The position numbers were made by a program, and so were the translations under genes. Positions 1 through 64,000 of a DNA stretch of 64,000 nucleotides are shown in pieces; the first letter of the stretch is position 1, and each line of letters starts with the position of its first letter. This DNA comes from Candidatus Zixiibacteriota bacterium (GTDB lineage: Bacteria > Zixibacteria > MSB-5A5 > UBA10806 > 4484-95). Below the pieces are notes generated by a model. That model saw nothing but the letters and a program-made list of their open reading frames with translations, had not been told where the DNA came from and searched no databases. The DNA is taken from contig JAGGSN010000206.1 of assembly GCA_021159005.1 (NCBI GenBank), positions 26,260 to 90,259 of the forward strand. Reading direction: 5' to 3'.

Positions 1-354
1 GATAGTATTATCTTTTTGAGCTTTTATTCCAGCAATAATTTCACGGTCATAAACGAGATCTCCATTTATCCATAAAATATCATCATCAAATTCTCTTATC
101 GCAAACAACAGGCTTTTGGATGTGTTTGTTGTGCGAAAATCAGGATTATAATAGAATTGGACTTCTTTGAGTTCCGACATAATAAGTTCTTTTTTGTATC
201 CAACCACAATAGTAATATCTGATATCCCTTCCGATTTTAGTATTCGGACCTGTCTCGCCAGGATGCTCTCCCCGGATGGCATCTCTAACAATCCTTTCGG
301 AAGCGGATACCCTAATCTGGAACCAATGCCCGCGGCAAGGATTATAGCCTTCAT
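1..354 (-). CDS. Nucleotidyltransferase, LicC/phosphocholine- or phosphonate-cytidylyltransferase-like (partial, runs off the left edge)
   Basis: Not in the ORF track. Manual translation from ATG at 354, overlapping the wzx stop as ATGA: MKAIILAAGIGSRLGYPLPKGLLEMPSGESILARQ...NTSKSLL...ILWINGDLVY. Has the LAAGxGxRL...PK NTP-transferase motif. Confidence 0.8.
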   Translation of the reverse strand, partial: MKAIILAAGIGSRLGYPLPKGLLEMPSGESILARQVRILKSEGISDITIVVGYKKELIMSELKEVQFYYNPDFRTTNTSKSLLFAIREFDDDILWINGDLVYDREIIAGIKAQKDNTI

Positions 355-1646
355 TGTATGCTCCATATTTTATATTTTTTTACGCCATATGCTCTAATTC
401 CAACTACTATAATCTGTGTAATAATCGTAATCAATGCAACTAAGTACACATTTATTACAGGTATAACAGCCAGAAGCATCGCTAAATGAACGCAGGAGGC
501 GATAATTACGCTGTAATTGACTATTTTGGGATACCCCATCGCCGCCAGCAAAGGATAACCCAAAAGTATCGCCGGTATCGCTATCATATTTGCCGCTGAT
601 AAAATCCTGAACAAATTCATTGTAATCTCAAAACCTGCGCCATAAAGAAGATTGACAATAAAACCGGAGAAAATAAAGACAAGACTGTTTATTAGTAAAT
701 TCATTATAGTAACTATTATAAATATTTTTTTGTATAATTTCAAATTCTTTACTTTGCACATATATGGATATAAAGCCGTACTAAGCGGCGTGTAAATCAT
801 TCTAATAGCTGTAGCGAGTTTTTCCGCAGCAGCATAATAACCGGTCATTGCATCGCCTAAAAACAACCCCACAATAAATGTATTGCTGCTGGTATATATC
901 GAAACCGATACGCGCGACAGGAAAAATTCGGTGCTGCCTTTGAAATAGCCATATATACAGGCTATTCCGGGAATATGAATTTTCACCTTGAAGTATATAA
1001 ATACTACCCAGATCGAGATTATTCCAGCGGTCAGATAGCCCATTGAATTGAATAATGGAACATATAAATAATCTGATTGTTCTCGTATGAAAATAAAAAT
1101 AAGGGCTGTAAAAATTACTTTGGCTGTAATATTAAAAATAGTAATATGCTTCATCTTTTCCATGCCTTGAAAAAACCAGACCGGAAATAATGATTGTCCC
1201 GCAACTATGCCGAAAGCAAGGATATATATCAACCAGTCGCCTCTAAATTTATCGAAACTAAGAATAATAACCGACATAATACCAAAACTTGCCAGCATTA
1301 AAACGCCTTTTATTATCATCACTGAAATGAAAATCTCTGATATTTTAGACTTATCATCCCGATGAATTGATATTTCTCTTGTTGCCGATAAGTTAAATCC
1401 ATAATCTGTAAGTATGAGGAAATACTGAATAAAAGAAACCGCAAATGCCACTAATCCGAATTTTTCCACACCCAACACTCTGACCAGATAAGGCAAAGTT
1501 ATAAGCGGCAGAATGTAATTAATCACCTGTAATACGGATAAAGATACAAAATTCTCAGCCAGACGGCCAACTCCCTGACCCCTAAAATCGTTTTTCGCTT
1601 TTTCTAAAAAGCCGTTATTTAAAAACTTTTCATTCAACCAAAACAT
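351..1646 (-). CDS. wzx: Wzx-type polysaccharide flippase
   Basis: Many TM segments; N-terminal NFVSLSVLQVINYILPLITLPYLVRVLGVEKFG and DYGFNLSATREIS are typical of Wzx/RfbX. Confidence 0.9.
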   Translation of the reverse strand: MFWLNEKFLNNGFLEKAKNDFRGQGVGRLAENFVSLSVLQVINYILPLITLPYLVRVLGVEKFGLVAFAVSFIQYFLILTDYGFNLSATREISIHRDDKSKISEIFISVMIIKGVLMLASFGIMSVIILSFDKFRGDWLIYILAFGIVAGQSLFPVWFFQGMEKMKHITIFNITAKVIFTALIFIFIREQSDYLYVPLFNSMGYLTAGIISIWVVFIYFKVKIHIPGIACIYGYFKGSTEFFLSRVSVSIYTSSNTFIVGLFLGDAMTGYYAAAEKLATAIRMIYTPLSTALYPYMCKVKNLKLYKKIFIIVTIMNLLINSLVFIFSGFIVNLLYGAGFEITMNLFRILSAANMIAIPAILLGYPLLAAMGYPKIVNYSVIIASCVHLAMLLAVIPVINVYLVALITIITQIIVVGIRAYGVKKYKIWSIQ

Positions 1647-1728
1647 AATATCAGATTATAATGTTTTTATTAACTATTAAAGTCAAGACCTTAAACCCCT
1701 TAAATGATGGCCAAAGCACAAAAATAAG

Positions 1729-2799
1729 CTACTTCATATACAGGGCATTAATAATACAATCGGCGATTTTCTGTGAAGCCTTCTGAAAATACTCAGATCC
1801 AGGGGAAGAATAACTATTCCAATCAAATTCTGTGTTTCGCAAGTCAGATTTTATACAGACAACCGCTCCGCATCGCTTTAGCTCTAACCACTCAGTTTCA
1901 TCGCGTAATATATATGACTTCTTACCGAAAAACGCCGCCTCTCTTTGAAGCCCGCCGGAATCGGTCATTACGCCCAATGAAGATTTCGTTAATGCCAGGC
2001 TTTCAATAATCCCAACCGGTTCGGAAATTCGGACATTTGCAATTGCCGAAAGCCGATTCATCAAACCAAATTCTTCCAATTTACCTTTTGTTCGAGGGTG
2101 TAATGGTAAAAAGATTTGCCAAGGCAAATTTTCCAATCCGGCTACCAGCGCTTGAAGGAAATCAATACTATCAGCATTTTCTGCTCGATGAACCGTAAAT
2201 AAAATATAATCACCCGGCTTGAGATTATTTTCCGCAAGAAAAGAATCGATGAATTCATCATCCGGGATTATTCTATCAATTACATCATAAAGAATATCTC
2301 CGGTTAGAAATATGCCGTTCTTTATGCCCTCCGCTTTTAAATGATCAACCGAGCTTTGAGTTGGACAGCAAAATATATTTGATAAATGGTCGGTTACAAC
2401 TCGATTTATCTGCTCTGGCAAATGGTTATTGTTCGAGCGAAGGCCAGCCTCAATATGCGCTAATGGAATGTTGTTTTTAGCGGCAGCAAGAGCCCCGGCA
2501 AGCGTGCTGTTGGTGTCGCCAATAACTGCTGTCATGTCGGGAGATTCCTTGACAAAAACCTTTTCAAGTTCAATCATCATGCGCCCAACCTGAGCCGCCT
2601 GGCTGTCCGAACCAATGCCAAGATGATAATCGACTTGCGGCAGATTCAACTGATGGAAAAAGACATCCGACATCTCAAAATCATAATGCTGTCCGGTATG
2701 GATGATAACTAATTTAACCTTGTCGGAAAATATCTCAACAACCGGAGCAAGTTTAATAAACTGAGGACGAGCGCCGACAACTACCGCGATTTTCTTCAT
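1729..2799 (-). CDS. wecB: UDP-N-acetylglucosamine 2-epimerase, non-hydrolysing (WecB/WbpI-like)
   Basis: VVGARPQFIK, HTGQHYD, GDTNSTLA, HIEAGLRS and TDSGGLQREA motifs; start placed at ATG 2799 (MKKIAVVVG). Confidence 0.9.
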   Translation of the reverse strand: MKKIAVVVGARPQFIKLAPVVEIFSDKVKLVIIHTGQHYDFEMSDVFFHQLNLPQVDYHLGIGSDSQAAQVGRMMIELEKVFVKESPDMTAVIGDTNSTLAGALAAAKNNIPLAHIEAGLRSNNNHLPEQINRVVTDHLSNIFCCPTQSSVDHLKAEGIKNGIFLTGDILYDVIDRIIPDDEFIDSFLAENNLKPGDYILFTVHRAENADSIDFLQALVAGLENLPWQIFLPLHPRTKGKLEEFGLMNRLSAIANVRISEPVGIIESLALTKSSLGVMTDSGGLQREAAFFGKKSYILRDETEWLELKRCGAVVCIKSDLRNTEFDWNSYSSPGSEYFQKASQKIADCIINALYMK

Positions 2800-2803
2800 T
2801 ATG

Positions 2804-3907
2804 CTATTTATAGAATTCTCTGATTGTCTCAATCACATAAGCTTGCTGGTCTTGAGGCATCTCAGGATAAATAGGTATTGATATCACCTTCTCGGCAAGT
2901 TTTTCAGATACCGGCAAATCGCCCTTTTTATAGCCAAGGTCATTATAGCAATCTTGAAGATGCAATGGTATGGGGTAATAGGTGGCAAAACCGATCTCTT
3001 TGCTTTTTAGCTCTGCCTGCAGTTTTTCCCGGTTTTCGACAGTCAATGTATATTGATGGTAAATATGATAGTTGTAATCATTAACATAAGGCGTCCGAAC
3101 CCCATTCAAACCGCTTAGCTGTTTATCATAATTATGAGCAACTTTACGCCTTCCTTCATGCCAGTCATTTAGATGTTTGAGCTTAATCAGCAGGATGGCG
3201 GCCTGTATCGTATCAAGGCGGCTATTATAACCCACAATCGAATGATAATATTTGGGTTTAGAGCCATGCACTCGAAGTATCTTTAATTTATCAGCCAACC
3301 CATCGGAGTTCGTTGCAATAATTCCGCCATCCCCGTAAGCGCCAAGGTTTTTGCTGGGGAAAAACGAGAAACCGGCGGCATCGCCTAATGTTCCCGCCAA
3401 ACGGTCGTGATATTTTGCGCCAATCGCCTGCGCCGCATCCTCAACAACAGGTAGATTATGCTGCCGGGCGATTTCCATTATTCTGTCCATTTCAGCAATC
3501 TGGCCATATAGATGTACCGGCATGATAGCTTTTGTTTTGGGGGTAATTTTTGATTCGATAAGTTCCGGATTGATATTGAAAGTCTTTTCATCTATATCGC
3601 AAAAAACGGGTATTGCCCCCAAACGCGAAATAACCCCGGCAGTGGCAAAAAATGTAAAACCGGTTGTGATAACCTCATCGCCCGGTTCAACACCGCAGGC
3701 TCTAAGCGAAAGAAGCAGAGCATCCGTGCCCGAGGCTACGCCGACAGCATGTTTTGTAGTGCAATATCTTGCCAGTTCAGCTTCAAGTTGTTTGACCTCG
3801 GGACCTAAAATAAATCCGCAATGGTCAAGTACTTTTTGTATGGCTTCGTTAATCTCTTCCCTGATTGACTGATACTGAAGTTTTAAATCTAAGGGCACAA
3901 CTTTCAT
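2804..3907 (-). CDS. DegT/DnrJ/EryC1/StrS nucleotide-sugar aminotransferase (WbpE-like)
   Basis: VASGTDALLL, VHLYGQ, EDAAQAIGA, FSFFPSKNLGAYGDGG (PLP lysine) and GYNSRLDTIQAA. Confidence 0.92.
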   Translation of the reverse strand: MKVVPLDLKLQYQSIREEINEAIQKVLDHCGFILGPEVKQLEAELARYCTTKHAVGVASGTDALLLSLRACGVEPGDEVITTGFTFFATAGVISRLGAIPVFCDIDEKTFNINPELIESKITPKTKAIMPVHLYGQIAEMDRIMEIARQHNLPVVEDAAQAIGAKYHDRLAGTLGDAAGFSFFPSKNLGAYGDGGIIATNSDGLADKLKILRVHGSKPKYYHSIVGYNSRLDTIQAAILLIKLKHLNDWHEGRRKVAHNYDKQLSGLNGVRTPYVNDYNYHIYHQYTLTVENREKLQAELKSKEIGFATYYPIPLHLQDCYNDLGYKKGDLPVSEKLAEKVISIPIYPEMPQDQQAYVIETIREFYK

Positions 3908-4662
3908 TTTTTCTCCCAGTTTTGATTCTCAAGAAGTTGTTCATCGGGAACCTCCCGGAACTTTTTAGCGGGAATTCCTGCGACTATTGTTTTTGCAGGC
4001 GCATTAGCGGCAACCAAAGCCCCGGCGGCTATCAGACAATCTGCGCCAAGCTCCTTACCAGGCAAAATCACTGCGCCTACGCCAATCCTGCCGCCCTTTT
4101 TTACAGTTACACCCTTAAAATGTTTGAATCTTTCTTCGGTTCTGCCAACAAAATTATCGTTTGAGGTGGCAACACAAGGAGCTATAAAAACTCTATCCTC
4201 TACTTTTGAATAAGCGGTAAGATAGACATTAGTTTCGAGCTTGCAATAACAGCCGACCTCGCAGAAATTTTCAACAGCGACACCTCTGCCAATAATTGTA
4301 AAATTGCCTATCGAAACATTTTCGCGCACTGATGATAAGTCGGCTACGAGAACTTTCTCGCCAATTTTACAGCCGCGGTAGATTACTACCGATGTGCCGA
4401 TAATGCAGTTATCGCCAATTGTAAGAGCCGGCAATTGCTGGTCTTTGGTAACCGCCGAATTGGCGGCTTTCATCGGGAGTTTGCCCAAAACAGTATTATC
4501 ATCAATACGGACATTTGAGCCAATTTGCGTATCGGGATGAATAATGACGCCATTACCGATTATGCATCCGGCATCAATAGACACATTTGCGCCTATTACA
4601 CAAAAATTTCCAAGTTTAATATCTTTAGCTATCCCTGCTGATTCAGCAATAACATTACTCAT
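3904..4662 (-). CDS. Hexapeptide-repeat N-acetyltransferase (WbpD-like)
   Basis: Left-handed beta-helix hexapeptide repeats; IGRGVAVEN, FIAPCVATSND and VAGIPAK. Confidence 0.85.
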   Translation of the reverse strand: MSNVIAESAGIAKDIKLGNFCVIGANVSIDAGCIIGNGVIIHPDTQIGSNVRIDDNTVLGKLPMKAANSAVTKDQQLPALTIGDNCIIGTSVVIYRGCKIGEKVLVADLSSVRENVSIGNFTIIGRGVAVENFCEVGCYCKLETNVYLTAYSKVEDRVFIAPCVATSNDNFVGRTEERFKHFKGVTVKKGGRIGVGAVILPGKELGADCLIAAGALVAANAPAKTIVAGIPAKKFREVPDEQLLENQNWEKK

Positions 4663-4673
4663 AAATTACCTAC

Positions 4674-5699
4674 CTATTTGTAGCTTGGAACATCAACCGG
4701 TGTACCGCCTTTTTCAAGCGAACTCTGCGCGGCTTGCAGTACCGTTAAAACTTTAAGCCCATCTATCCCATCGGAACGCGGACGACTGCGTTTTTGAACG
4801 CTTTCAATAAAATGAGAACATTCCAATTTTAGCGGTTCGCCCCCGGGCACTCGGGGAATGGTTATATCACCAATTCTTAGATTAAAATACTCGGCGTAAG
4901 TTGAATAATCAAGCGCAGTATCCACACCTTTATCATAAAGCCATATCTTCTCTGAGGTTCTGGTATCATCAAAAACAACCATCTTTTTCGACCCGACAAT
5001 GGTAAGCTTGCGTTCCTTATGAGGATCAAGCCAGCTAACATGCACATGTGCCATCGTCTTATCGTTGAAATGCATGGTCATAAAACATACATCCTCAATA
5101 TTTTTCTGCAAATACGATGAGCCATTGGCGGTAACGCGTACAGGATATTTATCGAGCAAAAACATGATTATCGAAATATCGTGAGGCGCAAAACTCCACA
5201 GAGAATTTTCTATATCGCGAACCTTGCCAAGGTTTATTCTTGATGAATAAAGATAATAAATCTCGCCGAGAGTTCCATCATCAATGTATTTCTTTAAAAA
5301 TAATGTAGTAGGATGGTATTCCATGATATGGCCAACCATTAAAATCCGTTCCTTTTTGGCCGCCAACTCAACAAGCTTTTTACCTTCATCAAGGTTTAAA
5401 ACCAACGGCTTTTCCACAAAAACATCCTTGCCAGACTCAATAGCCTGTGCCGCCATTTTATAATGCATAGCCGGCGGCGTAGCAATAACAACAGCTTCAA
5501 TTTTATTATCATTGAGAATATCTTCATATTTTGTAGTCAGAGATATTCCCCGAAATGTTTCAGATGCTTTTGCGCATTGCGCGTCATTAAAATCGCAAGC
5601 CATTTTTACATGGCACTTATTTAAGGATGAGAAATTGCGCAGCAGGTTTTTTCCCCATGCGCCAAGCCCAACCTGCCCAATCTCAACCGGTTTGGTCAC
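4674..5699 (-). CDS. Gfo/Idh/MocA oxidoreductase (WbpB-like 3-dehydrogenase)
   Basis: GQVGLGAWG Rossmann motif, VIATPPAMH, VFVEKPL, MVGH and APHDIS. Confidence 0.88.
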   Translation of the reverse strand: MTKPVEIGQVGLGAWGKNLLRNFSSLNKCHVKMACDFNDAQCAKASETFRGISLTTKYEDILNDNKIEAVVIATPPAMHYKMAAQAIESGKDVFVEKPLVLNLDEGKKLVELAAKKERILMVGHIMEYHPTTLFLKKYIDDGTLGEIYYLYSSRINLGKVRDIENSLWSFAPHDISIIMFLLDKYPVRVTANGSSYLQKNIEDVCFMTMHFNDKTMAHVHVSWLDPHKERKLTIVGSKKMVVFDDTRTSEKIWLYDKGVDTALDYSTYAEYFNLRIGDITIPRVPGGEPLKLECSHFIESVQKRSRPRSDGIDGLKVLTVLQAAQSSLEKGGTPVDVPSYK

Positions 5700-6945
5700 T
5701 TTTGTCTCCCTTCTTCGATATAAAGATAGACTTTATAGCGTAGACATCTTCTTTTAGAGTGTTTGCGATATTTTCAAGATGGTGATAAATTTCTGTATCT
5801 GATTCCTTATTTCTGTCGATAAACTCCTTGAAAAATACAGTTATAAAAGTAAGAAAAAAGCAAAAAGCTCCTGCTAAAATAGACAATTTAATTCTTTTAG
5901 GCCTGCTTTTCTTTTCCGGAATTTTTGGCGGGTCGAGAATCTGTATGGTAGGCGTATTCCTTTTTTCCTGAATCTTAGCTTGTTCATGCTGCTGCGTAAG
6001 AAGTTCGAATATGGCTTCCTGTATCTTCAAATTGCGAGTTAATCTTCCCAGTTCCAATCCAAGTTCGGGCGCATCAGCCATCGACAATGAAAAAATACCT
6101 TCCTTGCCGGAATCAGATGAACCTTCTTCGAAAAGCCTGATTTGCCTTTTGATTTCTTCAATTTTTGCTTCTTTTTGTTTTATTTTAGTATGAGTAGGTA
6201 GTAATGAGTGTTTTAATACCCCAAGCTCAATCTCAGCCATAACCTGTTGGCTCTTTAAGGTTGCTAAGCTGCTGATTTGGGCTTGTACTTGTTCAAGGAG
6301 GGAAATCGCTTTGTTGTCTATTTGGAATTGCTTGTAGGCCTCCTCAGCAGAATCTAATTCGATTTTATTCTGGACTAATCGTTCCTCAATAAACTGGCGG
6401 GCCGCGGAGGCTTTCGATGTTCTAACCTTGCGATTAATATCATTTAATCCTTCAATAAATGAATTGACCAGAATCATAGCCATTTCCGGGTCTTTGTCTT
6501 CAACAAAAACTTTTATCATCCCATTTGGTTCTACACTTACTGCTACCTGACCGGCTAATCTTACTAATGCCGGTTCTATAGACTGAACTCCATAGGCTTC
6601 CATTAGGTTGTTTTTTTCGATTACACCTTCAGCGACTTCTCTACTCAATAGTATTGATGAATAAACATCCGAAAGGGTTACAAATGACGGCAGAGACATG
6701 CCGCCACCGGATAGCGCCATCCCCAATCCGCTGCCGCCTAATAATGATGAAAGACTCATTCCTGAGGATTCCCGTTCAGGGGGAAATATAGTAGCATGCG
6801 AAGTATACCATTTTGGTAAAAAAGAGGCGATTATAAAAGTAATTATGGCTGCCGCTATAAAATTAATAACAAACAAACGCCGCCACTTAATAATTACTGA
6901 TAGTATATCCCATAAACCTGCTCTGGTTGTTTTTGGTGTTTCCAT
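5683..6945 (-). CDS. Wzz/GumC-like polysaccharide co-polymerase (no kinase domain)
   Basis: N-terminal TM after IIKWRR, long coiled coil, then LDPPKIPEKKSRPKR preceding the C-terminal TM. Confidence 0.8.
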   Translation of the reverse strand: METPKTTRAGLWDILSVIIKWRRLFVINFIAAAIITFIIASFLPKWYTSHATIFPPERESSGMSLSSLLGGSGLGMALSGGGMSLPSFVTLSDVYSSILLSREVAEGVIEKNNLMEAYGVQSIEPALVRLAGQVAVSVEPNGMIKVFVEDKDPEMAMILVNSFIEGLNDINRKVRTSKASAARQFIEERLVQNKIELDSAEEAYKQFQIDNKAISLLEQVQAQISSLATLKSQQVMAEIELGVLKHSLLPTHTKIKQKEAKIEEIKRQIRLFEEGSSDSGKEGIFSLSMADAPELGLELGRLTRNLKIQEAIFELLTQQHEQAKIQEKRNTPTIQILDPPKIPEKKSRPKRIKLSILAGAFCFFLTFITVFFKEFIDRNKESDTEIYHHLENIANTLKEDVYAIKSIFISKKGDKSDQTG

Positions 6946-6950
6946 AGGTT

Positions 6951-8678
6951 CTACTTGGTAGCCTCACTAATTACAAGGTATACTGTTGCCAAGCTGGCTG
7001 TAAACGACAGCGCTTCCTTTACATATGTGAAAAACTTGCTTTTCCCTTTCTCGGGAACTATTATAATATCACCCGGCTGGATTCTTGTGCCGCGTTTAGC
7101 TTTTTTCCATTCGCCAGTTACGCCGGTAATAATCCTGATTTTGCCCTTATCTGCCCGAAAGCTATAGCCTCCTGCGAGCTTAATATAATCTTTGTAATTG
7201 AAAGCAGGGTTAAATGTCATAAATCCCGGATTTGCAACTTCGCCGGCAACATTGACAATATCGTTTACACCCGGAATAGTGATAACATCACCATTCTTTA
7301 ATAAAATATCGTTTTTCCCATCACCGGAAAATAATTCCTGAAAATTAACGGACATCCGACCGGATTTTTCTCTCGATTTTATCTTGAAATAGTTATACTC
7401 CATATCAGTCATATTTGAAACGCTCATTAATTTCAAACGTTCAAATTCTTTATCAACCCCGCTAATATCAACAAACCTTGTCATTTTGGCCTCAGCTAAG
7501 GATGCCAAAGGAGTAAAACCGCCCGCTTCTTCAATTAGTTGGCTTAGGTAAGTAGATTCCGGCATAATAGCATAATAGCCCGGATTTTTTACCTCTCCTT
7601 CAATAAGTGCCTGATATTTCTCGTTAAAATTATTAATTGTTTTAATATATATGCGGTCATCAGGCATCATTTTTATATCTTGGTTTCCATCCTGCAAGTA
7701 CTTTCCCAACAAGATAGTATCCCGAATAATCGTATGACCATCCAAGCCAAATCTCACCAGTTCTGCCGCAGATGAATCAACATCAAGCGTAAAACCATGC
7801 CCCAGACTAATCAAGTCTTTTAACGAATCGCGATGAGAATACTCAAAAAACCCCGGGTTTTTTACTCCGCCGAATATTCCATACATGTTTACATTTTGCT
7901 CGCGCAGCGGAATAAAAATCTCATCGCCATCGGTAAGTTTATAATTATATCTAAGATCACCGGTTTGCTCGAAAAGCAATACATCAGCGGTATCAATTGA
8001 ACCATCAATATGCTTAACAATAATATTTCTATGGGAGGCAATCCCCGATGGATATATAACAGGCTGTTTTTCTTCTATATCCGAATCCAATTTTATATTC
8101 TCATCTTGTTCAACAACTTCATCAACCTCTCGTAAAAATCCTCCTGCCTTTGCGATAATTTCAGAAACCCGTGTAATGCCGTTAACTGTATATATTCCCG
8201 GAAACTTCACGGCGCCGCCAACTGATGCTCTAAAATAGCGTAAATCGCTAAGTTCGACTGAAACGCTAACGTTTTTAAATCTTTCGAGTATTTTTTTTTC
8301 GATAGTTTTTTTAGCAAATTTTAAATACATGCCCGAAACTGCAACCGGTCCAATAGTCGGGATTAACAATTTGCCCTCGGGAGAAATAGTCAGGTCATAC
8401 TGGGTTTGAATATTTCCCCAGATAAATATAGTAATCTTATCGCCAGGACCTAGCTTATAAGTTCGGGGATCCACCGGTTGTTCGAGCGCTAAAATATTTT
8501 GGGGTTGCTTAACAGGGATATTGAAAATGCCTGCATCTAAAGCTATACTCTTATCAGTTTGGCCGAAAACATTAGCTGTCAAAATCAACGATATAATTAT
8601 TATGATTAAAACCAATTTATCATTCCCCCTGAAAAAGTTGCCTCTTTTTTTGTTGTCAATTGAGTATTTTAATTTCAA
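6951..8678 (-). CDS. Polysaccharide export protein with multiple SLBB domains (Wza/KpsD-like)
   Basis: YKLGPGDKITIFIWG poly_export motif; repeated GxVxxPGxY and IxxAGG SLBB motifs. Confidence 0.85.
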   Translation of the reverse strand: MKLKYSIDNKKRGNFFRGNDKLVLIIIIISLILTANVFGQTDKSIALDAGIFNIPVKQPQNILALEQPVDPRTYKLGPGDKITIFIWGNIQTQYDLTISPEGKLLIPTIGPVAVSGMYLKFAKKTIEKKILERFKNVSVSVELSDLRYFRASVGGAVKFPGIYTVNGITRVSEIIAKAGGFLREVDEVVEQDENIKLDSDIEEKQPVIYPSGIASHRNIIVKHIDGSIDTADVLLFEQTGDLRYNYKLTDGDEIFIPLREQNVNMYGIFGGVKNPGFFEYSHRDSLKDLISLGHGFTLDVDSSAAELVRFGLDGHTIIRDTILLGKYLQDGNQDIKMMPDDRIYIKTINNFNEKYQALIEGEVKNPGYYAIMPESTYLSQLIEEAGGFTPLASLAEAKMTRFVDISGVDKEFERLKLMSVSNMTDMEYNYFKIKSREKSGRMSVNFQELFSGDGKNDILLKNGDVITIPGVNDIVNVAGEVANPGFMTFNPAFNYKDYIKLAGGYSFRADKGKIRIITGVTGEWKKAKRGTRIQPGDIIIVPEKGKSKFFTYVKEALSFTASLATVYLVISEATK

Positions 8679-9076
8679 TCTGTTTCACCATCCAATTAAC
8701 TGTTTGTTATTATTATGGAAACAGTCAATTTAAGTTTGTTAATATACATTCAATGGCAATCAAGTCAAGATATTTTCCTGTTGGAATTTCCTCATTTTTT
8801 TTCATAACATTGCATATCGGGTTCTGAAAAATAAAATAGCGAAACTCCTTAAAGATTAAACTTGACATGATTATCAATTTATATTATTTTTATAAATAAA
8901 TCGGCCGCTATTTTAAATAATGGGCCTTTCCTCGATTTTAAATAGTTCGTTCTTTTGATAATGATGTTGTTTTTAATAAATAAAAACTGAAATGCTTAAG
9001 CTAATTTCTGTGATTTTTATTGCTGTTTTGTAATATCACATGAAAAAAATGCGCGCATTTTGAAAGGAGTATCATT

Positions 9077-11851
9077 ATGTTCAAAAATGCTAAAGGGTTT
9101 TCTGTTTGGCTGATGATTTGGATTTTCGTTATAGCCGCATCAGCCGCGGGTTCGGAGGGCGATTTAACAACCGATATCATGATAGTTGACACCTTGTTAT
9201 CGGAAGATTTTAGCGGCCCAATTGGGCCAATCATCAACAACCCAATACCGGGCTGGACAGTTAGCGACAGCGGCGTGCCCGAGTGGGATGAGACATCCTG
9301 GTCGCTTTACGACCCGCCAGCCGTTTATGAACCCTATTGGAACGGCAACCTTTGCCGAACATTTTTTGCCGGCGACAATGCAATTGCAGATTGGCTGATT
9401 TCACCTATATTCGATTGCACGGCTGAAGATTCTGTATTTTTGTCATTCAAGCAAAGCCATTCCAACAGTTCTGGCAATCCCGATACCGCGTTTGTATTCG
9501 GCTCGATAGATGGCGGCTTGAATTGGGATTATACTGTGTTTATGACCGATTCTACTATGGGAGCGCTGAATGGGCCCGACACGCAGTCAATCTATTTACC
9601 ATGGGCTGATGGTGAAAGCAATGTTCAAATTGCTTTCGTCCTGAAAGGCTCGTATGTCCTGACATGGTATCTCGATGAGCCATTTGTGTTTGGCAATGTA
9701 TCCGATACGCTGGTATATGAGGCTTTCAACGGCGCTTGGGGACCGTTTGGTGATAATCCACCCAACGGCTGGAAAATCGTCAATGAGGTTACGCCGGCTC
9801 CAGCGGACGGCAACGACTGGTCGAGATGGTATTATTCCACCTGGGGTGATACTATCGCCCGGGCTTATCATATACCATCTGAATATCAAAAAGAATGGCT
9901 GATTACTCCAAGTCTTTCGTTTGGTTCAACTTCTTTATGCAGTCTTTCCTTTTATGTTAATTACTGGGATGACACTTACAGCAATTTAACCGATACGGCT
10001 TTTATCTATGGTTCCACGGATAATGGACTGACATGGCCTCATGAGATAGTTGTTTATACAGCCGATGAGGGCGGCTCTAACCACGAGACAGCTTATCGGT
10101 CTTATGATATTACTTCTTGGGCGCTGGGCGAAAGTCAGGTAAAAATCGGCTTTAAGTATGTTGGCTTCGATGGCTGGTGGTGGATAATCGATGACGTTTC
10201 TGTTTCCCAGACAATCCTGCTAAGTGATAATATTGAAGCCGTATCTTTTGATTATCCAACCGATTTTATAGTTACCGAACAAAGCTATAATCCAAAAGCA
10301 ACCGTTAGAAATATGGGGTCGCTTCAGCAAACTTTCGATGTTAATCTCACCGTAAAAGACCCCAGTGATATCGAAATTTACAACCAGACAGAGACCGGCA
10401 TCACGCTTGATTCATTAGAAGCAACTCAGTTAACATTCACGGCTCCGTTTTCTGCCTCTGTCGAAGGCGATTATACATTCATTGTGTTGGTAATCAATCC
10501 GGGGGACGAGGCAGCCATCGATGATACCGTTTATGCGGTAATCCCCGCCTGCGAACATCAGGGAATGGGCGGGCCTGATGCATACGGCTACAGTTATTTC
10601 GATAACACAGTTGCCGGAGGTCCCGAATTCAGCTGGATTGATATTTCCGGTACCGGCACCCAGCTTAGTCCAACGGACCATTATTTTATGTCTGCCGCAC
10701 TGCCTATAGGTTTCAGCTTTGAATTCTATGGCCAGTCTTATGATACTATGTGGGTCAACTCGCATGGTTCGGTTCATCTGGGCGTTCGCGATGTCTGGCT
10801 TGGCACCAATGATTGCCCCTTACCGGATACCTCATCGCCGCATGCCCCAATGGCGCTGGTTTTCTGGGATTTTCTGCATGTTCAATATGAAATCGGGCAG
10901 GGAGTATATTACCAATATTTTGATGAACCTGATATTGATTACACTGTCATTCAATGGAAAACTTCCATAATGAATGAACTGAGCGATTCGCTTGAATTCG
11001 AATTAGTATTATTCGAGGATGGGAAATTGCTGTATCAGTATAATTACCTTGCCGAAAGCATATCGAGCGGACTGGGACAGGAGGCGACAATTGGCTTGGA
11101 ATACGAATTTATTCCATCCGGTTTAAGCTATCTGTGCAATGACGACAACCCGGCTAACCGGCTGTTCGGCGGCTTAGCCGTTGAATGGATTGCCGATACA
11201 TCATCCACCGGAACAATTGCCGGCTTGGTTGCCGATGCGTCATCCGGCGATTCCTTAGAGGGTGTTTATGTTGTTGCAGCAGGTATGCGCGATGATACCT
11301 ATACTGACGAGAATGGAGAATATGAACTGGCATCATTAGCCCCCGGCATGTATGAAGTCTCATTTTCATTAGCCGGTTATGCAGACACTACATTTACCAA
11401 TATCGAGGTTATCGCCGGCAGTATCACTCATCTTGATGTCCAGATGCAAGCGTCCGGCTACGCCTATTTGCCCGGCGATGCTAATATGTCCTTAGGTTTA
11501 TGGCCGCCAAGAACAATCGGCGGCGATGTTACCTTCCTGGTTAACTACTTCAAGGGTTCATCAGCTTCGGTTCAATGCTTGATGAATAACCCATCGGCTG
11601 GCAATCCATACTTCTGGGCTTCAGCGGATGCTAATGGCGACTGTATTGTAATGGGCAGCGACGTGGTTAAGTTGGTAAACTACTTCAGAGGTACAACAAC
11701 GCTATCGTATTGTGCTGATTATCCACCATGCTGGTTTACAACCGGTGAAGCTGAAGCTGACGGTCAACCGGTTGGCTGGCCGAACTGTCAAAGTCCGCCA
11801 ACACCGGCAGTTCCAGGCTCGGTAATTCAACTAAAGCCGATTACTGAATAG
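9077..11851 (+). CDS. Secreted multi-domain protein: two cleaved-adhesin/MAM-like domains, CARDB/Ig, carboxypeptidase-regulatory-like domain, C-terminal dockerin-like domain
   Basis: Signal peptide; two xxEDF...WLISP/WLITP...IDD-type domains; GGPDAYGY segment; GTIAGLVADASSG...TDENGEY; two dockerin-like repeats GDANM...DVTFLVNYFKG and ADANGD...SDVVKLVNYFRG. Confidence 0.65.
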   Translation: MFKNAKGFSVWLMIWIFVIAASAAGSEGDLTTDIMIVDTLLSEDFSGPIGPIINNPIPGWTVSDSGVPEWDETSWSLYDPPAVYEPYWNGNLCRTFFAGDNAIADWLISPIFDCTAEDSVFLSFKQSHSNSSGNPDTAFVFGSIDGGLNWDYTVFMTDSTMGALNGPDTQSIYLPWADGESNVQIAFVLKGSYVLTWYLDEPFVFGNVSDTLVYEAFNGAWGPFGDNPPNGWKIVNEVTPAPADGNDWSRWYYSTWGDTIARAYHIPSEYQKEWLITPSLSFGSTSLCSLSFYVNYWDDTYSNLTDTAFIYGSTDNGLTWPHEIVVYTADEGGSNHETAYRSYDITSWALGESQVKIGFKYVGFDGWWWIIDDVSVSQTILLSDNIEAVSFDYPTDFIVTEQSYNPKATVRNMGSLQQTFDVNLTVKDPSDIEIYNQTETGITLDSLEATQLTFTAPFSASVEGDYTFIVLVINPGDEAAIDDTVYAVIPACEHQGMGGPDAYGYSYFDNTVAGGPEFSWIDISGTGTQLSPTDHYFMSAALPIGFSFEFYGQSYDTMWVNSHGSVHLGVRDVWLGTNDCPLPDTSSPHAPMALVFWDFLHVQYEIGQGVYYQYFDEPDIDYTVIQWKTSIMNELSDSLEFELVLFEDGKLLYQYNYLAESISSGLGQEATIGLEYEFIPSGLSYLCNDDNPANRLFGGLAVEWIADTSSTGTIAGLVADASSGDSLEGVYVVAAGMRDDTYTDENGEYELASLAPGMYEVSFSLAGYADTTFTNIEVIAGSITHLDVQMQASGYAYLPGDANMSLGLWPPRTIGGDVTFLVNYFKGSSASVQCLMNNPSAGNPYFWASADANGDCIVMGSDVVKLVNYFRGTTTLSYCADYPPCWFTTGEAEADGQPVGWPNCQSPPTPAVPGSVIQLKPITE

Positions 11852-11875
11852 TTATTATCCTGATTTAAGCTAAAT

Positions 11876-11910
11876 AATAGCCGCTCGATAGATTTCGAGC
11901 GGCTATTTTA
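11876..11910 (+). terminator. Rho-independent terminator
   Basis: 13-bp perfect stem aatagccgctcga / tcgagcggctatt with a 6-nt loop, directly downstream of the 924-aa gene. Confidence 0.75.
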
Positions 11911-11989
11911 ATAATTAAGCATATAATCTTCGATAATCATTGAATTATCCGATAAAATTGATTATAAGCATCTTTAGGGCACAAATAAT

Positions 11990-14900
11990 GTGTCCTTACG
12001 TATGAAAAAGATGATGAAAATAATCAACCTTTCAATACTGATAATGCTGACAGCCGCATGTCTTTGCTATGGCGAAAACAAGGATGATAAGCCTATAGAT
12101 TTGATTCATGCAGATAAATTCTTATCAAGCGGCGAGGATATAAACAACATCTTAAACCTTTTCGGCAATGTGCATCTTAGACATGGCACCGCCGATATGT
12201 TCTCCGAAAGGGTTATCTGGTATAAAAAAACGGATGTTGTAGTTTTTATCGACTCAGTCAAATTAATTGACGGTTCACGCACGCTAAAATGTCAACAATT
12301 AACTTACTATCGGCGAACGGGGCTGGCTAAGGCTGTCGATGATGTTGAGATTACAGATAAATTCGAGCAATTGCTTTTAACTGCTGATACGGTGGTTTTT
12401 CAAAAGGATATCGATAATTTTACCGCTACCGGCGAGCCGGTGTTTACGGTTTATCCCGATGATGATTCGGCAAGAATGGTAATAGTCGGCGACAGCATTA
12501 TCTATAACAGCGAACAAAAGACAGGGGAAGCTGTTAATAATGTCAAGATAACTCGCCGCAACATGATTGCCGATTGTGACAAAGCTGATTTTTTCGATTC
12601 GGGTCAAAGGATTGTGCTTAACGGCGATCCGATTGTTACCCATAATGAAAATGTACTCAAAGGCGACCAGATAGAATTACAGACGCTTGATAGGATATTA
12701 ATAGGAATGCTTATCGAGGGCAATGCCAGTGCCGCCTATCGTTCACAACCGGATAGCACCATTGAGGAATACACCAATGCAACCCTCAAGGGAAAACAAC
12801 TTGAAGCGTATTTCGATAATGATGAATTAACGAAAGCCGTGATGAGGCGCAACGCAGTCAGCCATTATATTCCAGCGCCTAATGATTCGACGGCCAATGG
12901 ACAAAATACAGCCAGCGGCGATTCAATTACTCTTTTCTTCAAAGAATCCGATGTCTGCCGGATTCTGATAATCGGCGGCGCCGAGGGGAAATACACCGAA
13001 GAAAAAATTCTGGATACCGGCGAAGTTGAACCTGAAACCACTTACTATGATGCTCATGAAATCGATTATGATGTTGACAATAAATTGATAAAGCTTAAAA
13101 ACAACAGCCGGTTGAGATACCAGGCAATGACTCTTAAATCAGGCTTAATAGATTTTGATATCAATGAAGCCATTATGATTGCCACCGGATTTATCGAGCA
13201 ATCCGATTCCGGCGATACTCTGGTTCAGACGCCGGTATTAAGCGAAAGCGGCGATGAATTATATGGGCAGCGTATGGCCTATAATATTAAAACCCGCAGA
13301 GGCAAAGTCGAGCTTGGAAAAACAGAGTTCGACAATGGTTTTTATCATGGCAAAGAGTTAAGGCAGGTCGAAAAGGATGTTTTGTTTGTATCATCCGGCG
13401 AATATACTACCTGCGATTTAGAGCATCCCCATTTTCATTTCTATTGTCATAGGATGAAAATGGTTTCCAAAGATAAGGTAATTGCCAAACCGGTAATACT
13501 TTTTATAGGTCCGCTGCCGGTATTCATTATCCCCTACTATATATTTCCTATCAGCAAAGGCAGGCATTCCGGTTTTTTAACATTTAACATGAGCAATATT
13601 GAAAGCCAGAATAGATTTATAAGAAACTTCGGCTATTATTGGGCTGCCTCCGATTACTGGGATATTAAATCAAGTCTTGATTTTGATGAAAACAAAAGCA
13701 TTCGCATAAATAGTTCGATTAATTACGCGCTCCGTTATGTTCTTTCCGGCAGAGTAAGCGGTTCATTTTCGCGTCAGACAAGCTGGAGCGGCTATGAGAG
13801 GAATGTTAATGTTGGTTGGGGCATAAATTTCTCTCACAACCAGCCCCTAACCGAAACGATGAATTTAAAAGCCGGCGGTTCTTTTCAATCAAGCAAAGAC
13901 TATAATATTGACAACAGCTACGATCAGGATGAAAGACTGAGACGTACTGTGCGCGCTAATGCCAGCCTCAGCAAAAGATGGAAAAATGAATCGGCTGCGA
14001 TAGCCTTAGATCAGAATTGGAACCTTGATACCGATGTAAAAACGCAACTTTTGCCAACGATTACATTTTCACGTAAATCGATGCAGATATTTCCGCCGCC
14101 ATCGAAGAAAACAAATATACGGGTATTGCCTTGGGAAGAACAACCTGAGGAGGACAGCCAGAAATGGTACAATTCGATATATTTCAAAATCAGCAGCAAA
14201 CTTCAGAACCGCCATCATCAAAGCAAAAAGTCGGATTCTCTTGTTGCGGATTATCTCGATTGGGAGAAATATAAAACAATTAACAGCCAGGTAAATTTGT
14301 CGGCTCCTCAGAAATTATTCGGGGCGATAACTTTAAACCCAGCTATTGTAATAAAACAGACGTTTTACAAAATCGATAAGCTTCATGCCGCCGATACTGC
14401 TGATGCTAAAGTTGCTACCGATGGTTATTATAGTCGGGAGGTCTGGTCAACATCGCTTACAGCTAATACGAACCTGTATGGCACGGTTTATCCCAATATA
14501 TTTTATATCACCGGGCTTCGGCATGTGATGACACCCTCGATAAGCTACAGTTATGCGCCAAAAACCGAACGCAATAAGGAATATTACGATTTTACGAGAG
14601 TTGGCTCTTCCTCAAGCCGAAGAAAAAGTATGAGTTTTGGCTTAGGTAATCTATTTCAGATGAAAATCAAATCGGGCGAAGCCGAGAAGAAAATTGATTT
14701 GTTCAGATTAAGCTCATCTGTCAGCTATGATTTTGAAAAAGATGAGCAAAGATGGAGCAACCTTTCAAGCTCGATAAACAGCAGCGCCCTTAAATATATC
14801 CAACTCAGCTTTAGCGCTGTTCATGATTTCTATGATGAACAAACTAAAGAATTACGGGCACTGGATCCCTGGCTGAAAAGCCTGTCGGGTTCTATGTCTT

Positions 14901-15379
14901 TTTCACAGAGATTTGTTATATTCGGAAAAAGACGCGAGAGCGAAAGCGGGTTTGGCTTTGGTGATGAAGACACTTTAAGCTTTAATGATGAAACTGAGCG
15001 TCCCCTGCCGAGAGCCAACAATAGAGATATGCTTTCTAATAAGGATACCGAAACAGCAATTAAAATAAGCCTTTCTCACAGATATACAGAACAGCGCAGT
15101 ATGGGAAAAACAACCTCCAAAACCAGGTGGCTAAGTGCGGCATTCGATCTTGCGCTGACAGCTGGTTGGCATATGACATTGGATTTGCAGTATGATATGG
15201 AAACGAAAAGAACCAATTATCCCAAGTTTACTCTTGAACGTAATCTTCATTGCTGGGCAGGAGAATTTATATGGCGGCCATCCGGGACGCTGGCCGGTTA
15301 TTATCTTAGGATATACATATTGCAATTGCCGGATATAAAAATCGAGAAATCGGTCGGCGATGTCAGACCCGGTCGTTGA
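11990..15379 (+). CDS. lptD: LPS assembly protein LptD with extended OstA/LptA-like N-terminus
   Basis: OstA-type beta-jellyroll repeats, GEYTTCDLEHPHF, IGPLPVFIIPYYIFP, GYYWAASDYWD and C-terminal ERNLHCWAGEF; true start may be ATG 12002. Confidence 0.8.
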   Translation: MSLRMKKMMKIINLSILIMLTAACLCYGENKDDKPIDLIHADKFLSSGEDINNILNLFGNVHLRHGTADMFSERVIWYKKTDVVVFIDSVKLIDGSRTLKCQQLTYYRRTGLAKAVDDVEITDKFEQLLLTADTVVFQKDIDNFTATGEPVFTVYPDDDSARMVIVGDSIIYNSEQKTGEAVNNVKITRRNMIADCDKADFFDSGQRIVLNGDPIVTHNENVLKGDQIELQTLDRILIGMLIEGNASAAYRSQPDSTIEEYTNATLKGKQLEAYFDNDELTKAVMRRNAVSHYIPAPNDSTANGQNTASGDSITLFFKESDVCRILIIGGAEGKYTEEKILDTGEVEPETTYYDAHEIDYDVDNKLIKLKNNSRLRYQAMTLKSGLIDFDINEAIMIATGFIEQSDSGDTLVQTPVLSESGDELYGQRMAYNIKTRRGKVELGKTEFDNGFYHGKELRQVEKDVLFVSSGEYTTCDLEHPHFHFYCHRMKMVSKDKVIAKPVILFIGPLPVFIIPYYIFPISKGRHSGFLTFNMSNIESQNRFIRNFGYYWAASDYWDIKSSLDFDENKSIRINSSINYALRYVLSGRVSGSFSRQTSWSGYERNVNVGWGINFSHNQPLTETMNLKAGGSFQSSKDYNIDNSYDQDERLRRTVRANASLSKRWKNESAAIALDQNWNLDTDVKTQLLPTITFSRKSMQIFPPPSKKTNIRVLPWEEQPEEDSQKWYNSIYFKISSKLQNRHHQSKKSDSLVADYLDWEKYKTINSQVNLSAPQKLFGAITLNPAIVIKQTFYKIDKLHAADTADAKVATDGYYSREVWSTSLTANTNLYGTVYPNIFYITGLRHVMTPSISYSYAPKTERNKEYYDFTRVGSSSSRRKSMSFGLGNLFQMKIKSGEAEKKIDLFRLSSSVSYDFEKDEQRWSNLSSSINSSALKYIQLSFSAVHDFYDEQTKELRALDPWLKSLSGSMSFSQRFVIFGKRRESESGFGFGDEDTLSFNDETERPLPRANNRDMLSNKDTETAIKISLSHRYTEQRSMGKTTSKTRWLSAAFDLALTAGWHMTLDLQYDMETKRTNYPKFTLERNLHCWAGEFIWRPSGTLAGYYLRIYILQLPDIKIEKSVGDVRPGR

Positions 15380-15584
15380 TAGCATTTTTTGACCATGATT
15401 TTCCAATTGGGCAAAATAAATTTAATTGAAGCAGTTGAGATTTAATCTGGCGTTTATGGTATAATCACTGTCAATAGATAATATGTGCTGGCAAAAGTAG
15501 GTCGAGTCCGCTTGGGACCTGAATCGCCAGTTAAATAGGTCAAACCTCAAGTAGGCTTGACTTACTGGGTTGGCATCCGCCAGA

Positions 15585-15611
15585 GCTGTCGGAAATAACT
15601 TCCGATAGCAC
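15585..15611. repeat. Dispersed palindrome family I, copy 1
   Basis: gctgtcggaaataacttccgatagcac matches the consensus GTGCTGTCGGAAG-N3-CTTCCGACAGCAC. Confidence 0.8.
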
Positions 15612-15628
15612 AAAAATAACAATTTATG

Positions 15629-15687
15629 CAGGTTGTAGTGAAGCGTGGACTGCTGACTTTATTGACAGGCAAAATATGTCAGTTTAT
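15629..15687. repeat. Dispersed element family II, copy 1
   Basis: 45/59 ungapped identity by manual count to 22520-22578. Confidence 0.7.
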
Positions 15688-15771
15688 CCGCCTTAGGCGG
15701 ACTACGAACCGATATAACATAAAAATTCACAAATTTTATCATGCAATAGCAGAAGTTTTTCTTATATCAGA

Positions 15772-15806
15772 GTTGGCAGAAGTAACTTCCGACAGCACAA
15801 AAATAA
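15772..15806. repeat. Dispersed palindrome family I, copy 2 (degenerate left arm)
   Basis: gttggcagaagtaacttccgacagcacaaaaataa; shares the cacaaaaataa tail with copy 1. Confidence 0.7.
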
Positions 15807-15998
15807 TTGCGGTTAATGAATTGGCACTAAGGCTCGCAGGCGCAGATATATCCCTGCAAGCCATCCGGTTTGGGAAATAGCCCGGATTGACAACCTTTAT
15901 CTTGACATATTCGCTAAATTTTGGTAATCAATAACAGTGTGAATAGTAATTGTCATGTAAGAACATGGAACAGAAAATAATTAACGAGGTAAAATAAA

Positions 15999-16748
15999 AT
16001 GATGAAAAAGAATTTGATAATAGCGATAATTTCCACTGCTTTATTGGCAATATTTATTTCGGGCTGCGCCACGCGCCGCCAGATGGCTGAAACAAGTATT
16101 GAGTTGAATGAACTGCAGCGTGAACACCGACTGATTATGGCAACCTTACAGAAAATTGATTCGCTTATAGTTGAACAGAGCAAAGGCTCTAAAAAGCTGA
16201 ACGCCGATTTGAAAATGAGCATGTCGGCGCTTGAGGAAAGAATGCTGTTGGTAGAATCCAACCTCGAGGATGCCGTTGGCATGATTAACAGGTCTGTGGA
16301 GATGATGGATTCTAAAAGCCCCGGGCCAAATGTTAAGAATCAGTCTGATTCAACAAAAACAAGCGGCGAAATTGACCATCAGAAAGTTTATAAAATAGCT
16401 TATCAAGACGTGATTAAGGGCAATTATAAAATGGCTGTAAAAGGTTTTGAGAACTATCTCCAATTATACCCGAAAACCACGTTGGCTGATAATGCTGTTT
16501 ACTGGATTGGTGAATGTTATTATATTCAGAAAGATTACACAAAATCACAGAGTTGGTATAACAAGCTGATTGAGGATTACCCCAAATCCGAACACATGGC
16601 TTCAGCTAAGCTCAAATTGGGCATGTCATTATATAAGAAAAGGTATAGAACCAAAGCTAAGCAATACTTTCAGGATGTAGTTAATGATTTCCCCGGTACC
16701 GATGAAGCTAATCAGGCTGCCGAGATGCTTCAGGGATACAAACGATAG
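15999..16748 (+). CDS. cpoB: Tol-Pal associated coiled-coil/TPR lipoprotein CpoB (YbgF)
   Basis: Lipobox ISGC, coiled coil, then NYLQLYPKTTLADNAVYWIGECYY and YPKSEHMASAKLKLG TPRs. Confidence 0.8.
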   Translation: MMKKNLIIAIISTALLAIFISGCATRRQMAETSIELNELQREHRLIMATLQKIDSLIVEQSKGSKKLNADLKMSMSALEERMLLVESNLEDAVGMINRSVEMMDSKSPGPNVKNQSDSTKTSGEIDHQKVYKIAYQDVIKGNYKMAVKGFENYLQLYPKTTLADNAVYWIGECYYIQKDYTKSQSWYNKLIEDYPKSEHMASAKLKLGMSLYKKRYRTKAKQYFQDVVNDFPGTDEANQAAEMLQGYKR

Positions 16749-16941
16749 AATTGCGATTTTGCAACTTTTATTAGACGAAGATATTTTTCCTAACTGTAAA
16801 TTGTTGCGCAGCAATCAACGTGTATATTCACGTTCTGGCTCTTGATGATAACATGTATTTCCCTGACTATAATTTTAATTCGATATCAATACACATTTGC
16901 ATAAAAATAGCCTCCCGGAAAAGTGAAGTATTAGATAACTG

Positions 16942-17208
16942 CACTACTGTCCGGGCTTTTGTCCGCCTTTGGCGGATGCTATAGTGATGTCATTCCCCCG
17001 CCGCGGCGGGGGAAAGACGTAAATGGATAATCATCGAATTAAAATCAATTTCTCAAATCTTATCCCGAAATATTTAACAAAATAAAAAATGAAATATCAA
17101 TGTTAACTGGAATCGTCCAACATCTTGCTGCTGCTTAGATTATAATTCAAGAAAGTTTCGCTTTACTATATTATTGAAGAACTAAATCGAAAAGACCGGA
17201 CAGTAGTG
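16942..17208. mobile_element. Putative MITE-like non-autonomous element (267 bp)
   Basis: Terminal inverted repeats cactactgtccgggctttt (16942-16960) and aaaagaccggacagtagtg (17190-17208), 18/19 match; no ORF inside; no clear target-site duplication. Confidence 0.5.
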
Positions 17209-17366
17209 ATTTATTTTGTAGTTCTACTGCAAAATCTGGGGTTAAATCGTTTTATTTCAATCGCGATTTAATCCATTGGACTTGAGCACCATAAAAGTAT
17301 ATATTATCACCAAAATACAGGCGCAGGTATTAGCCTGTCACAGGTAATTAATTAAATATGAAATAA

Positions 17367-18761
<1,395 letters not shown>

Positions 18762-18810
18762 ATAGTAATTGTGCTGTTTAGTAAATATTGGCAGTGTTAG
18801 ATCTATAGTG

Positions 18811-18844
18811 GGGCGTCCGACAGCTACCGGATGCCCTCTTTTTT
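18811..18844 (+). terminator. Rho-independent terminator
   Basis: Stem gggcgtccg / cggatgccc followed by a T-run, downstream of tpl. Confidence 0.75.
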
Positions 18845-19076
18845 CAATTTTCCGTGAAATTATCTTTGATTCATACGTATCATTAAATCGATTAATTGCA
18901 ATATCTTGTATGATAGTCAATGGTATAATAAATTACTGATATTAGTTTTAAAAATATTGATATTACCTGCCCATATTCACCAACCCGCCAAAAACCGTTG
19001 ATAAAATGTTAATCGAATGTGGTTGATATTTAGCTATTTTTAATATAAAATCTATATACATAATAAGGAGAATATC

Positions 19077-20288
19077 ATGGCAGAATCTCTAAAAAACAAA
19101 AACATCCTGCTTGGCATATCCGGCGGTATCGCCGCCTTTAAGATTTGCGAGCTTTTGCGGCTATTGGTCAAAGCCGGCGCCAAGGTGCGAGTGGTAATGA
19201 CTGAATCGGCATCAAAATTCGTTGCGCCGCTGACATTCTCAGCCTTAGGCGCCGAATCGGTCTCTACCAACATGTGGGACCCCAACCGCGACAGCCTTCA
19301 ACATGTGAACTGGGCTGATTGGGCTGATATTATTGTAATAGCTCCCGCTACTGCAAACATAATAGCCAAAATGGCATCAGGTATCGCCGATGATGCGCTA
19401 TCCACTCAGCTTTTGGCTTTCGATGGTGCCAAGCTTATCGCCCCCGCTATGAATGTGAAGATGTGGCAAAACTATGCCACCCAGCGCAACATTAACGAAT
19501 TGAAAAAACATAATATTCAATTTATCGGACCTACCAAAGGTCATCTCGCTAATATGGCAATCGCAGAGGGGCGGATGGTTGAACCTGATGAGATTTTCAA
19601 GCGGTTAAAATCGATGATTCGGGGAAGGGATGATTTAGCTGGCTATAAAATTTTAGTAACTGCCGGACCTACAGTCGAACCGCTTGACCCGGTTAGATTC
19701 ATTTCCAATCGGTCATCCGGCAAGATGGGCTATGCAATCGCTGAGGCATTGAAAGACCGCGGCGCTGAGGTAATATTAGTATCCGGGCCGGTTTCAATTA
19801 AGGCGCCCCTTGACGTTGAGGTTATGCCGGTCGAAACCACCGAGCAGATGAAGACAGCGGTAGATAGATATTACAACACCGTCGATTCCGTATTTATGAC
19901 AGCCGCTGTAGCTGATTATAAACCAAAAGTATATTCAAAACAGAAAATCAAGAAAAGTAAACAGAACTTATCCCTGCTGTTAGTAAAGAATCCCGATATA
20001 CTAAGCGCGCTTGCCTCAAAACGTAACCGGAAAATATTAGTAGGCTTTGCGCTCGAAACTGAAAATCTTAAAGCCGCCGCCAAACGGAAAATGCTCGATA
20101 AGAAACTCGATATAATTGTTGCCAATAATCCCACCCAAAAAGGTGTCGAGTTTGGCTCTGATTTCAATAAAGCTGTTATTTTTATCAGGGGGAAAAAGCC
20201 TGTTGATTTGCAGGTTATGCCCAAAATCGAACTGGCGCATGTGATAATAGATGAACTGGTCAAATTATTTAAAGACAGAAAAAAATAA
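19077..20288 (+). CDS. coaBC: Bifunctional phosphopantothenoylcysteine decarboxylase / phosphopantothenate-cysteine ligase
   Basis: GISGGIAAFK, APATANIIAK, PAMN, VTAGPTVEPLDPVRFISNRSSGKMG, AAVADY and VGFALET. Confidence 0.95.
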   Translation: MAESLKNKNILLGISGGIAAFKICELLRLLVKAGAKVRVVMTESASKFVAPLTFSALGAESVSTNMWDPNRDSLQHVNWADWADIIVIAPATANIIAKMASGIADDALSTQLLAFDGAKLIAPAMNVKMWQNYATQRNINELKKHNIQFIGPTKGHLANMAIAEGRMVEPDEIFKRLKSMIRGRDDLAGYKILVTAGPTVEPLDPVRFISNRSSGKMGYAIAEALKDRGAEVILVSGPVSIKAPLDVEVMPVETTEQMKTAVDRYYNTVDSVFMTAAVADYKPKVYSKQKIKKSKQNLSLLLVKNPDILSALASKRNRKILVGFALETENLKAAAKRKMLDKKLDIIVANNPTQKGVEFGSDFNKAVIFIRGKKPVDLQVMPKIELAHVIIDELVKLFKDRKK

Positions 20289-21013
20289 TGCAGGATGGTA
20301 TCGATATAATGCTTCGCCGTTATTTGGAACAACGGCTTGAACTTGGCGAAAAAGTTATCTATCGGCCTTTCGATATGGAAATGCCCGAACCTGAAATTGT
20401 CGAAAATAATGTACTCAATGAGGATACTATGCTCAGCATAGATGAATTTAAAAAAGCGGAAAGTCTCGATAAGTTGTTCGAAACAATCTGCGAATGCCAG
20501 AAATGCGAGCTGGGTAAAAGCCGTATAAATTTTGTCTTTGGCGAGGGCAATCCTCGGGCGGAGATAATGTTTGTAGGCGAGGCGCCCGGCGCGGATGAGG
20601 ACAGGCAGGGCCGGCCATTTGTTGGCCGCGCCGGAAAACTTCTGGATAAAATACTAAATGCTATGAAATTAAGCCGAGATGATATTTATATCGCCAATAT
20701 TCTCAAGTGTCGTCCTCCGCAAAATCGCGACCCGCTTGCAGAGGAAGCGCAAACCTGCGAACCATTCCTTCACCATCAAATAAAGCTGATTAAGCCGAAA
20801 ATAATCTGCTGCCTTGGACGCATCGCCGCTCAAAGACTTCTGCAAACAAAAATGACTCTGGGCAAGATGCGCAATCAGTGGTTTGATTATCAGGGAACGA
20901 TACTCATGGTAACATATCACCCTGCGGCTTTGCTTCGCTCAAATCAGTATAAGCGGCCGCTATGGGATGATATGCAAAAAATGTTAAAAAAATTAGAGGA
21001 GTTGAAGCAATAA
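20288..21013 (+). CDS. Uracil-DNA glycosylase family 4 (4Fe-4S)
   Basis: [35 protein letters not shown] and TYHPAALLR. Confidence 0.92.
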
Positions 21014-22357
21014 ATGGCTGAGGCAATTGAAAAAATACCTCCTCAGGCAATAGAGGCCGAACAATCTGTATTAGGGGCAATGCTGTTATCCAAGGATGCG
21101 ATTGACAGCGCAATTGAGCTGCTAAACGAAAGGTATTTCTACCGTCCCGCACATAGGAAGATATTTAAGGTTATAGCCGATCTCTATGACAGAAATGAGC
21201 CGGCTGATTTGGTCACTGTGTCGGAGGAATTGGCTAACCGCGGTCAGCTTGAGGATATCGGAGGACGGGCTTATCTGGCGGGATTAACAGAGGCATCGCC
21301 AAGCATAGCTAATGTTGGATATCATTCCAAAATAGTGTTGGATAAAGCCACCTTGAACAGTTTAATTGGTGCCGCTAATACTATTTTATCCCGCGTATAT
21401 GATCAAACGCAGGATGTCGACGATTTATTAGATTCCGCCGAGCAGGAAATTTTCTCGATAAAAGAGGATAAAATGAAAAGCGGCGCGGTGCCTATCAGCG
21501 ATGTTTTGCATGAAACTTTTAAAACAATCGAAAGCTACAGCGAACGTAAAGGAAACTTAACCGGAGTACCCAGCGGATTTATCGATTTGGATAATTTGAC
21601 GTCAGGGTTTCAAAAATCGGATTTGATTATAATAGCTTGCCGGCCATCTGTTGGGAAAACAGCTTTCAGTCTTAATATAGCCGAGCATGTGGCTGTCGAA
21701 AATAAAATTCCGGTACTGTTGTTTTCACTGGAAATGTCAAAAGAGCAAATCGCTCAGCGTCTTCTTTGCAGTCGGGCAAGAATATCATCCCATCTCGTGA
21801 GAATAGGCAAGCTGGCTGATAATCAATGGACTAACTTATCAATTGCCGTGGGACCATTGTCTGAGGCGCCGATTTATATAGATGATACGCCTGTATTGAG
21901 CGTCCTTGAGATGAGAGCCAAAGCCAGACGGTTAAAATCCAGGGAAAACCTTGGCTTAGTTGTAGTGGATTACCTTCAGCTTGTTCAGGAACCCAGACAC
22001 TCTGAAAGCCGTCAGCAGGCAATTTCATATATATCAAGGTCATTAAAAGCAATGGCGCGCGAGTTGAAAGTGCCGATTATTGCGCTATCGCAGTTGTCCC
22101 GTCAGATTGAAATGCGCGGCAAGGATGCCAAGCCGCAGTTGTCGGACTTGAGAGAATCGGGCGCGCTGGAACAGGATGCGGATGTTGTCATATTCATCCA
22201 TCGCCCCCGGGATGATGAGGGACACTGGGGACCGGAAGCGGAGATAATGCTCAGCAAGCAGAGGAATGGTCCAACCGGGACGATTGACCTTACGTTTATA
22301 AAGGACTATGCGCGGTTTGAGTTGGTTGATAGGTTCCATGAATATTCGGAGCCGTAG
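21014..22357 (+). CDS. dnaB: Replicative DNA helicase
   Basis: PPQAIEAEQSVLG, CRPSVGKT, FSLEMS, VVDYLQL, LSQLSR and SDLRESGALEQDAD. Confidence 0.97.
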   Translation: MAEAIEKIPPQAIEAEQSVLGAMLLSKDAIDSAIELLNERYFYRPAHRKIFKVIADLYDRNEPADLVTVSEELANRGQLEDIGGRAYLAGLTEASPSIANVGYHSKIVLDKATLNSLIGAANTILSRVYDQTQDVDDLLDSAEQEIFSIKEDKMKSGAVPISDVLHETFKTIESYSERKGNLTGVPSGFIDLDNLTSGFQKSDLIIIACRPSVGKTAFSLNIAEHVAVENKIPVLLFSLEMSKEQIAQRLLCSRARISSHLVRIGKLADNQWTNLSIAVGPLSEAPIYIDDTPVLSVLEMRAKARRLKSRENLGLVVVDYLQLVQEPRHSESRQQAISYISRSLKAMARELKVPIIALSQLSRQIEMRGKDAKPQLSDLRESGALEQDADVVIFIHRPRDDEGHWGPEAEIMLSKQRNGPTGTIDLTFIKDYARFELVDRFHEYSEP

Positions 22358-22378
22358 TTAGCTATATCTTGCTTATAT

Positions 22379-22413
22379 GTGTTGTCGGAAGTTGCTTCCG
22401 ACAATCTCTGGCA
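22379..22413. repeat. Dispersed palindrome family I, copy 3
   Basis: gtgttgtcggaagttgcttccgacaatctctggca, 21 bp after the dnaB stop. Confidence 0.8.
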
Positions 22414-22463
22414 TAAGAAAAACTTATGCCAGCACAGGCAAGGGTTCCTGACAATTGAAAAAA

Positions 22464-22499
22464 TAGGCAGAAGTCGGTCGCCGCGGCGACCTGCCCTAC
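22464..22499 (-). repeat. GTAG-type REP-like palindrome
   Basis: Minus strand GTAGGGCAGGTCGCCGCGGCGACC...: a GTAG tetranucleotide followed by a perfect 16-bp palindrome. Confidence 0.55.
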
Positions 22500-22519
22500 T
22501 TAATGCAGAGCTGTTTGGG

Positions 22520-22578
22520 CAGGTCGTAGTGAAACGTGACCTGCCGGTTTTCTTGTCAAGCAAGGTGTGTCAGTTCAT
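22520..22578. repeat. Dispersed element family II, copy 2
   Basis: Homologous to 15629-15687; stem ggcaggtc / gacctgcc around gtagtgaaacgt. Confidence 0.7.
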
Positions 22579-22624
22579 GCTCCGCTGCGAATTGCTACAC
22601 AGCAATTTCTGTGGATATTTTAAA

Positions 22625-22653
22625 TTGACATATATGATTATTTATGCTAAAAT
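22625..22653 (+). promoter_or_regulatory. Sigma70-type promoter, probably leaderless transcript
   Basis: TTGACA-N17-TAAAAT with an extended -10 TG; the ATG at 22660 lies 7 nt after the -10 box. Confidence 0.6.
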
Positions 22654-22659
22654 AAAAGC

Positions 22660-23082
22660 ATGATTAGATTACTAATAATAAGTCTGTGCCTTATCGGATT
22701 GTTAATCGGATGCGGCTCTCAATCACCGCGGGAAGTTGCCATGGAATTTATCGGCTCTGTAATTGAGGATGATTCGCTGGCTATCGAGGAGCATTTCGAT
22801 GTTGACAGTATGGTCAAACGTAGAATGCAGGAAGTTCCGCCGATTGATTCAACCGAAACGCCGGAATATTTTCGCAATCGGATTATCCAAAACCTCACCG
22901 GTGATGGCGGTACTCGCGCTTTCTGGAAAAGAGTAACCGCAGTTATCAATCAGGAGCTTATTGTGGGCGATACTGCGGAGGTCGAGCTGACTCTTCTTGA
23001 TAAGGAATACGGTAAAACGCATTATTCAAAATTATACCTTTATAAGTCAGATAAAGGTTGGCGGGTTTTCTATTTTCTATGA
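22660..23082 (+). CDS. Hypothetical lipoprotein (possible NTF2-like / DUF4878-like fold)
   Basis: Lipobox LIGC; SPREVAMEFI and GDTAEVELTLL...KSDKGWRV pattern. Confidence 0.6.
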   Translation: MIRLLIISLCLIGLLIGCGSQSPREVAMEFIGSVIEDDSLAIEEHFDVDSMVKRRMQEVPPIDSTETPEYFRNRIIQNLTGDGGTRAFWKRVTAVINQELIVGDTAEVELTLLDKEYGKTHYSKLYLYKSDKGWRVFYFL

Positions 23083-23408
23083 AAATCGTTACAGCATTAG
23101 CCGGCGCATTTTTAGCGGCGGTTCTCCTTCTTTTCATAGTAGATATATACACTCCGGATCAAACCATTATAGACCTGCCATTGTTGATAATATTTTTTAT
23201 TGTCTGGAGTGTCGGTTTTGGCTATGCCACCATTGAAGCTAATCTCAAGAAAAAAATAGTCGCGGTTTTAATAATCGAGGGGATAGCTTTAACCGGAATG
23301 GCAGGATATTATATTATCGCCAGGGATTTCAATCAGTATATTTTTCATTTTACCGTTGGCGTTTTGGTTATAATATTGATGTTTTTTCTGAAAGATAAAA
23401 AGAGCTGA
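23079..23408 (+). CDS. Hypothetical membrane protein (~4 TM)
   Basis: ATG at 23079 overlaps the upstream TGA (ATGA); four hydrophobic segments. Confidence 0.65.
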   Translation: MKIVTALAGAFLAAVLLLFIVDIYTPDQTIIDLPLLIIFFIVWSVGFGYATIEANLKKKIVAVLIIEGIALTGMAGYYIIARDFNQYIFHFTVGVLVIILMFFLKDKKS

Positions 23409-23425
23409 TATTAAGGGCGATTCAT

Positions 23426-23455
23426 ATTGGCGCACGAGGACGTACGCCAACCACA
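23426..23455. repeat. Dispersed hairpin family III (AGGA loop), copy 1
   Basis: attggcgcacgaggacgtacgccaaccaca; nearly identical to both units at 33201-33262. Confidence 0.8.
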
Positions 23456-23490
23456 GAGTATTGACGCGTGTGGAGTGTTCCAACCACAAA

Positions 23491-24489
23491 TCAATCTCCA
23501 ATCCCCAGATACGGCACCGCATTCAAATCAAGCGGCGAGGATTTGCCCTGCTCAAGATAGTATCCCCCGACTGCGGCTATCATGGCGGCATTGTCGGTAC
23601 ATAAACCAGCGCCAGGAAAAAAGACCTGCACGCCATCCGTCATATCTCGAACCATCTCCTGCAGACGTTTGTTCATAGCCACGCCGCCGCAAACCGATAT
23701 TTTGTCAACCTGCAGATTACGGCAGGCAGCAACTGCCTTAGCCGCCAACACCTCGCAAACCGCTTCCTGAAACGAGGCGCAGATATCGGCGAGATGCTTG
23801 CTTATAAATTCATCGCTTTTATCTTTTAAATAAACAGCCACAGCAGTTTTCAAACCCGAAAACGAGAATTCATAAGAATCTTTGCCCATATACGCTCGCG
23901 GAAATTTAAAGAAGTTTCGATCGCCGCCGCTTGACTCTTTCTCAATCGCTGGACCGCCGGGATAGCCAAGTTTTAAAAGTTTCGCTATTTTATCGAAAGC
24001 TTCACCGGGAGCGTCATCGCGGGTTTTCCCCAAAAGCTTATAATCGCCCCAATCCCTAACCAGTACTAAATTGGCATGACCGCCAGATACTATCAAGGCA
24101 ATAAACGGCGGCTGGCATTCTGAGTATTGCAGACGGTTTGAAAATATATGACCCTCTAAATGATTTACCCCATAGAACGGCTTGCCCAATACTTGCGCCA
24201 TCGATTTCACAAATGTCAATCCCACCAATAAGCCGCCGACCAAACCGGGACCGTAAGTTACCGCATAACCGTCAATATCGCTAAGGCTGCAACCGCTTTT
24301 GTCCAAAGCCTCATCTACGATGCCAACAAGTTTTTTTATATGCTCACGGGATGCCAGTTCGGGCACTACACCGCCAAACTTTTTATGAATTAATTGTGAA
24401 TAAATAACATTTGATAGAAGCGTTCGGGGCGTTTGTAAAACTGAGGCGGCAGTCTCATCGCAGGATGTTTCAATGCCAAGTATAAGCAT
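23491..24489 (-). CDS. tsaD: tRNA N6-adenosine threonylcarbamoyltransferase
   Basis: LGIETSCDETA, GGVVPELASREH, VNHLEGH, SGGH, DDAPGEAFDK, FSFSGLKT and CTDNAAMIA. Confidence 0.97.
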   Translation of the reverse strand: MLILGIETSCDETAASVLQTPRTLLSNVIYSQLIHKKFGGVVPELASREHIKKLVGIVDEALDKSGCSLSDIDGYAVTYGPGLVGGLLVGLTFVKSMAQVLGKPFYGVNHLEGHIFSNRLQYSECQPPFIALIVSGGHANLVLVRDWGDYKLLGKTRDDAPGEAFDKIAKLLKLGYPGGPAIEKESSGGDRNFFKFPRAYMGKDSYEFSFSGLKTAVAVYLKDKSDEFISKHLADICASFQEAVCEVLAAKAVAACRNLQVDKISVCGGVAMNKRLQEMVRDMTDGVQVFFPGAGLCTDNAAMIAAVGGYYLEQGKSSPLDLNAVPYLGIGD

Positions 24490-24493
24490 TGTA

Positions 24494-24886
24494 TTACTCT
24501 TGTCGAATCAGCTCAAAATCGCAAACATGCACGCCAATAAAATTTATACCCACACCGGTCATTTCGGCGGAATTAGTCATCTGTTCACGGGATAATTTTT
24601 CCGAATAAGCTCCGGGCTTGGTATACTCACAAAGGTCAATGATAAGTCGAATATCATCAAAATACAGCAGCTTGAATAATTTCTTGCCGCTGGCGGTGAT
24701 CTGCACTATTGCCGATTTCTGACTGGTATCGGTCAGTACAAGGCTATCGGGAATATTAATATAATCTATATCAACAGTAATATTTTTATTGAACTGCTGT
24801 TCGGTTGTAAGATGAAACCATAGCGCTAATGCCAACAGTAAACCGCCAAGTTTCCAGCCGGGATTTTTTAAAAAATTTATTTTCAC
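24494..24886 (-). CDS. YbbR/CdaR-like domain protein
   Basis: WKLGGLLLALALWF N-terminal anchor followed by IDYINIPDSL...VQITASG...IDL, resembling a YbbR domain. Confidence 0.6.
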   Translation of the reverse strand: MKINFLKNPGWKLGGLLLALALWFHLTTEQQFNKNITVDIDYINIPDSLVLTDTSQKSAIVQITASGKKLFKLLYFDDIRLIIDLCEYTKPGAYSEKLSREQMTNSAEMTGVGINFIGVHVCDFELIRQE

Positions 24887-24900
24887 TGTATATACTTGGA

Positions 24901-25089
24901 CTACTTATTTGAATATTTCAGAATTCGGCCAAATGATACTTCGCCGTTATCAATTCTAATCGAGAATCCGCACTCATGATTTGTGCAAACCCAAGCTTTA
25001 TACCGAATCTCTGAACCATCACGGCCATAGTCTGATAAGGGAATAAGCACGCCTTTCCCACACTTTAAACAATCTGGATATCTATCCAA
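24901..25089 (-). CDS. Small zinc-ribbon protein
   Basis: CLKCGKG...WVCTNHECGF; TTG start with GGGAGG RBS; packed against the downstream gene. Confidence 0.7.
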   Translation of the reverse strand: MDRYPDCLKCGKGVLIPLSDYGRDGSEIRYKAWVCTNHECGFSIRIDNGEVSFGRILKYSNK

Positions 25090-25200
25090 TTTTGCCTCCC
25101 GACAAAAGGTTAATAATTATAGATAGTATAGGGTATGGATTGTGTCAAGGTTTTTTGATAAGTATTAACAGGAATTATAATAAAAAAACAAGCCCAATTT

Positions 25201-26679
25201 TCAATCGCCGCGGCCCGGCGAATCCCATAAAAATCGAACCATGCCCCTGCTTGTGCCCAGCCAAAGATAGTTGCCATCAATTATAAGAGAATTGATGTAA
25301 TCGGTCGGAAGGCCATCGGCAGTAGTGTAAAGGCGGGTTTCTTCATCGGCTTTTCTGTATCGCCAGAGACCGATAGAGGTCGCTGCCCAAATATACTTAT
25401 CATTGCTGCATACTTCATTTATTTGCCATCTGTCAGCGTAGGAATGGTCGGTCGCCACACTGCTGGTGTCCGCCCTGACATCAATTATAACAACCCCGAA
25501 TCTGGCGCCAAAATACAGATATCTGCCATCAGAGAAAATATCATTCACACCGTAGGCCAAATCATGCGTCGGCGTATCAATTTTTCTGAATTTCAAATGG
25601 GTAGAATCATAACAAAAAGCGCCATCATGAGTGGCAATATACAGGCATCCATTGAACTTTAGAAGGTCGTTTACCTGAAAACCCCGCAAATGGTATTCAT
25701 CCGATAAAGGGGTTTTAAACGATGAATCAGGCATATCTCCATCTGTGGGAACAATGCCCAGGCCGTTTTTTGTGCCAGCATAAATAAACCCGCCATACTC
25801 CGCCAACGACAGGATATATCTTGAGGGCAGACTTGAAAATGTCTGCAATGAATTATTGCCATTGATGCGAACTAAGCCTTCTGGAGTTCCCAGCCAGACA
25901 TGATTGCCTGTTTGTATGCCTGAGGTTAGCTCGGAGCTGTTTAAACCCCAGACGAACTCAGGCTCAAAATATTCCCACTCCTGAGTATCTAAGCTGTATT
26001 TGGTTATTGCTTTCTCGCTCAGCATATAATCGCTGCCCATCCAGATATCATTGCCGATTCTTATTAGCCTTGATATATTGTAGTTGAACGGCCCGAACGG
26101 CATTAATTCGATTTTCTGATAGCGTGTATTCAGAATCGCCGGTCCCAAGCCCCAGGTGCCGATATACATTAAGTCGTCAATGTCCTCAAACCCGACCATA
26201 ATTGAAAACCTACGCATATAAGGGTCAGTGATATAGCCATTCATGTAGTCATATCCAAACGGTGTGAACAGGCTGGTAAAACGCGATGGAGTCCAGCTAT
26301 TTCTTACCAGACTGTCCGGGAAATCAGACGCTGGATACCATTCCGCGAAAGTGATATTGTATTTAGCGGCTCCTTTGTCGGTTAATGCCCAAAGCTCGTC
26401 GTAATTGGGTTCATAAGCCAGCCTATGTATCTTATTCGAGGGCAAACCGCCGGTAGTGGTTAAGGGATACAGCCATTTATCCATAAATCTATCATACCGG
26501 ATTATCCCGCCGGTAGTGCCGAAATAGACAACTCGCTGGTCGGCGGCGATTGAGGTGATATATTTAAAATTTGTATAGCCGACCCAATCGCCCTGCTCGT
26601 AATCGATAGCAGATGAAATAGTCGAATTGAGCAAAAGTATGATAGTGATAAAAGATGTCTGAGCAAGTTTTTTTATCAT
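25201..26679 (-). CDS. Secreted beta-propeller protein (two-component-regulator-propeller-like repeats)
   Basis: Signal peptide; repeated GLPSNKI / WLGTPEGL / GLPTDYIN...WLGTSRG blades. Confidence 0.7.
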   Translation of the reverse strand: MIKKLAQTSFITIILLLNSTISSAIDYEQGDWVGYTNFKYITSIAADQRVVYFGTTGGIIRYDRFMDKWLYPLTTTGGLPSNKIHRLAYEPNYDELWALTDKGAAKYNITFAEWYPASDFPDSLVRNSWTPSRFTSLFTPFGYDYMNGYITDPYMRRFSIMVGFEDIDDLMYIGTWGLGPAILNTRYQKIELMPFGPFNYNISRLIRIGNDIWMGSDYMLSEKAITKYSLDTQEWEYFEPEFVWGLNSSELTSGIQTGNHVWLGTPEGLVRINGNNSLQTFSSLPSRYILSLAEYGGFIYAGTKNGLGIVPTDGDMPDSSFKTPLSDEYHLRGFQVNDLLKFNGCLYIATHDGAFCYDSTHLKFRKIDTPTHDLAYGVNDIFSDGRYLYFGARFGVVIIDVRADTSSVATDHSYADRWQINEVCSNDKYIWAATSIGLWRYRKADEETRLYTTADGLPTDYINSLIIDGNYLWLGTSRGMVRFLWDSPGRGD

Positions 26680-26921
26680 GCTTTAAGAATATGTAATTTG
26701 ATTAAGAGATACAACTGTTTTAATGAAATTTTATGTGTGTAAAATATTAAGCGAACAGATTATTATGCAAATTTCTGAGCGATAGCGGCGGCGCTAAATA
26801 ACACTTTCGATGTTTGCAGTAGTCCTAATTATCATAAAATCTATTTTGTTATTAGAAATCGGTTTATGACCTCATGGACAATAATATGGTAGAAACAATA
26901 TCAGGAACCAAGCAAGAATAA

Positions 26922-26966
26922 AGAGTGTTTTTGTGCTGTCGGAAGTTACTTCCGACAGTTCTGGCA
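26922..26966. repeat. Dispersed palindrome family I, copy 4
   Basis: Reverse complement is 44/45 identical to 37612-37656; contains the stop codon of the TPR gene. Confidence 0.85.
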
Positions 26967-28085
26967 ATCGCTGCTATTGGGAATCCTCCTGCTATTTAGT
27001 ATCTTCTCCCGATAGTCTTGCGCCTTCTTCAGCTTCTTAGAGACGCGCTTGGCAACTTCTTTGGATACCTCATAATCCAGAATCTCATTGAAATATTCTA
27101 AAGCCTTGCCATTTTCTCGTTGCCAGTAATGAGCCACCCCCAGACAATAGCCGGCAAGAATGAGATTATAGTAATTCTGGCCGCCTTTACGGATAAGCCC
27201 CTCGCGTATAAGGGTAAATTTTTCGATTGTTCGCCGCGCATCGCCTCTTTTAAAATTGGCGATTGCGTTAGGCCATAAAACAGTGCGGCCATCGATACCT
27301 TGTTTGATTAAGCTGTCGGTTAAGGCGGCCGCTTGGCGGTATTCTTTGCGATCAATATAAATCCAACTTAATCCTAAGGCGGCGGCAGTCGAGGACAACC
27401 GCGATTTCTCTATCGCCAGCTTAAGTTCCTCAATCCCCTGCTCTCGTCTATCGGATATGAAAGGCAGGTTCCTGATTATACCAAGTTTTGCCGAACGCCA
27501 GTAATGAAGATTCCCCAAGCCAAGACAAGCATCATAGAAAAGAGAATCCTGCTTATAGGCATCATCAAAAAATTTGCCAGCTTTCAGTCCTTTAGTTATA
27601 GCCTGATACCAACTGCCGTGATTCCCCTCCCAGACAGCTAAGTAGCCCAAGGCGGTGCCTTTAAAAAACAAACCCCATTTATCATCAGGATTTCGCTTTA
27701 GAAATTTATCCAACCCGGCTAATGAAGTGTCAATCAGGGCTATGAAATTATCTTTTTTTTTGTAGTCTTCATCATCGGTCATTTCGGTAAAAACAATTCC
27801 CGCTTTAATTACATAAGCCGGCCAATAACCGCTATGCATGATTATCAGGCTGTCGATACAGGTTAAGGCAGTTTCAAAACTATCTCTATAGACTGAGGTC
27901 AATGCTTTATCGAGCATTGCCGCTTGAAGACTATCCGGTTGAAGAGAATGTATCGATGTCGCTGAGCGACCTGCCCGACAACTACCGCATAGAAAACACA
28001 GGAGTATCAGCGTAGGTAATACATATGTTTTAATAGCATTCACAAACAATAAATATACTATCCTATGCTTCAAAGATTTTATCAT
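26946..28085 (-). CDS. TPR-like exported protein
   Basis: N-terminal hydrophobic segment with Cys; helical repeats such as PDDKWGLFFKG, DSLFYDACLGLG and LGVAHYW...KALEYF. Confidence 0.7.
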   Translation of the reverse strand: MIKSLKHRIVYLLFVNAIKTYVLPTLILLCFLCGSCRAGRSATSIHSLQPDSLQAAMLDKALTSVYRDSFETALTCIDSLIIMHSGYWPAYVIKAGIVFTEMTDDEDYKKKDNFIALIDTSLAGLDKFLKRNPDDKWGLFFKGTALGYLAVWEGNHGSWYQAITKGLKAGKFFDDAYKQDSLFYDACLGLGNLHYWRSAKLGIIRNLPFISDRREQGIEELKLAIEKSRLSSTAAALGLSWIYIDRKEYRQAAALTDSLIKQGIDGRTVLWPNAIANFKRGDARRTIEKFTLIREGLIRKGGQNYYNLILAGYCLGVAHYWQRENGKALEYFNEILDYEVSKEVAKRVSKKLKKAQDYREKILNSRRIPNSSDCQNCRK

Positions 28086-28415
28086 TATTACTTAAAGCTC
28101 TCGTGTTTTTCGAATCAAGAATTATTGTCGAAAAAATACATTCATGCATCTCTGAATATTCCCATCAGGTGATTGCATCAGTTCTCTATTATATAATGAC
28201 TCAATCGACTGGATACAGTTAAGCCTTGAAGGGAAAGTGCATTGGTTTGCATATGAATTCGATAATATCCATGTCATAAGCTTAGATAATAATAAAAATT
28301 GTTCAATTTAAAAGCAATATTTTTTTTTACTGTTTCAAAGTTAAATATCATCAGACTTTTGACGAAATATTACAAGAAAGCAGTATCTAATCTGTAAACA
28401 AACTTCGGAGGCACC

Positions 28416-29729
28416 ATGATAAACATCATCGTAGTGGATGATGATAAAGCGCTGCGTAAGAATCTCGCTTTTTATCTTAAAAGTCAAAGTTATGAAGTCG
28501 ATACTGCCGAATCCGGTGAAGAAGCTATAGAGCTTTCTAAGAATAAGTTTTATGACATTTTAATATCTGATATAAAAATGAATAAGATGTCAGGTTTTGA
28601 GTTGATGAAGAAGGTTAAAAATATTCATCCGGCTGCTGAAATTATATTAATTACAGGTTATGGCAATATTCCCATGGCTGTAGATGCTATTCAGGGGGGA
28701 GCGGCGGATTTTATATGCAAGCCGTTTGAATTCGGAAACCTGCTAACTCGAATTGAAAGTATTATCAAGCGAAGGGAACACAAGGTAACATCTACGGATA
28801 AATATGATAAGCTTATAACCAAGTCGCAGAAGATGCAGGATGTGCTGAATTTAGCTGCCAAAGCGTCTGGAACCGAGGTGGCGGTTCTAATTGAAGGCGA
28901 GTCCGGAACCGGCAAGGAATTAATAGCCAGAGCTATTCATGGACGGTCAAATCGCAAGGATTTCCCTTTTAAGATAGTTGAATGTTCTACCATGAATGAG
29001 AAAGACCTTCAAGCGGAGCTTTTCGGCAACTGGGAAGATAATGATTACGCTGGTATGATTGTTCAGGCAAACAACGGCACTCTGTTTATTAAGGACATAG
29101 AACTATTATCTGCTAATCTTCAAGCATCATTCTTAAGATATATTCAGGATGGATTTTATACAATCCCCAGCAAGAACCAAAAAATTAAATCTGATGTTAG
29201 AATAATCTGTTCCTGCACAAAAAGTTTGAGAAAAATAGCTTCTGCCCATCAATTCCGTGAAGATTTATTTTATGCTATAAATATTATGTCAATCTATACT
29301 CCGCCGCTGCGAAATCGCATAGCTGATATTTTCCCTCTTGTAAATCATTTTCTTGAGAAATACAGCGCTAAATTCAATAAAAATGTCAAAGCGATAGCGC
29401 CGGATATTCTGGCGTGGATGCAGACATATCAATGGCCGGGTAATGTTGCGGAACTGGAAAACAGTATTGCGCGCGCTTGCGCTTTATCAAATTCTGAGAT
29501 AATCGATGAATCGTTAATCTTTACATTGCCGCGAGACCGACCAGTATCTGAGGAAGAACAAGGATTTCTAAATATTACCCTTAAAGACAACCAAAAAGCC
29601 TTGATATTGAAAGCCCTAAAACAGAATACCGGCAACTATACACGTACCGCTCAACAACTTGGAATCTCTCGAACTACGCTCTGGCGACGCATGAAAAAAT
29701 TTAAAATCGAAGAGAAATTAATTACATAG
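28416..29729 (+). CDS. NtrC/Fis-family response regulator with degenerate AAA+ domain
   Basis: Receiver (VVDDD, ISDIKM), Walker A GESGTGKE and Fis HTH present; GAFTGA loop, Walker B, R-finger and sensor II altered. Confidence 0.85.
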   Translation: MINIIVVDDDKALRKNLAFYLKSQSYEVDTAESGEEAIELSKNKFYDILISDIKMNKMSGFELMKKVKNIHPAAEIILITGYGNIPMAVDAIQGGAADFICKPFEFGNLLTRIESIIKRREHKVTSTDKYDKLITKSQKMQDVLNLAAKASGTEVAVLIEGESGTGKELIARAIHGRSNRKDFPFKIVECSTMNEKDLQAELFGNWEDNDYAGMIVQANNGTLFIKDIELLSANLQASFLRYIQDGFYTIPSKNQKIKSDVRIICSCTKSLRKIASAHQFREDLFYAINIMSIYTPPLRNRIADIFPLVNHFLEKYSAKFNKNVKAIAPDILAWMQTYQWPGNVAELENSIARACALSNSEIIDESLIFTLPRDRPVSEEEQGFLNITLKDNQKALILKALKQNTGNYTRTAQQLGISRTTLWRRMKKFKIEEKLIT

Positions 29730-29745
29730 TATTGTGATGATATTT

Positions 29746-29776
29746 CGTGCTGTCGGAAGTTGCCTCCGACAGCACG
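29746..29776. repeat. Dispersed palindrome family I, copy 5
   Basis: cgtgctgtcggaagttgcctccgacagcacg, a 14-bp stem with one mismatch, 16 bp after the regulator stop. Confidence 0.85.
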
Positions 29777-29849
29777 GTATGTTGATAAAACCCGCCCCAA
29801 CTGGAAAGTCGGGGCTATTAAATTTTTACTAAAGCACTAGCCACTTAAT

Positions 29850-29877
29850 AGTCGAGGCTTTCCAGCCTCGACTTTTT
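29850..29877 (+). terminator. Rho-independent terminator
   Basis: agtcgaggct-ttcc-agcctcgact followed by tttt. Confidence 0.7.
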
Positions 29878-30220
29878 ACATGGCATTAAAAATTCTATCA
29901 ATACAACCTTTTGTTTACAATCTGATCGCTAAAAGCGAACAAACCCGACTCCTGCTTTTTATATTTGCAGGTAATTTATATTAATTCAAGTTTTTCGGTA
30001 CATCTGGAAAATCTTGTATAAATCCAAGATGTATTGGATATAACCTATAATATCCAACGCCTTTCAATGTACATTTTTCATCAATTGTTTCATTCGCTGC
30101 AACATGTAACCCTATGTTATAACCCATAATAACTAACCTGCAGGGATATCGCCAAGTGGATTTTATTTAAGGGTATGTCTTTTGAATCATTCCTTTATGA
30201 ATGCAAGCAAAGGAGTGGCG

Positions 30221-30445
30221 ATGAAAATGAAATTTACGCTTATAATGGAAGACTTGATTCTGGATGAAAGCAAGGTTGATAATATGATTATTGACTGGGT
30301 AGAAGATGTTTCACAACAGCAAGTTTTGGAAATGTCGCATGAGTGGATTACCTCAAAGAATTTTCTCACCGAGAAAATGATTGGGTTGATAAAAGTTGGC
30401 GAATCCTCATTGACAATAGAACCTGTTGACGAGGGGTTAATCTAA
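30221..30445 (+). CDS. Small hypothetical protein (paralog of 62772-62981)
   Basis: AAGGAG RBS before ATG 30221; stop overlaps the next ATG; ungapped similarity to the protein at 62772. Confidence 0.75.
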   Translation: MKMKFTLIMEDLILDESKVDNMIIDWVEDVSQQQVLEMSHEWITSKNFLTEKMIGLIKVGESSLTIEPVDEGLI

Positions 30446-30771
30446 TGGAACGGTTCGTGTGGTTTTTAGATGAGATTGTGGGTCAATTTAAGGCTGTCGA
30501 AAATACCCTTCAATCACTAATGGCGAAAATTCCATTTATCGGTTCTTTGGCGGCCGAATATTGCAGTCTGATTATGTTGGTATTTATGATGACTTTAGCT
30601 GTGTTTATATTGCGGCCGCTGGTTAAATGGTCGCTAATGGTTATTATTGTAGGCGCAATACTAGCCGGCGCAATATCCTACTTTTCCGGATTAGCGTTTT
30701 GGGGAGTGCTGCCTGTTACTGCCTTAGGTGCAACTATTGTAATGTTTGTAAATAAATTTGTAATGGAATAA
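30445..30771 (+). CDS. Hypothetical membrane protein
   Basis: Translationally coupled (TAATG); three hydrophobic segments. Confidence 0.7.
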   Translation: MERFVWFLDEIVGQFKAVENTLQSLMAKIPFIGSLAAEYCSLIMLVFMMTLAVFILRPLVKWSLMVIIVGAILAGAISYFSGLAFWGVLPVTALGATIVMFVNKFVME

Positions 30772-30776
30772 CTATT

Positions 30777-30935
30777 ATGTATAGCAAAAAAAGAAAAAAG
30801 AAATGTCCATTTTGCCAGGGCATAGCTACTAAGGTATACGGCGATTATGTATGTAAAAGCTGCGGCGCGATTTTGAATTTTAATGCTATAAACACTGATT
30901 CGGTAAATGTTATTTTTCAGATTTACCAAAAATAG
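30777..30935 (+). CDS. Small zinc-ribbon protein, 52 aa (below ORF-track cutoff)
   Basis: Manual translation MYSKKRKKKCPFCQGIATKVYGDYVCKSCGAILNFNAINTDSVNVIFQIYQK; CxxC-x12-CxxC; starts 5 nt after the upstream stop. Confidence 0.6.
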   Translation: MYSKKRKKKCPFCQGIATKVYGDYVCKSCGAILNFNAINTDSVNVIFQIYQK

Positions 30936-31031
30936 ACGCGCTTAATAAATAAAAAGTTAGCCGTTCTCATTTAAACGCTTGGTTCATCTTAGAAGATGTT
31001 TAATGCCAGAACCGGGCTATAATCAAGACAC

Positions 31032-31060
31032 TTTACATTTGTGATAGAAACATATATACT
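31032..31060 (+). promoter_or_regulatory. Sigma70-type promoter candidate for the antiporter gene
   Basis: TTTACA-N17-TATACT, ending 54 nt upstream of ATG 31115. Confidence 0.45.
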
Positions 31061-31114
31061 TATTCCGATTATTGAATTTGCGACTAAATACAAAGTGATA
31101 GGTTAGTTCTGAAT

Positions 31115-32347
31115 ATGTTTGGCATCATAGCGATATTAATAAGCGCCGCCGCTGTCTCAAGCTATATCAACCATCGATTCATTAAACTGCCGACAACTAT
31201 AGGCCTGATGGTTATCGGCCTGTCTATGTCTTTGGCGGTTGTATTGCTAAGTGTTCTGGGTGTCGATTTTAGAAGCTCTATCGGTGGATTTTTAGAACAA
31301 ATTGATTTTAGCGAAGCTCTTATGAAGGGGATGTTGAGCTTCTTGCTTTTCGCTGGCGCTCTAAAAATTAACCTGAATGACCTTGCCAGCCAGAAATTTA
31401 TTATTGGCGCACTGGCAACTTTTGGAGTGGTCGCCGCTACATTTATAATCGGAACTGCGCTATTTTTTATATTGAAATTGATTAACTTAGCCATCCCCTA
31501 TTCATACTGCTTAGTATTTGGAGCGTTAATTTCCCCGACCGACCCGGTGGCCGTGCTGGCTATACTCAAGACGGTAAAAGTGCCAAAATCCTTAGCGACT
31601 AAGATAGCCGGCGAATCGTTGTTTAATGACGGCATTGGTGTTGTTGTATTTATCGTGATGGCTGGTATTGCGGCCAGCGGCGGTTCGGTTTCAGCCGGGC
31701 ATGTTGCCTTACTGCTTGTTCAAGAGGCGTTGGGCGGCGTTGTGTTTGGATTGTTGCTGGGATGGATTGTTTACCGTCTGCTAAAAAGCGTTGATGACCA
31801 CTCGGTGGAAGTTCTTTTAACGCTGGCTTTAGTATGCGGCGGGTATGCGCTGGCGATGAGCCTGCATATCTCCGGCCCTATTGCGATAGTAGTAGCGGGA
31901 CTGCTGATTGGCAATTACGGACGACAGTTTGCTATGTCTGATTCTACCCGCGACCATTTGGATAAATTCTGGGAGCTAATCGATGAAATCCTCAATGCGG
32001 TGCTGTTCATTTTAATTGGTTTTGAGGTTTTGGTGCTTTCGTTCACTATGGATTATTTCATTGTCGGATTAATCGCTATTCCGGTAACGCTTGCCGCCCG
32101 GTTTATCAGCGTATGGTTAGCAATAACGGTATTGAAATTCAAACGGGAATTTACCCGAAACGTTGTTCTGATTTTAACCTGGGGAGGATTGCGCGGCGGT
32201 ATTTCTATTGCGTTGGCATTATCATTATCTGCAGGCCAGGCAAGAGACTTGATTGTATCGATTACTTATATAATTGTTGTATTCTCGATTTTAGTACAGG
32301 GTCTAACGATAAAAAGCGTACTCCGACGTTTACTGCCTTCCCAATGA
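31115..32347 (+). CDS. CPA1/NhaP-family Na+/H+ antiporter
   Basis: LLFAGAL, FGALISPTDPVAV, GESLFNDG and WGGLRGGISIALAL. Confidence 0.93.
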   Translation: MFGIIAILISAAAVSSYINHRFIKLPTTIGLMVIGLSMSLAVVLLSVLGVDFRSSIGGFLEQIDFSEALMKGMLSFLLFAGALKINLNDLASQKFIIGALATFGVVAATFIIGTALFFILKLINLAIPYSYCLVFGALISPTDPVAVLAILKTVKVPKSLATKIAGESLFNDGIGVVVFIVMAGIAASGGSVSAGHVALLLVQEALGGVVFGLLLGWIVYRLLKSVDDHSVEVLLTLALVCGGYALAMSLHISGPIAIVVAGLLIGNYGRQFAMSDSTRDHLDKFWELIDEILNAVLFILIGFEVLVLSFTMDYFIVGLIAIPVTLAARFISVWLAITVLKFKREFTRNVVLILTWGGLRGGISIALALSLSAGQARDLIVSITYIIVVFSILVQGLTIKSVLRRLLPSQ

Positions 32348-32582
32348 TTTTTATAGATAAGCTGAGGTTTGATATGACAAAATTAACTGAATTCAATGGC
32401 TTCCTTAAGGGTAGTACATTGGCACTTCACTTAACAGGTGGATAAAAAATTTATCTATCAATCAGGATGGAACGGAGTGACATCCTGAGGGTTTGGCAAT
32501 CTTACCGGGATAGATAATGATTATGTAAATGATCTGATATTTTGCAGGTGCTGAATTGGCAGGTCTCGTCCACCGCTTAGCA

Positions 32583-33143
32583 TTACAACCCAACAACAAT
32601 CATCGGCGTATATGTTGGTCCTCGCCGCGATAGGTCGGACTTGAATACAACAACCTCGCTAACCTCAAAAACATCCGACTCAAATTCGGTCTCCTGAAGC
32701 TCATCGATAAATGCCTCCAAACCTTTCGGATATTTGATTCTGCCGATAGTCAAATGCGCTGAGAATGGCTTATCGCTCTTGCCAAAACCGCCCTGACGGC
32801 AGGCAGACTCCACCTGATAAGCCAGCTCTTTAAGATCATCCATGTCGCCAGCCGCGCCAACCCAGACAACGCGCGGTCTTCTTATATTCGGGAAACATCC
32901 CAAGCTGGATAATTTAATTGAAAACGGTTTGATATTCTTCAGATTTTCCGCAAGTATGTTTTCGAGATTACTTATCGAATCACTTTCAATATCGCCTAAA
33001 AAGCGAATGGTAAAATGCAGGTTAGCCGCTTTTACCCAGCGTACGCCGTCAGCATGCGGTTTTAAACCCACGATTAGCTTATCGACCTCACGCTTGAGAG
33101 CATCCGGGATTTTTACCGCGATAAAAGTGCGTATCTTGGCCAT
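32583..33143 (-). CDS. thpR: RNA 2',3'-cyclic phosphodiesterase (2H family)
   Basis: RTFIAV; two HxT motifs (HFTIRF, HLTIGR); FKSDLSRRGPTY. Confidence 0.93.
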   Translation of the reverse strand: MAKIRTFIAVKIPDALKREVDKLIVGLKPHADGVRWVKAANLHFTIRFLGDIESDSISNLENILAENLKNIKPFSIKLSSLGCFPNIRRPRVVWVGAAGDMDDLKELAYQVESACRQGGFGKSDKPFSAHLTIGRIKYPKGLEAFIDELQETEFESDVFEVSEVVVFKSDLSRRGPTYTPMIVVGL

Positions 33144-33200
33144 GGGGTAAGGATAGCATATTATATTTATTGATTCAAGGTAAAAAATGTGTCAATGCAA

Positions 33201-33262
33201 ATTGGCGCACGAGGACGTATGCCAACCACAAAAATGGCGCACGAGGACGTATGCCAACCACA
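33201..33262. repeat. Dispersed hairpin family III, tandem pair (32-bp period)
   Basis: tggcgcacgaggacgtatgccaaccaca occurs at 33203 and 33235. Confidence 0.85.
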
Positions 33263-33276
33263 ATTTATTACCGCAT

Positions 33277-33302
33277 AAAAAAAGTCCGCCATTCGACGGA
33301 CT
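33277..33302 (-). terminator. Rho-independent terminator of the BioF-like gene
   Basis: Minus strand AGTCCGTC-GAAT-GGCGGACT followed by a T run. Confidence 0.75.
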
Positions 33303-33373
33303 AATTCGCTGATGCGGCATTTATCCCTACTGGCTATATCGAGGGAAATAAATAATACTTTAATTTCCTGATT

Positions 33374-34468
33374 CTATATTTGCAAATCATCCCTGATTTC
33401 AGTTAGACATCGACAGAAAGCATCAATTTCCACATCGGTATGAGTGGCCATCGCCGTAATACGTATCCCCCATCGCTTATCGGGACTTACCGGCACCACA
33501 AAATATCCTCGCCGGTGAAGTTCATCTATAATCAGACTTGTCTTTTCCTTACTGCTAAAATATACATTTATAATATGACTGCCGGAAGAATTAATCTCAA
33601 ACCCGGAGCGTTTCAAGTTTATATATATTTGTTGGATGTTTTTTCTCATTCGCGCAACCAATTCAGGTTCTCGTTTGAGAATCTTTAAACTCGATAAAGA
33701 AGCGGCGGCGATTGGCGCAGCAATCGATGTTGAATACTTATATGCTCTCAGCGGTCCGGACAACATCTTGCCAGCCTCCTCAGAAAATGTCAGAAACCCT
33801 CCCTGAGAACCCAGCGCCTTGGAAAATGTGCCCATTATAAAATCAGCGGTTCCGGTAAGAGAATATAGCTCCTCAAGCCCTCTGCCGGTTTTTCCAATAC
33901 AGCCGGTAGCATGCGCCTCATCGAGAATCAGGTGAAAATGATACTTGCTTTTTAAACGGGCAATCTTATCCAGGGGCAGAATATCGCCATTAACCGTAAA
34001 CGCCGAGCAGCTGGCTGCTATTTTTCGGGATTTACCGCTCTTTTTTAATAAAGCCTCGAGGTGTGTCAAATCAAGATGACGATATATATTCACCGGACAA
34101 CCTGACAGTCTGATGCCATCAATAATAGAGGGATGATTGCTCTCATCGCTGAAAAATATAGTATCATTATCACTCAAACTTTGATGCAAAGCCGTATTGG
34201 CGGCATAGCCCGAGGGGAAAATCACAGCCTTTTCACGATGTTTAAAATCCGCAATCTCATCCGCAAGTTTATCATGAATAATTGTTGTACCCGAGGTCAA
34301 GGGCGCGCCGCCGGTGCCGATTCCATAATTTTGGGCAGCCTCTGTAAATGTTTTTATAACCTCCGGGTGATGCGATAAGCCTAAATAGTCATTACTGGAA
34401 AATATTATAAGCTTTTTACCATTGATGGTTATATATTGAGCCTGGCGAGATTCTAAAGAATTCCTCAC
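33374..34468 (-). CDS. PLP-dependent alpha-oxoamine synthase (BioF/AONS-like)
   Basis: FSSNDYLGLS, FPSGYAAN, NHPSIIDG, DEAHATG and GTFSKALGSQGG. Confidence 0.85.
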   Translation of the reverse strand: MRNSLESRQAQYITINGKKLIIFSSNDYLGLSHHPEVIKTFTEAAQNYGIGTGGAPLTSGTTIIHDKLADEIADFKHREKAVIFPSGYAANTALHQSLSDNDTIFFSDESNHPSIIDGIRLSGCPVNIYRHLDLTHLEALLKKSGKSRKIAASCSAFTVNGDILPLDKIARLKSKYHFHLILDEAHATGCIGKTGRGLEELYSLTGTADFIMGTFSKALGSQGGFLTFSEEAGKMLSGPLRAYKYSTSIAAPIAAASLSSLKILKREPELVARMRKNIQQIYINLKRSGFEINSSGSHIINVYFSSKEKTSLIIDELHRRGYFVVPVSPDKRWGIRITAMATHTDVEIDAFCRCLTEIRDDLQI

Positions 34469-34593
34469 TATATTCCTCCCGTTTAAATATCGCTTTATTC
34501 GACTATCGGGTCAAGCATGATTTTAATTGACTTTGAAATAATTATTTATAATATTTCAACATTATGGTTGAATGTTAAATTTAACGATAGAGG

Positions 34594-36468
34594 TTGAAAA
34601 TGAAAGGTCTTAAACCGGAAGACATAAAAGTAATTGTTGCCACCGATTGTGGTTCTACAACTACAAAAGCGATTTTAATTGAATACCGCGATGGCGAATA
34701 TCGTCTTATAGTACGCGGCGAAGCTCCAACAACAGTGGAAGCTCCTTTCGAGGATGTTACAATGGGAGCATTAAATGCTATTGGCGAAGTCGAGGAACTT
34801 TCAGGCAGAAAAATTCTTGGTAAAGACAACAAGATTACTTCTCCCGCCAAAGGAAATATCGGTACGGATATTTATATATCAACATCTTCTGCCGGCGGTG
34901 GTTTGCAGATGATGGTTGCCGGTGTTGTTCGGTCGATGACAGCCGAGTCTGCTGAAAGGGCTGCTATGACCGCCGGCGCTATTGTCATGGATGTTATTGC
35001 CTCCAATGATAAACGATTGCCTCATCAGCAGATAGAACGAATACGCCACCTTCGCCCCGATATGATACTGCTATCAGGCGGCATCGATGGCGGCACTACG
35101 ACTCATGTAGCCGAATTAGCTGAACTTATAAGCGCGGCCGACCCAAAACCCCGTCTCGGCTCAGGTTATAATTTGCCTGTTATTTATGCCGGCAATGTTG
35201 ATGCCCGTAGGGCGGTTACTGAAACTCTCAAGGATAAAACCGCGCTTGATATTGTCGATAATCTGCGTCCTGTTCTCGAACGTGAAAATCTTCTGCCGGC
35301 GCGCGAAAAAATTCATGACTTGTTCATGGAACACGTTATGGCTCAAGCTCCGGGATATTCCAAGCTTATGACTTGGACTGATGCTCCGATTATGCCCACA
35401 CCTGGCGCGGTTGGATTGATTATTAAAACAATCGCTGACATTGAGAATATTGAAGTTGTGGGCGTTGATATTGGCGGCGCAACCACAGATATTTTCAGCG
35501 TTTTTCGCCCGGATGGTAAAGAGGGAATATTTAACCGAACTGTTTCGGCTAACCTCGGTATGAGTTACTCGGTTTCAAATGTTTTTGCTGAAGCGACACT
35601 GCCTAATGTCATGCGCTGGGTGCCGTTTGATGTGGATGAGCGTGAAATCCGCAATAGAATTAAAAACAAGATGATTAGGCCGACGACTATTCCGCAATCA
35701 TTAGAGGAATTGATTATTGAACAGGCTATTGCTAAGGAGGCATTACGGCTGGCGTTTATTCAACATAGATCATTTGCTACCGTGCTTAAAGGCGTCCAGC
35801 AGCAGCGAACTATTGCTGATGCTTTCGAGCAATCGACATCCGGCGCTTCCTTGGTAAACATGATGAGCCTTGATATGTTGGTTGGTTCCGGCGGCGTGTT
35901 GTCGCATGCCCCTCGCCGTCAACAGGCAGCGCTGATGACTATTGACGCATTTTTACCTATGGGCATTACCCGCTTGGCAGTCGATTCAATATTTATGATG
36001 CCTCAGCTTGGCGTGCTTTCGAGCCTGCATGAGAAAGCCGCAACCGAGGTGTTTAATAAAGATTGCCTAATTCATCTTGGTACTGTTGTCGCTCCGGTTG
36101 GCGAGGGCAAAGAGGGGAAAGAGATATTAAGTTACAATATTGAACTCCCTGACGGCAAAGTTGAAAAAGGCGATATTGCATTCGGTCAGATGAAATTAAT
36201 TAAGCTGGGTATCGGCGATGACGGCATTCCGTTAAAAGCGAAAGCCGAGTTGACGCCTGCTCGCGGCTTTGATTTGGGCAATGGCAAGGGCAACAAAATT
36301 GAGGGGCAGCTATCAGGCGGCGTGGTTGGCATAATTCTTGATGGCCGCGGTCGCCCGTTTAACCTTCCTGCCGATGCTAAGACCCGCGTAAACAAGCTTA
36401 AAGATTGGATGCTTGAGCTGGATATTTATCCGGAGGATAGTCTAATTAAATTGATTGAACAGTATTAA
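34594..36468 (+). CDS. glmL: GlmL (glutamate/methylaspartate mutase accessory, ASKHA-fold) family protein
   Basis: TDCGSTTTK, SSAGGGLQM, AMTAGAIV, ILLSGGIDGG, PTPGAV, VDIGGATTD and RTVSANLGM. Confidence 0.75.
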   Translation: MKMKGLKPEDIKVIVATDCGSTTTKAILIEYRDGEYRLIVRGEAPTTVEAPFEDVTMGALNAIGEVEELSGRKILGKDNKITSPAKGNIGTDIYISTSSAGGGLQMMVAGVVRSMTAESAERAAMTAGAIVMDVIASNDKRLPHQQIERIRHLRPDMILLSGGIDGGTTTHVAELAELISAADPKPRLGSGYNLPVIYAGNVDARRAVTETLKDKTALDIVDNLRPVLERENLLPAREKIHDLFMEHVMAQAPGYSKLMTWTDAPIMPTPGAVGLIIKTIADIENIEVVGVDIGGATTDIFSVFRPDGKEGIFNRTVSANLGMSYSVSNVFAEATLPNVMRWVPFDVDEREIRNRIKNKMIRPTTIPQSLEELIIEQAIAKEALRLAFIQHRSFATVLKGVQQQRTIADAFEQSTSGASLVNMMSLDMLVGSGGVLSHAPRRQQAALMTIDAFLPMGITRLAVDSIFMMPQLGVLSSLHEKAATEVFNKDCLIHLGTVVAPVGEGKEGKEILSYNIELPDGKVEKGDIAFGQMKLIKLGIGDDGIPLKAKAELTPARGFDLGNGKGNKIEGQLSGGVVGIILDGRGRPFNLPADAKTRVNKLKDWMLELDIYPEDSLIKLIEQY

Positions 36469-36493
36469 GTTAATTTATTGATTTGAATATTCT

Positions 36494-36530
36494 AACGCCA
36501 TCTCTTAATATAGAGGGATGGCGTTTTTTT
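36494..36530 (+). terminator. Rho-independent terminator
   Basis: aacgccatct...ggatggcgtt stem followed by a long T run. Confidence 0.7.
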
Positions 36531-36554
36531 TATTAATTCTTCACGGAGAACTAC

Positions 36555-36917
36555 ATGCTAATAAAAGACCTGAAAAACTGCCCGGAGATAATCGCCGGCG
36601 ATAATACGCAATTAAGAGAACTTCTAAATCCATTAAACGATAATGTAAATATCAGATACAGTTTAGCCCAAGCTGTCGTAAAACCCGGCAATACCACTTT
36701 AGCCCACAGATTAAAATCATCTGAGTTGTACTATATTCTTGAAGGCGAGGGTGAAATGTATATTGATGACGAGGTGGAAAAAGTAGCTTCCGGGCAGGCA
36801 ATTTATATCCCTCCTGATTCGAATCAGAAAATAACAAACACTGGTTCAACTGATCTTATCTTTATTTGCATTGTCGATCCGGCTTGGCGGTTCGATGATG
36901 AGGAAGTATTAGATTAG
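36555..36917 (+). CDS. Cupin domain protein
   Basis: VKPGNTTLAHRLKSSELYYILEGEG...GQAIYIPP...ITNTG cupin motifs. Confidence 0.88.
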   Translation: MLIKDLKNCPEIIAGDNTQLRELLNPLNDNVNIRYSLAQAVVKPGNTTLAHRLKSSELYYILEGEGEMYIDDEVEKVASGQAIYIPPDSNQKITNTGSTDLIFICIVDPAWRFDDEEVLD

Positions 36918-37029
36918 GTTGAATAAAAAAGGGATTATTATCCAAGAATTGGCAGTTGAAAAACTGATATATTTATATAACGTGCTATAAGCTGTATGAC
37001 AGTATTGTTGTTAAATGCAAGCTTCGATT

Positions 37030-37476
37030 TTATTTATCGATAACGGTTTCTTTGAGATGATTAGCCGCATCAATAATGGGACAGCCGATGCCCTTTTCGG
37101 TTTGTTTAAATGCCCTGGCTCTGAAAGGATCGCGGATAACTTTGCCAACGCGTTTGCAGTTGAAAGTTTCTTGTATAAGTTTAGCTGTAGATAAATTGAC
37201 ATTATCAGAATTTGTAGCCGCAATAAAGGCATCCTCGCTTGAGAAATTTATTTTCTTATAGATTTCTAAATCGGTACCCGAACCGACAATTTTCTGACCT
37301 TTGAATGCATTCCTGAGCCTTCTAAAGCCGCTCTCTTCTAAATCTATTACAATAATTTCATGACCTTCTATCTCCAGATCATGTGCCAACTCGCTTGCTA
37401 TTTTTGATGCTCCCACAATAACAACTCTCAAAAAATACCTCCCGTATGATAATAACTGCTTATAATTTATCGGCAA
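37030..37476 (-). CDS. Stand-alone TrkA-N (RCK_N) domain protein
   Basis: VVIVGASKIA...HEIIVID...GSGTD...AFIAATNSDNVN; start uncertain. Confidence 0.75.
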   Translation of the reverse strand: MPINYKQLLSYGRYFLRVVIVGASKIASELAHDLEIEGHEIIVIDLEESGFRRLRNAFKGQKIVGSGTDLEIYKKINFSSEDAFIAATNSDNVNLSTAKLIQETFNCKRVGKVIRDPFRARAFKQTEKGIGCPIIDAANHLKETVIDK

Positions 37477-37611
37477 TATTTATGAAATATCAACAACTTA
37501 TCGCTAATTGCCGCATTTAACTGATGCTTTTATTTTGGGGAAATGCTTAACAATCAGGCTGTTTAAGACAACTAAACCATATTATTCACAAATCCTAATC
37601 TGTGCTTTTTC

Positions 37612-37656
37612 TGCCAGAACTGTCGGAAGTAACTTCCGATAGCACAAAAACACTCT
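37612..37656. repeat. Dispersed palindrome family I, copy 6
   Basis: 44/45 identical to the reverse complement of 26922-26966. Confidence 0.85.
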
Positions 37657-37847
37657 GTATTTATAATTGGTTACTGATATTGTTTCTATCATATTATTGT
37701 CTTTGAGATTAAAAACTGATTTCTAATAACAAAATTGATTTTATAAATAATTCTGTCTAAAAAATATAATGCAAGGAAAAATATTTACAATAAAGCCTTG
37801 ACATTTATTTTGTAATTAATTATCTCCCAAAGTGATGTTTGGCTATT

Positions 37848-37865
37848 AAGTGAAAATCATCACAA
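37848..37865. promoter_or_regulatory. Candidate Rex- or CRP/FNR-type operator upstream of nuoA
   Basis: AAGTGAAAATCATCACAA: 11 of 14 consensus positions of TTGTGAA-N4-TTCACAA; also AGTGA-N6-TCACA. Confidence 0.3.
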
Positions 37866-37883
37866 GCTGAGTTGAGAGGTTAG

Positions 37884-38258
37884 ATGGGTTTCGGTTATGG
37901 CATAATCGCTTTATTTATCTTGGTTGGGATACTGTTTGTATTAGTTGTTGTTTTCTTTGCCAGTCTTTTACGTCCCAAGCGTCCCAATAAGAATAAATTA
38001 GAGAATTATGAGTGTGGCGAACGTCCAATTGATGGTGCATGGATTCAATACAATTCCGGTTTTTATATTTTTGCCTTAATATTCGTGATATTTGATGTTG
38101 AGGTAGTTTTTTTATTCCCCTGGGCGGTTGCCTTTAAACAACTCTCCCAGCCCAACCAACTTGGTCTTTTTATGTTGGTAGAGGCATTTATTTTCATATT
38201 TATTCTAATTGTTGGTCTAATCTACGCTTGGAAAAAAGGAGCCTTAAAATGGGTATAA
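37884..38258 (+). CDS. nuoA: Complex I subunit A
   Basis: [20 protein letters not shown] and [10 protein letters not shown]. Confidence 0.95.
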
Positions 38259-38776
38259 TTGAAAAGGTTCCAACATATCTCGAAAAAATACCAGGCGGAG
38301 GGATAGTAGTTGCTTCGGTTGAGTCGGTTCTCAATAATTCAAGGGCGCATTCTCAATGGTATTTGCTGTTTGGCTTGGCTTGCTGCGCTATTGAGATGAT
38401 GGCTACCGGCGCTTCCCGCTACGATTTTGACCGTCTGGGCATGATTTTTCGTGCCTCACCCCGCCAAGCTGATTTAATGATGGTTTGCGGTACTGTAACT
38501 CATAAAATGGGCAAGCGGGTTAAAATCCTTTATGATCAGATGTCCGACCCGAAATATGTTTTAGCTATGGGCGGATGCGCCAGCAATGGCGGCCCGTTTT
38601 ATTATGATTGCTACTCAGTGTTAAAAGGTGTAGATAAGGTAATACCTGTTGATGTTTACATTCCCGGCTGTCCTCCTCGCCCGGAAGCGCTTATGCAGGG
38701 CACATTGAAAATGAGAGAAGTTATCAAGAACCAGAAAATCAAAGATTTCCTCGGCGATAAACCGATGCAATCATAG
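38249..38776 (+). CDS. nuoB: Complex I subunit B
   Basis: [26 protein letters not shown] and [15 protein letters not shown]; start placed at ATG 38249. Confidence 0.95.
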
Positions 38777-38785
38777 CAATAATAA

Positions 38786-39271
38786 ATGACTAAAGAAGAG
38801 ATTGAAAAAAAAATAACGCTGGATTTCAAAGACCGCGTTGAAATTCAGGAGACCAACCAACCAGAGCCGTTTGTTTATATTTCCAAAGATAAATATATAG
38901 AATTCTGCCAATATCTTAAAAATGATACCGACTTGTCATTCGAGTTCCTTTTTCAGCTTGGCGGCTCTCATTTTGAGGATAGGTTCGAGGTCTTTCTCTG
39001 TCTTAGTTCTCATAAACATCGGCATGAAATTGTTGTGAAAGTAAAATTGCCGGCTGATAATCCGGAAATAAATTCAGTTATAAATATATGGCGGGTTGCT
39101 GATTTCTTTGAACTTGAGGTAATGGAACTGTTTGGCATCATGGTTGTAGATCATCCTAATCCCCGTCATCTGTTATTAATTGAGGAATGGGATTATGGTT
39201 ATCCGATGAGGAAAGGCTGGACAGGACCTGATTTTATTCCAATGCCTGATAAATCCAAGAGCGCAGAATGA
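38786..39271 (+). CDS. nuoC: Complex I subunit C
   Basis: WRVADFFELEVMELFGI...HPNPRHLLL...GYPMRK. Confidence 0.9.
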   Translation: MTKEEIEKKITLDFKDRVEIQETNQPEPFVYISKDKYIEFCQYLKNDTDLSFEFLFQLGGSHFEDRFEVFLCLSSHKHRHEIVVKVKLPADNPEINSVINIWRVADFFELEVMELFGIMVVDHPNPRHLLLIEEWDYGYPMRKGWTGPDFIPMPDKSKSAE

Positions 39272-40389
39272 GTGATCTAATTAAAGATATACAGCATAAT
39301 GAAGATGAATTTATAATCAATATGGGGCCACAGCACCCCTCCACTCATGGTGTGCTGCGTCTTATCCTTAAGATGAAGGGCGAATTCATTATGGATTTAA
39401 TTCCTGATGTTGGGTTTCTTCATCGTTCATTGGAAAAAATAGCTGAGAACCGCACTTATGCTCAGTTTATGCCGTTTACCGACCGAGTTGACTATTGCGC
39501 CTCCATACCCTGCAATTTTGCCTGGGCGGTTGCAGTGGAGAAGCTTGCTGAAATCGAGATACCCGACAGAGCGCAGTATTTGCGGGTTATTATGGCTGAG
39601 TTGAATCGAATTGCCTCGCATCTTGTTTGGCTTGGCACAATGTCGCTCGATTTAGGCGCGTTTACTCCGTTTCTGTATGCTTTCCGCGAACGGGAACAGA
39701 TTCTGGATATGTTCGAGATGACTTGCGGTCAGAGGCTTACATATAATTATATGAGAATCGGCGGAGTATCCAAGGATGTGCCGCCTAAATTTTATAAAAG
39801 ATGTAAAGACTTCACTGTAGATTTTCGCAAGAAAGTTGATGATTATGAGGCTCTTTTAACATATAACCCGATATTCTTAACCCGCACCAAAAATGTCGCT
39901 ATTTTACCTGTTGATGATGCTCTTAATTATGGTGCCAGCGGACCAACAATAAGGGCATCCGGACATGATTGGGACCTGCGAAAGACTCATCCATATTCAT
40001 CTTATGATAAATTTAATTTTGAAATCCCGACCGGAAAAACCGGCGATGTTTGGGATAGATATTTAGTTCGCATCCGCGAGATGCGTATATGCTGTGATAT
40101 TATCGATCAGGCATTAGAGGGATTGCCTGAAGGTCCGATAATGGCGAGAGTGCCGAAAATGTTTAAGCCCAAGCCAAACGAGGTATATTCGCGAATCGAA
40201 GCTCCGCGCGGCGAGATGGGCTATTATATTATCTCGGATGGCACAACAAAGCCATACCGGGTGAAAATCCGCACAGCCTCATTTGCCCATGTTCAGCTTA
40301 TGAATTATCTATGCAAGGGCTGGAAAATAGCCGACTTGGTGGCGATTTTCGGTTCGCTGGATATTGTTCTGCCGGAGGTTGACCGTTAA
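39268..40389 (+). CDS. nuoD: Complex I subunit D
   Basis: NMGPQHPSTHGVLR, GFLHRSLEK, DRVDY, ELNRIASHL, EAPRGE and DIVLPEVDR. Confidence 0.95.
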   Translation: MSDLIKDIQHNEDEFIINMGPQHPSTHGVLRLILKMKGEFIMDLIPDVGFLHRSLEKIAENRTYAQFMPFTDRVDYCASIPCNFAWAVAVEKLAEIEIPDRAQYLRVIMAELNRIASHLVWLGTMSLDLGAFTPFLYAFREREQILDMFEMTCGQRLTYNYMRIGGVSKDVPPKFYKRCKDFTVDFRKKVDDYEALLTYNPIFLTRTKNVAILPVDDALNYGASGPTIRASGHDWDLRKTHPYSSYDKFNFEIPTGKTGDVWDRYLVRIREMRICCDIIDQALEGLPEGPIMARVPKMFKPKPNEVYSRIEAPRGEMGYYIISDGTTKPYRVKIRTASFAHVQLMNYLCKGWKIADLVAIFGSLDIVLPEVDR

Positions 40390-41444
40390 TGCTGGAATTA
40401 ACTGGGATTCTGCAATGGGTTGTTAGTATTGTTGTCGGCATCTCCGAATCATTGGGCTTGCCGGCTATTGTATCTGATATAGTGTTGATGCTCCTAACTA
40501 TTGTTGCGATTGTTGTATTCTTATTGATAATGTGCTTATTCTTGGTCTGGTGGGAACGAAAAGTTTCGGCTCATATTCAGGATAGATTAGGACCAATGAT
40601 GGCTGGCTGGCATGGTTGGTATCAGACTATCGCGGATGCCCTTAAACTATTGCAAAAAGAAGATATAATCGTTAAATCGGCAGATAGAAAAGTGCATTTC
40701 TGGGCACCGGTAATAGTTTTCACTGTTTGTTTGGCGGCTTATGCTGTTATACCATTCGGCAAAGGATTAATCGCCTCTGATGTGAGCATCGGCTTATTAT
40801 ATATACTTGCTATTACAAGCTTTACTGTTATCGCCCTGCTGATGGCGGGCTGGGGCTCCAATAATAAATATGCTCTTCTTGGCGGTATGCGTTCTGCAGC
40901 GCAGATAGTTTCCTATGAGGTGCCGCTTACTCTTTCGGTGCTTGGCGTTGTCTTGATGTCGGGTTCGCTTTCGATGTATCATTTTGTTGAAGTTCAGACT
41001 GATTGTTTCTGGAACTGGTATATCTGGCCTCAGCTTCTCGGATTTTTCATATATATTAGCGCGGCTACGGCCGAATTGAACCGAACACCGTTCGACCTTC
41101 CCGAAGCTGAACAGGAATTAGTTGCCGGCTTTAATATCGAGTATTCGGGCATGAAGTTCGCCATGTTCTTCCTTGCCGAATTTTTGAATATGTTTACCGC
41201 TTCGGCGATTGCCACTACTTTATTTTTAGGAGGCTGGCAGCCGCCATTACCGGGACTGGATTTTATCCCGTCATATTTATGGTTTATAGGCAAATCATTG
41301 TTTTTAGTTTTTGTAATTATGTGGTTTAAGTGGACTTATCCTCGTTTAAGGGTTGACCATCTGATGGCATTCGCCTGGAAGATTCTATTGCCCTTAGCGT
41401 TTGTTAATATAATTCTTACAGCTTTGGGAGTTTATTTCTTTTAG
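40389..41444 (+). CDS. nuoH: Complex I subunit H
   Basis: ERKVSAHIQDRLGP, ADALKLL, AAQIVSYE, NRTPFDLPEAEQEL and YPRLRVD. Confidence 0.96.
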   Translation: MLELTGILQWVVSIVVGISESLGLPAIVSDIVLMLLTIVAIVVFLLIMCLFLVWWERKVSAHIQDRLGPMMAGWHGWYQTIADALKLLQKEDIIVKSADRKVHFWAPVIVFTVCLAAYAVIPFGKGLIASDVSIGLLYILAITSFTVIALLMAGWGSNNKYALLGGMRSAAQIVSYEVPLTLSVLGVVLMSGSLSMYHFVEVQTDCFWNWYIWPQLLGFFIYISAATAELNRTPFDLPEAEQELVAGFNIEYSGMKFAMFFLAEFLNMFTASAIATTLFLGGWQPPLPGLDFIPSYLWFIGKSLFLVFVIMWFKWTYPRLRVDHLMAFAWKILLPLAFVNIILTALGVYFF

Positions 41445-41446
41445 TT

Positions 41447-42037
41447 ATGGCATTTGTAGGAGAATTTTTCAGCGGAATATACAACCTGTATTTGGGGTTG
41501 AAAACCACCCTTAAATATCTGCCGGGACGAGCGATTACCATTCAGTATCCCAAAGAAAAGATGGAGATGTTCGAGCGTTTCCGGGGGATGCCGGTATTGC
41601 TGTCAAATCTTGAAACCGGCAAGCTTAACTGCAATGCCTGCTTGCTTTGCCAGAAAGCCTGCCCGGTTGGCGCGATTACGATAAAACAGGCTGAGGACAA
41701 AGATCCGGATACCGGCAAACGCTACCCTGTGCGTTTTGAGTTGAATACGCTAATATGCTGTTTCTGCGGATTATGCGAGGAAGCCTGCAATTTCGATGCG
41801 ATAAAGATGTCTGGCAAATATGAGTTTGCCACTACTAATAAGGAAGAATTGTTTTACGACATGAAAAAGCTTCAGGAAGTCGGTCGTGATGTGAAATACA
41901 CGCCTAAGAAAAAACGTCCGGCAAGAAAACCAGCTGATAAAACCGACAAGAAACCAGAAGCTAAATCCGAACCTACACCTGATGATGCTAAAGACACAAA
42001 ACCGGATAAACCTCAAAATCCGGAGGATAAGCAATGA
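41447..42037 (+). CDS. nuoI: Complex I subunit I (2x4Fe-4S) with charged C-terminal tail
   Basis: TIQYP, CNACLLCQKACP and CCFCGLCEEAC. Confidence 0.93.
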   Translation: MAFVGEFFSGIYNLYLGLKTTLKYLPGRAITIQYPKEKMEMFERFRGMPVLLSNLETGKLNCNACLLCQKACPVGAITIKQAEDKDPDTGKRYPVRFELNTLICCFCGLCEEACNFDAIKMSGKYEFATTNKEELFYDMKKLQEVGRDVKYTPKKKRPARKPADKTDKKPEAKSEPTPDDAKDTKPDKPQNPEDKQ

Positions 42038-42534
42038 ACCTCGCAATCTTTTATGTTTTAGCAATTATGGCCGGCGTTTCCGCACTTATGGTTGTAACAT
42101 TGAAAAATATATTTCATTCGGCCTTGTTTTTAGTGTTGACCCTTTTTTCGGTGGCTGGGATATATGTGCTTTTGGGCGCCGAGTTCTTAGCCGGTGTTCA
42201 GGTTTTGATATATGTGGGCGCGATTACAATATTAATGATATTTGCTATTATGCTGACTTATCAGATTAACAATAAAAGCATAAAACAGGTAAATGAGCAG
42301 GTTGTACCGGCAAGTCTGATTGTTTTGATATTTTTTGGGATGTCCTTATTTACATTATTCAAAACAGGCTGGTCGGTCGGCGATGGAAGTTTGCCTGAAC
42401 GTAATACATTCGAGCTTGGCAGGCAGTTGCTATCAACATATGTGGTCCCTTTTGAGGTTGTTTCGATAGTCCTTCTCGTGGCGCTAATCGGGGCGATAAT
42501 TATCGCCCGTCAGGATAAACAGAAGGAGAATTGA
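42034..42534 (+). CDS. nuoJ: Complex I subunit J
   Basis: NIFHSAL, AEFLAGVQVLIYVGAITIL and PFEVVSIVLLVALIGAI. Confidence 0.95.
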   Translation: MNLAIFYVLAIMAGVSALMVVTLKNIFHSALFLVLTLFSVAGIYVLLGAEFLAGVQVLIYVGAITILMIFAIMLTYQINNKSIKQVNEQVVPASLIVLIFFGMSLFTLFKTGWSVGDGSLPERNTFELGRQLLSTYVVPFEVVSIVLLVALIGAIIIARQDKQKEN

Positions 42535-42536
42535 TA

Positions 42537-42848
42537 ATGGAACCGACCTTGACTCATTTCTTAGTATTGGGCGCAGTTCTCTTCGCATTGGGGATATTTG
42601 GAATTCTTACTCGCCGCAATGCTATTGGTATATTGATGGCGATTGAATTATTGTTCAATGCCGCAGGAATCAATTTTGTGGCATTTACAAAGTTTATAGC
42701 CCCGGAGGGTATCGCGGGGCATGTGTTTACTGTTTTTATTATTACTATCGCTGCCGCTGAGGCCGCTGTTGGCTTGGCGATTGTGATGTTAGTTTATCGT
42801 AATTTTAAAGGCATTGAAGTAGACAAAATTAATTTCATGAAATGGTAG
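42537..42848 (+). CDS. nuoK: Complex I subunit K
   Basis: RRNAI, IELLFNA and AAAEAAVGLAI; ATG 42537 lies 8 nt after AAGGAG. Confidence 0.95.
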   Translation: MEPTLTHFLVLGAVLFALGIFGILTRRNAIGILMAIELLFNAAGINFVAFTKFIAPEGIAGHVFTVFIITIAAAEAAVGLAIVMLVYRNFKGIEVDKINFMKW

Positions 42849-42855
42849 GCTGAAA

Positions 42856-45054
42856 ATGACAGAATACAGTTGGCTGATACCGTTATTCCCCCTATTCGGG
42901 TTCATAATGATTATATTTTTCCTGAATCGCAACAATAAGCTATCAAGTTATTTCAGCATCGCTATGGTTTTGATATCATTTATCCTATCGGTAAAAGTAT
43001 TATTTGAGGTTTTAGCTCATCCTACCCCTTATATGATGTTTGTCGACTGGCTTGTCTGGAGCGATTTTATTCTGCCAATGGGCATATATATCGACCCGTT
43101 AGCGGCGGTGATGCTGATTGTCGTAACTGTTGTATCATCGCTGGTTCATATATACTCAGTCGGCTATATGCACGGCGACCCGCGGTTTGCCAGATTCTTT
43201 GCTTATCTTGGGTTGTTCACATTCTCGATGCTTGGCTTGGTAATTGCCGGTTCGTATGTCTTAGTGTTAGTTTTCTGGGAATTAGTGGGCCTTACATCTT
43301 ATTTATTGATTGGCTTCTATTTCGAGAAAGATTCAGCCGCCAATGCTGGCAAGAAAGCATTTATTACAACTAAATTAGCCGATCTTGGCTTCACTGTTGG
43401 TTTAGTGCTTATGATATTCGCAATTGGCACCGCTACATTGCCTGAAGTGAATCAGAAAATAGAAAGCCTCAAAGTTGCCGCCGGAATTGTTGATGAAAGC
43501 TCCGGCCATCACGGTTCGAGTGAAGCGGCTCATAATAGCGGAGTTGTTAATGCCGCCGAAGTTGAGCATTATGGCGAGGAAAATACTAACAATGAACCTG
43601 AAAATATAGTTAGAGACACTCTCGTTCCGGGTTTTGAAAAAGCTGACCATGGCCATCATGGTTCTGAGACCGTAGAGCATGAGATTGAAGATACTCCTCA
43701 TACCGCTGCAACTATCGATGAATCGATGACCAAGGAAGAAGCCAACCATACTCTTTGGTTAATCGGCATCGCCGGATTGCTGATGTTTATGGGCGCTTGC
43801 GGCAAATCGGCGCAATTCCCGTTCCATGTCTGGCTTCCGGATGCTATGGAGGGTCCGACACCTGTTTCCGCATTGATTCATGCCGCTACAATGGTCGCCG
43901 CCGGTGTGTATTTAACCGCGCGATTAATGGGGATAATACTGGCATTTGAAACTATGGCTATGGTAGTGGCGACAATAGGCGCAATCACGGCTTTTATGGC
44001 GGCTTCTATCGGCTTAGTTCAAAACGACATCAAACGCGTGCTGGCGTTCTCGACAGTTTCTCAGCTTGGCTACATGATGATGGCGCTTGGTCTTGGCGGT
44101 TATGCTGCCGGCACTTTCCATCTTTTCACTCATGCCTTTTTCAAATCCTTGCTGTTTTTAGCTGCCGGTTCGGTCATTCATGCCGTGCATACTAATAGTA
44201 TTCAGGAAATGGGCGGTCTTCATAGCAAAATGAAGATTACATCGATAACGTTTTTAATCGCTTCTTTGTCGATTTCAGGAATTTTCCCGCTATCGGGTTT
44301 CTGGTCTAAAGATGAAATATTCGCAGTGGCTTTCGAAGGCGGCCATTATATTTTCTTGGCCGTAGGTTTAGCGGCGGCTTTCATGACAGCCTTTTATATG
44401 TTCCGTCTCTATTTTATGACCTTTACCGGCAAGCCGCGAGACCAGCATGCTTATGACCATGCTCACGAATCGCCATACAGCATGACTGTGCCGCTGATGA
44501 TATTGGCTTTCTTAGCGGTATTTGCCGGCTGGTGGGGTATTCCCTGGCTAAATGCAAATTACGCCAGCTTCGTGTTTTTTGGCCATCCCCATCATGCGGT
44601 TCCGAATCTGCTTCTTATGGGATTCTCGTTAGTTTTAGCTCTTTCCGGTATATGGCTTGCGTATATGATGTATTACAAGAAATCCATTTCTTATGAGGCA
44701 ATGGGCGCAAGATTCAAAACGATTTATATATTATTATACAATAAATATTATTTCGATGAGCTTTACATGGCAACCATCATTAATCCCGTCTATTACATTA
44801 TGGAGAAAGTATTCAGATTCGATGTGTTGGTTATTGATGGCGCTGTAAATGGCGTAGGCAAATTAACGCTCTTATGGTCACGGGCTAAAGAGCGTTTTGA
44901 TACATATGTAATAGATGGCGCCGTCAATGGAGCAGGTTATTTATCGCTGGCTATGGGCAGGATTATCAGAAAAACCCAGACCGGTCAGCTTCAAACTTAT
45001 GCTCTGGTGATATTTTTGGGCGCAATAATATTGATTTTCATGAAATATGTTTGA
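42856..45054 (+). CDS. nuoL: Complex I subunit L with ~90-aa His/acidic-rich insertion
   Basis: YSVGYMHGD, WELVGLTSYLLIGF, GKSAQFPFHVWLPDAMEGPTPVSALIHAATMV, DIKRVLAFST and THAFFK. Confidence 0.96.
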   Translation: MTEYSWLIPLFPLFGFIMIIFFLNRNNKLSSYFSIAMVLISFILSVKVLFEVLAHPTPYMMFVDWLVWSDFILPMGIYIDPLAAVMLIVVTVVSSLVHIYSVGYMHGDPRFARFFAYLGLFTFSMLGLVIAGSYVLVLVFWELVGLTSYLLIGFYFEKDSAANAGKKAFITTKLADLGFTVGLVLMIFAIGTATLPEVNQKIESLKVAAGIVDESSGHHGSSEAAHNSGVVNAAEVEHYGEENTNNEPENIVRDTLVPGFEKADHGHHGSETVEHEIEDTPHTAATIDESMTKEEANHTLWLIGIAGLLMFMGACGKSAQFPFHVWLPDAMEGPTPVSALIHAATMVAAGVYLTARLMGIILAFETMAMVVATIGAITAFMAASIGLVQNDIKRVLAFSTVSQLGYMMMALGLGGYAAGTFHLFTHAFFKSLLFLAAGSVIHAVHTNSIQEMGGLHSKMKITSITFLIASLSISGIFPLSGFWSKDEIFAVAFEGGHYIFLAVGLAAAFMTAFYMFRLYFMTFTGKPRDQHAYDHAHESPYSMTVPLMILAFLAVFAGWWGIPWLNANYASFVFFGHPHHAVPNLLLMGFSLVLALSGIWLAYMMYYKKSISYEAMGARFKTIYILLYNKYYFDELYMATIINPVYYIMEKVFRFDVLVIDGAVNGVGKLTLLWSRAKERFDTYVIDGAVNGAGYLSLAMGRIIRKTQTGQLQTYALVIFLGAIILIFMKYV

Positions 45055-45069
45055 TAGAGGAGGAATCAA

Positions 45070-46542
45070 GTGGATTTTCCAATACTTACTTTTTTAACCT
45101 TTTTCCCGCTTTTGGGCATGATAGCAGTAATGCTTTTGCCAAAAAACAGCGACCGTTCAGTCAAATGGACTGCCGTATTCTTTTCGTTTGTTCCTTTGGT
45201 TGCCTCCGTTTTTCTTGTAGCAAATTATGATTACACGGTTTCGACAATACAATTCATTGAAAGATACACTTGGTTTCCTCAGGTCAACATTAATTATTTT
45301 ATGGGTGCTGATGGTTTATCTGTGCCGATGCTGTTTCTAACAGCTTTACTATCATTTATATCGATAATAGTCTCGTTCGGCATCAAAGAGCGAGTGAAAG
45401 AGTATTTCGCCTGGTTTTTACTTTTAGAGGTTGGCATGATGGGCGTGTTTTGCGCGCTCGACTTTTTCCTTTTCTATTTATTCTGGGAAATCATGTTGGT
45501 GCCGATGTACTTTCTTATCGGTGTTTGGGGTGGTCCAAGACGAGAATATGCGGCTATTAAGTTCTTTTTATATACGTTATTTGGGTCGGTTTTCATGCTG
45601 ATTGGTATTCTGGCGTTGTATTTCACAACCGGCACGCTTGATATGATGGAATTAATAGCCAACAACTACCTGTATACACGCACTTTCCAGCTCTGGATTT
45701 TTGCCGCCTTCTTTATCGGTTTTGCAATTAAGGTTCCTGTCTGGCCGTTCCATACATGGCTTCCGGATGCTCACGTTGAGGCGCCAACCGCTGTTTCGGT
45801 GATTCTGGCTGGTATCCTTCTGAAAATGGGAACATACGGCATTCTGCGCATCAGCTATCCAATGTTTCCCGAGGCAACGGTTTATTTTGCGAAATGGATT
45901 GCGGTTTTGGGCATGATAGGCATTATATATGGCGCTTTAGTATCGATGGCACAGAAAGATTTGAAGAAGCTGGTGGCATATTCGTCGGTTTCGCACATGG
46001 GGTTTTGCTTACTGGGCATGGCCGCCATCAATACGGTGGGAATATCCGGCTGCTTATTTCAGATGTTTTCGCATGGCGTAATTACAGGCGCCCTATTTAT
46101 TTTAGTGGGCGTAATTTATGATAGAGCCCATACTCGTGAGATTGCCGCTTTCGGAGGGCTTGGCGCAAAGCTTCCGGTTTACACAGGCATATTCGTTTTG
46201 TTTGGCATGGCAGCGCTTGGCTTGCCAAGCATGTCCGGGTTTGTTTCCGAGTTTATGATATTTGTTGGTTCGTTTACCTCGGTATATGTTCCCACTTGGA
46301 TGGTTATAGTATCCGTGCTCGGCGTTATTTTGGGCGCTGCATATATTTTAAGGATGATTCAACATGTATTCCTGGGCAAGTTCAATACTCGCTGGGATGG
46401 TTTAACAGAGATCAACGGCCGCGAAATTTTCACTATAGTTCCGCTGGCAATATTAACTATTCTGATTGGCGTATATCCCACAAGCTTGAATATGTTTTTA
46501 AAGGCTACAGTGGAAAATCTGGTTAAGCTGATTATAGGTTAA
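45070..46542 (+). CDS. nuoM: Complex I subunit M
   Basis: FWEIMLVPMY, AIKVPVWPFHTWLPDAHVEAP, LLKMG and LVAYSSVSHMG. Confidence 0.96.
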   Translation: MDFPILTFLTFFPLLGMIAVMLLPKNSDRSVKWTAVFFSFVPLVASVFLVANYDYTVSTIQFIERYTWFPQVNINYFMGADGLSVPMLFLTALLSFISIIVSFGIKERVKEYFAWFLLLEVGMMGVFCALDFFLFYLFWEIMLVPMYFLIGVWGGPRREYAAIKFFLYTLFGSVFMLIGILALYFTTGTLDMMELIANNYLYTRTFQLWIFAAFFIGFAIKVPVWPFHTWLPDAHVEAPTAVSVILAGILLKMGTYGILRISYPMFPEATVYFAKWIAVLGMIGIIYGALVSMAQKDLKKLVAYSSVSHMGFCLLGMAAINTVGISGCLFQMFSHGVITGALFILVGVIYDRAHTREIAAFGGLGAKLPVYTGIFVLFGMAALGLPSMSGFVSEFMIFVGSFTSVYVPTWMVIVSVLGVILGAAYILRMIQHVFLGKFNTRWDGLTEINGREIFTIVPLAILTILIGVYPTSLNMFLKATVENLVKLIIG

Positions 46543-46548
46543 TAAGCT

Positions 46549-47151
46549 ATGTCGAGCCAGCAGAGGAAGAGAACCATTTTGGTTATCACTCATCTTTATC
46601 CGCGGTTTGAAGGCTGCACGATGGCTCCTTTTCTGGGAATATGGGCGGAAAATTTGGCTAAACAATATAATATGATAATACTGGTACCCCGTCACGAAAA
46701 GGCTTTGCCTGAAAGAAACGGTGTTAAGTTGGTATATTTTGGATATTTTTTTAAATCGTTAGAGAAATTTTCATATACATCAAGTCTTTTTGCCAAAGTA
46801 CGGAAATTTAATATATTGTATCAATTATTAGCAATATTTTATTTTATTAGCTACACCTACAAATGCCTGATTATCGCCAGAGACATGAAACCCGATATTA
46901 TTCATAGCCACTGGTTTGTCCCGGCTGGCTTAGTTGGCCATATAACATCCGTATTTACTGGCATACCCCATGTTGTTTCAGTATACAGCGATGGTTTTTT
47001 AATTAAAACAAATCCGATTTTACGTTTGGTTGCCCGGATAATTTTTAATCGGGCTAAATCGGTTATAGCCATATCGAAGTCAATCAAAGAATATGTTGAT
47101 TTAATTTATCCCGACGCCGAGGTTGTTTACCCATGCAATCGACTGTTTTAA
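46549..47151 (+). CDS. GT4-family glycosyltransferase, N-terminal (acceptor) domain only
   Basis: ILVITHLYP, MKPDIIHSHWFVPAG, GIPHVVSVY and VIAISKSIKE; stops right after EVVYP. Confidence 0.75.
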   Translation: MSSQQRKRTILVITHLYPRFEGCTMAPFLGIWAENLAKQYNMIILVPRHEKALPERNGVKLVYFGYFFKSLEKFSYTSSLFAKVRKFNILYQLLAIFYFISYTYKCLIIARDMKPDIIHSHWFVPAGLVGHITSVFTGIPHVVSVYSDGFLIKTNPILRLVARIIFNRAKSVIAISKSIKEYVDLIYPDAEVVYPCNRLF

Positions 47152-47690
47152 CCGTAGGGCGGTTAGTGCCGCGCAAAGGACAGATTTATCTTATAGATGC
47201 GATGCGTAAGCTAGTTGATGAGGGCATGGATTTGAAGCTGGTTATTATCGGTATTGGCCCCGAGGAAAACCGGCTGAGAGAAAGAGCCAAGGGCTTGGAT
47301 TTTCGCTTGGAACTTATTATAAGCGATGAACAGCTTGAACAAGAATATAAGAACGCCGATGTTTTCGTTCTGCCCTCGATTACAGATGAACAAGGCGAAA
47401 AAGAAGGCTTGGGGCTGGTGCTGTTAGAGTCGATGCATTTTAAACTGCCTGTAATAGCTTTCGATAATGGCGGCGTAAGCGAGGTTGTTATTGATGGCTA
47501 TAATGGCATTCTTCTTCAGGAAAAAGATGTCGATGGTTTAGCTGTCTCAATTAAGAAAGTTTTAACTGATAAAGAGTTCAGTGATAAACTTGTTGAAACG
47601 GCATATAAGGATGCGCATAAACGTTTTTCAGTCGAGACGATTGTTAATCAGCAGGCTGAAATATATGATAGAGTATTAGAGCACAGATAG
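47133..47690 (+). CDS. GT4-family glycosyltransferase, C-terminal (donor-binding) domain only
   Basis: VLTVGRLVPRKG, ADVFVLPS, EGLGLVLLE (EX7E) and PVIAFDNGGVSEVV; own ATG overlapping the upstream ORF by 19 nt. Confidence 0.85.
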   Translation: MQSTVLTVGRLVPRKGQIYLIDAMRKLVDEGMDLKLVIIGIGPEENRLRERAKGLDFRLELIISDEQLEQEYKNADVFVLPSITDEQGEKEGLGLVLLESMHFKLPVIAFDNGGVSEVVIDGYNGILLQEKDVDGLAVSIKKVLTDKEFSDKLVETAYKDAHKRFSVETIVNQQAEIYDRVLEHR

Positions 47691-47721
47691 ATTGCAATTG
47701 TAATAAAGGCAGGATGTTAAA

Positions 47722-49158
47722 ATGGACTTTGCAGATATTAATTTCAGACTGATAGCGCCGGAAGTATTTTTATTTTTATGGTCGTTATTGATTCTATTTC
47801 TCGGTATAAAAAAGCAGGATAAAAGCCCTCGAACATTGGGGATATTATCTATTATTGGATTGTTAGCAGCCTTAGCTCTTTCAATGAATACTTCAAGCGG
47901 CACTTTCTTCGGACAAACATTTATTGTCGATGATTATGCGCGAGCATTCAAGCTTATTTTTATCCTGTCAGCCGCGCTTACTATAATGGGTTCGATTGAT
48001 TACATCGCTAAAAGGCTGATTCACCAGGGCGAGTTTTTCTCCCTTCTATTATTATGCACAACTGGTATGATGTTTTTATCATCTGCAGGCGAGCTGATTT
48101 CAATGTATGTTGCCTTAGAACTGTCGACAATTTCTCTATATATTCTGGCGGCATACAGGAAGAAAGACTTAAAATCAACCGAAGCAGGCCTTAAATATCT
48201 GATTTTGGGAGCTGTCTCTTCCGGAATTTTACTATACGGACTTTCGCTTATCTATGGCTTGACCGGAACGACTGTCATGAGCGAAATCGGCAAACGTCTG
48301 TTCCTTGGCCCGGATACAAATCTGGCGACCTATTTTGCTATAATAATGTTTATGGCTGGCTTTGGGTTCAAGCTTGCCGCCGCGCCTTTCCATATGTGGG
48401 CACCGGATGTTTACGAGGGTGCGCCGACACCGGTTACTGCTTTCCTGTCGGTAGCATCAAAAGCCGCCGGTTTAACCGCTTTTGTAAGATTATTCTTCGA
48501 GTCGCTGTTAATTGCCAAATCCGAATGGGTGATTATCCTCGAGGTTGTAGCGATACTGGCAATGGTGATTGGTAATGTTGTTGCCCTTTTGCAGAAAAAT
48601 ATCAAGCGAATGCTGGCTTATTCATCAATTGCTCAGGTGGGGTATGTTTTAGTTGCTTTAGCGGCTGGAATTGATTTATCGGTTGGTTCCATGATGATAT
48701 TCTTAATTGCTTACCTGTTCGCTAATATTGGCGCTTTTATTATCGTGATTGCCTTTTCAAATGATACCGGTTCCGACCAGATTAAGGATTATTGCGGCCT
48801 TATGAAACGTTCGCCAGTTGCCGCAATTATTATGTCAATATTTATGCTCTCGCTGTCTGGTATACCACCAACAGCCGGTTTTTTCGCAAAGTACTGGCTT
48901 TTTGCCGCCGCCGTTAAAGAAGGCTTGTATTGGCTGGTTGTCATAGCTGTTATAACATCCGTAATATCGCTGTTTTATTATATGAATGTCGTTAGAGTAA
49001 TGATGTTTCATCAACCTGAAGAAAATACGGCCATTTCTCTTTCGGGTATGGTTAAGGTTAGCCTTGGCATAAGCGTTATAGTTGTTTTGATAATGTGCAT
49101 TATACCCGGCGTATTTTATAATTGGGCATTGAGTGCATCTACAATATTCAGATTTTAA
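47722..49158 (+). CDS. nuoN: Complex I subunit N
   Basis: ALELSTISLY, EAGLKYLILG, FKLAAAPFHMWAPDVYEGAP, NIKRMLAYSSIAQ and GIPPTAGFFAK. Confidence 0.96.
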   Translation: MDFADINFRLIAPEVFLFLWSLLILFLGIKKQDKSPRTLGILSIIGLLAALALSMNTSSGTFFGQTFIVDDYARAFKLIFILSAALTIMGSIDYIAKRLIHQGEFFSLLLLCTTGMMFLSSAGELISMYVALELSTISLYILAAYRKKDLKSTEAGLKYLILGAVSSGILLYGLSLIYGLTGTTVMSEIGKRLFLGPDTNLATYFAIIMFMAGFGFKLAAAPFHMWAPDVYEGAPTPVTAFLSVASKAAGLTAFVRLFFESLLIAKSEWVIILEVVAILAMVIGNVVALLQKNIKRMLAYSSIAQVGYVLVALAAGIDLSVGSMMIFLIAYLFANIGAFIIVIAFSNDTGSDQIKDYCGLMKRSPVAAIIMSIFMLSLSGIPPTAGFFAKYWLFAAAVKEGLYWLVVIAVITSVISLFYYMNVVRVMMFHQPEENTAISLSGMVKVSLGISVIVVLIMCIIPGVFYNWALSASTIFRF

Positions 49159-49440
49159 ACAGCTGTGATTTCAAGTTGTGTTAGTTCATAGCGGAATGAA
49201 AATTGACAGATGCAGAGCGGCAAATAAATTATAAAAATATTCGGAATTATATTGAACATTTAGCATTAATAGCACACCCCTAACCCCTCTCAAGAGAGGA
49301 ATAATAGCATAGAACTCAGACTGGGGGTCGTATGACCCAGACAGGTCGTAAAATCCAGAGGAGCCTACTGTCTCAGATATGCCGTATGACTGACTTATGA
49401 TGAACTAAACATTTTTGGGGAAATCCTTATCTCTTTCTTC

Positions 49441-49470
49441 TTGCTCTCAATATCATATTCCATATATAAT
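49441..49470 (+). promoter_or_regulatory. Sigma70-type promoter candidate for the DUF2723 gene
   Basis: TTGCTC-N18-TATAAT upstream of ATG 49505. Confidence 0.45.
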
Positions 49471-49504
49471 ATCAAATGATGAATAACGTTGATTCACCGG
49501 AAAT

Positions 49505-51511
49505 ATGATAATGAAAAAATATGCCGGCCTTATACCCGGACTAATAGCGCTGATAGTATATTATACAACTACCTGCCGTTCTATCTGGATTGGCGATTCG
49601 GGGGAATTTTCACTGGCTTTGAAAACTCTCGGTATTTGTCATCCTCCCGGCTATCCATTGTTTACGATACTTGGCAAATCATTCTTAATATTCACATCAT
49701 TTTTACGTCCAATGTATGCCGCCAATCTGTTTAATACGCTGATTGCAGCGGCGGTTGCAACAACAATATACTACCTTTTTAGACGTTATCTAAATCAATG
49801 GCCAGCGATGATATTGAGCCTGATATGGGCATTTACTCCGCTGTTTTGGTCTGAAACTGCCGGGGTTGAGATTTATACTTTCAATATGCTGTTAATTGCT
49901 TTAATCTTTCTGGCAATTGAAAGCAATCATAAAAGAAGATGGCTTATAATAGTCTATTTATTCGGTTTGGCAATGACTAATCATCCCTCCGCTTTGGCGA
50001 TTTTACCGGTATTAATCTACCTTTTTATAAAAGAAAAAATATATAAGCGATGGAATATATACCCTTATTTAATTTGCATACTCATTATTACCGGCAGTAT
50101 CTATTTGTACTTGCTGGTTCGCTCATCATGCGATCCGCTTTCCAACTGGGGAAATCCGAGTAATATTAAAGCGTTGATTCATCATATGACCTTAAGCCAA
50201 TACAGCGGCTGGTTGGGATACTCATGGGATAATATTTTAATTAGTATAAAGCTGTTTTTCATTTCGATTATTAAATCATGGTGGTGGATCGGGCTGGTAA
50301 TGTCGGTAATCGGAACAATTATCGGCCTAATAAAAAGCAGAACTCAAACCATCGGTGTCTTGTTAATGCTGGCGGCGCTATTGTTTTTATCGTCATCACT
50401 TCTGGAGGTCAATTATGAGCCGTATAATATTCCTGCATTATTTGCTGCTTTGCTGTTGATGAGCAATGTTTTCGTCTGGCTTGAAAGCTTTTCTTTGTCG
50501 TCGCTTGTGCGGTATAGCATATACTCAGCATGTTCAATTGCTTGTTTGATACTGCTTGTTATTAATTACAATACGCAGAACAAATCTGATTATACTCTTT
50601 ATGAGGATTACTCCAAATATATTCTCGATAGCGCCGAAAGCGGTATCTTGTTTACAGCCGGCGATATTAATTCTTTTGGTACGCTTTACTTGCGTTATGT
50701 TGAGGGCTATAGGAAGCAGGTAAAGGTATATGATCGTTCTATAAGGCTCAGCGCTCTTTTAAATGATGCTTCGCAGTTAACCGGCATTAAGTATACTGAT
50801 TATTACAATGCCAGGTTAGCCATAATAAATAACGCCGCTGAAAACAAGTATCTGGTTAAAAACCATTATGCTTATGAACCAGAGTGGCTGAATATTTCCG
50901 AACCATTTTATTCTTATGGGATTTTATATTCCATAAACAACAAGCAGGCTAATTCTCCAAATATTTCAAAATATCCGATTGATTATAAACCGGGGGATGT
51001 TTTATCGCGCCAATTGCTTGTTAATCTCGATCTTGCCCGAGGTGAGAAATGTTTAACCGAAGAACCATACGACACGACTGCCGCTTTTGCCGCCTTTAAC
51101 CTGGCTCTTAACCGCCTGGAAAATGAACCGAGGGCAGTGGTTTTAAACAACCTCGGCATTTATTTCCGAAGCGGCGGTTATCTGGAATTGGCTCATAGAA
51201 CATATATAAAAGCGCTTGAGAAACCGATAATTACAGCTTCCACACGGCAGGATATAACTTTTAATATCTCAAATCTCTATAAGGATAGAGGCAATAACCA
51301 TCTTGCTTCGAAAGACTATCATAACGCTATTGGCAGCTATATAAGGGCATTGAATTATGACCCTGATAATACTGACTTGATGCTTAACATCGGTCTGATT
51401 TTTAGTCAAATACTAAATGATACTGCTAATGCCTGTATCTATCTGGAAAAGTATCTTGATATAAAACCATCTGATACAAAAGTTCGCAACTTCTTAGATA
51501 AAATAAAATAA
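49505..51511 (+). CDS. DUF2723 / TMEM260-like GT-C membrane glycosyltransferase with C-terminal TPRs
   Basis: GDSGEF...LGICHPPGYPLF, AGVEIY, GLAMTNHP and SNWGNP, about 10 TM segments, then TPRs (ALNYDPDN). Confidence 0.8.
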   Translation: MIMKKYAGLIPGLIALIVYYTTTCRSIWIGDSGEFSLALKTLGICHPPGYPLFTILGKSFLIFTSFLRPMYAANLFNTLIAAAVATTIYYLFRRYLNQWPAMILSLIWAFTPLFWSETAGVEIYTFNMLLIALIFLAIESNHKRRWLIIVYLFGLAMTNHPSALAILPVLIYLFIKEKIYKRWNIYPYLICILIITGSIYLYLLVRSSCDPLSNWGNPSNIKALIHHMTLSQYSGWLGYSWDNILISIKLFFISIIKSWWWIGLVMSVIGTIIGLIKSRTQTIGVLLMLAALLFLSSSLLEVNYEPYNIPALFAALLLMSNVFVWLESFSLSSLVRYSIYSACSIACLILLVINYNTQNKSDYTLYEDYSKYILDSAESGILFTAGDINSFGTLYLRYVEGYRKQVKVYDRSIRLSALLNDASQLTGIKYTDYYNARLAIINNAAENKYLVKNHYAYEPEWLNISEPFYSYGILYSINNKQANSPNISKYPIDYKPGDVLSRQLLVNLDLARGEKCLTEEPYDTTAAFAAFNLALNRLENEPRAVVLNNLGIYFRSGGYLELAHRTYIKALEKPIITASTRQDITFNISNLYKDRGNNHLASKDYHNAIGSYIRALNYDPDNTDLMLNIGLIFSQILNDTANACIYLEKYLDIKPSDTKVRNFLDKIK

Positions 51512-51574
51512 AAGCAAACGATAGATTTTAGAAAATACCCCTTCCGGTAAAAGGGGTTTGAAAGTGTTTTTATT

Positions 51575-51604
51575 ATAGAGGGAAATAACAATATTTCCCT
51601 CTAT
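51575..51604. terminator. Bidirectional terminator between convergent genes
   Basis: Perfect 13-bp stem atagagggaaata / tatttccctctat. Confidence 0.7.
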
Positions 51605-51649
51605 TAATCTTTGCTTAGTTTGGGTTGCCTTCTAAGCTCTCCAAATACT

Positions 51650-54600
51650 CTATTTTAGTAATACGAGTTTTTTAATGCTTACATTTTGGATTTCATTATT
51701 TGATTTAAGCTTGGCGAAATAAATTCCCGAGGCTGTATTCTTGCCAGCGTCGTTAATTCCGTTCCAGCTTATATAATGATAACCAGCCTTGAGCTGACCG
51801 GAAGCAAGTTCCTTAACTAATCGACCGCTGATATCGTAGATATTTAAAGTAACATTATCGGCAACAGGAAGCGCAAACTCAATTGTGGTTGTCGGATTAA
51901 ATGGATTAGGATAACAACATACAATACTGAATTGTTCCGGCAGCGGAACTTCGCGTTTAAGCAAAGTATTAATCAGACAGCCATTACCATCAGAAAATGA
52001 CATAAGAGATGGCGTAAGCTTAACGCCCTTAGGCAGCATCATTCTCATAAGTTCGGTGGTTCCGGATTGTATTACTTTGCTTTCGAGATCATAAACGCAT
52101 AAGCGCATTGACTCATCGTATTGCTTAAGTTCAACTTCCATATCAAGGTCGTTGTTTAATTGTAGATTGCAATCAATGTCTTCCGAAATCGGCAATTCGA
52201 GGAGCAAACCGCCAATATTAAATTCGGAGTTGAATTTAATAATGGTCTCGTCATTTTCATTTTGCTCGATAATAAGTTCAACTGGCCTGGTTTCAACCGG
52301 TACTAATTTCGGGTTGCTGTTACTGCCATTTACCACATTAATCATAAAAATTAAGTCAGCTACTGTTGCCCTATAGCCGTCTTGGTTAACATCGGATGCC
52401 CACATCTGGTTTTCGGTAAATGGATAACCGATAGGATCGATAAGGTGGTTTGCCATAGTCATAGCATCACCTAATTCGAATGGGTAGCGATTCATATTTA
52501 TATCGCCGATAATAGGATTACAATCGTCCAATACTCGTACCGAACCGCAATAGAGATTTAGCAGGAATGTTCCAAACTGGCTGCTGTCGGGAGCATCACT
52601 GCAGCCATCGCCATACCAGACATGATACCCTGTTGAATCGGCAACAGCATTATCATTGATACTTTCTTCATGAAAGAAACAAATCGGTATGCTGATGTCA
52701 TCCGGGTATTCCTGCGGAACCAGCAAGAATTGCAAGTTTAATATTGGTTCATTGGGATCGATATCGCACAACGGTCCATGATAAACCTGATCGTTTAGAT
52801 CAGCTATATAACTAAACTTGATAGTACCAGGGCCAAAAATATCATACGTAAAGTGATTATACTCATTGCCAAAATCGAGATTTTCAGTAATCAATGCGTT
52901 TTGCAATACTAACACTGATGGATCCCAGTGAATCACCATCGTTAAGCCGCCGATACACACGCAATCATACGTATTAAGATAAATACCGACAGTTCCTGAT
53001 AGACCCGGCGCAATCATCACATCTTCATCTATGTAGTAATCAATATAGCCAAGAATAGTAAGATTGTAGCCGATGTTATCATCGCAAATTCCATCACAGG
53101 CGGTTATAACTACATCGAATTCCATATGCTCGCCGCAGGCAGAATCAGGTACCGTGAAACAGTAAACGCCAAGCCAATATCCCGGTTCATCCACTAATGT
53201 TGTGATTTCTCCATAGTTAGCGGTAACGACAATATAGTCGCCGTCGACATCTATAGCCTCCAGAGTATCGCAGAAGTTTTCGTATATACACATTACGGTA
53301 AGCGAGTCATTTAAGAATTCGGGACAATTTTCGATTTCAATATCTATCAGAGTAGTGCAGACGCTAACTTCACCGCAGTCATCAATGGCCGTAAGAATGA
53401 TTGTATTTATTCCGGTATCAGGTAAGAAGCAGACCATCTCTTCATTCGGATAGAATATACCAATGTTGGAAAACGCTGTATCAAGGTTATCTTCATAATC
53501 GTGTACATAGAATTCTGACAGACAAACAGTATCAATACTGCCCAATCTTATCTGATCATCCGGAGGACAATTTACCAGCGGAGGAGTATTGAGATTTATT
53601 GTTACGTCTGTTGTGCAAACAGCCGCAAGTCCGCAATCATCGATAACAGTAAGTATAAGGGTATTTAATCCCTCAACTGGAGTAAAGCATACCGTACTGC
53701 CGACGATAGTGCCTGTATTGACATTAACGTTATTGATGTTGTTATCAACATCGTTATAGTTGAAACCTGAAATACATAGCTCGCTCAAGTCGCATACCGC
53801 TATGGTTGTATCATCAACGCAGGTTACCTCGGGAGCGCTATTTACAGTTACAGTGATATTCACAGTTGTCGAACGCGATTTATTTGCGGCACAAACAGCT
53901 CCGCATTCATCCTCGCATTCGAATACAGCGGAATAAACACCCGAACCTGAAGTTGTAAAAGTCCAATTTGAACCGTCAAAATTACCATCGCCGCCCGGAA
54001 GCATTGAACAGCCAACGAGATTATCATCCTCATCGGCTGCCGAAACAGGGAAGCTGAATGTGGAATCGAAGCAGATGAAGTAGCTATTATCATCCGGCAT
54101 GCTGCATTCAGGCGGGCTGTTGTAATCGACAGTAATTTCGAGCGTATCTATGCAGGTCTCTCCGCAAGCATCCTCACATTCGAATATTCCCGTATAAACA
54201 CCTTCGCTGTCAGTTGTGAAAGTCCAGGTTGAGCCGTCAAAACTACCCGGACCGGATGTCTTAGAACAGCCAACGAGGTTATTATCAATATCGGTTGCCG
54301 AGATAGCAAAACCGAATGTAGTGTCATCACAAACAAAGAATGATTGGTTATCAGGGATATCGCATACTGGAGGAGTATTGTAGTTAATTATTATAGTAAT
54401 GCTATCGGCGCAGGTTTCGCCGCATTCATCCTCGCATTCAAATATCGCCGAGAAAGCCCCCTGACCGGTTGTATTGAATGTCCAACTGGAACCGTCAAAA
54501 TTACCATCGCCCAGAACTTTAATGCAGCCGCTCAGGTTATCGTCATCATCGACGGCTGTAATCGGGATGCTGAATGTTGTATCATCGCAGACAAGATAGG

Positions 54601-57600
54601 AGGCATCATCAGGCACCTGACACACAGGCGCATCATTAAGGTCAATCGTCATGTTGACAGTACCGATACAAGATTCACCGCCAGCATCTTCACATTCGAA
54701 TGATGCCCAGTAAATGCCGGAGCCTGAAGTAGTAAATGTCCAATTAGTACCGTCATAGCTGCCCATACCACCGGTAAGAGTACAGCCAACTAAATCGCTG
54801 TCATCATCGGTTGCATAAACAGGGAAGCTAAAAGTCGAGTCGTTACATATAAAGAAATAAGCATCATCCGGCAAGTGACATTCGGGAGCATTGTTCATTG
54901 TAATTGTTATATTAACAGTGCCCGAGCAAGCAGCGCCGCACTCATCGGTACATTCGAAAGCAGCGGAATATATACCCGAGCTTGTTGCCGTGAAAGTCCA
55001 CGTCGAACCATCGAAACTGCCAGCTCCCGAAATCATTGAACAACCAACGAGATTGTCATCAACATCAGTTGCTGATACAGGGTAGCTGAAAGTTGAATCA
55101 CCATAAATATGATGGCTTTCATCAGATGGCAGATTGCAAACCGGATCGCTATTAAGAGATATCGTTATATTCGTGGCACATTGATCAACTTCACTACAAG
55201 CATCAGTAACGGTATAAGTTATCGTATTAAGTCCTATTGAAGGTGTAAAGCATACCGAATTGCCGGTTAGAGTGCCATTATCGACCACAATCGATGTTAT
55301 GTTATCGTCAGCATCGCTGGCCGTAAAGCCCGGCAAGCATATCTCATTCAAATCACAAACAAACATCGAGGTGTCATTCGGACATGAGGCTGACGGCGGA
55401 CTGTTAAGCACTGCCGTAACATTAACCGTACACTCATCTGTCTCATTACAAGAATCCGTTACCGTATAAGTTATCGTGTTCAAACCAGCAACCGGAGTAA
55501 AACATACCGTGCCATTATCCAGAACACCTAAATCAACCTCCGTTGATAAAATATTATCATCAGGGTCGCTGGCGCTGAATCCGGATAGACAAATATCACT
55601 CAGGTCGCAGACAAACAACGATGTATCATTCGGACACGATGCTGACGGCGGACTGTTTAATACTATGCCTATTACCGCATCACAGGTATCAGCCTCGCCG
55701 CAATCATCAATTGCCACCAGTTTGATAGTGTTATTGCCCTCCACCGGCGTGAAACATATCGAATTGCCAACCAGCGTTCCGCCTATCGCACTGCACGAGG
55801 CAAGGTTGCCATCAGGGTCGCTGCATGAGAAGCCCGATATGCAAATCTCATCTAAAACACAAACAAAGATTGTCGTGTCGGCAAATCCGGGGCGGGCATC
55901 CCACGGACAGGAAGCTTCCGGCGGGCTGTTGACTGTTACCGTAACGTTAACCGTGCAGTCATCATAATCGCCGCAGGCATCCGTTACCGTGTAGGTTATC
56001 GCGTTAAGACCCGCTGTCGGTGTGAAACATACTGTACCGGCATTCAACGTGCCATTATCGACAACCTCCGAGGTGATATTGCCATCTGCATCACTGGAAC
56101 TAAAGCCCGGCAGGCAGATATCGCTTAAATCACAGGCAAATATCGAGGTATCATTCGGACATGACGCCGCCGGCGGACTATTCAGGGTTACCGTAACATT
56201 AGTAACGCATTGATCTGTTTCGCCGCAGGCATCGGTTACCGTGTAGGTAATCGTGTTAAGACCCGCTGCCGGTGTGAAACAAACCGTGCCGGCATCCAAA
56301 GTACCTAAGCTGACAGTTCTTGAAGTTATATTATTATCAGCATCACTGTCAGAAAATCCCGGTATGCAGATACTGCTTAAGCTGCAAACAGCTAAAGTAG
56401 TATCATTCGGACATGCTGCCACCGGAGCGCTATTTTGAATTACCGTAACATTAGTTTCGCATGTATCGGTTTCGCCGCATTCATCGGCAGCAACCAACTT
56501 GATAGTATTTAAGCCTTCAACAGGGGTGAAATGAACAATATTACCGCTTAATGTGCCGCCTATAACTTCGCAGTTATCGAGATTGCCATCAGGGTCACTA
56601 CATGTGAATCCCGGCAAATAAATATCATGAATATTACATACGAATATTGTCGAATCGCCAGGACATTCGGCAGTTGGCGGATTATTAACATTTACAGTAA
56701 TATCAGTAGAACAGGTATCTGCTTCGCCGCATTCATCGGTTACGATAAACATAATAGTATTTAAACCCTCTGTTGGAATAAAGCAGGCGGATGTGCCATT
56801 TAGAGTGCCGAAACTTACGCTCTTTGAGATGATATTATCATCAACATCGCTGCTAACGAAACCTGATAAACATATTTCGCTAAGATCGCAAACTAACATA
56901 GTTGTGTCATCGGGGCAGGCGGCTATCGGCGGGCTATTTAATGTTACATTAACCGTTCGGCTCAAAGTATCAGCTTCGCCGCATTCATCAAGAGCAACCA
57001 ATTCGATTACATTGATTCCCTCAACCGGCGTGAAACAGATTGCATCACCGCTTAAGGTTCCACCTATTGCTTCGCAAGACAAGAGGTTGTTATCGGGATC
57101 AGTGCATGAAAATCCACCTAAACATATTTCATCAAGCTCGCAAACAAACAATAATGTATCACCTGCTCCGGGTCTTCCGCCGCCCCATGTGCAGTTAGCT
57201 GATGGCGGGCTGTTTAAAGTAATGCTAATATTAGTTGTGCAAGTATCGCTTTCGCCGCAAGCATCGGTAACGATATAGTTGATAGTATTTAGCCCTGCCG
57301 TTGGATCGAAGCATACCGAATTGCCGGTTAGAGTGCCATTATCGACCACAATCGATGTTATGTTATCGTCAGCATCGCTGGCCGTAAAGCCCGGCAAGCA
57401 TATCTCATTCAAATCACAAACAAACATCGAGGTGTCATTCGGACATGAGGCTGACGGCGGACTGTTAAGCACTGCCGTAACATTAACCGTACACTCATCT
57501 GTCTCATTACAAGAATCCGTTACCGTATAAGTTATCGTGTTCAAACCAGCAACCGGAGTAAAACATACCGTGCCATTATCCAGAACACCTAAATCAACCT

Positions 57601-60600
57601 CCGTTGATAAAATATTATCATCAGGGTCGCTGGCGCTGAATCCGGATAGACAAATATCACTCAGGTCGCAGACAAACAACGATGTATCATTCGGACACGA
57701 TGCTGACGGCGGACTGTTTAATACTATGCCTATTACCGCATCACAGGTATCAGCCTCGCCGCAATCATCAATTGCCACCAGTTTGATAGTGTTATTGCCC
57801 TCCACCGGCGTGAAACATATCGAATTGCCAACCAGCGTTCCGCCTATCGCACTGCACGAGGCAAGGTTGCCATCAGGGTCGCTGCATGAGAAGCCCGATA
57901 TGCAAATCTCATCTAAAACACAAACAAAGATTGTCGTGTCGGCAAATCCGGGGCGGGCATCCCACGGACAGGAAGCTTCCGGCGGGCTGTTGACTGTTAC
58001 CGTAACGTTAACCGTGCAGTCATCATAATCGCCGCAGGCATCCGTTACCGTGTAGGTTATCGCGTTAAGACCCGCTGTCGGTGTGAAACATACTGTACCG
58101 GCATTCAACGTGCCATTATCGACAACCTCCGAGGTGATATTGCCATCTGCATCACTGGAACTAAAGCCCGGCAGGCAGATATCGCTTAAATCACAGGCAA
58201 ATATCGAGGTATCATTCGGACATGACGCCGCCGGCGGACTATTCAGGGTTACCGTAACATTAGTAACGCATTGATCTGTTTCGCCGCAGGCATCGGTTAC
58301 CGTGTAGGTAATCGTGTTAAGACCCGCTGCCGGTGTGAAACAAACCGTGCCAGTAGTTAATGTGCCGTTATCCACTACCTTAGAAGTAATATTATCATCA
58401 GCGTCGCTGGCGGTAAAGCCGGCAAGACAAATCTGGTCAAGAGTACAGACAAATATCGAGGTATCATTCGGGCATGAGGCAGCCGGCGCGCTATTATAAT
58501 CAACGGTAATACTCACGGTTTCTGAACATGTTTCGCCGCATTCATCCTCACACTCAAACACTGCGGAATAAATACCGGCTCCGGTTGATGTGAAGCTCCA
58601 GGTTGAGCCGTCAAAGCTGCCATCACCGGATGTTTTTGCGCAGCCGTCAAGATTGTTGTCAACATCACTGGCCGAGATTGAGAAACTAAAGGCAGAGTCG
58701 CCGCAAACTAAATAAGTCTCATCATCAGGGACGATGCAAACCGGCGCGCTGTTGTAATTGACTGTAATATTGACCATGCCATAACATGTGGCGCCGCCTA
58801 TATCCTCACATTCGAATTCGGCAGTATATACACCCGGACCAGTTGTCGTGAATGTCCAAACCGTATCAACCAATGTGCCTGGTCCTGAAGTCTTAGTACA
58901 GCCAACCAAGTTTTCATCATCATCGGTCGCCGAAACTATGAAGCTAAAAGTAGTATCATCGCAGACAAAATATGTGGAATCATCAGGCAGATTACAAACC
59001 GGGGCGCTATTGTAGTTTACTGTAATATTTAATGTGCCGGAACATGAGGCGCCGCAATCATCCGTACATTCGAATGTTGCCGAATATACACCTTGACCGG
59101 AAGTGGTGAAAGTCCAATCAGAACCATCGAAACTGCCGACCCCGCTTGTTTTAGCACAGCCATCTAAGTTGCCGTCAGCATCAGTAGCCGAAACGGGGAA
59201 GCTGAAAGTTGTATCGCCAAAAACAAGAAAAGTTGTATCATTTGGTATATCGCAAACAGGGGCAGTATTAAAAGTGATATTAACATTTGTTTGGCAAGAA
59301 TCGATTTCACCGCATTCATCAGCTACAATAAGCTTAAGCGTGTTATTGCCGGATGCTGGAGTAAAGCATATTGAATTGCCGTTTAAGGTACCGCCAACAG
59401 CAGTAGCCGAGGCAATATTGTTATCGGTATCCGAATAGGAAAATCCCGGTAAGCAGATTTCACTGTCATCACAAACAAACAGCGATGTATCATTCGGACA
59501 TGAAACCACCGGCGCGCTATTTAGAGCGACTGCAACATCTGTTGTGCATTGGTCTGTCTCGCCGCATTCATCGGTTACAGTTAAGGCGATTGTATTTAGA
59601 CCCTCAGCAGGTGTAAAACAGACTGTTCCGTTATCGAGAACACCCAAGGATACATTTACGGATGATATATTATCATCATTATCGCTGACGTTGAAACCGG
59701 GCAGGCAAAGCTCGTTTAAATCGCAAACAAACAGCGAAGTATCACCAGGACAAGCTGCCGATGGCGCGCTGTTTAATCCGACATTTACGGTTCTGGTAAG
59801 AGTATCTGCCTCGCCGCATTCATCTAAGGCAACTAACTTAATGGTGTTAATTCCCTCTGAAGGCGTAAAACAGATAGAATTGCCGTCTAATGTACCGCCG
59901 ATTGCGGTGCAGGAAGCCAGGTTGTCATCGGGATCGGTGCACGAGAAACCGGACAAACAGATATCATTAAGATTGCAGACAAATACTGTCGTATCCCCTA
60001 CGCCCGGTTTAGAACCGCCCCATGTGCAGTTAGCTGAAGGCGGGCTGTTAAGAGTGATATTAACATCGGTTTCACAAACAACGCTATCGCCGCACTCATC
60101 AACTGCAGTAAGAGTAATAGTGTTTAATCCGGCAGCTGGCGTAAAGCAGACAGTTCCATTATCGTAAGTCCCAAGGCTAACATCAATTGAATTTATATTA
60201 TCATCATTATCACTTACCGTAAACCCGGGCAAGCATATTTCGCTTAGATCACATACGAATAATGAAGTGTCATTCGGACAGCTTACTTGAGGCGGGCTAT
60301 TTAAGGAAACTGTTACGTCAGTGCTGCATTCGGCAGAATCGCCGCAAGCATCAATAACAGTAAAGGTAATAGTATTTAATCCCACAGTCGGAGTAAAACA
60401 AACCGTATTACAGTTTAAGGTACCGATACTAACAATTTGTGATACTATGTTATTATCAGGATCACTAGCGTTAAAACCGGTCAAACATATCTCGTCCAAA
60501 TCACACATAAACAGCGAAGTATCATCAGGGCATGAAGCTTGGGGCGGCCTGTTTAAAATAACTCGTACGTCGATTATACACGTATCAGCTAAACCGCAAT

Positions 60601-62257
60601 CATCCGTTGCGATAAATTTGATATAATTCAGTCCCACAACAGGCGTAATGCATACGGAATCTCCGCTCAATGTGCCGCCGATTGCTTCACAGGATGCCAG
60701 ATTATCATCGGGATCGGTACAGTAAAATCCGGGTATGCATATTTCGCTTAAATCGCAGACAAAGTATGTAGTATCACATTTGGCGCCCCAAGGGCAATGA
60801 GCCACAGGCGGGTGATTCACACATACTGGAAAAGCATGATGGGCGCCGGGACCGGCTGATGGCGGACTCGAGACCGCTACCTGTCCATCGGATGCAGTTA
60901 CATAGTACTGGATGCTGTCAGTGCCGCATTCAAGCTCGCTGGCTGGCACATCGCAACAATAGACACTGTCAGTTCGTGTCATATTAACAGAGGTAAAGCT
61001 GGCTATATATGAATTGCGATAAAAGAGTTTTACATCCAAATCTTCCTGAGGAGTATCCAAATCAGTTACATAGGCGCAGATTTCAACATCTGTACCCCAC
61101 TGCTGGCATGTATTGTCAAGGTTTACAGTTTCCGGTGTCCTAACAATTTCCGGAGTTGCGGATTCTTGGCATGAACTTGAATCGCAATGATTGCAAGCTC
61201 CGAACTCATCCATACGACATACTGTCATAGTATGCCAATCGCCGTTCTGAATGGTATCCGGGCTATCATAGCAAATATAATACCGGCTGCACATGCGGTA
61301 CTTAATATCTTCATAAATAAATTCAATATCATCACCGGTAGGAGCATGATAATATGAACCGCCGGTAGCCGCTGAAATATGAATAAGGTATTGCGGGTCA
61401 AAACTGCTGCCAAGACTGATAGTATAAACAGGTATACCCGATGTGTTTGCCAAATCGCATATTATAGTTGAGTCGTCCTCCCAGCCATCGGGGTCAGGCG
61501 TACCATGCTGCCACCACCAATATGGAGGCGGACCAATCCAGAGACCATCCGGAGTTTCCGAACCGCCGCATAACTGGCTATAGTTCTCCATACCGTCAGA
61601 AATAGCAATTACGGCCTTGCTGCCTAATTCGGTAGTAGTAAGCTCTACGCCTTTCCATATACCGTCAAAAACCGCAGTCCAACCGCCAGAGGTTATAGAA
61701 TTGATTTTTGAATGTAAAAGGGTTTTATCGCTGGTAAAATCCTGAACAACATTAAAACAATTGCCGAATGTAACAATCGCTACTCTATCATAAATATCCA
61801 TTTCATCAACAAAAGTGTTCGCCGCGGCTTTAGCGGCATTCATCTTACTGCTGCCCATACTGCCGCTAACATCGATAACAAGGCATACCGAGCTTATGCA
61901 TGAATCAAGGTTCATTTCCTCAACAGTAAATGACCCCGGAGCAATAGGGCTGTCATCTTGAAAAACACAAAAACTATCAGCAACTAAGCCGCTTATAGGA
62001 TTTCCAAGTGAATCAAGCACATCAACATAGGCGCAGATGTAAGGAAACGCTCCGCAATCAAGCTGTGATATTATTACAGTGTCAGTCGGAGTACAATAAG
62101 TGGAAGGCAAATAATCGGGATAATTATTTCTTTCACCAAGTGTTATGCCCCCATAATATGGATCATCCGGTTGATTAATATCATTTGGATCTGCAAATGC
62201 TGATATTGTTAACATCAGCGGGAAAACAATGACAAGGTACATTAACAATTTTTTCAT
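51650..62257 (-). CDS. Giant secreted protein (~3535 aa): vWA, 29 Cys-rich cadherin-like repeats, cohesin-like, dockerin-like, FlgD-Ig/T9SS-like C-terminus
   Basis: ATG 62257 with GGAG RBS and signal peptide; MIDAS DVSGS...SDG; repeats starting NxPP/NxAP with DxD; GDINMN...ASDVNQDG; YPNPFNPTTTI...IYDISGRLV...SGIYF. Confidence 0.85.
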   Translation of the reverse strand: MKKLLMYLVIVFPLMLTISAFADPNDINQPDDPYYGGITLGERNNYPDYLPSTYCTPTDTVIISQLDCGAFPYICAYVDVLDSLGNPISGLVADSFCVFQDDSPIAPGSFTVEEMNLDSCISSVCLVIDVSGSMGSSKMNAAKAAANTFVDEMDIYDRVAIVTFGNCFNVVQDFTSDKTLLHSKINSITSGGWTAVFDGIWKGVELTTTELGSKAVIAISDGMENYSQLCGGSETPDGLWIGPPPYWWWQHGTPDPDGWEDDSTIICDLANTSGIPVYTISLGSSFDPQYLIHISAATGGSYYHAPTGDDIEFIYEDIKYRMCSRYYICYDSPDTIQNGDWHTMTVCRMDEFGACNHCDSSSCQESATPEIVRTPETVNLDNTCQQWGTDVEICAYVTDLDTPQEDLDVKLFYRNSYIASFTSVNMTRTDSVYCCDVPASELECGTDSIQYYVTASDGQVAVSSPPSAGPGAHHAFPVCVNHPPVAHCPWGAKCDTTYFVCDLSEICIPGFYCTDPDDNLASCEAIGGTLSGDSVCITPVVGLNYIKFIATDDCGLADTCIIDVRVILNRPPQASCPDDTSLFMCDLDEICLTGFNASDPDNNIVSQIVSIGTLNCNTVCFTPTVGLNTITFTVIDACGDSAECSTDVTVSLNSPPQVSCPNDTSLFVCDLSEICLPGFTVSDNDDNINSIDVSLGTYDNGTVCFTPAAGLNTITLTAVDECGDSVVCETDVNITLNSPPSANCTWGGSKPGVGDTTVFVCNLNDICLSGFSCTDPDDNLASCTAIGGTLDGNSICFTPSEGINTIKLVALDECGEADTLTRTVNVGLNSAPSAACPGDTSLFVCDLNELCLPGFNVSDNDDNISSVNVSLGVLDNGTVCFTPAEGLNTIALTVTDECGETDQCTTDVAVALNSAPVVSCPNDTSLFVCDDSEICLPGFSYSDTDNNIASATAVGGTLNGNSICFTPASGNNTLKLIVADECGEIDSCQTNVNITFNTAPVCDIPNDTTFLVFGDTTFSFPVSATDADGNLDGCAKTSGVGSFDGSDWTFTTSGQGVYSATFECTDDCGASCSGTLNITVNYNSAPVCNLPDDSTYFVCDDTTFSFIVSATDDDENLVGCTKTSGPGTLVDTVWTFTTTGPGVYTAEFECEDIGGATCYGMVNITVNYNSAPVCIVPDDETYLVCGDSAFSFSISASDVDNNLDGCAKTSGDGSFDGSTWSFTSTGAGIYSAVFECEDECGETCSETVSITVDYNSAPAASCPNDTSIFVCTLDQICLAGFTASDADDNITSKVVDNGTLTTGTVCFTPAAGLNTITYTVTDACGETDQCVTNVTVTLNSPPAASCPNDTSIFACDLSDICLPGFSSSDADGNITSEVVDNGTLNAGTVCFTPTAGLNAITYTVTDACGDYDDCTVNVTVTVNSPPEASCPWDARPGFADTTIFVCVLDEICISGFSCSDPDGNLASCSAIGGTLVGNSICFTPVEGNNTIKLVAIDDCGEADTCDAVIGIVLNSPPSASCPNDTSLFVCDLSDICLSGFSASDPDDNILSTEVDLGVLDNGTVCFTPVAGLNTITYTVTDSCNETDECTVNVTAVLNSPPSASCPNDTSMFVCDLNEICLPGFTASDADDNITSIVVDNGTLTGNSVCFDPTAGLNTINYIVTDACGESDTCTTNISITLNSPPSANCTWGGGRPGAGDTLLFVCELDEICLGGFSCTDPDNNLLSCEAIGGTLSGDAICFTPVEGINVIELVALDECGEADTLSRTVNVTLNSPPIAACPDDTTMLVCDLSEICLSGFVSSDVDDNIISKSVSFGTLNGTSACFIPTEGLNTIMFIVTDECGEADTCSTDITVNVNNPPTAECPGDSTIFVCNIHDIYLPGFTCSDPDGNLDNCEVIGGTLSGNIVHFTPVEGLNTIKLVAADECGETDTCETNVTVIQNSAPVAACPNDTTLAVCSLSSICIPGFSDSDADNNITSRTVSLGTLDAGTVCFTPAAGLNTITYTVTDACGETDQCVTNVTVTLNSPPAASCPNDTSIFACDLSDICLPGFSSSDADGNITSEVVDNGTLNAGTVCFTPTAGLNAITYTVTDACGDYDDCTVNVTVTVNSPPEASCPWDARPGFADTTIFVCVLDEICISGFSCSDPDGNLASCSAIGGTLVGNSICFTPVEGNNTIKLVAIDDCGEADTCDAVIGIVLNSPPSASCPNDTSLFVCDLSDICLSGFSASDPDDNILSTEVDLGVLDNGTVCFTPVAGLNTITYTVTDSCNETDECTVNVTAVLNSPPSASCPNDTSMFVCDLNEICLPGFTASDADDNITSIVVDNGTLTGNSVCFTPSIGLNTITYTVTDACSEVDQCATNITISLNSDPVCNLPSDESHHIYGDSTFSYPVSATDVDDNLVGCSMISGAGSFDGSTWTFTATSSGIYSAAFECTDECGAACSGTVNITITMNNAPECHLPDDAYFFICNDSTFSFPVYATDDDSDLVGCTLTGGMGSYDGTNWTFTTSGSGIYWASFECEDAGGESCIGTVNMTIDLNDAPVCQVPDDASYLVCDDTTFSIPITAVDDDDNLSGCIKVLGDGNFDGSSWTFNTTGQGAFSAIFECEDECGETCADSITIIINYNTPPVCDIPDNQSFFVCDDTTFGFAISATDIDNNLVGCSKTSGPGSFDGSTWTFTTDSEGVYTGIFECEDACGETCIDTLEITVDYNSPPECSMPDDNSYFICFDSTFSFPVSAADEDDNLVGCSMLPGGDGNFDGSNWTFTTSGSGVYSAVFECEDECGAVCAANKSRSTTVNITVTVNSAPEVTCVDDTTIAVCDLSELCISGFNYNDVDNNINNVNVNTGTIVGSTVCFTPVEGLNTLILTVIDDCGLAAVCTTDVTINLNTPPLVNCPPDDQIRLGSIDTVCLSEFYVHDYEDNLDTAFSNIGIFYPNEEMVCFLPDTGINTIILTAIDDCGEVSVCTTLIDIEIENCPEFLNDSLTVMCIYENFCDTLEAIDVDGDYIVVTANYGEITTLVDEPGYWLGVYCFTVPDSACGEHMEFDVVITACDGICDDNIGYNLTILGYIDYYIDEDVMIAPGLSGTVGIYLNTYDCVCIGGLTMVIHWDPSVLVLQNALITENLDFGNEYNHFTYDIFGPGTIKFSYIADLNDQVYHGPLCDIDPNEPILNLQFLLVPQEYPDDISIPICFFHEESINDNAVADSTGYHVWYGDGCSDAPDSSQFGTFLLNLYCGSVRVLDDCNPIIGDINMNRYPFELGDAMTMANHLIDPIGYPFTENQMWASDVNQDGYRATVADLIFMINVVNGSNSNPKLVPVETRPVELIIEQNENDETIIKFNSEFNIGGLLLELPISEDIDCNLQLNNDLDMEVELKQYDESMRLCVYDLESKVIQSGTTELMRMMLPKGVKLTPSLMSFSDGNGCLINTLLKREVPLPEQFSIVCCYPNPFNPTTTIEFALPVADNVTLNIYDISGRLVKELASGQLKAGYHYISWNGINDAGKNTASGIYFAKLKSNNEIQNVSIKKLVLLK
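55248..56290. repeat. 1043-bp internal direct repeat, copy 1
   Basis: Appears identical to 57309-58351 (offset 2061); shadow ORFs in both copies translate identically. Confidence 0.85.
57309..58351. repeat. 1043-bp internal direct repeat, copy 2
   Basis: See 55248-56290. Confidence 0.85.
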
Positions 62258-62771
62258 AGCCGCTCTCCAACTCCATTTATTGTAATATTTTTTTATCTTA
62301 GTATTTGAAAAATGACTTTTAAGTCTCCAGTTTATATGCTTAAATTTCAACTAAACGGTAATTATTGAACCCCTAATTTTAAAATATTTAACATTTTCAT
62401 TATAATTTGTAATAATCGAGCTGATATTCATGATTTTATATAATAGACTATACAATGATAATAAAGCGACTATATATCTGTATAATGATGGTAAAAATAT
62501 TGAAAACTTTCCTGCAATCGACAGAATAATTTTATTGACATAACACAAACAAATACAAAACACTAAATATAAATTCCCTAAACCTTAAAGGTTCGGTTAA
62601 AAATTTATTATTTTAATTTTCTTTGCCTTGGGGAATGCCAATGCTTTGCTTTGACATACCTGATTCCAGAAGAACCCCAAGAAGTTACAACAATTTTACT
62701 AAGCCAATACCAATATAAACAACGCAAATATACATGTCAAGTAATATTTTTGTTTGACGATAGAAAAAAAT

Positions 62772-62981
62772 ATGAAAGTTTATTTTCGTTTGGCAATAAA
62801 GAATGGCGTAATTTCGGGAAAATCTGTCGATTTTTTTGAACTAAAATGGTGTGAGGAGCTAACCTCTGTTCAGCTGGCTGGACGGTTTAACCAGTGGCTT
62901 TATGATGATGAATTTGTAAAAAACAAACTCCCCGATTTGAACCAAGCCAGCCAATGTCTGCTTTCAATAGACCCCCATTAA
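62772..62981 (+). CDS. Small hypothetical protein (paralog of 30221-30445)
   Basis: ATG 62772; 16/69 ungapped identities to the 30221 protein, including both Trp residues. Confidence 0.7.
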   Translation: MKVYFRLAIKNGVISGKSVDFFELKWCEELTSVQLAGRFNQWLYDDEFVKNKLPDLNQASQCLLSIDPH

Positions 62982-63001
62982 AATTTGTCCAATCTCAACT
63001 C

Positions 63002-64000
63002 TTATAATTTTTCCACTGATTCCGTATGCCGCAAGGGAGGAACAATTTTTATATTCATTTTCTGAAAAAGCGGAAATAGGGAGATTAGAATATCTACATT
63101 GTCGGGATTGCTGCTTATTAGATAAGTTCCCTTATTTAATTCTGTAAATTCATTTGTGTGAGCAATTACCAGCATCCTGAATTCATCGCTGGCTATATAT
63201 GAGCAATCTATAGTATTAATCAGTCTTTTTATTTTCAAACCCTTTGCATAGGCCAGCGAATCGATATAATTCGGATTGTTGTTTTGATAGATATAAGTTA
63301 AGTGAAGTTTCTCGGTTGCATCTATTATCATTCGAACCAGTTCGCGATTATAATTTGTATCAGCCTGCAAATAGAAAGCATCTAAGGCAGGATAGCTTTT
63401 AAATATAGCTAAAATATTTTCCATATTCAACTCTTTATCTTTGATATTTTTTAGCAAGCGGTGGCTATTTAAAACTATCTCCCAATCTTCCCGGGCGCTT
63501 GGCAATTCCAATATACACTGTCCGCTGCTTGATTTTAACGCTCGATTAAGTTTTTTGCCCGGCGCCTGATCGGGATAGAGTATAAAACCAAAGGCAATAT
63601 TTTGCCAAACAAGTTCCAGCGCCTTTTTCTGTTTTAGCTCGACAAAGTCCTTGAAAATAAACGATATTGATGAGACTCTCGTTTGCGCTTTAAAGCTTGA
63701 GATTAGCACTAACTCCGATATTGTATCATTCAACGATGGAGAAATCAGCCAAGCTGCCAGATTGCCGTCCTTATTTATCTCAATGGCTTCATATATAATG
63801 CTGCTATTTCTGCGGCATGCTTTTGCCAACTCCGATGTAAACCATACAAACGGCAGTTCTTTTGGCCACAGGATGCTATAGCAGGGATAATCCCTTGTTT
63901 GACTATTGAAATTCAATGGCTGATGGTGAATTTCATTTTGGTCAAGATTTAATTCTGTTAAAATATTCAGGTAAAATGTTTCAATTTCATCAGTATTATT
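63002..64000 (-). CDS. Hypothetical protein, possibly divergent polysaccharide deacetylase-like (partial, runs off the right edge)
   Basis: The frame stays open from the ORF-track start at 63916 to the window edge (checked by hand); only a weak pattern resemblance to YibQ-like domains. Confidence 0.5.
   Translation of the reverse strand, partial: NNTDEIETFYLNILTELNLDQNEIHHQPLNFNSQTRDYPCYSILWPKELPFVWFTSELAKACRRNSSIIYEAIEINKDGNLAAWLISPSLNDTISELVLISSFKAQTRVSSISFIFKDFVELKQKKALELVWQNIAFGFILYPDQAPGKKLNRALKSSSGQCILELPSAREDWEIVLNSHRLLKNIKDKELNMENILAIFKSYPALDAFYLQADTNYNRELVRMIIDATEKLHLTYIYQNNNPNYIDSLAYAKGLKIKRLINTIDCSYIASDEFRMLVIAHTNEFTELNKGTYLISSNPDNVDILISLFPLFQKMNIKIVPPLRHTESVEKL

Follow-up and report, generated by a model that had tools for sequence, protein, structure and literature searches.

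Between the complex I genes nuoM and nuoN of a Candidatus Zixiibacteriota bacterium lie two overlapping half-genes, which together encode a family 4 (GT4) glycosyltransferase of the GT-B fold cut into its N-terminal and C-terminal domains (N-half and C-half). The probable explanation is a fixed gene fission: a single-chain ancestor of about 400 aa, from a distinct GT4 subfamily (recognizable by THxYPR...APF in its N-terminal part and by an EX7E motif of the GEKEGLG type), would have been cut in its inter-domain linker, and the halves would now act as a heterodimer on envelope sugars, with the nuo operon serving as a passenger site. As far as it can be traced in the available sequences, the fission is confined to one lineage of Zixibacteria. 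A preliminary description of this DNA had proposed a co-expressed two-chain GT-B enzyme, and this is still the best reading, given the conserved split, the purifying selection, the location of both halves in the nuo operon and the lack of a terminator.

The window, i.e., the whole stretch of 64,000 nucleotides analyzed here, carries the pair within an operon that lacks nuoE, nuoF and nuoG by ORFs and Pfam (Table 1), which bears out the “headless” complex I of the preliminary description; every position it had given for the split glycosyltransferase was likewise confirmed by a check of ORFs and reading frames. Within the operon, nuoD (39268–40389) directly abuts nuoH (40389–41444), and the pair is separated from nuoM by a gap of 6 nt and from nuoN by a gap of 31 nt. 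The claims that no terminator lies between nuoM and nuoN and that the GRL..RKG and EX7E motifs of the C-half are intact also hold: neither short intergenic gap contains anything terminator-like, and the motifs read GRLVPRKG (R10, K15) and EGLGLVLLE (E91...E99). The N-half is recognized by PF13439 (Glyco_transf_4, 1.3e-11) and PF13579 (2.5e-9), the C-half by PF00534 (Glycos_transf_1). At all loci, the enzyme is spread over two ORFs in different frames and does not form the single polypeptide of a canonical GT4; its sequence marks it as a GT4 enzyme by descent, although its quaternary form is non-canonical. A mobile-element footprint was not found around the pair, where direct or inverted repeats do not go beyond short chance matches, and the composition shows no striking break (GC content of 37–42%, window mean 41.7%).

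Table 1. Features of the nuo operon and the embedded glycosyltransferase pair (positions in the window).
Feature	Position	Strand	Basis or remark
nuo operon: nuoA, B, C, D, H, I, J, K, L, M, (GT pair), N	37884..49158	+	ORFs and Pfam; 11 nuo genes
nuoM, 490 aa, upstream flank	45070..46542	+	Pfam Proton_antipo_M 5e-80
GT4 N-half, 200 aa, acceptor-side Rossmann domain, net charge +13	46549..47151	+	Pfam PF13439/PF13579
SD-like GAGG, 10 nt upstream of C-half start, within N-half coding sequence	47119..47122	+	putative functional role
Dual-coding overlap, 19 nt, C-half start ATG to N-half stop TAA	47133..47151	+	C-half in -1 frame relative to N-half
GT4 C-half, 185 aa, catalytic domain that binds the nucleotide sugar, net charge -10	47133..47690	+	Pfam PF00534 1.3e-39
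nuoN, 478 aa, downstream flank	47722..49158	+	Pfam Proton_antipo_M 1.4e-80

As the preliminary description had envisaged, the nuoM-GT-GT-nuoN synteny and the split point are conserved in relatives: about 17 distinct loci were recovered from independent assemblies (NCBI MAGs plus JGI, ENA and Logan assemblies), with protein identities of 51–90%, and the exact proteins of the window were found on 4 contigs. With the same arrangement at many independent loci, chance is excluded. Homologues of the N-half number 23, full-length members having 195–201 aa, and those of the C-half fall into about 38 clusters of 156–200 aa, with 184–200 aa in near-full-length members. Invariant columns amount to 40 in the N-half and to 42 in the C-half (28 sequences), the latter including R10, K15, E91 and E99. 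For unsaturated pairs, dN/dS is 0.033–0.092 in the N-half and 0.053–0.093 in the C-half, which indicates that both halves are under purifying selection. One locus, L099, was rejected as evidence of decay and treated as error-ridden sequence, because the frames are broken in its nuoN, too.

At every locus with both halves, the overlap measures exactly 19 nt and its sequence is highly conserved. As a start codon, the C-half uses ATG, which is replaced by GTG in two independent lineages; in the overlapping frame, the first base of this codon is the fourfold-degenerate position of a Pro/Ser codon, and neither C nor T occurs there. A Shine-Dalgarno (SD)-like site (GAGG, AAGG or AGGG) is found at the same position in most loci, and resembles the AAGGNAGG that is conserved upstream of nuoN. 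The halves would therefore be translated separately from one nuo mRNA: the C-half would initiate at its own ATG or GTG behind the internal SD-like GAGG, and the N-half would stop 16 nt downstream of this start codon. Translational coupling of this kind might yield the halves in roughly 1:1 amounts.

In AF2 models, for which each half was folded separately, the N-half (pLDDT 83.6) comprises seven strands, the last of them at residues 191–194 of 200, and the C-half (pLDDT 89.0) starts with a strand at residues 3–8. The cut falls between these two strands, i.e., at the inter-domain boundary, as had been proposed from the DNA. The accompanying remark that the linker is essentially absent proved roughly right: the stretch from the last N-domain strand to the GRL motif is about 12–14 residues shorter than in fused homologues. 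Foldseek returned the GT4 N-domains of BshA, MshA and PimA as the best matches of the N-half model (TMq 0.54–0.64), and the C-half matches the PDB sequences of TarM, PimB', PimA and BshA (E 6e-16 to 3e-11), with an alignment that runs as far as the C-terminal end of BshA and PimA. The hydropathy profile of the N-half contains no segment of transmembrane grade (maximum Kyte-Doolittle 19-residue mean of 1.49), yet the protein is very basic (+13), and the charge asymmetry is kept across the pairs, with +7 to +22 for N-halves versus -1 to -13 for C-halves. The two polypeptides most likely form a heterodimeric GT-B enzyme, in which the N-half, being basic, would provide the acceptor site and probably a face for membrane binding, the acidic C-half (-10) would bind the nucleotide sugar and carry the catalytic motifs, and both would re-form the two-lobed GT-B active site as a non-covalent complex.

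That separate lobes can function together has been shown: when the N and C domains of GT-B enzymes are expressed separately, they combine into a stable dimer with catalytic activity (PMC10937113). Those “mix and match” enzymes are laboratory constructs derived from other GT-B enzymes, whereas the pair described here is natural and evolutionarily fixed. Natural counterparts are Alg14/Alg13 and the bacterial and archaeal EpsE/EpsF, in which the N subunit represents the acceptor and membrane side and the C subunit the nucleotide-sugar side, the acceptors are lipid-linked, and the split has been inherited through the whole clade (PMC8993221, PMC10937113). With these proteins the pair shares the cut at the inter-domain boundary and the adjacent genes in N-then-C order. 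However, Alg14/Alg13 and EpsE/EpsF are MurG-like GT-B enzymes, and the pair belongs to a different family, GT4 by Pfam; a Pfam scan at E<=0.01 returned neither Alg14 (PF08660) nor Glyco_tran_28_C (PF04101). The mechanism may differ, too: transfer is retaining in GT4 enzymes and inverting in the MurG/Alg13-14 group. In that group, the N-domain subunit is anchored in the membrane and recruits a soluble C-domain subunit; the N-half has no predicted transmembrane anchor, but is very basic. Moreover, the genes overlap by 19 nt inside a respiratory operon, and the Zixibacterial fission appears to be independent and much younger. To our knowledge, natural two-chain GT-B enzymes have been known essentially from one ancient case, Alg13/14-EpsE/F; the pair is a second natural GT-B fission, in GT4.

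The single-chain relatives of the pair form an unnamed GT4 subfamily, which includes proteins of 393–405 aa from Fibrobacter, other Fibrobacterota and Poseidoniaceae archaea that hold the motifs of both halves in one frame (THxYPR..APF, E(K/R)LxY, HxHW(F/W)xPxG and GEKEGLG/EX7E). A search for the subfamily yielded 1137 representatives at E<=1e-10, nearly all of about 390–415 aa. Compared with the split pair, the proteins of 393–405 aa are 24–32% identical in the N part and 36–40% in the C part, and consist of one polypeptide with the longer linker noted above. BshA, MshA, PimA, PimB' and TarM have the same R/K + EX7E catalytic signature as the pair, but they are all single chains. Against the NCBIfam equivalogs for GT4 enzymes, the halves score far below all cut-offs (94 bits versus 274–800), as do the fused homologues, so no substrate can be transferred from the named enzymes. 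Among the top 150 representatives, short matches of about 184–236 aa were considered as a second split family; because their C-termini are ragged or aberrant, they look like truncations at contig ends or by frameshifts, although this is not proven.

Several explanations would do without a fixed two-chain enzyme. One is an indel that arose in assembly or sequencing, or a pseudogene of recent origin; the preliminary description had itself named an assembly indel, and decay after a recent insertion, as what would speak against its proposal. A single-base indel would indeed give exactly such a picture in one contig, and a near-identical JGI contig (L110) does carry a chimeric patchwork of GTn and nuoM pieces at its end, the source of two chimeric proteins (P0017 and P0023) that were discarded as assembly artefacts. 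However, the patchwork is limited to the first 540 nt of L110 and leaves the contig of the window untouched, the identical overlap and frames recur throughout the diverged loci from different samples, assemblers and sources, dN/dS is far under 1 in both halves, and all catalytic motifs are intact, which leaves this explanation with next to no probability. Programmed -1 ribosomal frameshifting within the overlap, producing a single fused GT4, would fit the invariant length and frame of the overlap and its conserved sequence, but dual coding alone accounts for this conservation. No slippery heptamer (X XXY YYZ) is conserved in the overlap across loci, and its sole T-run is missing from L011 and L096; nor was a stimulatory RNA fold detected at the junction (MFE -29.1, shuffle mean -31.05, z = +0.59). 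Without slippery site and stimulatory fold, two polypeptides are presumably made. The retention of ATG or GTG as a start codon and the short linker that the fused product would have, compared with fused homologues, also argue against frameshifting, as does the locus L007, where a free-standing C-half, set off from nuoM by a spacer of 71 nt, has its start at the homologous Met; frameshifting is therefore very improbable. L007 itself, in the order nuoM, spacer, C-half, nuoN, raises the question whether function resides in the C-half, for which an N-half would be dispensable or exchangeable; the C-half might then be a nucleotide-sugar-binding subunit for various N-domain proteins, or be non-catalytic. 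Since L007 is nested in the GT-bearing clade of the NuoM+N tree (86%), its N-half was lost and its C-half kept, with all 42 invariant residues, and in the absence of an adjacent N-half the C-half may work alone or with another partner. However, L007 is a single contig of 13 kb, and its N-half could be located elsewhere in the genome; a scan of the metagenome with two peptide patterns returned no N-half from this sample. Furthermore, the N-half is kept at all other loci, where it evolves under the strong constraint described above (dN/dS of 0.03–0.09, 40 invariant columns), and GT-B catalysis normally needs both lobes. This reading is accordingly improbable.

How the pair came to reside in a respiratory operon can be traced by comparison with GT-less sister Zixibacteria, in which nuoM runs directly into nuoN with an overlap of 4 nt and the gene order downstream is the same; the pair is therefore a lineage-specific insertion. 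All GT-bearing loci are monophyletic in the NuoM+N tree (100%), and within them nuoM is 81–85% and nuoN 68–92% identical, compared with at most 63% between nuoN and its counterparts in the GT-less sister lineages. These sequence comparisons show that a single insertion, in one lineage, brought the pair to its place behind nuoM. A lineage nested in the clade later moved it away from this site: L011 and L095 carry the pair in a glycan cluster instead of the nuo operon, and in L011 the intact pair lies among genes for TPR, GT4, PF03706 flippase-like, GT2, GT2 and WecA-like PF00953 proteins. The L011 pair is nested, as sister to L001 (100% bootstrap), which indicates a move out of nuo into a glycan or lipid-sugar cluster. 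At the nuo site, L089 and L092 are 80–92% identical at the nucleotide level in nuoL/M/N, but 55–65% exactly across the pair, and the topology of the cassette tree conflicts with that of the nuo flanks. This incongruence suggests recombinational swapping of the cassette; because synonymous sites of the glycosyltransferase genes are close to saturation, the suggestion rests mainly on the topological conflict. O-antigen and capsule loci are alike in that divergent glycosyltransferase “types” lie between well-conserved flanks, with a sharp drop of identity at the borders and conflicting trees; in the present case, however, just two half-genes make up the cassette, and respiratory genes flank it.

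The pair would be co-transcribed with the 11-subunit complex I, but its most likely job is the transfer of a sugar to a lipid of the membrane or to a lipid-linked glycan. The envelope pathway concerned might also use GT2 enzymes and a flippase-like protein of the PF03706 family; from the nuo site, the pair would obtain expression and conserved recombination flanks, not a substrate. Fused homologues in other phyla have PF03706 flippase-like and GT2 neighbors, like the relocated Zixibacterial pair, and were never found beside nuo genes in the neighborhoods examined. Of 17 loci that encode fused members of the subfamily, 12 have a PF03706-like neighbor, compared to 0 of 63 control GT4 loci; this association represents about three independent lineages only, as the 11 archaeal loci count as a single group and were also used in training the HMM. 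On the contigs examined, no PF03706 gene occurs near any nuo-embedded copy.

An alternative is that the enzyme serves complex I, for which the preliminary description had considered a modification of the complex or of a lipid that it needs. As a dedicated module, the enzyme would dock on or near the NuoL/M/N membrane arm and glycosylate one of the subunits, a lipid bound to the complex or the quinone pool, a modification required for assembly, stability or regulation of the NuoEFG-less complex. In favor of this, the position between nuoM and nuoN is kept at the distinct nuo loci despite divergence of the glycosyltransferase to about 50% identity, the spacing is tight and free of terminators, a basic N-half suits a membrane surface, and L007 retains its C-half in place even without the N-half. 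Sister lineages, moreover, have another lineage-specific insert between nuoK and nuoL, an ORF for a polytopic membrane protein of 240 aa. However, the proposal was not supported. Co-occurrence with nuo is not obligate, as the same operon exists without the pair in sister Zixibacteria and the intact pair exists outside nuo in the nested lineage; the fused homologues point to PF03706 and GT2 partners; and the pair evolves 2–3 times faster than NuoM/N with a conflicting phylogeny, which is unlike a co-adapted subunit. A module dedicated to complex I thus retains a small but appreciable probability. Its more specific form, with a small probability, is that the N-half docks on the cytoplasmic face of NuoM/NuoN and recruits the C-half to glycosylate a lipid, a quinone-related molecule or a subunit; the state of L007 and the other nuo-inserted ORFs would then be variants of such accessory equipment. 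Altogether, the link of the pair to complex I is weak, and the putative envelope enzyme riding in the nuo operon probably has no role in the complex.

The preliminary description had also called the system undescribed, which holds within the literature searched and no further: no paper that describes a nuo operon with an embedded glycosyltransferase, or a GT4 enzyme that is split by nature, was found in a search of incomplete coverage. If the complex I reading were true, the pair would reveal that the ferredoxin-type complex I of an uncultured phylum has an accessory activity not known so far. For annotators, the locus is a warning, as operon membership here probably reflects hitch-hiking on expression, not function. 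The invariant 19-nt dual-coding overlap may be an instance of translational coupling that is frozen by two-frame constraint. Moreover, the recent fission of a GT4 enzyme, together with its fused homologues, provides a natural experiment on the pairing of GT-B lobes and their need for a linker, and the split GT4 may be a ready-made scaffold for the modular “mix and match” engineering of glycosyltransferases.

The two glycosyltransferase (GT) genes, which encode a GT4 N-domain (N-half) and a GT4 C-domain (C-half), are part of an operon with the order nuoA-B-C-D-H-I-J-K-L-M-(pair)-N, in which nuoD abuts nuoH and nuoEFG are therefore absent. The C-half overlaps the N-half by 19 nt in the −1 frame, and a simple scan detected no terminator-like sites in the short gaps flanking the pair. 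The motifs GRLVPRKG and EX7E are present in the C-half and invariant among homologues; all facts that the preliminary description had reported for the locus were reproduced. NuoL of the window (732 aa; 643-723 aa in relatives) contains a His/Glu/Asp-rich low-complexity segment at roughly codons 205-300 (…SSGHHGSSEAAH…ADHGHHGSETVEHEIEDTPH…), the most divergent stretch of nuoL among close relatives. In L107 and L109, sister Zixibacteria without the GT genes, a different lineage-specific insert lies between nuoK and nuoL, and its product (~240 aa, no Pfam hit) looks like a polytopic membrane protein, judging from several long hydrophobic stretches. Zixibacterial nuo operons appear to accommodate or take up additional genes.

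Coordinates of the features discussed (in the window unless another contig is named)
Feature	Position	Strand	Remarks
nuoL	42856-45054		732 aa
nuoM	45070-46542	+	upstream neighbour of N-half, 6-nt gap between
N-half ORF, 200 aa	46549-47151	+	Pfam GT4 N-domain PF13439 (1.3e-11), PF13579
C-half ORF, 185 aa	47133-47690	+	Pfam GT4 C-domain PF00534 (1.3e-39)
nuoN	47722-49158	+	31-nt gap after C-half
TMEM260/PMT_2-like gene	49505-51511	+	668 aa
Cys-rich repeat ORF	51650-62350	-	3566 aa
Polysaccharide cluster	351-8678	-	biosynthesis and export
L007	7929-8558		JGI 3300017613, 13-kb contig
L011	103-10069		JAOZPT010000008.1, MAG GMC4.metabat2.266
L107 insert	567-1289		between nuoK and nuoL
L109 insert	589-1308		between nuoK and nuoL
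L110	1-540		JGI 3300016457, 6873-nt contig

The search of related MAGs suggested in the preliminary description recovered both the synteny and a conserved split point: nuoM, N-half, C-half and nuoN follow each other, with an overlap of exactly 19 nt, in all of about 17 distinct loci whose context was taken from NCBI MAGs or assemblies in JGI, ENA and Logan. The N-half retrieved 23 proteins (51-100% identity), the full-length ones all 195-201 aa, and the C-half about 38 clusters (52-86% identity; near-full-length ones 184-200 aa), beyond which identity is 43% or less; each of the two proteins of the window is on record in four contigs. Values of dN/dS (Nei-Gojobori; L008-L013, L012-L013, L006-L015 and window-L003, i.e., pairs with unsaturated synonymous sites) lie at 0.033-0.092 (N-half) and 0.053-0.093 (C-half), similar to those of nuoM and nuoN. 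Together with the recurrent overlap, these values rule out an artefact or a pseudogene. Among GTDB species representatives, the split clade comprises seven species only, all Zixibacteria (some carriers are labelled “uncultured Ignavibacteria”), and identity falls sharply outside it, from 54% to 40% or less. Two contigs require comment: L110 is 99.9% identical to window 40542-46881, and its end is a patchwork of short nuoM and N-half pieces joined at ~7-nt overlaps, from which the aberrant chimeric database entries P0017 and P0023 derive; this looks like an assembly artefact that leaves the window unaffected. In L099 (JGI Ga0124853_1364191), frames are broken in N-half, C-half and nuoN alike, most simply by error-prone sequence rather than gene decay.

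The nearest relatives of both halves are the same single-chain GT4s of 393-405 aa (Fibrobacter, Fibrobacterota, Poseidoniaceae archaea), with which they have the motifs THxYPR..APF, HxHWxxPxG and GEKEGLG in common. A profile search with the N-half returned 1137 representatives (E<=1e-10), overwhelmingly of about 390-415 aa; the split clade contributes one of 199 aa, and the few other short matches look like truncated proteins. In sister Zixibacteria without the pair, including RBG_16_53_22, NuoN is 57-62% identical and nuoM and nuoN overlap by 4 nt, and the downstream synteny DUF502 - PTS_EIIA/CBS - Na_Ca_ex - CNNM is common to both groups. Since, moreover, the GT-bearing loci form a single clade in the NuoM+NuoN tree (100%), a single insertion placed a member of this subfamily between nuoM and nuoN, either already split or split soon afterwards. 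Directly 3' of nuoN, the window has a TMEM260/PMT_2-like gene (GT-C type, C-terminal TPR repeats) for a putative protein O-mannosyltransferase, at a site occupied in most relatives by DUF502 - PTS_EIIA/CBS - Na_Ca_ex. Beyond it lies an ORF in which Cys-rich modules of about 100 aa are repeated many times, with long near-identical internal duplications.

The pair is predicted to yield two separate proteins rather than a FRAMESHIFTED one. Most loci use ATG as the start codon of the C-half, whereas L004/5 and L011/95, two separate lineages, use GTG; the variable base of this codon coincides with the fourfold-degenerate third position of an N-half Pro/Ser codon, yet is never C or T. About 10 nt upstream, most loci have an SD-like GAGG, AAGG or AGGG, similar to the AAGGNAGG preceding nuoN. 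Within the overlap, no X XXY YYZ heptamer is conserved, the sole T-run is absent from L011 and L096, and the predicted fold of the junction RNA is not more stable than those of shuffled sequences (z = +0.59). The C-half of L007, which has no N-half in front of it, also starts at the homologous Met. The N-half tail (...VVYPCNRLF) and the C-half head (MQSxVL...) are both conserved, and this dual coding explains the invariant length of the overlap. Translationally coupled genes classically have a stop codon shortly 3' of the start of the following gene; with the N-half terminating 16 nt downstream of the C-half start codon, the two genes may be coupled in this way.

AlphaFold2 models of the separate halves are confident (N-half: pLDDT 83.6, pTM 0.84; C-half: pLDDT 89.0, pTM 0.84). 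The N-half forms a complete seven-strand Rossmann domain, closest to the N-domains of BshA, MshA, HepE, PimB' and PimA, all GT4 enzymes (TMq about 0.6), and the C-half alignment reaches the extreme C-terminus of BshA, PimA and TarM. The last N-half strand spans residues 191-194 (VVYP) and the first C-half strand begins at residue 3, so that the cut lies exactly in the linker. From that last strand to GRL, the stretch is about 12-14 residues shorter than in fused homologues, which bears out the earlier view that a one-base “repair” would not yield a normal single-chain enzyme. In GT-B enzymes, the last C-domain helix crosses back onto the N-domain; the lower confidence of the corresponding C-half helix (167-183) would fit an absent partner. 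Across loci, the N-half is strongly basic (net charge +7 to +22) and the C-half acidic (-1 to -13), and there is no TM-grade segment (maximum KD19 1.49). GT-B enzymes that act at the membrane on lipid acceptors, e.g., PimA and MurG, typically have a basic N-domain.

The conserved split, the overlap and the signature of selection lend good comparative support to the proposal of a heterodimeric, co-expressed glycosyltransferase. Such a dimer is also biochemically plausible, because GT-B N and C domains made separately in the laboratory form a dimer that is stable and catalytically active (PMC10937113). One contig might suggest that the C-half can act without this N-half: at the nuoM-nuoN locus of L007, nuoM is followed by a 71-nt spacer, the C-half alone, beginning with the homologous Met, and nuoN, with no N-half, yet the C-half keeps 42/42 invariant residues. 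L007 is nested inside the GT-bearing clade (86%, NuoM+NuoN tree), and loss or relocation of its N-half is therefore secondary. We regard this reading as very improbable.

As to function, the idea that the heterodimer serves complex I is not supported and is probably wrong. A role related to complex I, to which we assign a low probability, could account for the nuo position retained throughout the clade and for the intact C-half of L007, but four observations argue against complex I and favor a membrane or envelope sugar pathway as the probable function. In L011, a Zixibacteria MAG (L095 is the same population, 99.8%), the pair, with its 19-nt overlap, lies outside nuo in a glycan-type cluster: TPR, GT4, flippase-like PF03706/TIGR00374, GT2, (pair), GT2, WecA-like PF00953, AccA, PTS-EIIA, MreC. 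In the pair tree, L011 is sister to the nuo-embedded L001 (100%) and nested within the window's subclade (100%), and the exit from nuo is therefore derived. A flippase-like gene also adjoins fused homologues in Fibrobacter and Poseidoniaceae (the latter with GT2 as well); a local HMM detects such a neighbor at 12/17 fused-subfamily loci vs. 0/63 other GT4 loci, an association that is suggestive rather than strong because it represents only about three independent lineages. Furthermore, protein identity between L089 and L092 is 88-94% for NuoL/M/N but 55-56% for the N-half and C-half. At the nucleotide level, it is 80-92% up to the nuoM stop, falls to 55-65% precisely there, and rises again where nuoN begins. 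L089 groups with L090 in the GT tree (95%) but with L092 and L003 in the flank tree (100%). The cassette and its flanks thus differ in history, and the cassette appears to have been exchanged among lineages through recombination in its conserved flanks, the pattern also seen at surface-glycan loci; with synonymous sites near saturation, the argument rests on this topological conflict. Finally, the evolutionary rate of both halves exceeds that of NuoM and NuoN about 2-3-fold. Elsewhere in the window, a polysaccharide cluster encodes a Wzx-like flippase, UDP-GlcNAc 2-epimerase, DegT aminotransferase, hexapeptide acyltransferase, GFO/IDH oxidoreductase, Wzz/GNVR and Poly_export/SLBB, and includes neither a PF03706 gene nor a GT4 of the split subfamily.

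Both halves descend from GT4; no NCBIfam equivalog lies near its cut-off, so that none of these models assigns a donor or acceptor. A literature search, incomplete in coverage, retrieved no glycosyltransferase within a nuo operon and no natural split GT4. Alg14/Alg13 and EpsE/EpsF are GT-B enzymes cut at the domain boundary into acceptor-side and donor-side subunits, encoded by adjacent genes and inherited as a split through a clade (PMC8993221). The GT4 pair, with a similar cut, adjacent genes and a clade-wide split, would work in the manner of these enzymes; however, it falls into other Pfam families and so is no member of that family, and it arose by a separate, recent fission restricted to a single lineage of Zixibacteria. 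The pair thus represents a second natural GT-B fission, within GT4, which the dual-coding 19-nt overlap has frozen and which probably hitch-hikes in a respiratory operon.

Follow-up and report, generated by a model that had tools for sequence, protein, structure and literature searches.

Two convergent genes of a Candidatus Zixiibacteriota bacterium (GCA_021159005.1, contig JAGGSN010000206.1), encoding a stand-alone TMEM260-like GT-C glycosyltransferase (P0001) and a T9SS adhesin-type protein (P0002), are probably unrelated transcription units that were joined by a genome-specific rearrangement; we assign this reading a probability of approximately 0.55. All positions refer to the 64,000-nt stretch of DNA that was analyzed, hereafter the window. 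An earlier note on the window had described a DUF2723 + TPR gene converging on a giant repeat gene, and this arrangement was confirmed, with open reading frames at 49505-51511 on the forward strand and 51650-62350 on the reverse strand. P0001 (49505..51511, +) was identified by PF11028, a profile comparison, and an AF2 model as a 668-aa TMEM260-like (DUF2723) GT-C glycosyltransferase that also contains a Rossmann-like and a TPR domain. The open frame of P0002 reaches a TTG at 62350, and a GGAG precedes an ATG at 62257. Judged by this pattern, the ATG is most likely the start, and the translation and domain models from this point describe a giant secreted protein of ~3535 aa (51650..62257, -). 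The convergent spacer of 138 bp (51512..51649) contains hairpin terminator-like sites on both strands, at 51575-51604 (+ strand, 13 pairs) and 51557-51537 (- strand, 9 pairs). P0001 and P0002 are therefore separate transcription units, as the earlier note had anticipated.

P0001 matched the TMEM260-like model PF11028 with an E value of 2.3e-22 and 80.1 bits (cut-off 24.2), and it also matched PMT_2 (E 1.4e-10, 42 bits) and C-terminal TPR models. A profile of P0001 orthologs matched the human TMEM260 chain 9rql_A (E 6e-26) over residues 26-423, which comprise the whole TM and Rossmann-like region. The AF2 model (pLDDT 89.5, pTM 0.87) revealed a three-part plan, in which 11 TM helices are followed by a 5-stranded alpha/beta domain and then by a TPR domain. 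Together, these results bore out the TMEM260-like identity proposed previously, and P0001 classifies as a member of this family. In the model, the GT-C transmembrane module with its 11 TM helices spans residues 1-358 (49505..50578, +) and carries D31 and H46 in the predicted first periplasmic loop as well as Y233; the Rossmann-like alpha/beta domain, with a five-stranded sheet and D387 in the motif AGDINSF, spans residues 365-477 (50597..50935, +); and the nine-helix TPR domain, the presumed acceptor-binding part, spans residues 499-667 (50999..51505, +) and is also delimited by TPR Pfam matches. The best full-length fold matches were the GT-C enzymes PglB, ArnT, STT3, and ALG12 (Foldseek, with a PDB copy to 2026-04-08 that does not contain 9RQL-9RQN). 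P0001 was compared with TMEM260 through the ortholog profile and the architecture described in the literature.

Human TMEM260 (PF11028) is a protein O-mannosyltransferase that acts on the IPT domains of plexins, cMET, and RON (PDB 9RQL/9RQM/9RQN), and TMTC1-4 are GT-C + TPR O-mannosyltransferases that act on cadherin domains. In TMEM260, D52 and H67 recognize the sugar, R264 and Y267 (donor loop) and R355 (TM10) bind the donor, and D441 is the catalytic base in the Rossmann-like domain; the protein consists of 11 TM helices (a GT-C and a variable module) followed by the Rossmann-like and then the TPR domain, and the latter two bind and activate the peptide acceptor (10.64898/2026.03.17.711096). 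P0001 shares this order of modules with TMEM260, from the 11-TM GT-C part through the Rossmann-like domain to the C-terminal TPR domain, and the two proteins are homologous over the TM and Rossmann-like region; the TPR helices number nine in P0001 and five in TMEM260. P0001 also resembles TMTC1-4 in its PMT_2-type GT-C core and in the predicted location of its TPR domain on the non-cytoplasmic side, and the repeats of its neighbor are cadherin/PKD-like. P0001 is far closer to the TMEM260-like model (80 bits) than to PMT_2 (42 bits), and no TMTC structure or sequence occurred among its profile or fold matches. In P0001, the membrane part and the TPR domain are separated by the Rossmann-like domain, an arrangement that the preprint presents as distinctive of TMEM260 (10.64898/2026.03.17.711096).

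Among the six functional residues of TMEM260, four are retained in P0001 and are invariant across the alignment of 20 orthologs from which residue conservation was determined. D31, H46, and Y233 align with D52, H67, and Y267, respectively, and D387 aligns with the catalytic base D441. The sugar-recognition motif IGD31SGEF...H46PPGYPLF of P0001 corresponds to GGD52SGEL...H67PPGYPLF of TMEM260, and equivalents of D31 and H46 were found in all four DUF2723 paralogs of the source genome; in the Rossmann-like domain, AGD387INSF aligns with RGD441LPGN. P0001 differs from TMEM260 in carrying L230 in place of R264 and P306 in place of R355, both of them invariant in the orthologs, an assignment made by sequence alignment only. 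Because the equivalents of R264 and R355 are not conserved, the donor of P0001 or its binding may differ; the conserved R206 or another basic residue may stand in for the missing arginines. The paralogs C8 and C65 retain the donor-binding arginine in the motif LERKQYG. The operon of C8 also contains genes for a methyltransferase, a GT4, an LPG_synthase_TM flippase-like protein, and two GT2 enzymes. In the TPR domain of P0001, the Asn, Asp, and Lys residues N590, K593, D594, N597, D619, N622, and N628 are conserved across the same 20 orthologs. Candidate donor synthases (GtrB/ArnC/PgfS-like and Dpm1-like GT2 genes) are encoded elsewhere in the source genome, with GtrB/Dpm1-like ORFs at C217 255-1199, C4 67133-68131, and C92 9379-10119.

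We investigated the distribution of the family in a phyletic sample of 151 Zixibacteria genomes. All of them (151/151) carried PF11028, each genome having 1-8 copies, and DUF2723/PF11028 is thus a core, multi-copy family of Zixibacteria. The P0001 subtype is patchy and occurs in 15/151 genomes. A control search revealed a PF11028 gene in B. thetaiotaomicron, and the literature searched contained neither a characterized bacterial DUF2723 member nor an experiment on one.

P0002 begins with a signal peptide, MKKLLMYLVIVFPLMLTISAFA (62192..62257, -), assigned by eye from the sequence pattern of the translation, and a von Willebrand factor A domain follows at residues 155-342 (61325..61888, -; VWA_2 E 4e-12, VWA E 8e-11). 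Residues 512-3005 (53336..60817, -) form tandem Cys-rich PKD/cadherin-like Ig repeats, as determined by alignment, a Big_9 match (E 2e-39), and a structural model. The number of beta-rich repeats counted previously was exact: 29 units of two alternating types (84-92 aa and 86 aa) with 5-6 Cys per unit, which match the Big_9, HYR, and Cadherin_5 models. The model of a repeat unit (pLDDT 96) matched the PKD-like domains of ColH/ColG, the PKD domain of AAVR, and the cadherin-like module of SraP, with TM scores of up to 0.75. The description of the repeats as Ig/cadherin-like consequently stood for the Ig-like and PKD/cadherin-like fold; the repeats are not IPT domains such as those accepted by TMEM260, and the analogy to the TMEM260-IPT pair is therefore loose. 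The array contains an exact, in-frame internal duplication of 1043 bp at an offset of 2061 bp (55248-56290 = 57309-58351, within 55248..58351, -), and repeats r11-r13 are identical to r19-r21. P0002 is the sole ORF of the source genome with this repeat family, and giant homologs of 1,900-4,800 aa were found in 43/151 Zixibacteria genomes.

The protein ends in a T9SS type A C-terminal sorting domain (51689..51913, -; PF18962, FlgD_ig; TIGR04183 36.1 bits, cut-off 23). The source genome encodes an SprA translocon homolog (SprA_N E 6e-35) and 110 ORFs with a T9SS sorting tail. On its signal peptide, its sorting domain, and this machinery, P0002 classifies as a T9SS type A cargo protein. P0002 resembles the giant T9SS adhesins of the FCB group (SprB-type, Big/cadherin-like) in its signal peptide, Ig-like arrays, and type A sorting domain, and it differs from them in its N-terminal VWA domain, its unusually Cys-rich repeats, and the alternation of two repeat subtypes.

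The repeats had been described as full of Thr/Ser and N-x-S/T, a claim that stood in direction but not in degree. The S+T content of the repeats is 21.5%, a moderate enrichment over the proteome proxy (12.1%) and other sorting-domain proteins (14.7%); the Cys content of 7.2% (5.7x proteome), together with Asp and Asn, is the more striking feature of their composition. The S+T residues are spread over folded beta-sandwich units, and no S/T tracts were found. A mucin- or SRRP-like Ser/Thr-rich glycoprotein was rejected on the basis of this S+T level and the lack of Ser/Thr low-complexity tracts. The motif N-x-S/T occurs 62 times in the repeats versus 37 +/- 5 times in shuffles, but the counts are not independent because the excess stems from motifs that the homologous repeats have in common. 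As STT3/PglB (PF02516) had no match in the 97%-complete source genome, N-glycosylation at these sites and at the likewise enriched D/E-x-N-x-S/T sites was also rejected. Conserved Ser/Thr positions occur in the repeats, for example in DTS/DTT, FTP, and NTIT. TMEM260 recognizes the acceptor sequon P-x5-P-x3-G-P-x2-[GA]-G-G-x2-[TS] in the IPT domain; neither its full nor its relaxed form matched P0002 or any ORF of the source genome.

To determine whether the two genes are conserved neighbors, we analyzed a synteny sample of 22 P0001 ortholog loci and 4 giant-homolog loci. Neither the repeat family nor any giant ORF adjoined the enzyme gene at the ortholog loci (0/22), whose neighbors include MetRS, ClpB, MutS, a MurA-like gene, an Omp85/PD40 protein, HolB, and OPT. 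No DUF2723 gene was located within ~10 kb of the giant homolog at the other four loci (0/4; G026, G031, G040, and G028), and in all 10 other genomes that contain both a P0001 ortholog and a giant, the genes were on different contigs. The same-genus genome G001 encodes a 64%-identical enzyme and no giant, and the enzyme likewise occurs without the giant in G006. In both genomes, nuoN is followed by a common 5-gene block that is located on another contig in the source genome; the junction after nuoN is thus a rearrangement specific to the source genome. Co-transcription of P0001 with the upstream nuo operon or a split GT4 gene was rejected, given that the nuoN-P0001 junction is not conserved in G001 or G006 and that a 346-bp spacer has promoter-like sites. 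The proposal of an enzyme next to its substrate was not supported by these results, which showed the lack of neighborhood conservation that had been named beforehand as speaking against it, and the caveat that the adjacency may be due to chance proved apt: the pairing was observed in the source genome alone. Because the genes adjoin in no other genome examined, their adjacency is not a marker of an enzyme-substrate pair; the pairing in the source genome is explained by local rearrangement and a high density of secreted giant proteins. In this genome, 4.0% of genes encode a sorting domain, 5.8% directly adjoin such a gene, and 2.3% adjoin an ORF of at least 1200 aa.

The co-occurrence suggested as a check was present in the raw counts but faded outside one family. 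Giant homologs were found in 11/15 genomes with a P0001 ortholog versus 32/136 without (P 2e-4); outside a single family, the values were 1/4 versus 31/134, and the genus-level P was 0.16. Phyletic co-occurrence was therefore rejected as evidence of a pairing. For 3/4 DUF2723 paralogs of the source genome, a sorting-domain protein is encoded no more than two genes away (post hoc P 0.0045). Around the 64 DUF2723 genes analyzed in relatives, such proteins accounted for 4.3% at +/-1 versus 2.1% further away (P 0.13-0.18), and a family-level link between DUF2723 and T9SS cargo was rejected because the signal was not replicated.

A dedicated pair, in which the PKD/cadherin-like repeats of P0002 are the specific O-glycosylation substrate of P0001 and the adjacency reflects this function, is very improbable. 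The genes directly adjoin each other in convergent orientation, their products would encounter each other in the periplasm (P0001 with its lobe, by the predicted orientation, P0002 through its signal peptide and T9SS tail), and the conserved Ser/Thr positions, the raw co-occurrence, and the paralogs near sorting-domain proteins (the last for some enzyme-giant link) point in the same direction. These observations are outweighed by the lack of adjacency in every other locus and genome, the enzyme without a giant in the same genus, the 32 genomes with giant homologs and no P0001 ortholog, the strong conservation of the TPR domain among orthologs of giant-free genomes, the absence of the TMEM260 sequon, the loss of co-occurrence outside one family, and the two terminated transcription units.

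P0001, with or without its paralogs, could alternatively be a broad periplasmic O-glycosyltransferase for Sec-exported or T9SS-bound proteins, with the giant as one substrate and the adjacency incidental; we consider this possible but doubtful. The universal, multi-copy family, the housekeeping-type neighbors of the P0001 orthologs, the conserved catalytic base and TPR domain, and the 110 cargo proteins with an SprA homolog are consistent with such a role. Zixibacteria resemble Bacteroidota in possessing a T9SS and many cargo proteins that cross the periplasm, and general O-glycosylation in Bacteroidota modifies the motif D-S/T-A/I/L/V/M/T by means of an initiating transferase that is still unidentified, for which a review proposes seeking O-mannosylation-like enzymes (PMC12871550). 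However, the motif D(S/T)(A/I/L/V/M/T) was not enriched in the P0002 repeats (29 versus 23 +/- 4 in shuffles), the patchy subtype better fits a specialized role, and P0001 lacks two donor-binding arginines that C8 and C65 retain. A further reading, which we regard as unlikely, is that the acceptor of P0001 is a glycolipid, LPS/lipid A, or an envelope polysaccharide, with the sugar supplied by a lipid carrier. ArnT and many bacterial GT-C enzymes transfer sugars from lipid carriers to non-protein acceptors, P0001 has ArnT as one of its best fold matches (TMt 0.55-0.58), the C8 operon resembles glycan assembly, and the donor-site arginines are replaced. By contrast, the likeness to ArnT is confined to the common GT-C core, the whole-length sequence kinship is to TMEM260, and the D441-equivalent base and the TPR domain are features that bind and activate the peptide acceptor in TMEM260.

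Most likely, P0001 is a stand-alone periplasmic O-glycosyltransferase that has the adhesin gene as a neighbor by chance. By homology with human TMEM260, the 11-helix membrane module would bind a sugar carried on polyprenyl phosphate, on the periplasmic side and through D31, H46, and Y233; the carrier would be the bacterial polyprenyl phosphate, whereas that of TMEM260 is dolichyl phosphate. The TPR domain and Rossmann-like lobe, on the periplasmic side, would hold an extended, newly exported polypeptide, and D387 would activate a Ser/Thr hydroxyl to which one sugar is transferred. The acceptors of P0001 would not be set by the neighboring gene. P0002, on this reading, is a giant T9SS-exported surface or adhesin-type protein, in which the VWA domain precedes 29 PKD/cadherin-like repeats of the Ca type, rich in disulfides, and the sorting domain closes the chain.

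A conserved enzyme-substrate locus would be a valuable handle because no bacterial TMEM260-like member has a known substrate. The P0001-P0002 locus is not such a handle, and the clean synteny negative removes it as a lead; function assignment for bacterial DUF2723 proteins is better begun at loci with conserved partners. What is gained is a confident model and residue map of one bacterial subfamily, in which two donor-binding arginines kept in paralogs are replaced, and the recognition that the TMEM260-like proteins occur throughout Zixibacteria as a multi-copy family. A tentative idea, to which we give rather low credence, is that the TMEM260-like enzymes of Zixibacteria O-glycosylate exported proteins as extended chains entering the periplasm, T9SS cargo such as P0002 included. 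If this is true, these enzymes would be a prokaryotic counterpart of metazoan domain-specific O-mannosylation, TMEM260-like enzymes would be candidates for the missing initiating enzyme of general O-glycosylation in the FCB group, and the arginine-lacking P0001 subtype would use a lipid-linked sugar other than that of its paralogs.

The P0001 gene (49505-51511, plus strand) encodes a 668-aa protein that matched PF11028 (TMEM260-like/DUF2723; E 2.3e-22; 80 bits, cut-off 24.2) and PMT_2, with several TPR models at the C-terminus. A six-ortholog profile (positions 26-423) aligned with residues 37-467 of human TMEM260 (PDB 9rql_A; E 6e-26) and also matched 9rqm and 9rqn. The AF2 model, built with 20 orthologs (pLDDT 89.5, pTM 0.87), placed 11 TM helices in the part up to residue 358; residues 365-477 formed an alpha/beta domain with five strands, and nine TPR helices occupied 499-667. 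In a cryo-EM preprint, the membrane part of TMEM260 is a GT-C module of 11 helices, accompanied by a Rossmann-like domain on the luminal side and by a TPR domain (10.64898/2026.03.17.711096), and the P0001 model exhibited the same plan when compared through the sequence profile and this published description. In a Foldseek search of a PDB copy containing no TMEM260 coordinates, the top full-length matches were the GT-C enzymes PglB, ArnT, STT3, and ALG12. An N-in first helix and a total of 11 TM helices would place the Rossmann-like and TPR lobe on the periplasmic side.

In TMEM260, D52 and H67 form the sugar-recognition motif, R264 and Y267 belong to the donor loop, R355 is among the functional residues, and D441 is the catalytic base (10.64898/2026.03.17.711096). 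The HMM alignment revealed that D31, H46, Y233, and D387 of P0001 correspond to D52, H67, Y267, and D441 and are invariant in 20/20 orthologs, whereas R264 and R355 align to the invariant residues L230 and P306. This combination of kept and replaced residues indicates that P0001 genuinely belongs to the family but represents a divergent subtype; the TMEM260-like identity proposed in the earlier note was thus supported and refined by the profile match, the modelled plan, and the invariant residues. Judging from the alignment, donor binding in this subtype may differ from that of TMEM260. Paralogs on contigs C8 and C65 of the same genome retain the R264-equivalent arginine (in LERKQYG). On C8 (43724-51045), an 812-aa DUF2723 paralog lies in an apparent operon of a methyltransferase, DUF2723, GT4, LPG_synthase_TM (flippase-like), and two GT2 genes.

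PF11028 was present in all 151 genomes of the phylum in 1-8 copies, and P0001-type orthologs were identified in 15 of them. Most relatives without a P0001-type ortholog (G014, G019, G005, and others) possess instead a DUF2723 protein of ~735 aa with ~31% identity to P0001 over nearly the full length, including the C-terminal lobe. The two types appeared nearly mutually exclusive among the 41 genomes searched and thus may be divergent functional equivalents.

P0002 occupies an open frame at 51650-62350 on the minus strand, with a probable ATG start at 62257 and GGAG upstream of it. The protein has a signal-peptide-like N-terminus, a VWA domain (Pfam match), repeats matching Big_9 (E 2e-39), Bact_surface_Ig-like, Cadherin_5, and HYR, and a C-terminal T9SS type A sorting domain (CTD; TIGR04183 above cut-off, PF18962, and FlgD_ig). 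Splitting and aligning the units yielded exactly 29 repeats (residues 512-3005) of two types (84-92 aa and 86 aa), with 5-6 Cys per unit and a D-x-D-x-N motif that is conserved among them. A single unit modelled with AF2 (pLDDT 96.1) was an all-beta sandwich, the nearest solved folds of which were the ColH/ColG PKD-like domains, AAVR PKD, SraP cadherin-like modules, and cadherin EC (TM up to 0.75); the count and the model therefore agree with the beta-rich array noted previously. An HMM from these units matched no genome ORF besides P0002. The gene contains an exact in-frame 1043-bp duplication (55248-56290 = 57309-58351, offset 2061 bp), because of which repeats r11-r13 are identical to r19-r21; it reflects either a very recent segmental duplication or an assembly effect. 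Past the final repeat, the ~470 residues leading up to the sorting domain (~3005-3480; 51653-53341, minus strand) had no Pfam match, and this region shows a dockerin-like D-x-N-x-D-G pattern (DVNQDGYRATVADL). The genome also encodes a SprA homolog, and the best-supported reading of P0002 is a giant disulfide-rich adhesin-type protein exported by T9SS. In the MAG (Zixibacteria, Candidatus Zixiibacteriota; 3.66 Mb, 97% complete), whose contig C1 includes the window, at least 110 ORFs carry a terminal T9SS-type sorting domain, which amounts to ~4% of genes and 6.5% of the DNA, and 41 ORFs are longer than 1200 aa. For a genome of 3.7 Mb, such a secretome is unusually large.

The repeats had been described as full of Thr/Ser and N-x-S/T. 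Their S+T content was 21.5%; a proxy for the proteome gave 12.1%, and the genome's remaining CTD proteins gave 14.7%. N-x-S/T occurred 62 times versus 37 +/- 5 in shuffled sequences. The enrichment is real, though modest, and "full" overstates it; it arises because motifs (NDTS, DDNITS, LNTIT, NVTV) recur in homologous units. The Ser and Thr residues are located in beta-strands of the folded domain, not in mucin-like tracts, and Cys, at 7.2% of the repeats (5.7 times the proteome value), is the stronger peculiarity. No STT3/PglB homolog was found in the genome, which leaves no obvious enzyme for N-glycosylation of the N-x-S/T sites. The repeats were not enriched in D(S/T)(A/I/L/V/M/T), the O-glycosylation motif of Bacteroidota (29 versus 23 +/- 4 shuffled), and the TMEM260 acceptor sequon, P-x5-P-x3-G-P-x2-[GA]-G-G-x2-[TS] (10.64898/2026.03.17.711096), had 0 matches in P0002 and 0 in all ORFs of the genome.

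The Pfam matches, ORF layout, and repeat count bear out a DUF2723 + TPR gene converging on a 29-repeat gene, with a 138-bp spacer carrying hairpin terminator-like sites on both strands. Between nuoM and nuoN, two overlapping plus-strand ORFs (46549-47151 and 47133-47690) make up a split GT4 glycosyltransferase, one being the Glyco_transf_4 half and the other the Glycos_transf_1 half. The earlier note had interpreted P0001 as an enzyme beside its substrate. P0001 orthologs with 45-64% identity in five genomes (G001, G006, G033, G037, and G026) had different flanks in each: MetRS and a CBM9/DUF5916 protein, a 367-aa SGL-CTD protein and UDG, GNAT and a radical-SAM protein, a nitroreductase and SDR, or an Omp85/PD40 protein and HolB. 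A scan of public genomes yielded 22 ortholog loci belonging to Zixibacteria and LCP-89 (flanks up to 10 kb), where the P0002 repeat family was found at 0/22 and an adjoining giant ORF at 0/22; a CTD protein was the direct neighbour at only 2/22, and further neighbours included ClpB, MutS, a MurA-like gene, and an OPT transporter. Conversely, homologs of the VWA-bearing N-terminus of P0002 (44-54% identity; G026, G031, G040, and G028) had a DUF2723 gene within ~10 kb in 0/4 cases. The enzyme is kept and the giant absent in G001 (same genus) and G006 (same family), where a shared five-gene block follows nuoN (loci L119 on C11 and L120 on C22); the matching genes sit on contig C51 here, and the nuoN-P0001-giant junction thus reflects a rearrangement particular to this genome.

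Giant homologs were present in 43/151 genomes, and both genes in 11 (raw association P 2e-4). This association was lost outside the one family that supplied 10 of the 11 (1/4 versus 31/134, P 1.0) and at genus level (P 0.16), and enzyme and giant lay on separate contigs in 10/10 other genomes with both, several contigs exceeding 180 kb. In this genome, 110 of ~2,737 genes bear a CTD, 5.8% of genes have a CTD gene as direct neighbour, and 2.3% adjoin an ORF of at least 1200 aa. A CTD gene lies within two positions of 3/4 DUF2723 paralogs here (post hoc P 0.0045); a general DUF2723-CTD link was rejected, as the frequencies around 64 DUF2723 genes in related genomes were 4.3% at +/-1 and 2.1% further off, which was not a significant difference. 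With neither synteny nor co-occurrence in its favor, a dedicated enzyme-substrate pair is highly improbable, and accidental adjacency is the best-supported reading.

P0001 itself is best read, by homology, as a TMEM260-type GT-C enzyme that stands alone, faces the periplasm, and is probably constitutive. It would take a sugar from a polyprenyl-phosphate carrier and pass it to a hydroxyl group on an extended acceptor, which the TPR and Rossmann-like lobe would hold; candidate donor synthases elsewhere in the genome comprise two GtrB/ArnC/PgfS-like GT2 proteins (full-length matches) and two Dpm1/AglJ-like proteins. An exported polypeptide is the most likely acceptor, and a non-protein acceptor appears unlikely. 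At seven loci of one Zixibacteria family (L046, L047, L048, L051, L056, L058, and L061), the ortholog lies in a conserved block ordered MurA-like (EPSP_synthase family, 419 aa), Omp85/PD40/peptidase-MA (~1040 aa), an opposite-strand ~230-aa protein without a Pfam match, and DUF2723, with a HolB-like gene next in most; this arrangement may connect the enzyme with the biogenesis of the outer membrane.

P0002 could also be one substrate among many of a general glycosylation system, a proposal that is likewise unlikely and to which the P0001/P0002 locus contributes no specific evidence. Our literature search found no functional description of any bacterial DUF2723 protein, and the initiating transferase of Bacteroidota O-glycosylation is still undiscovered according to a 2025 review (PMC12871550); for these reasons, the idea that such enzymes serve a general system stays worth testing.
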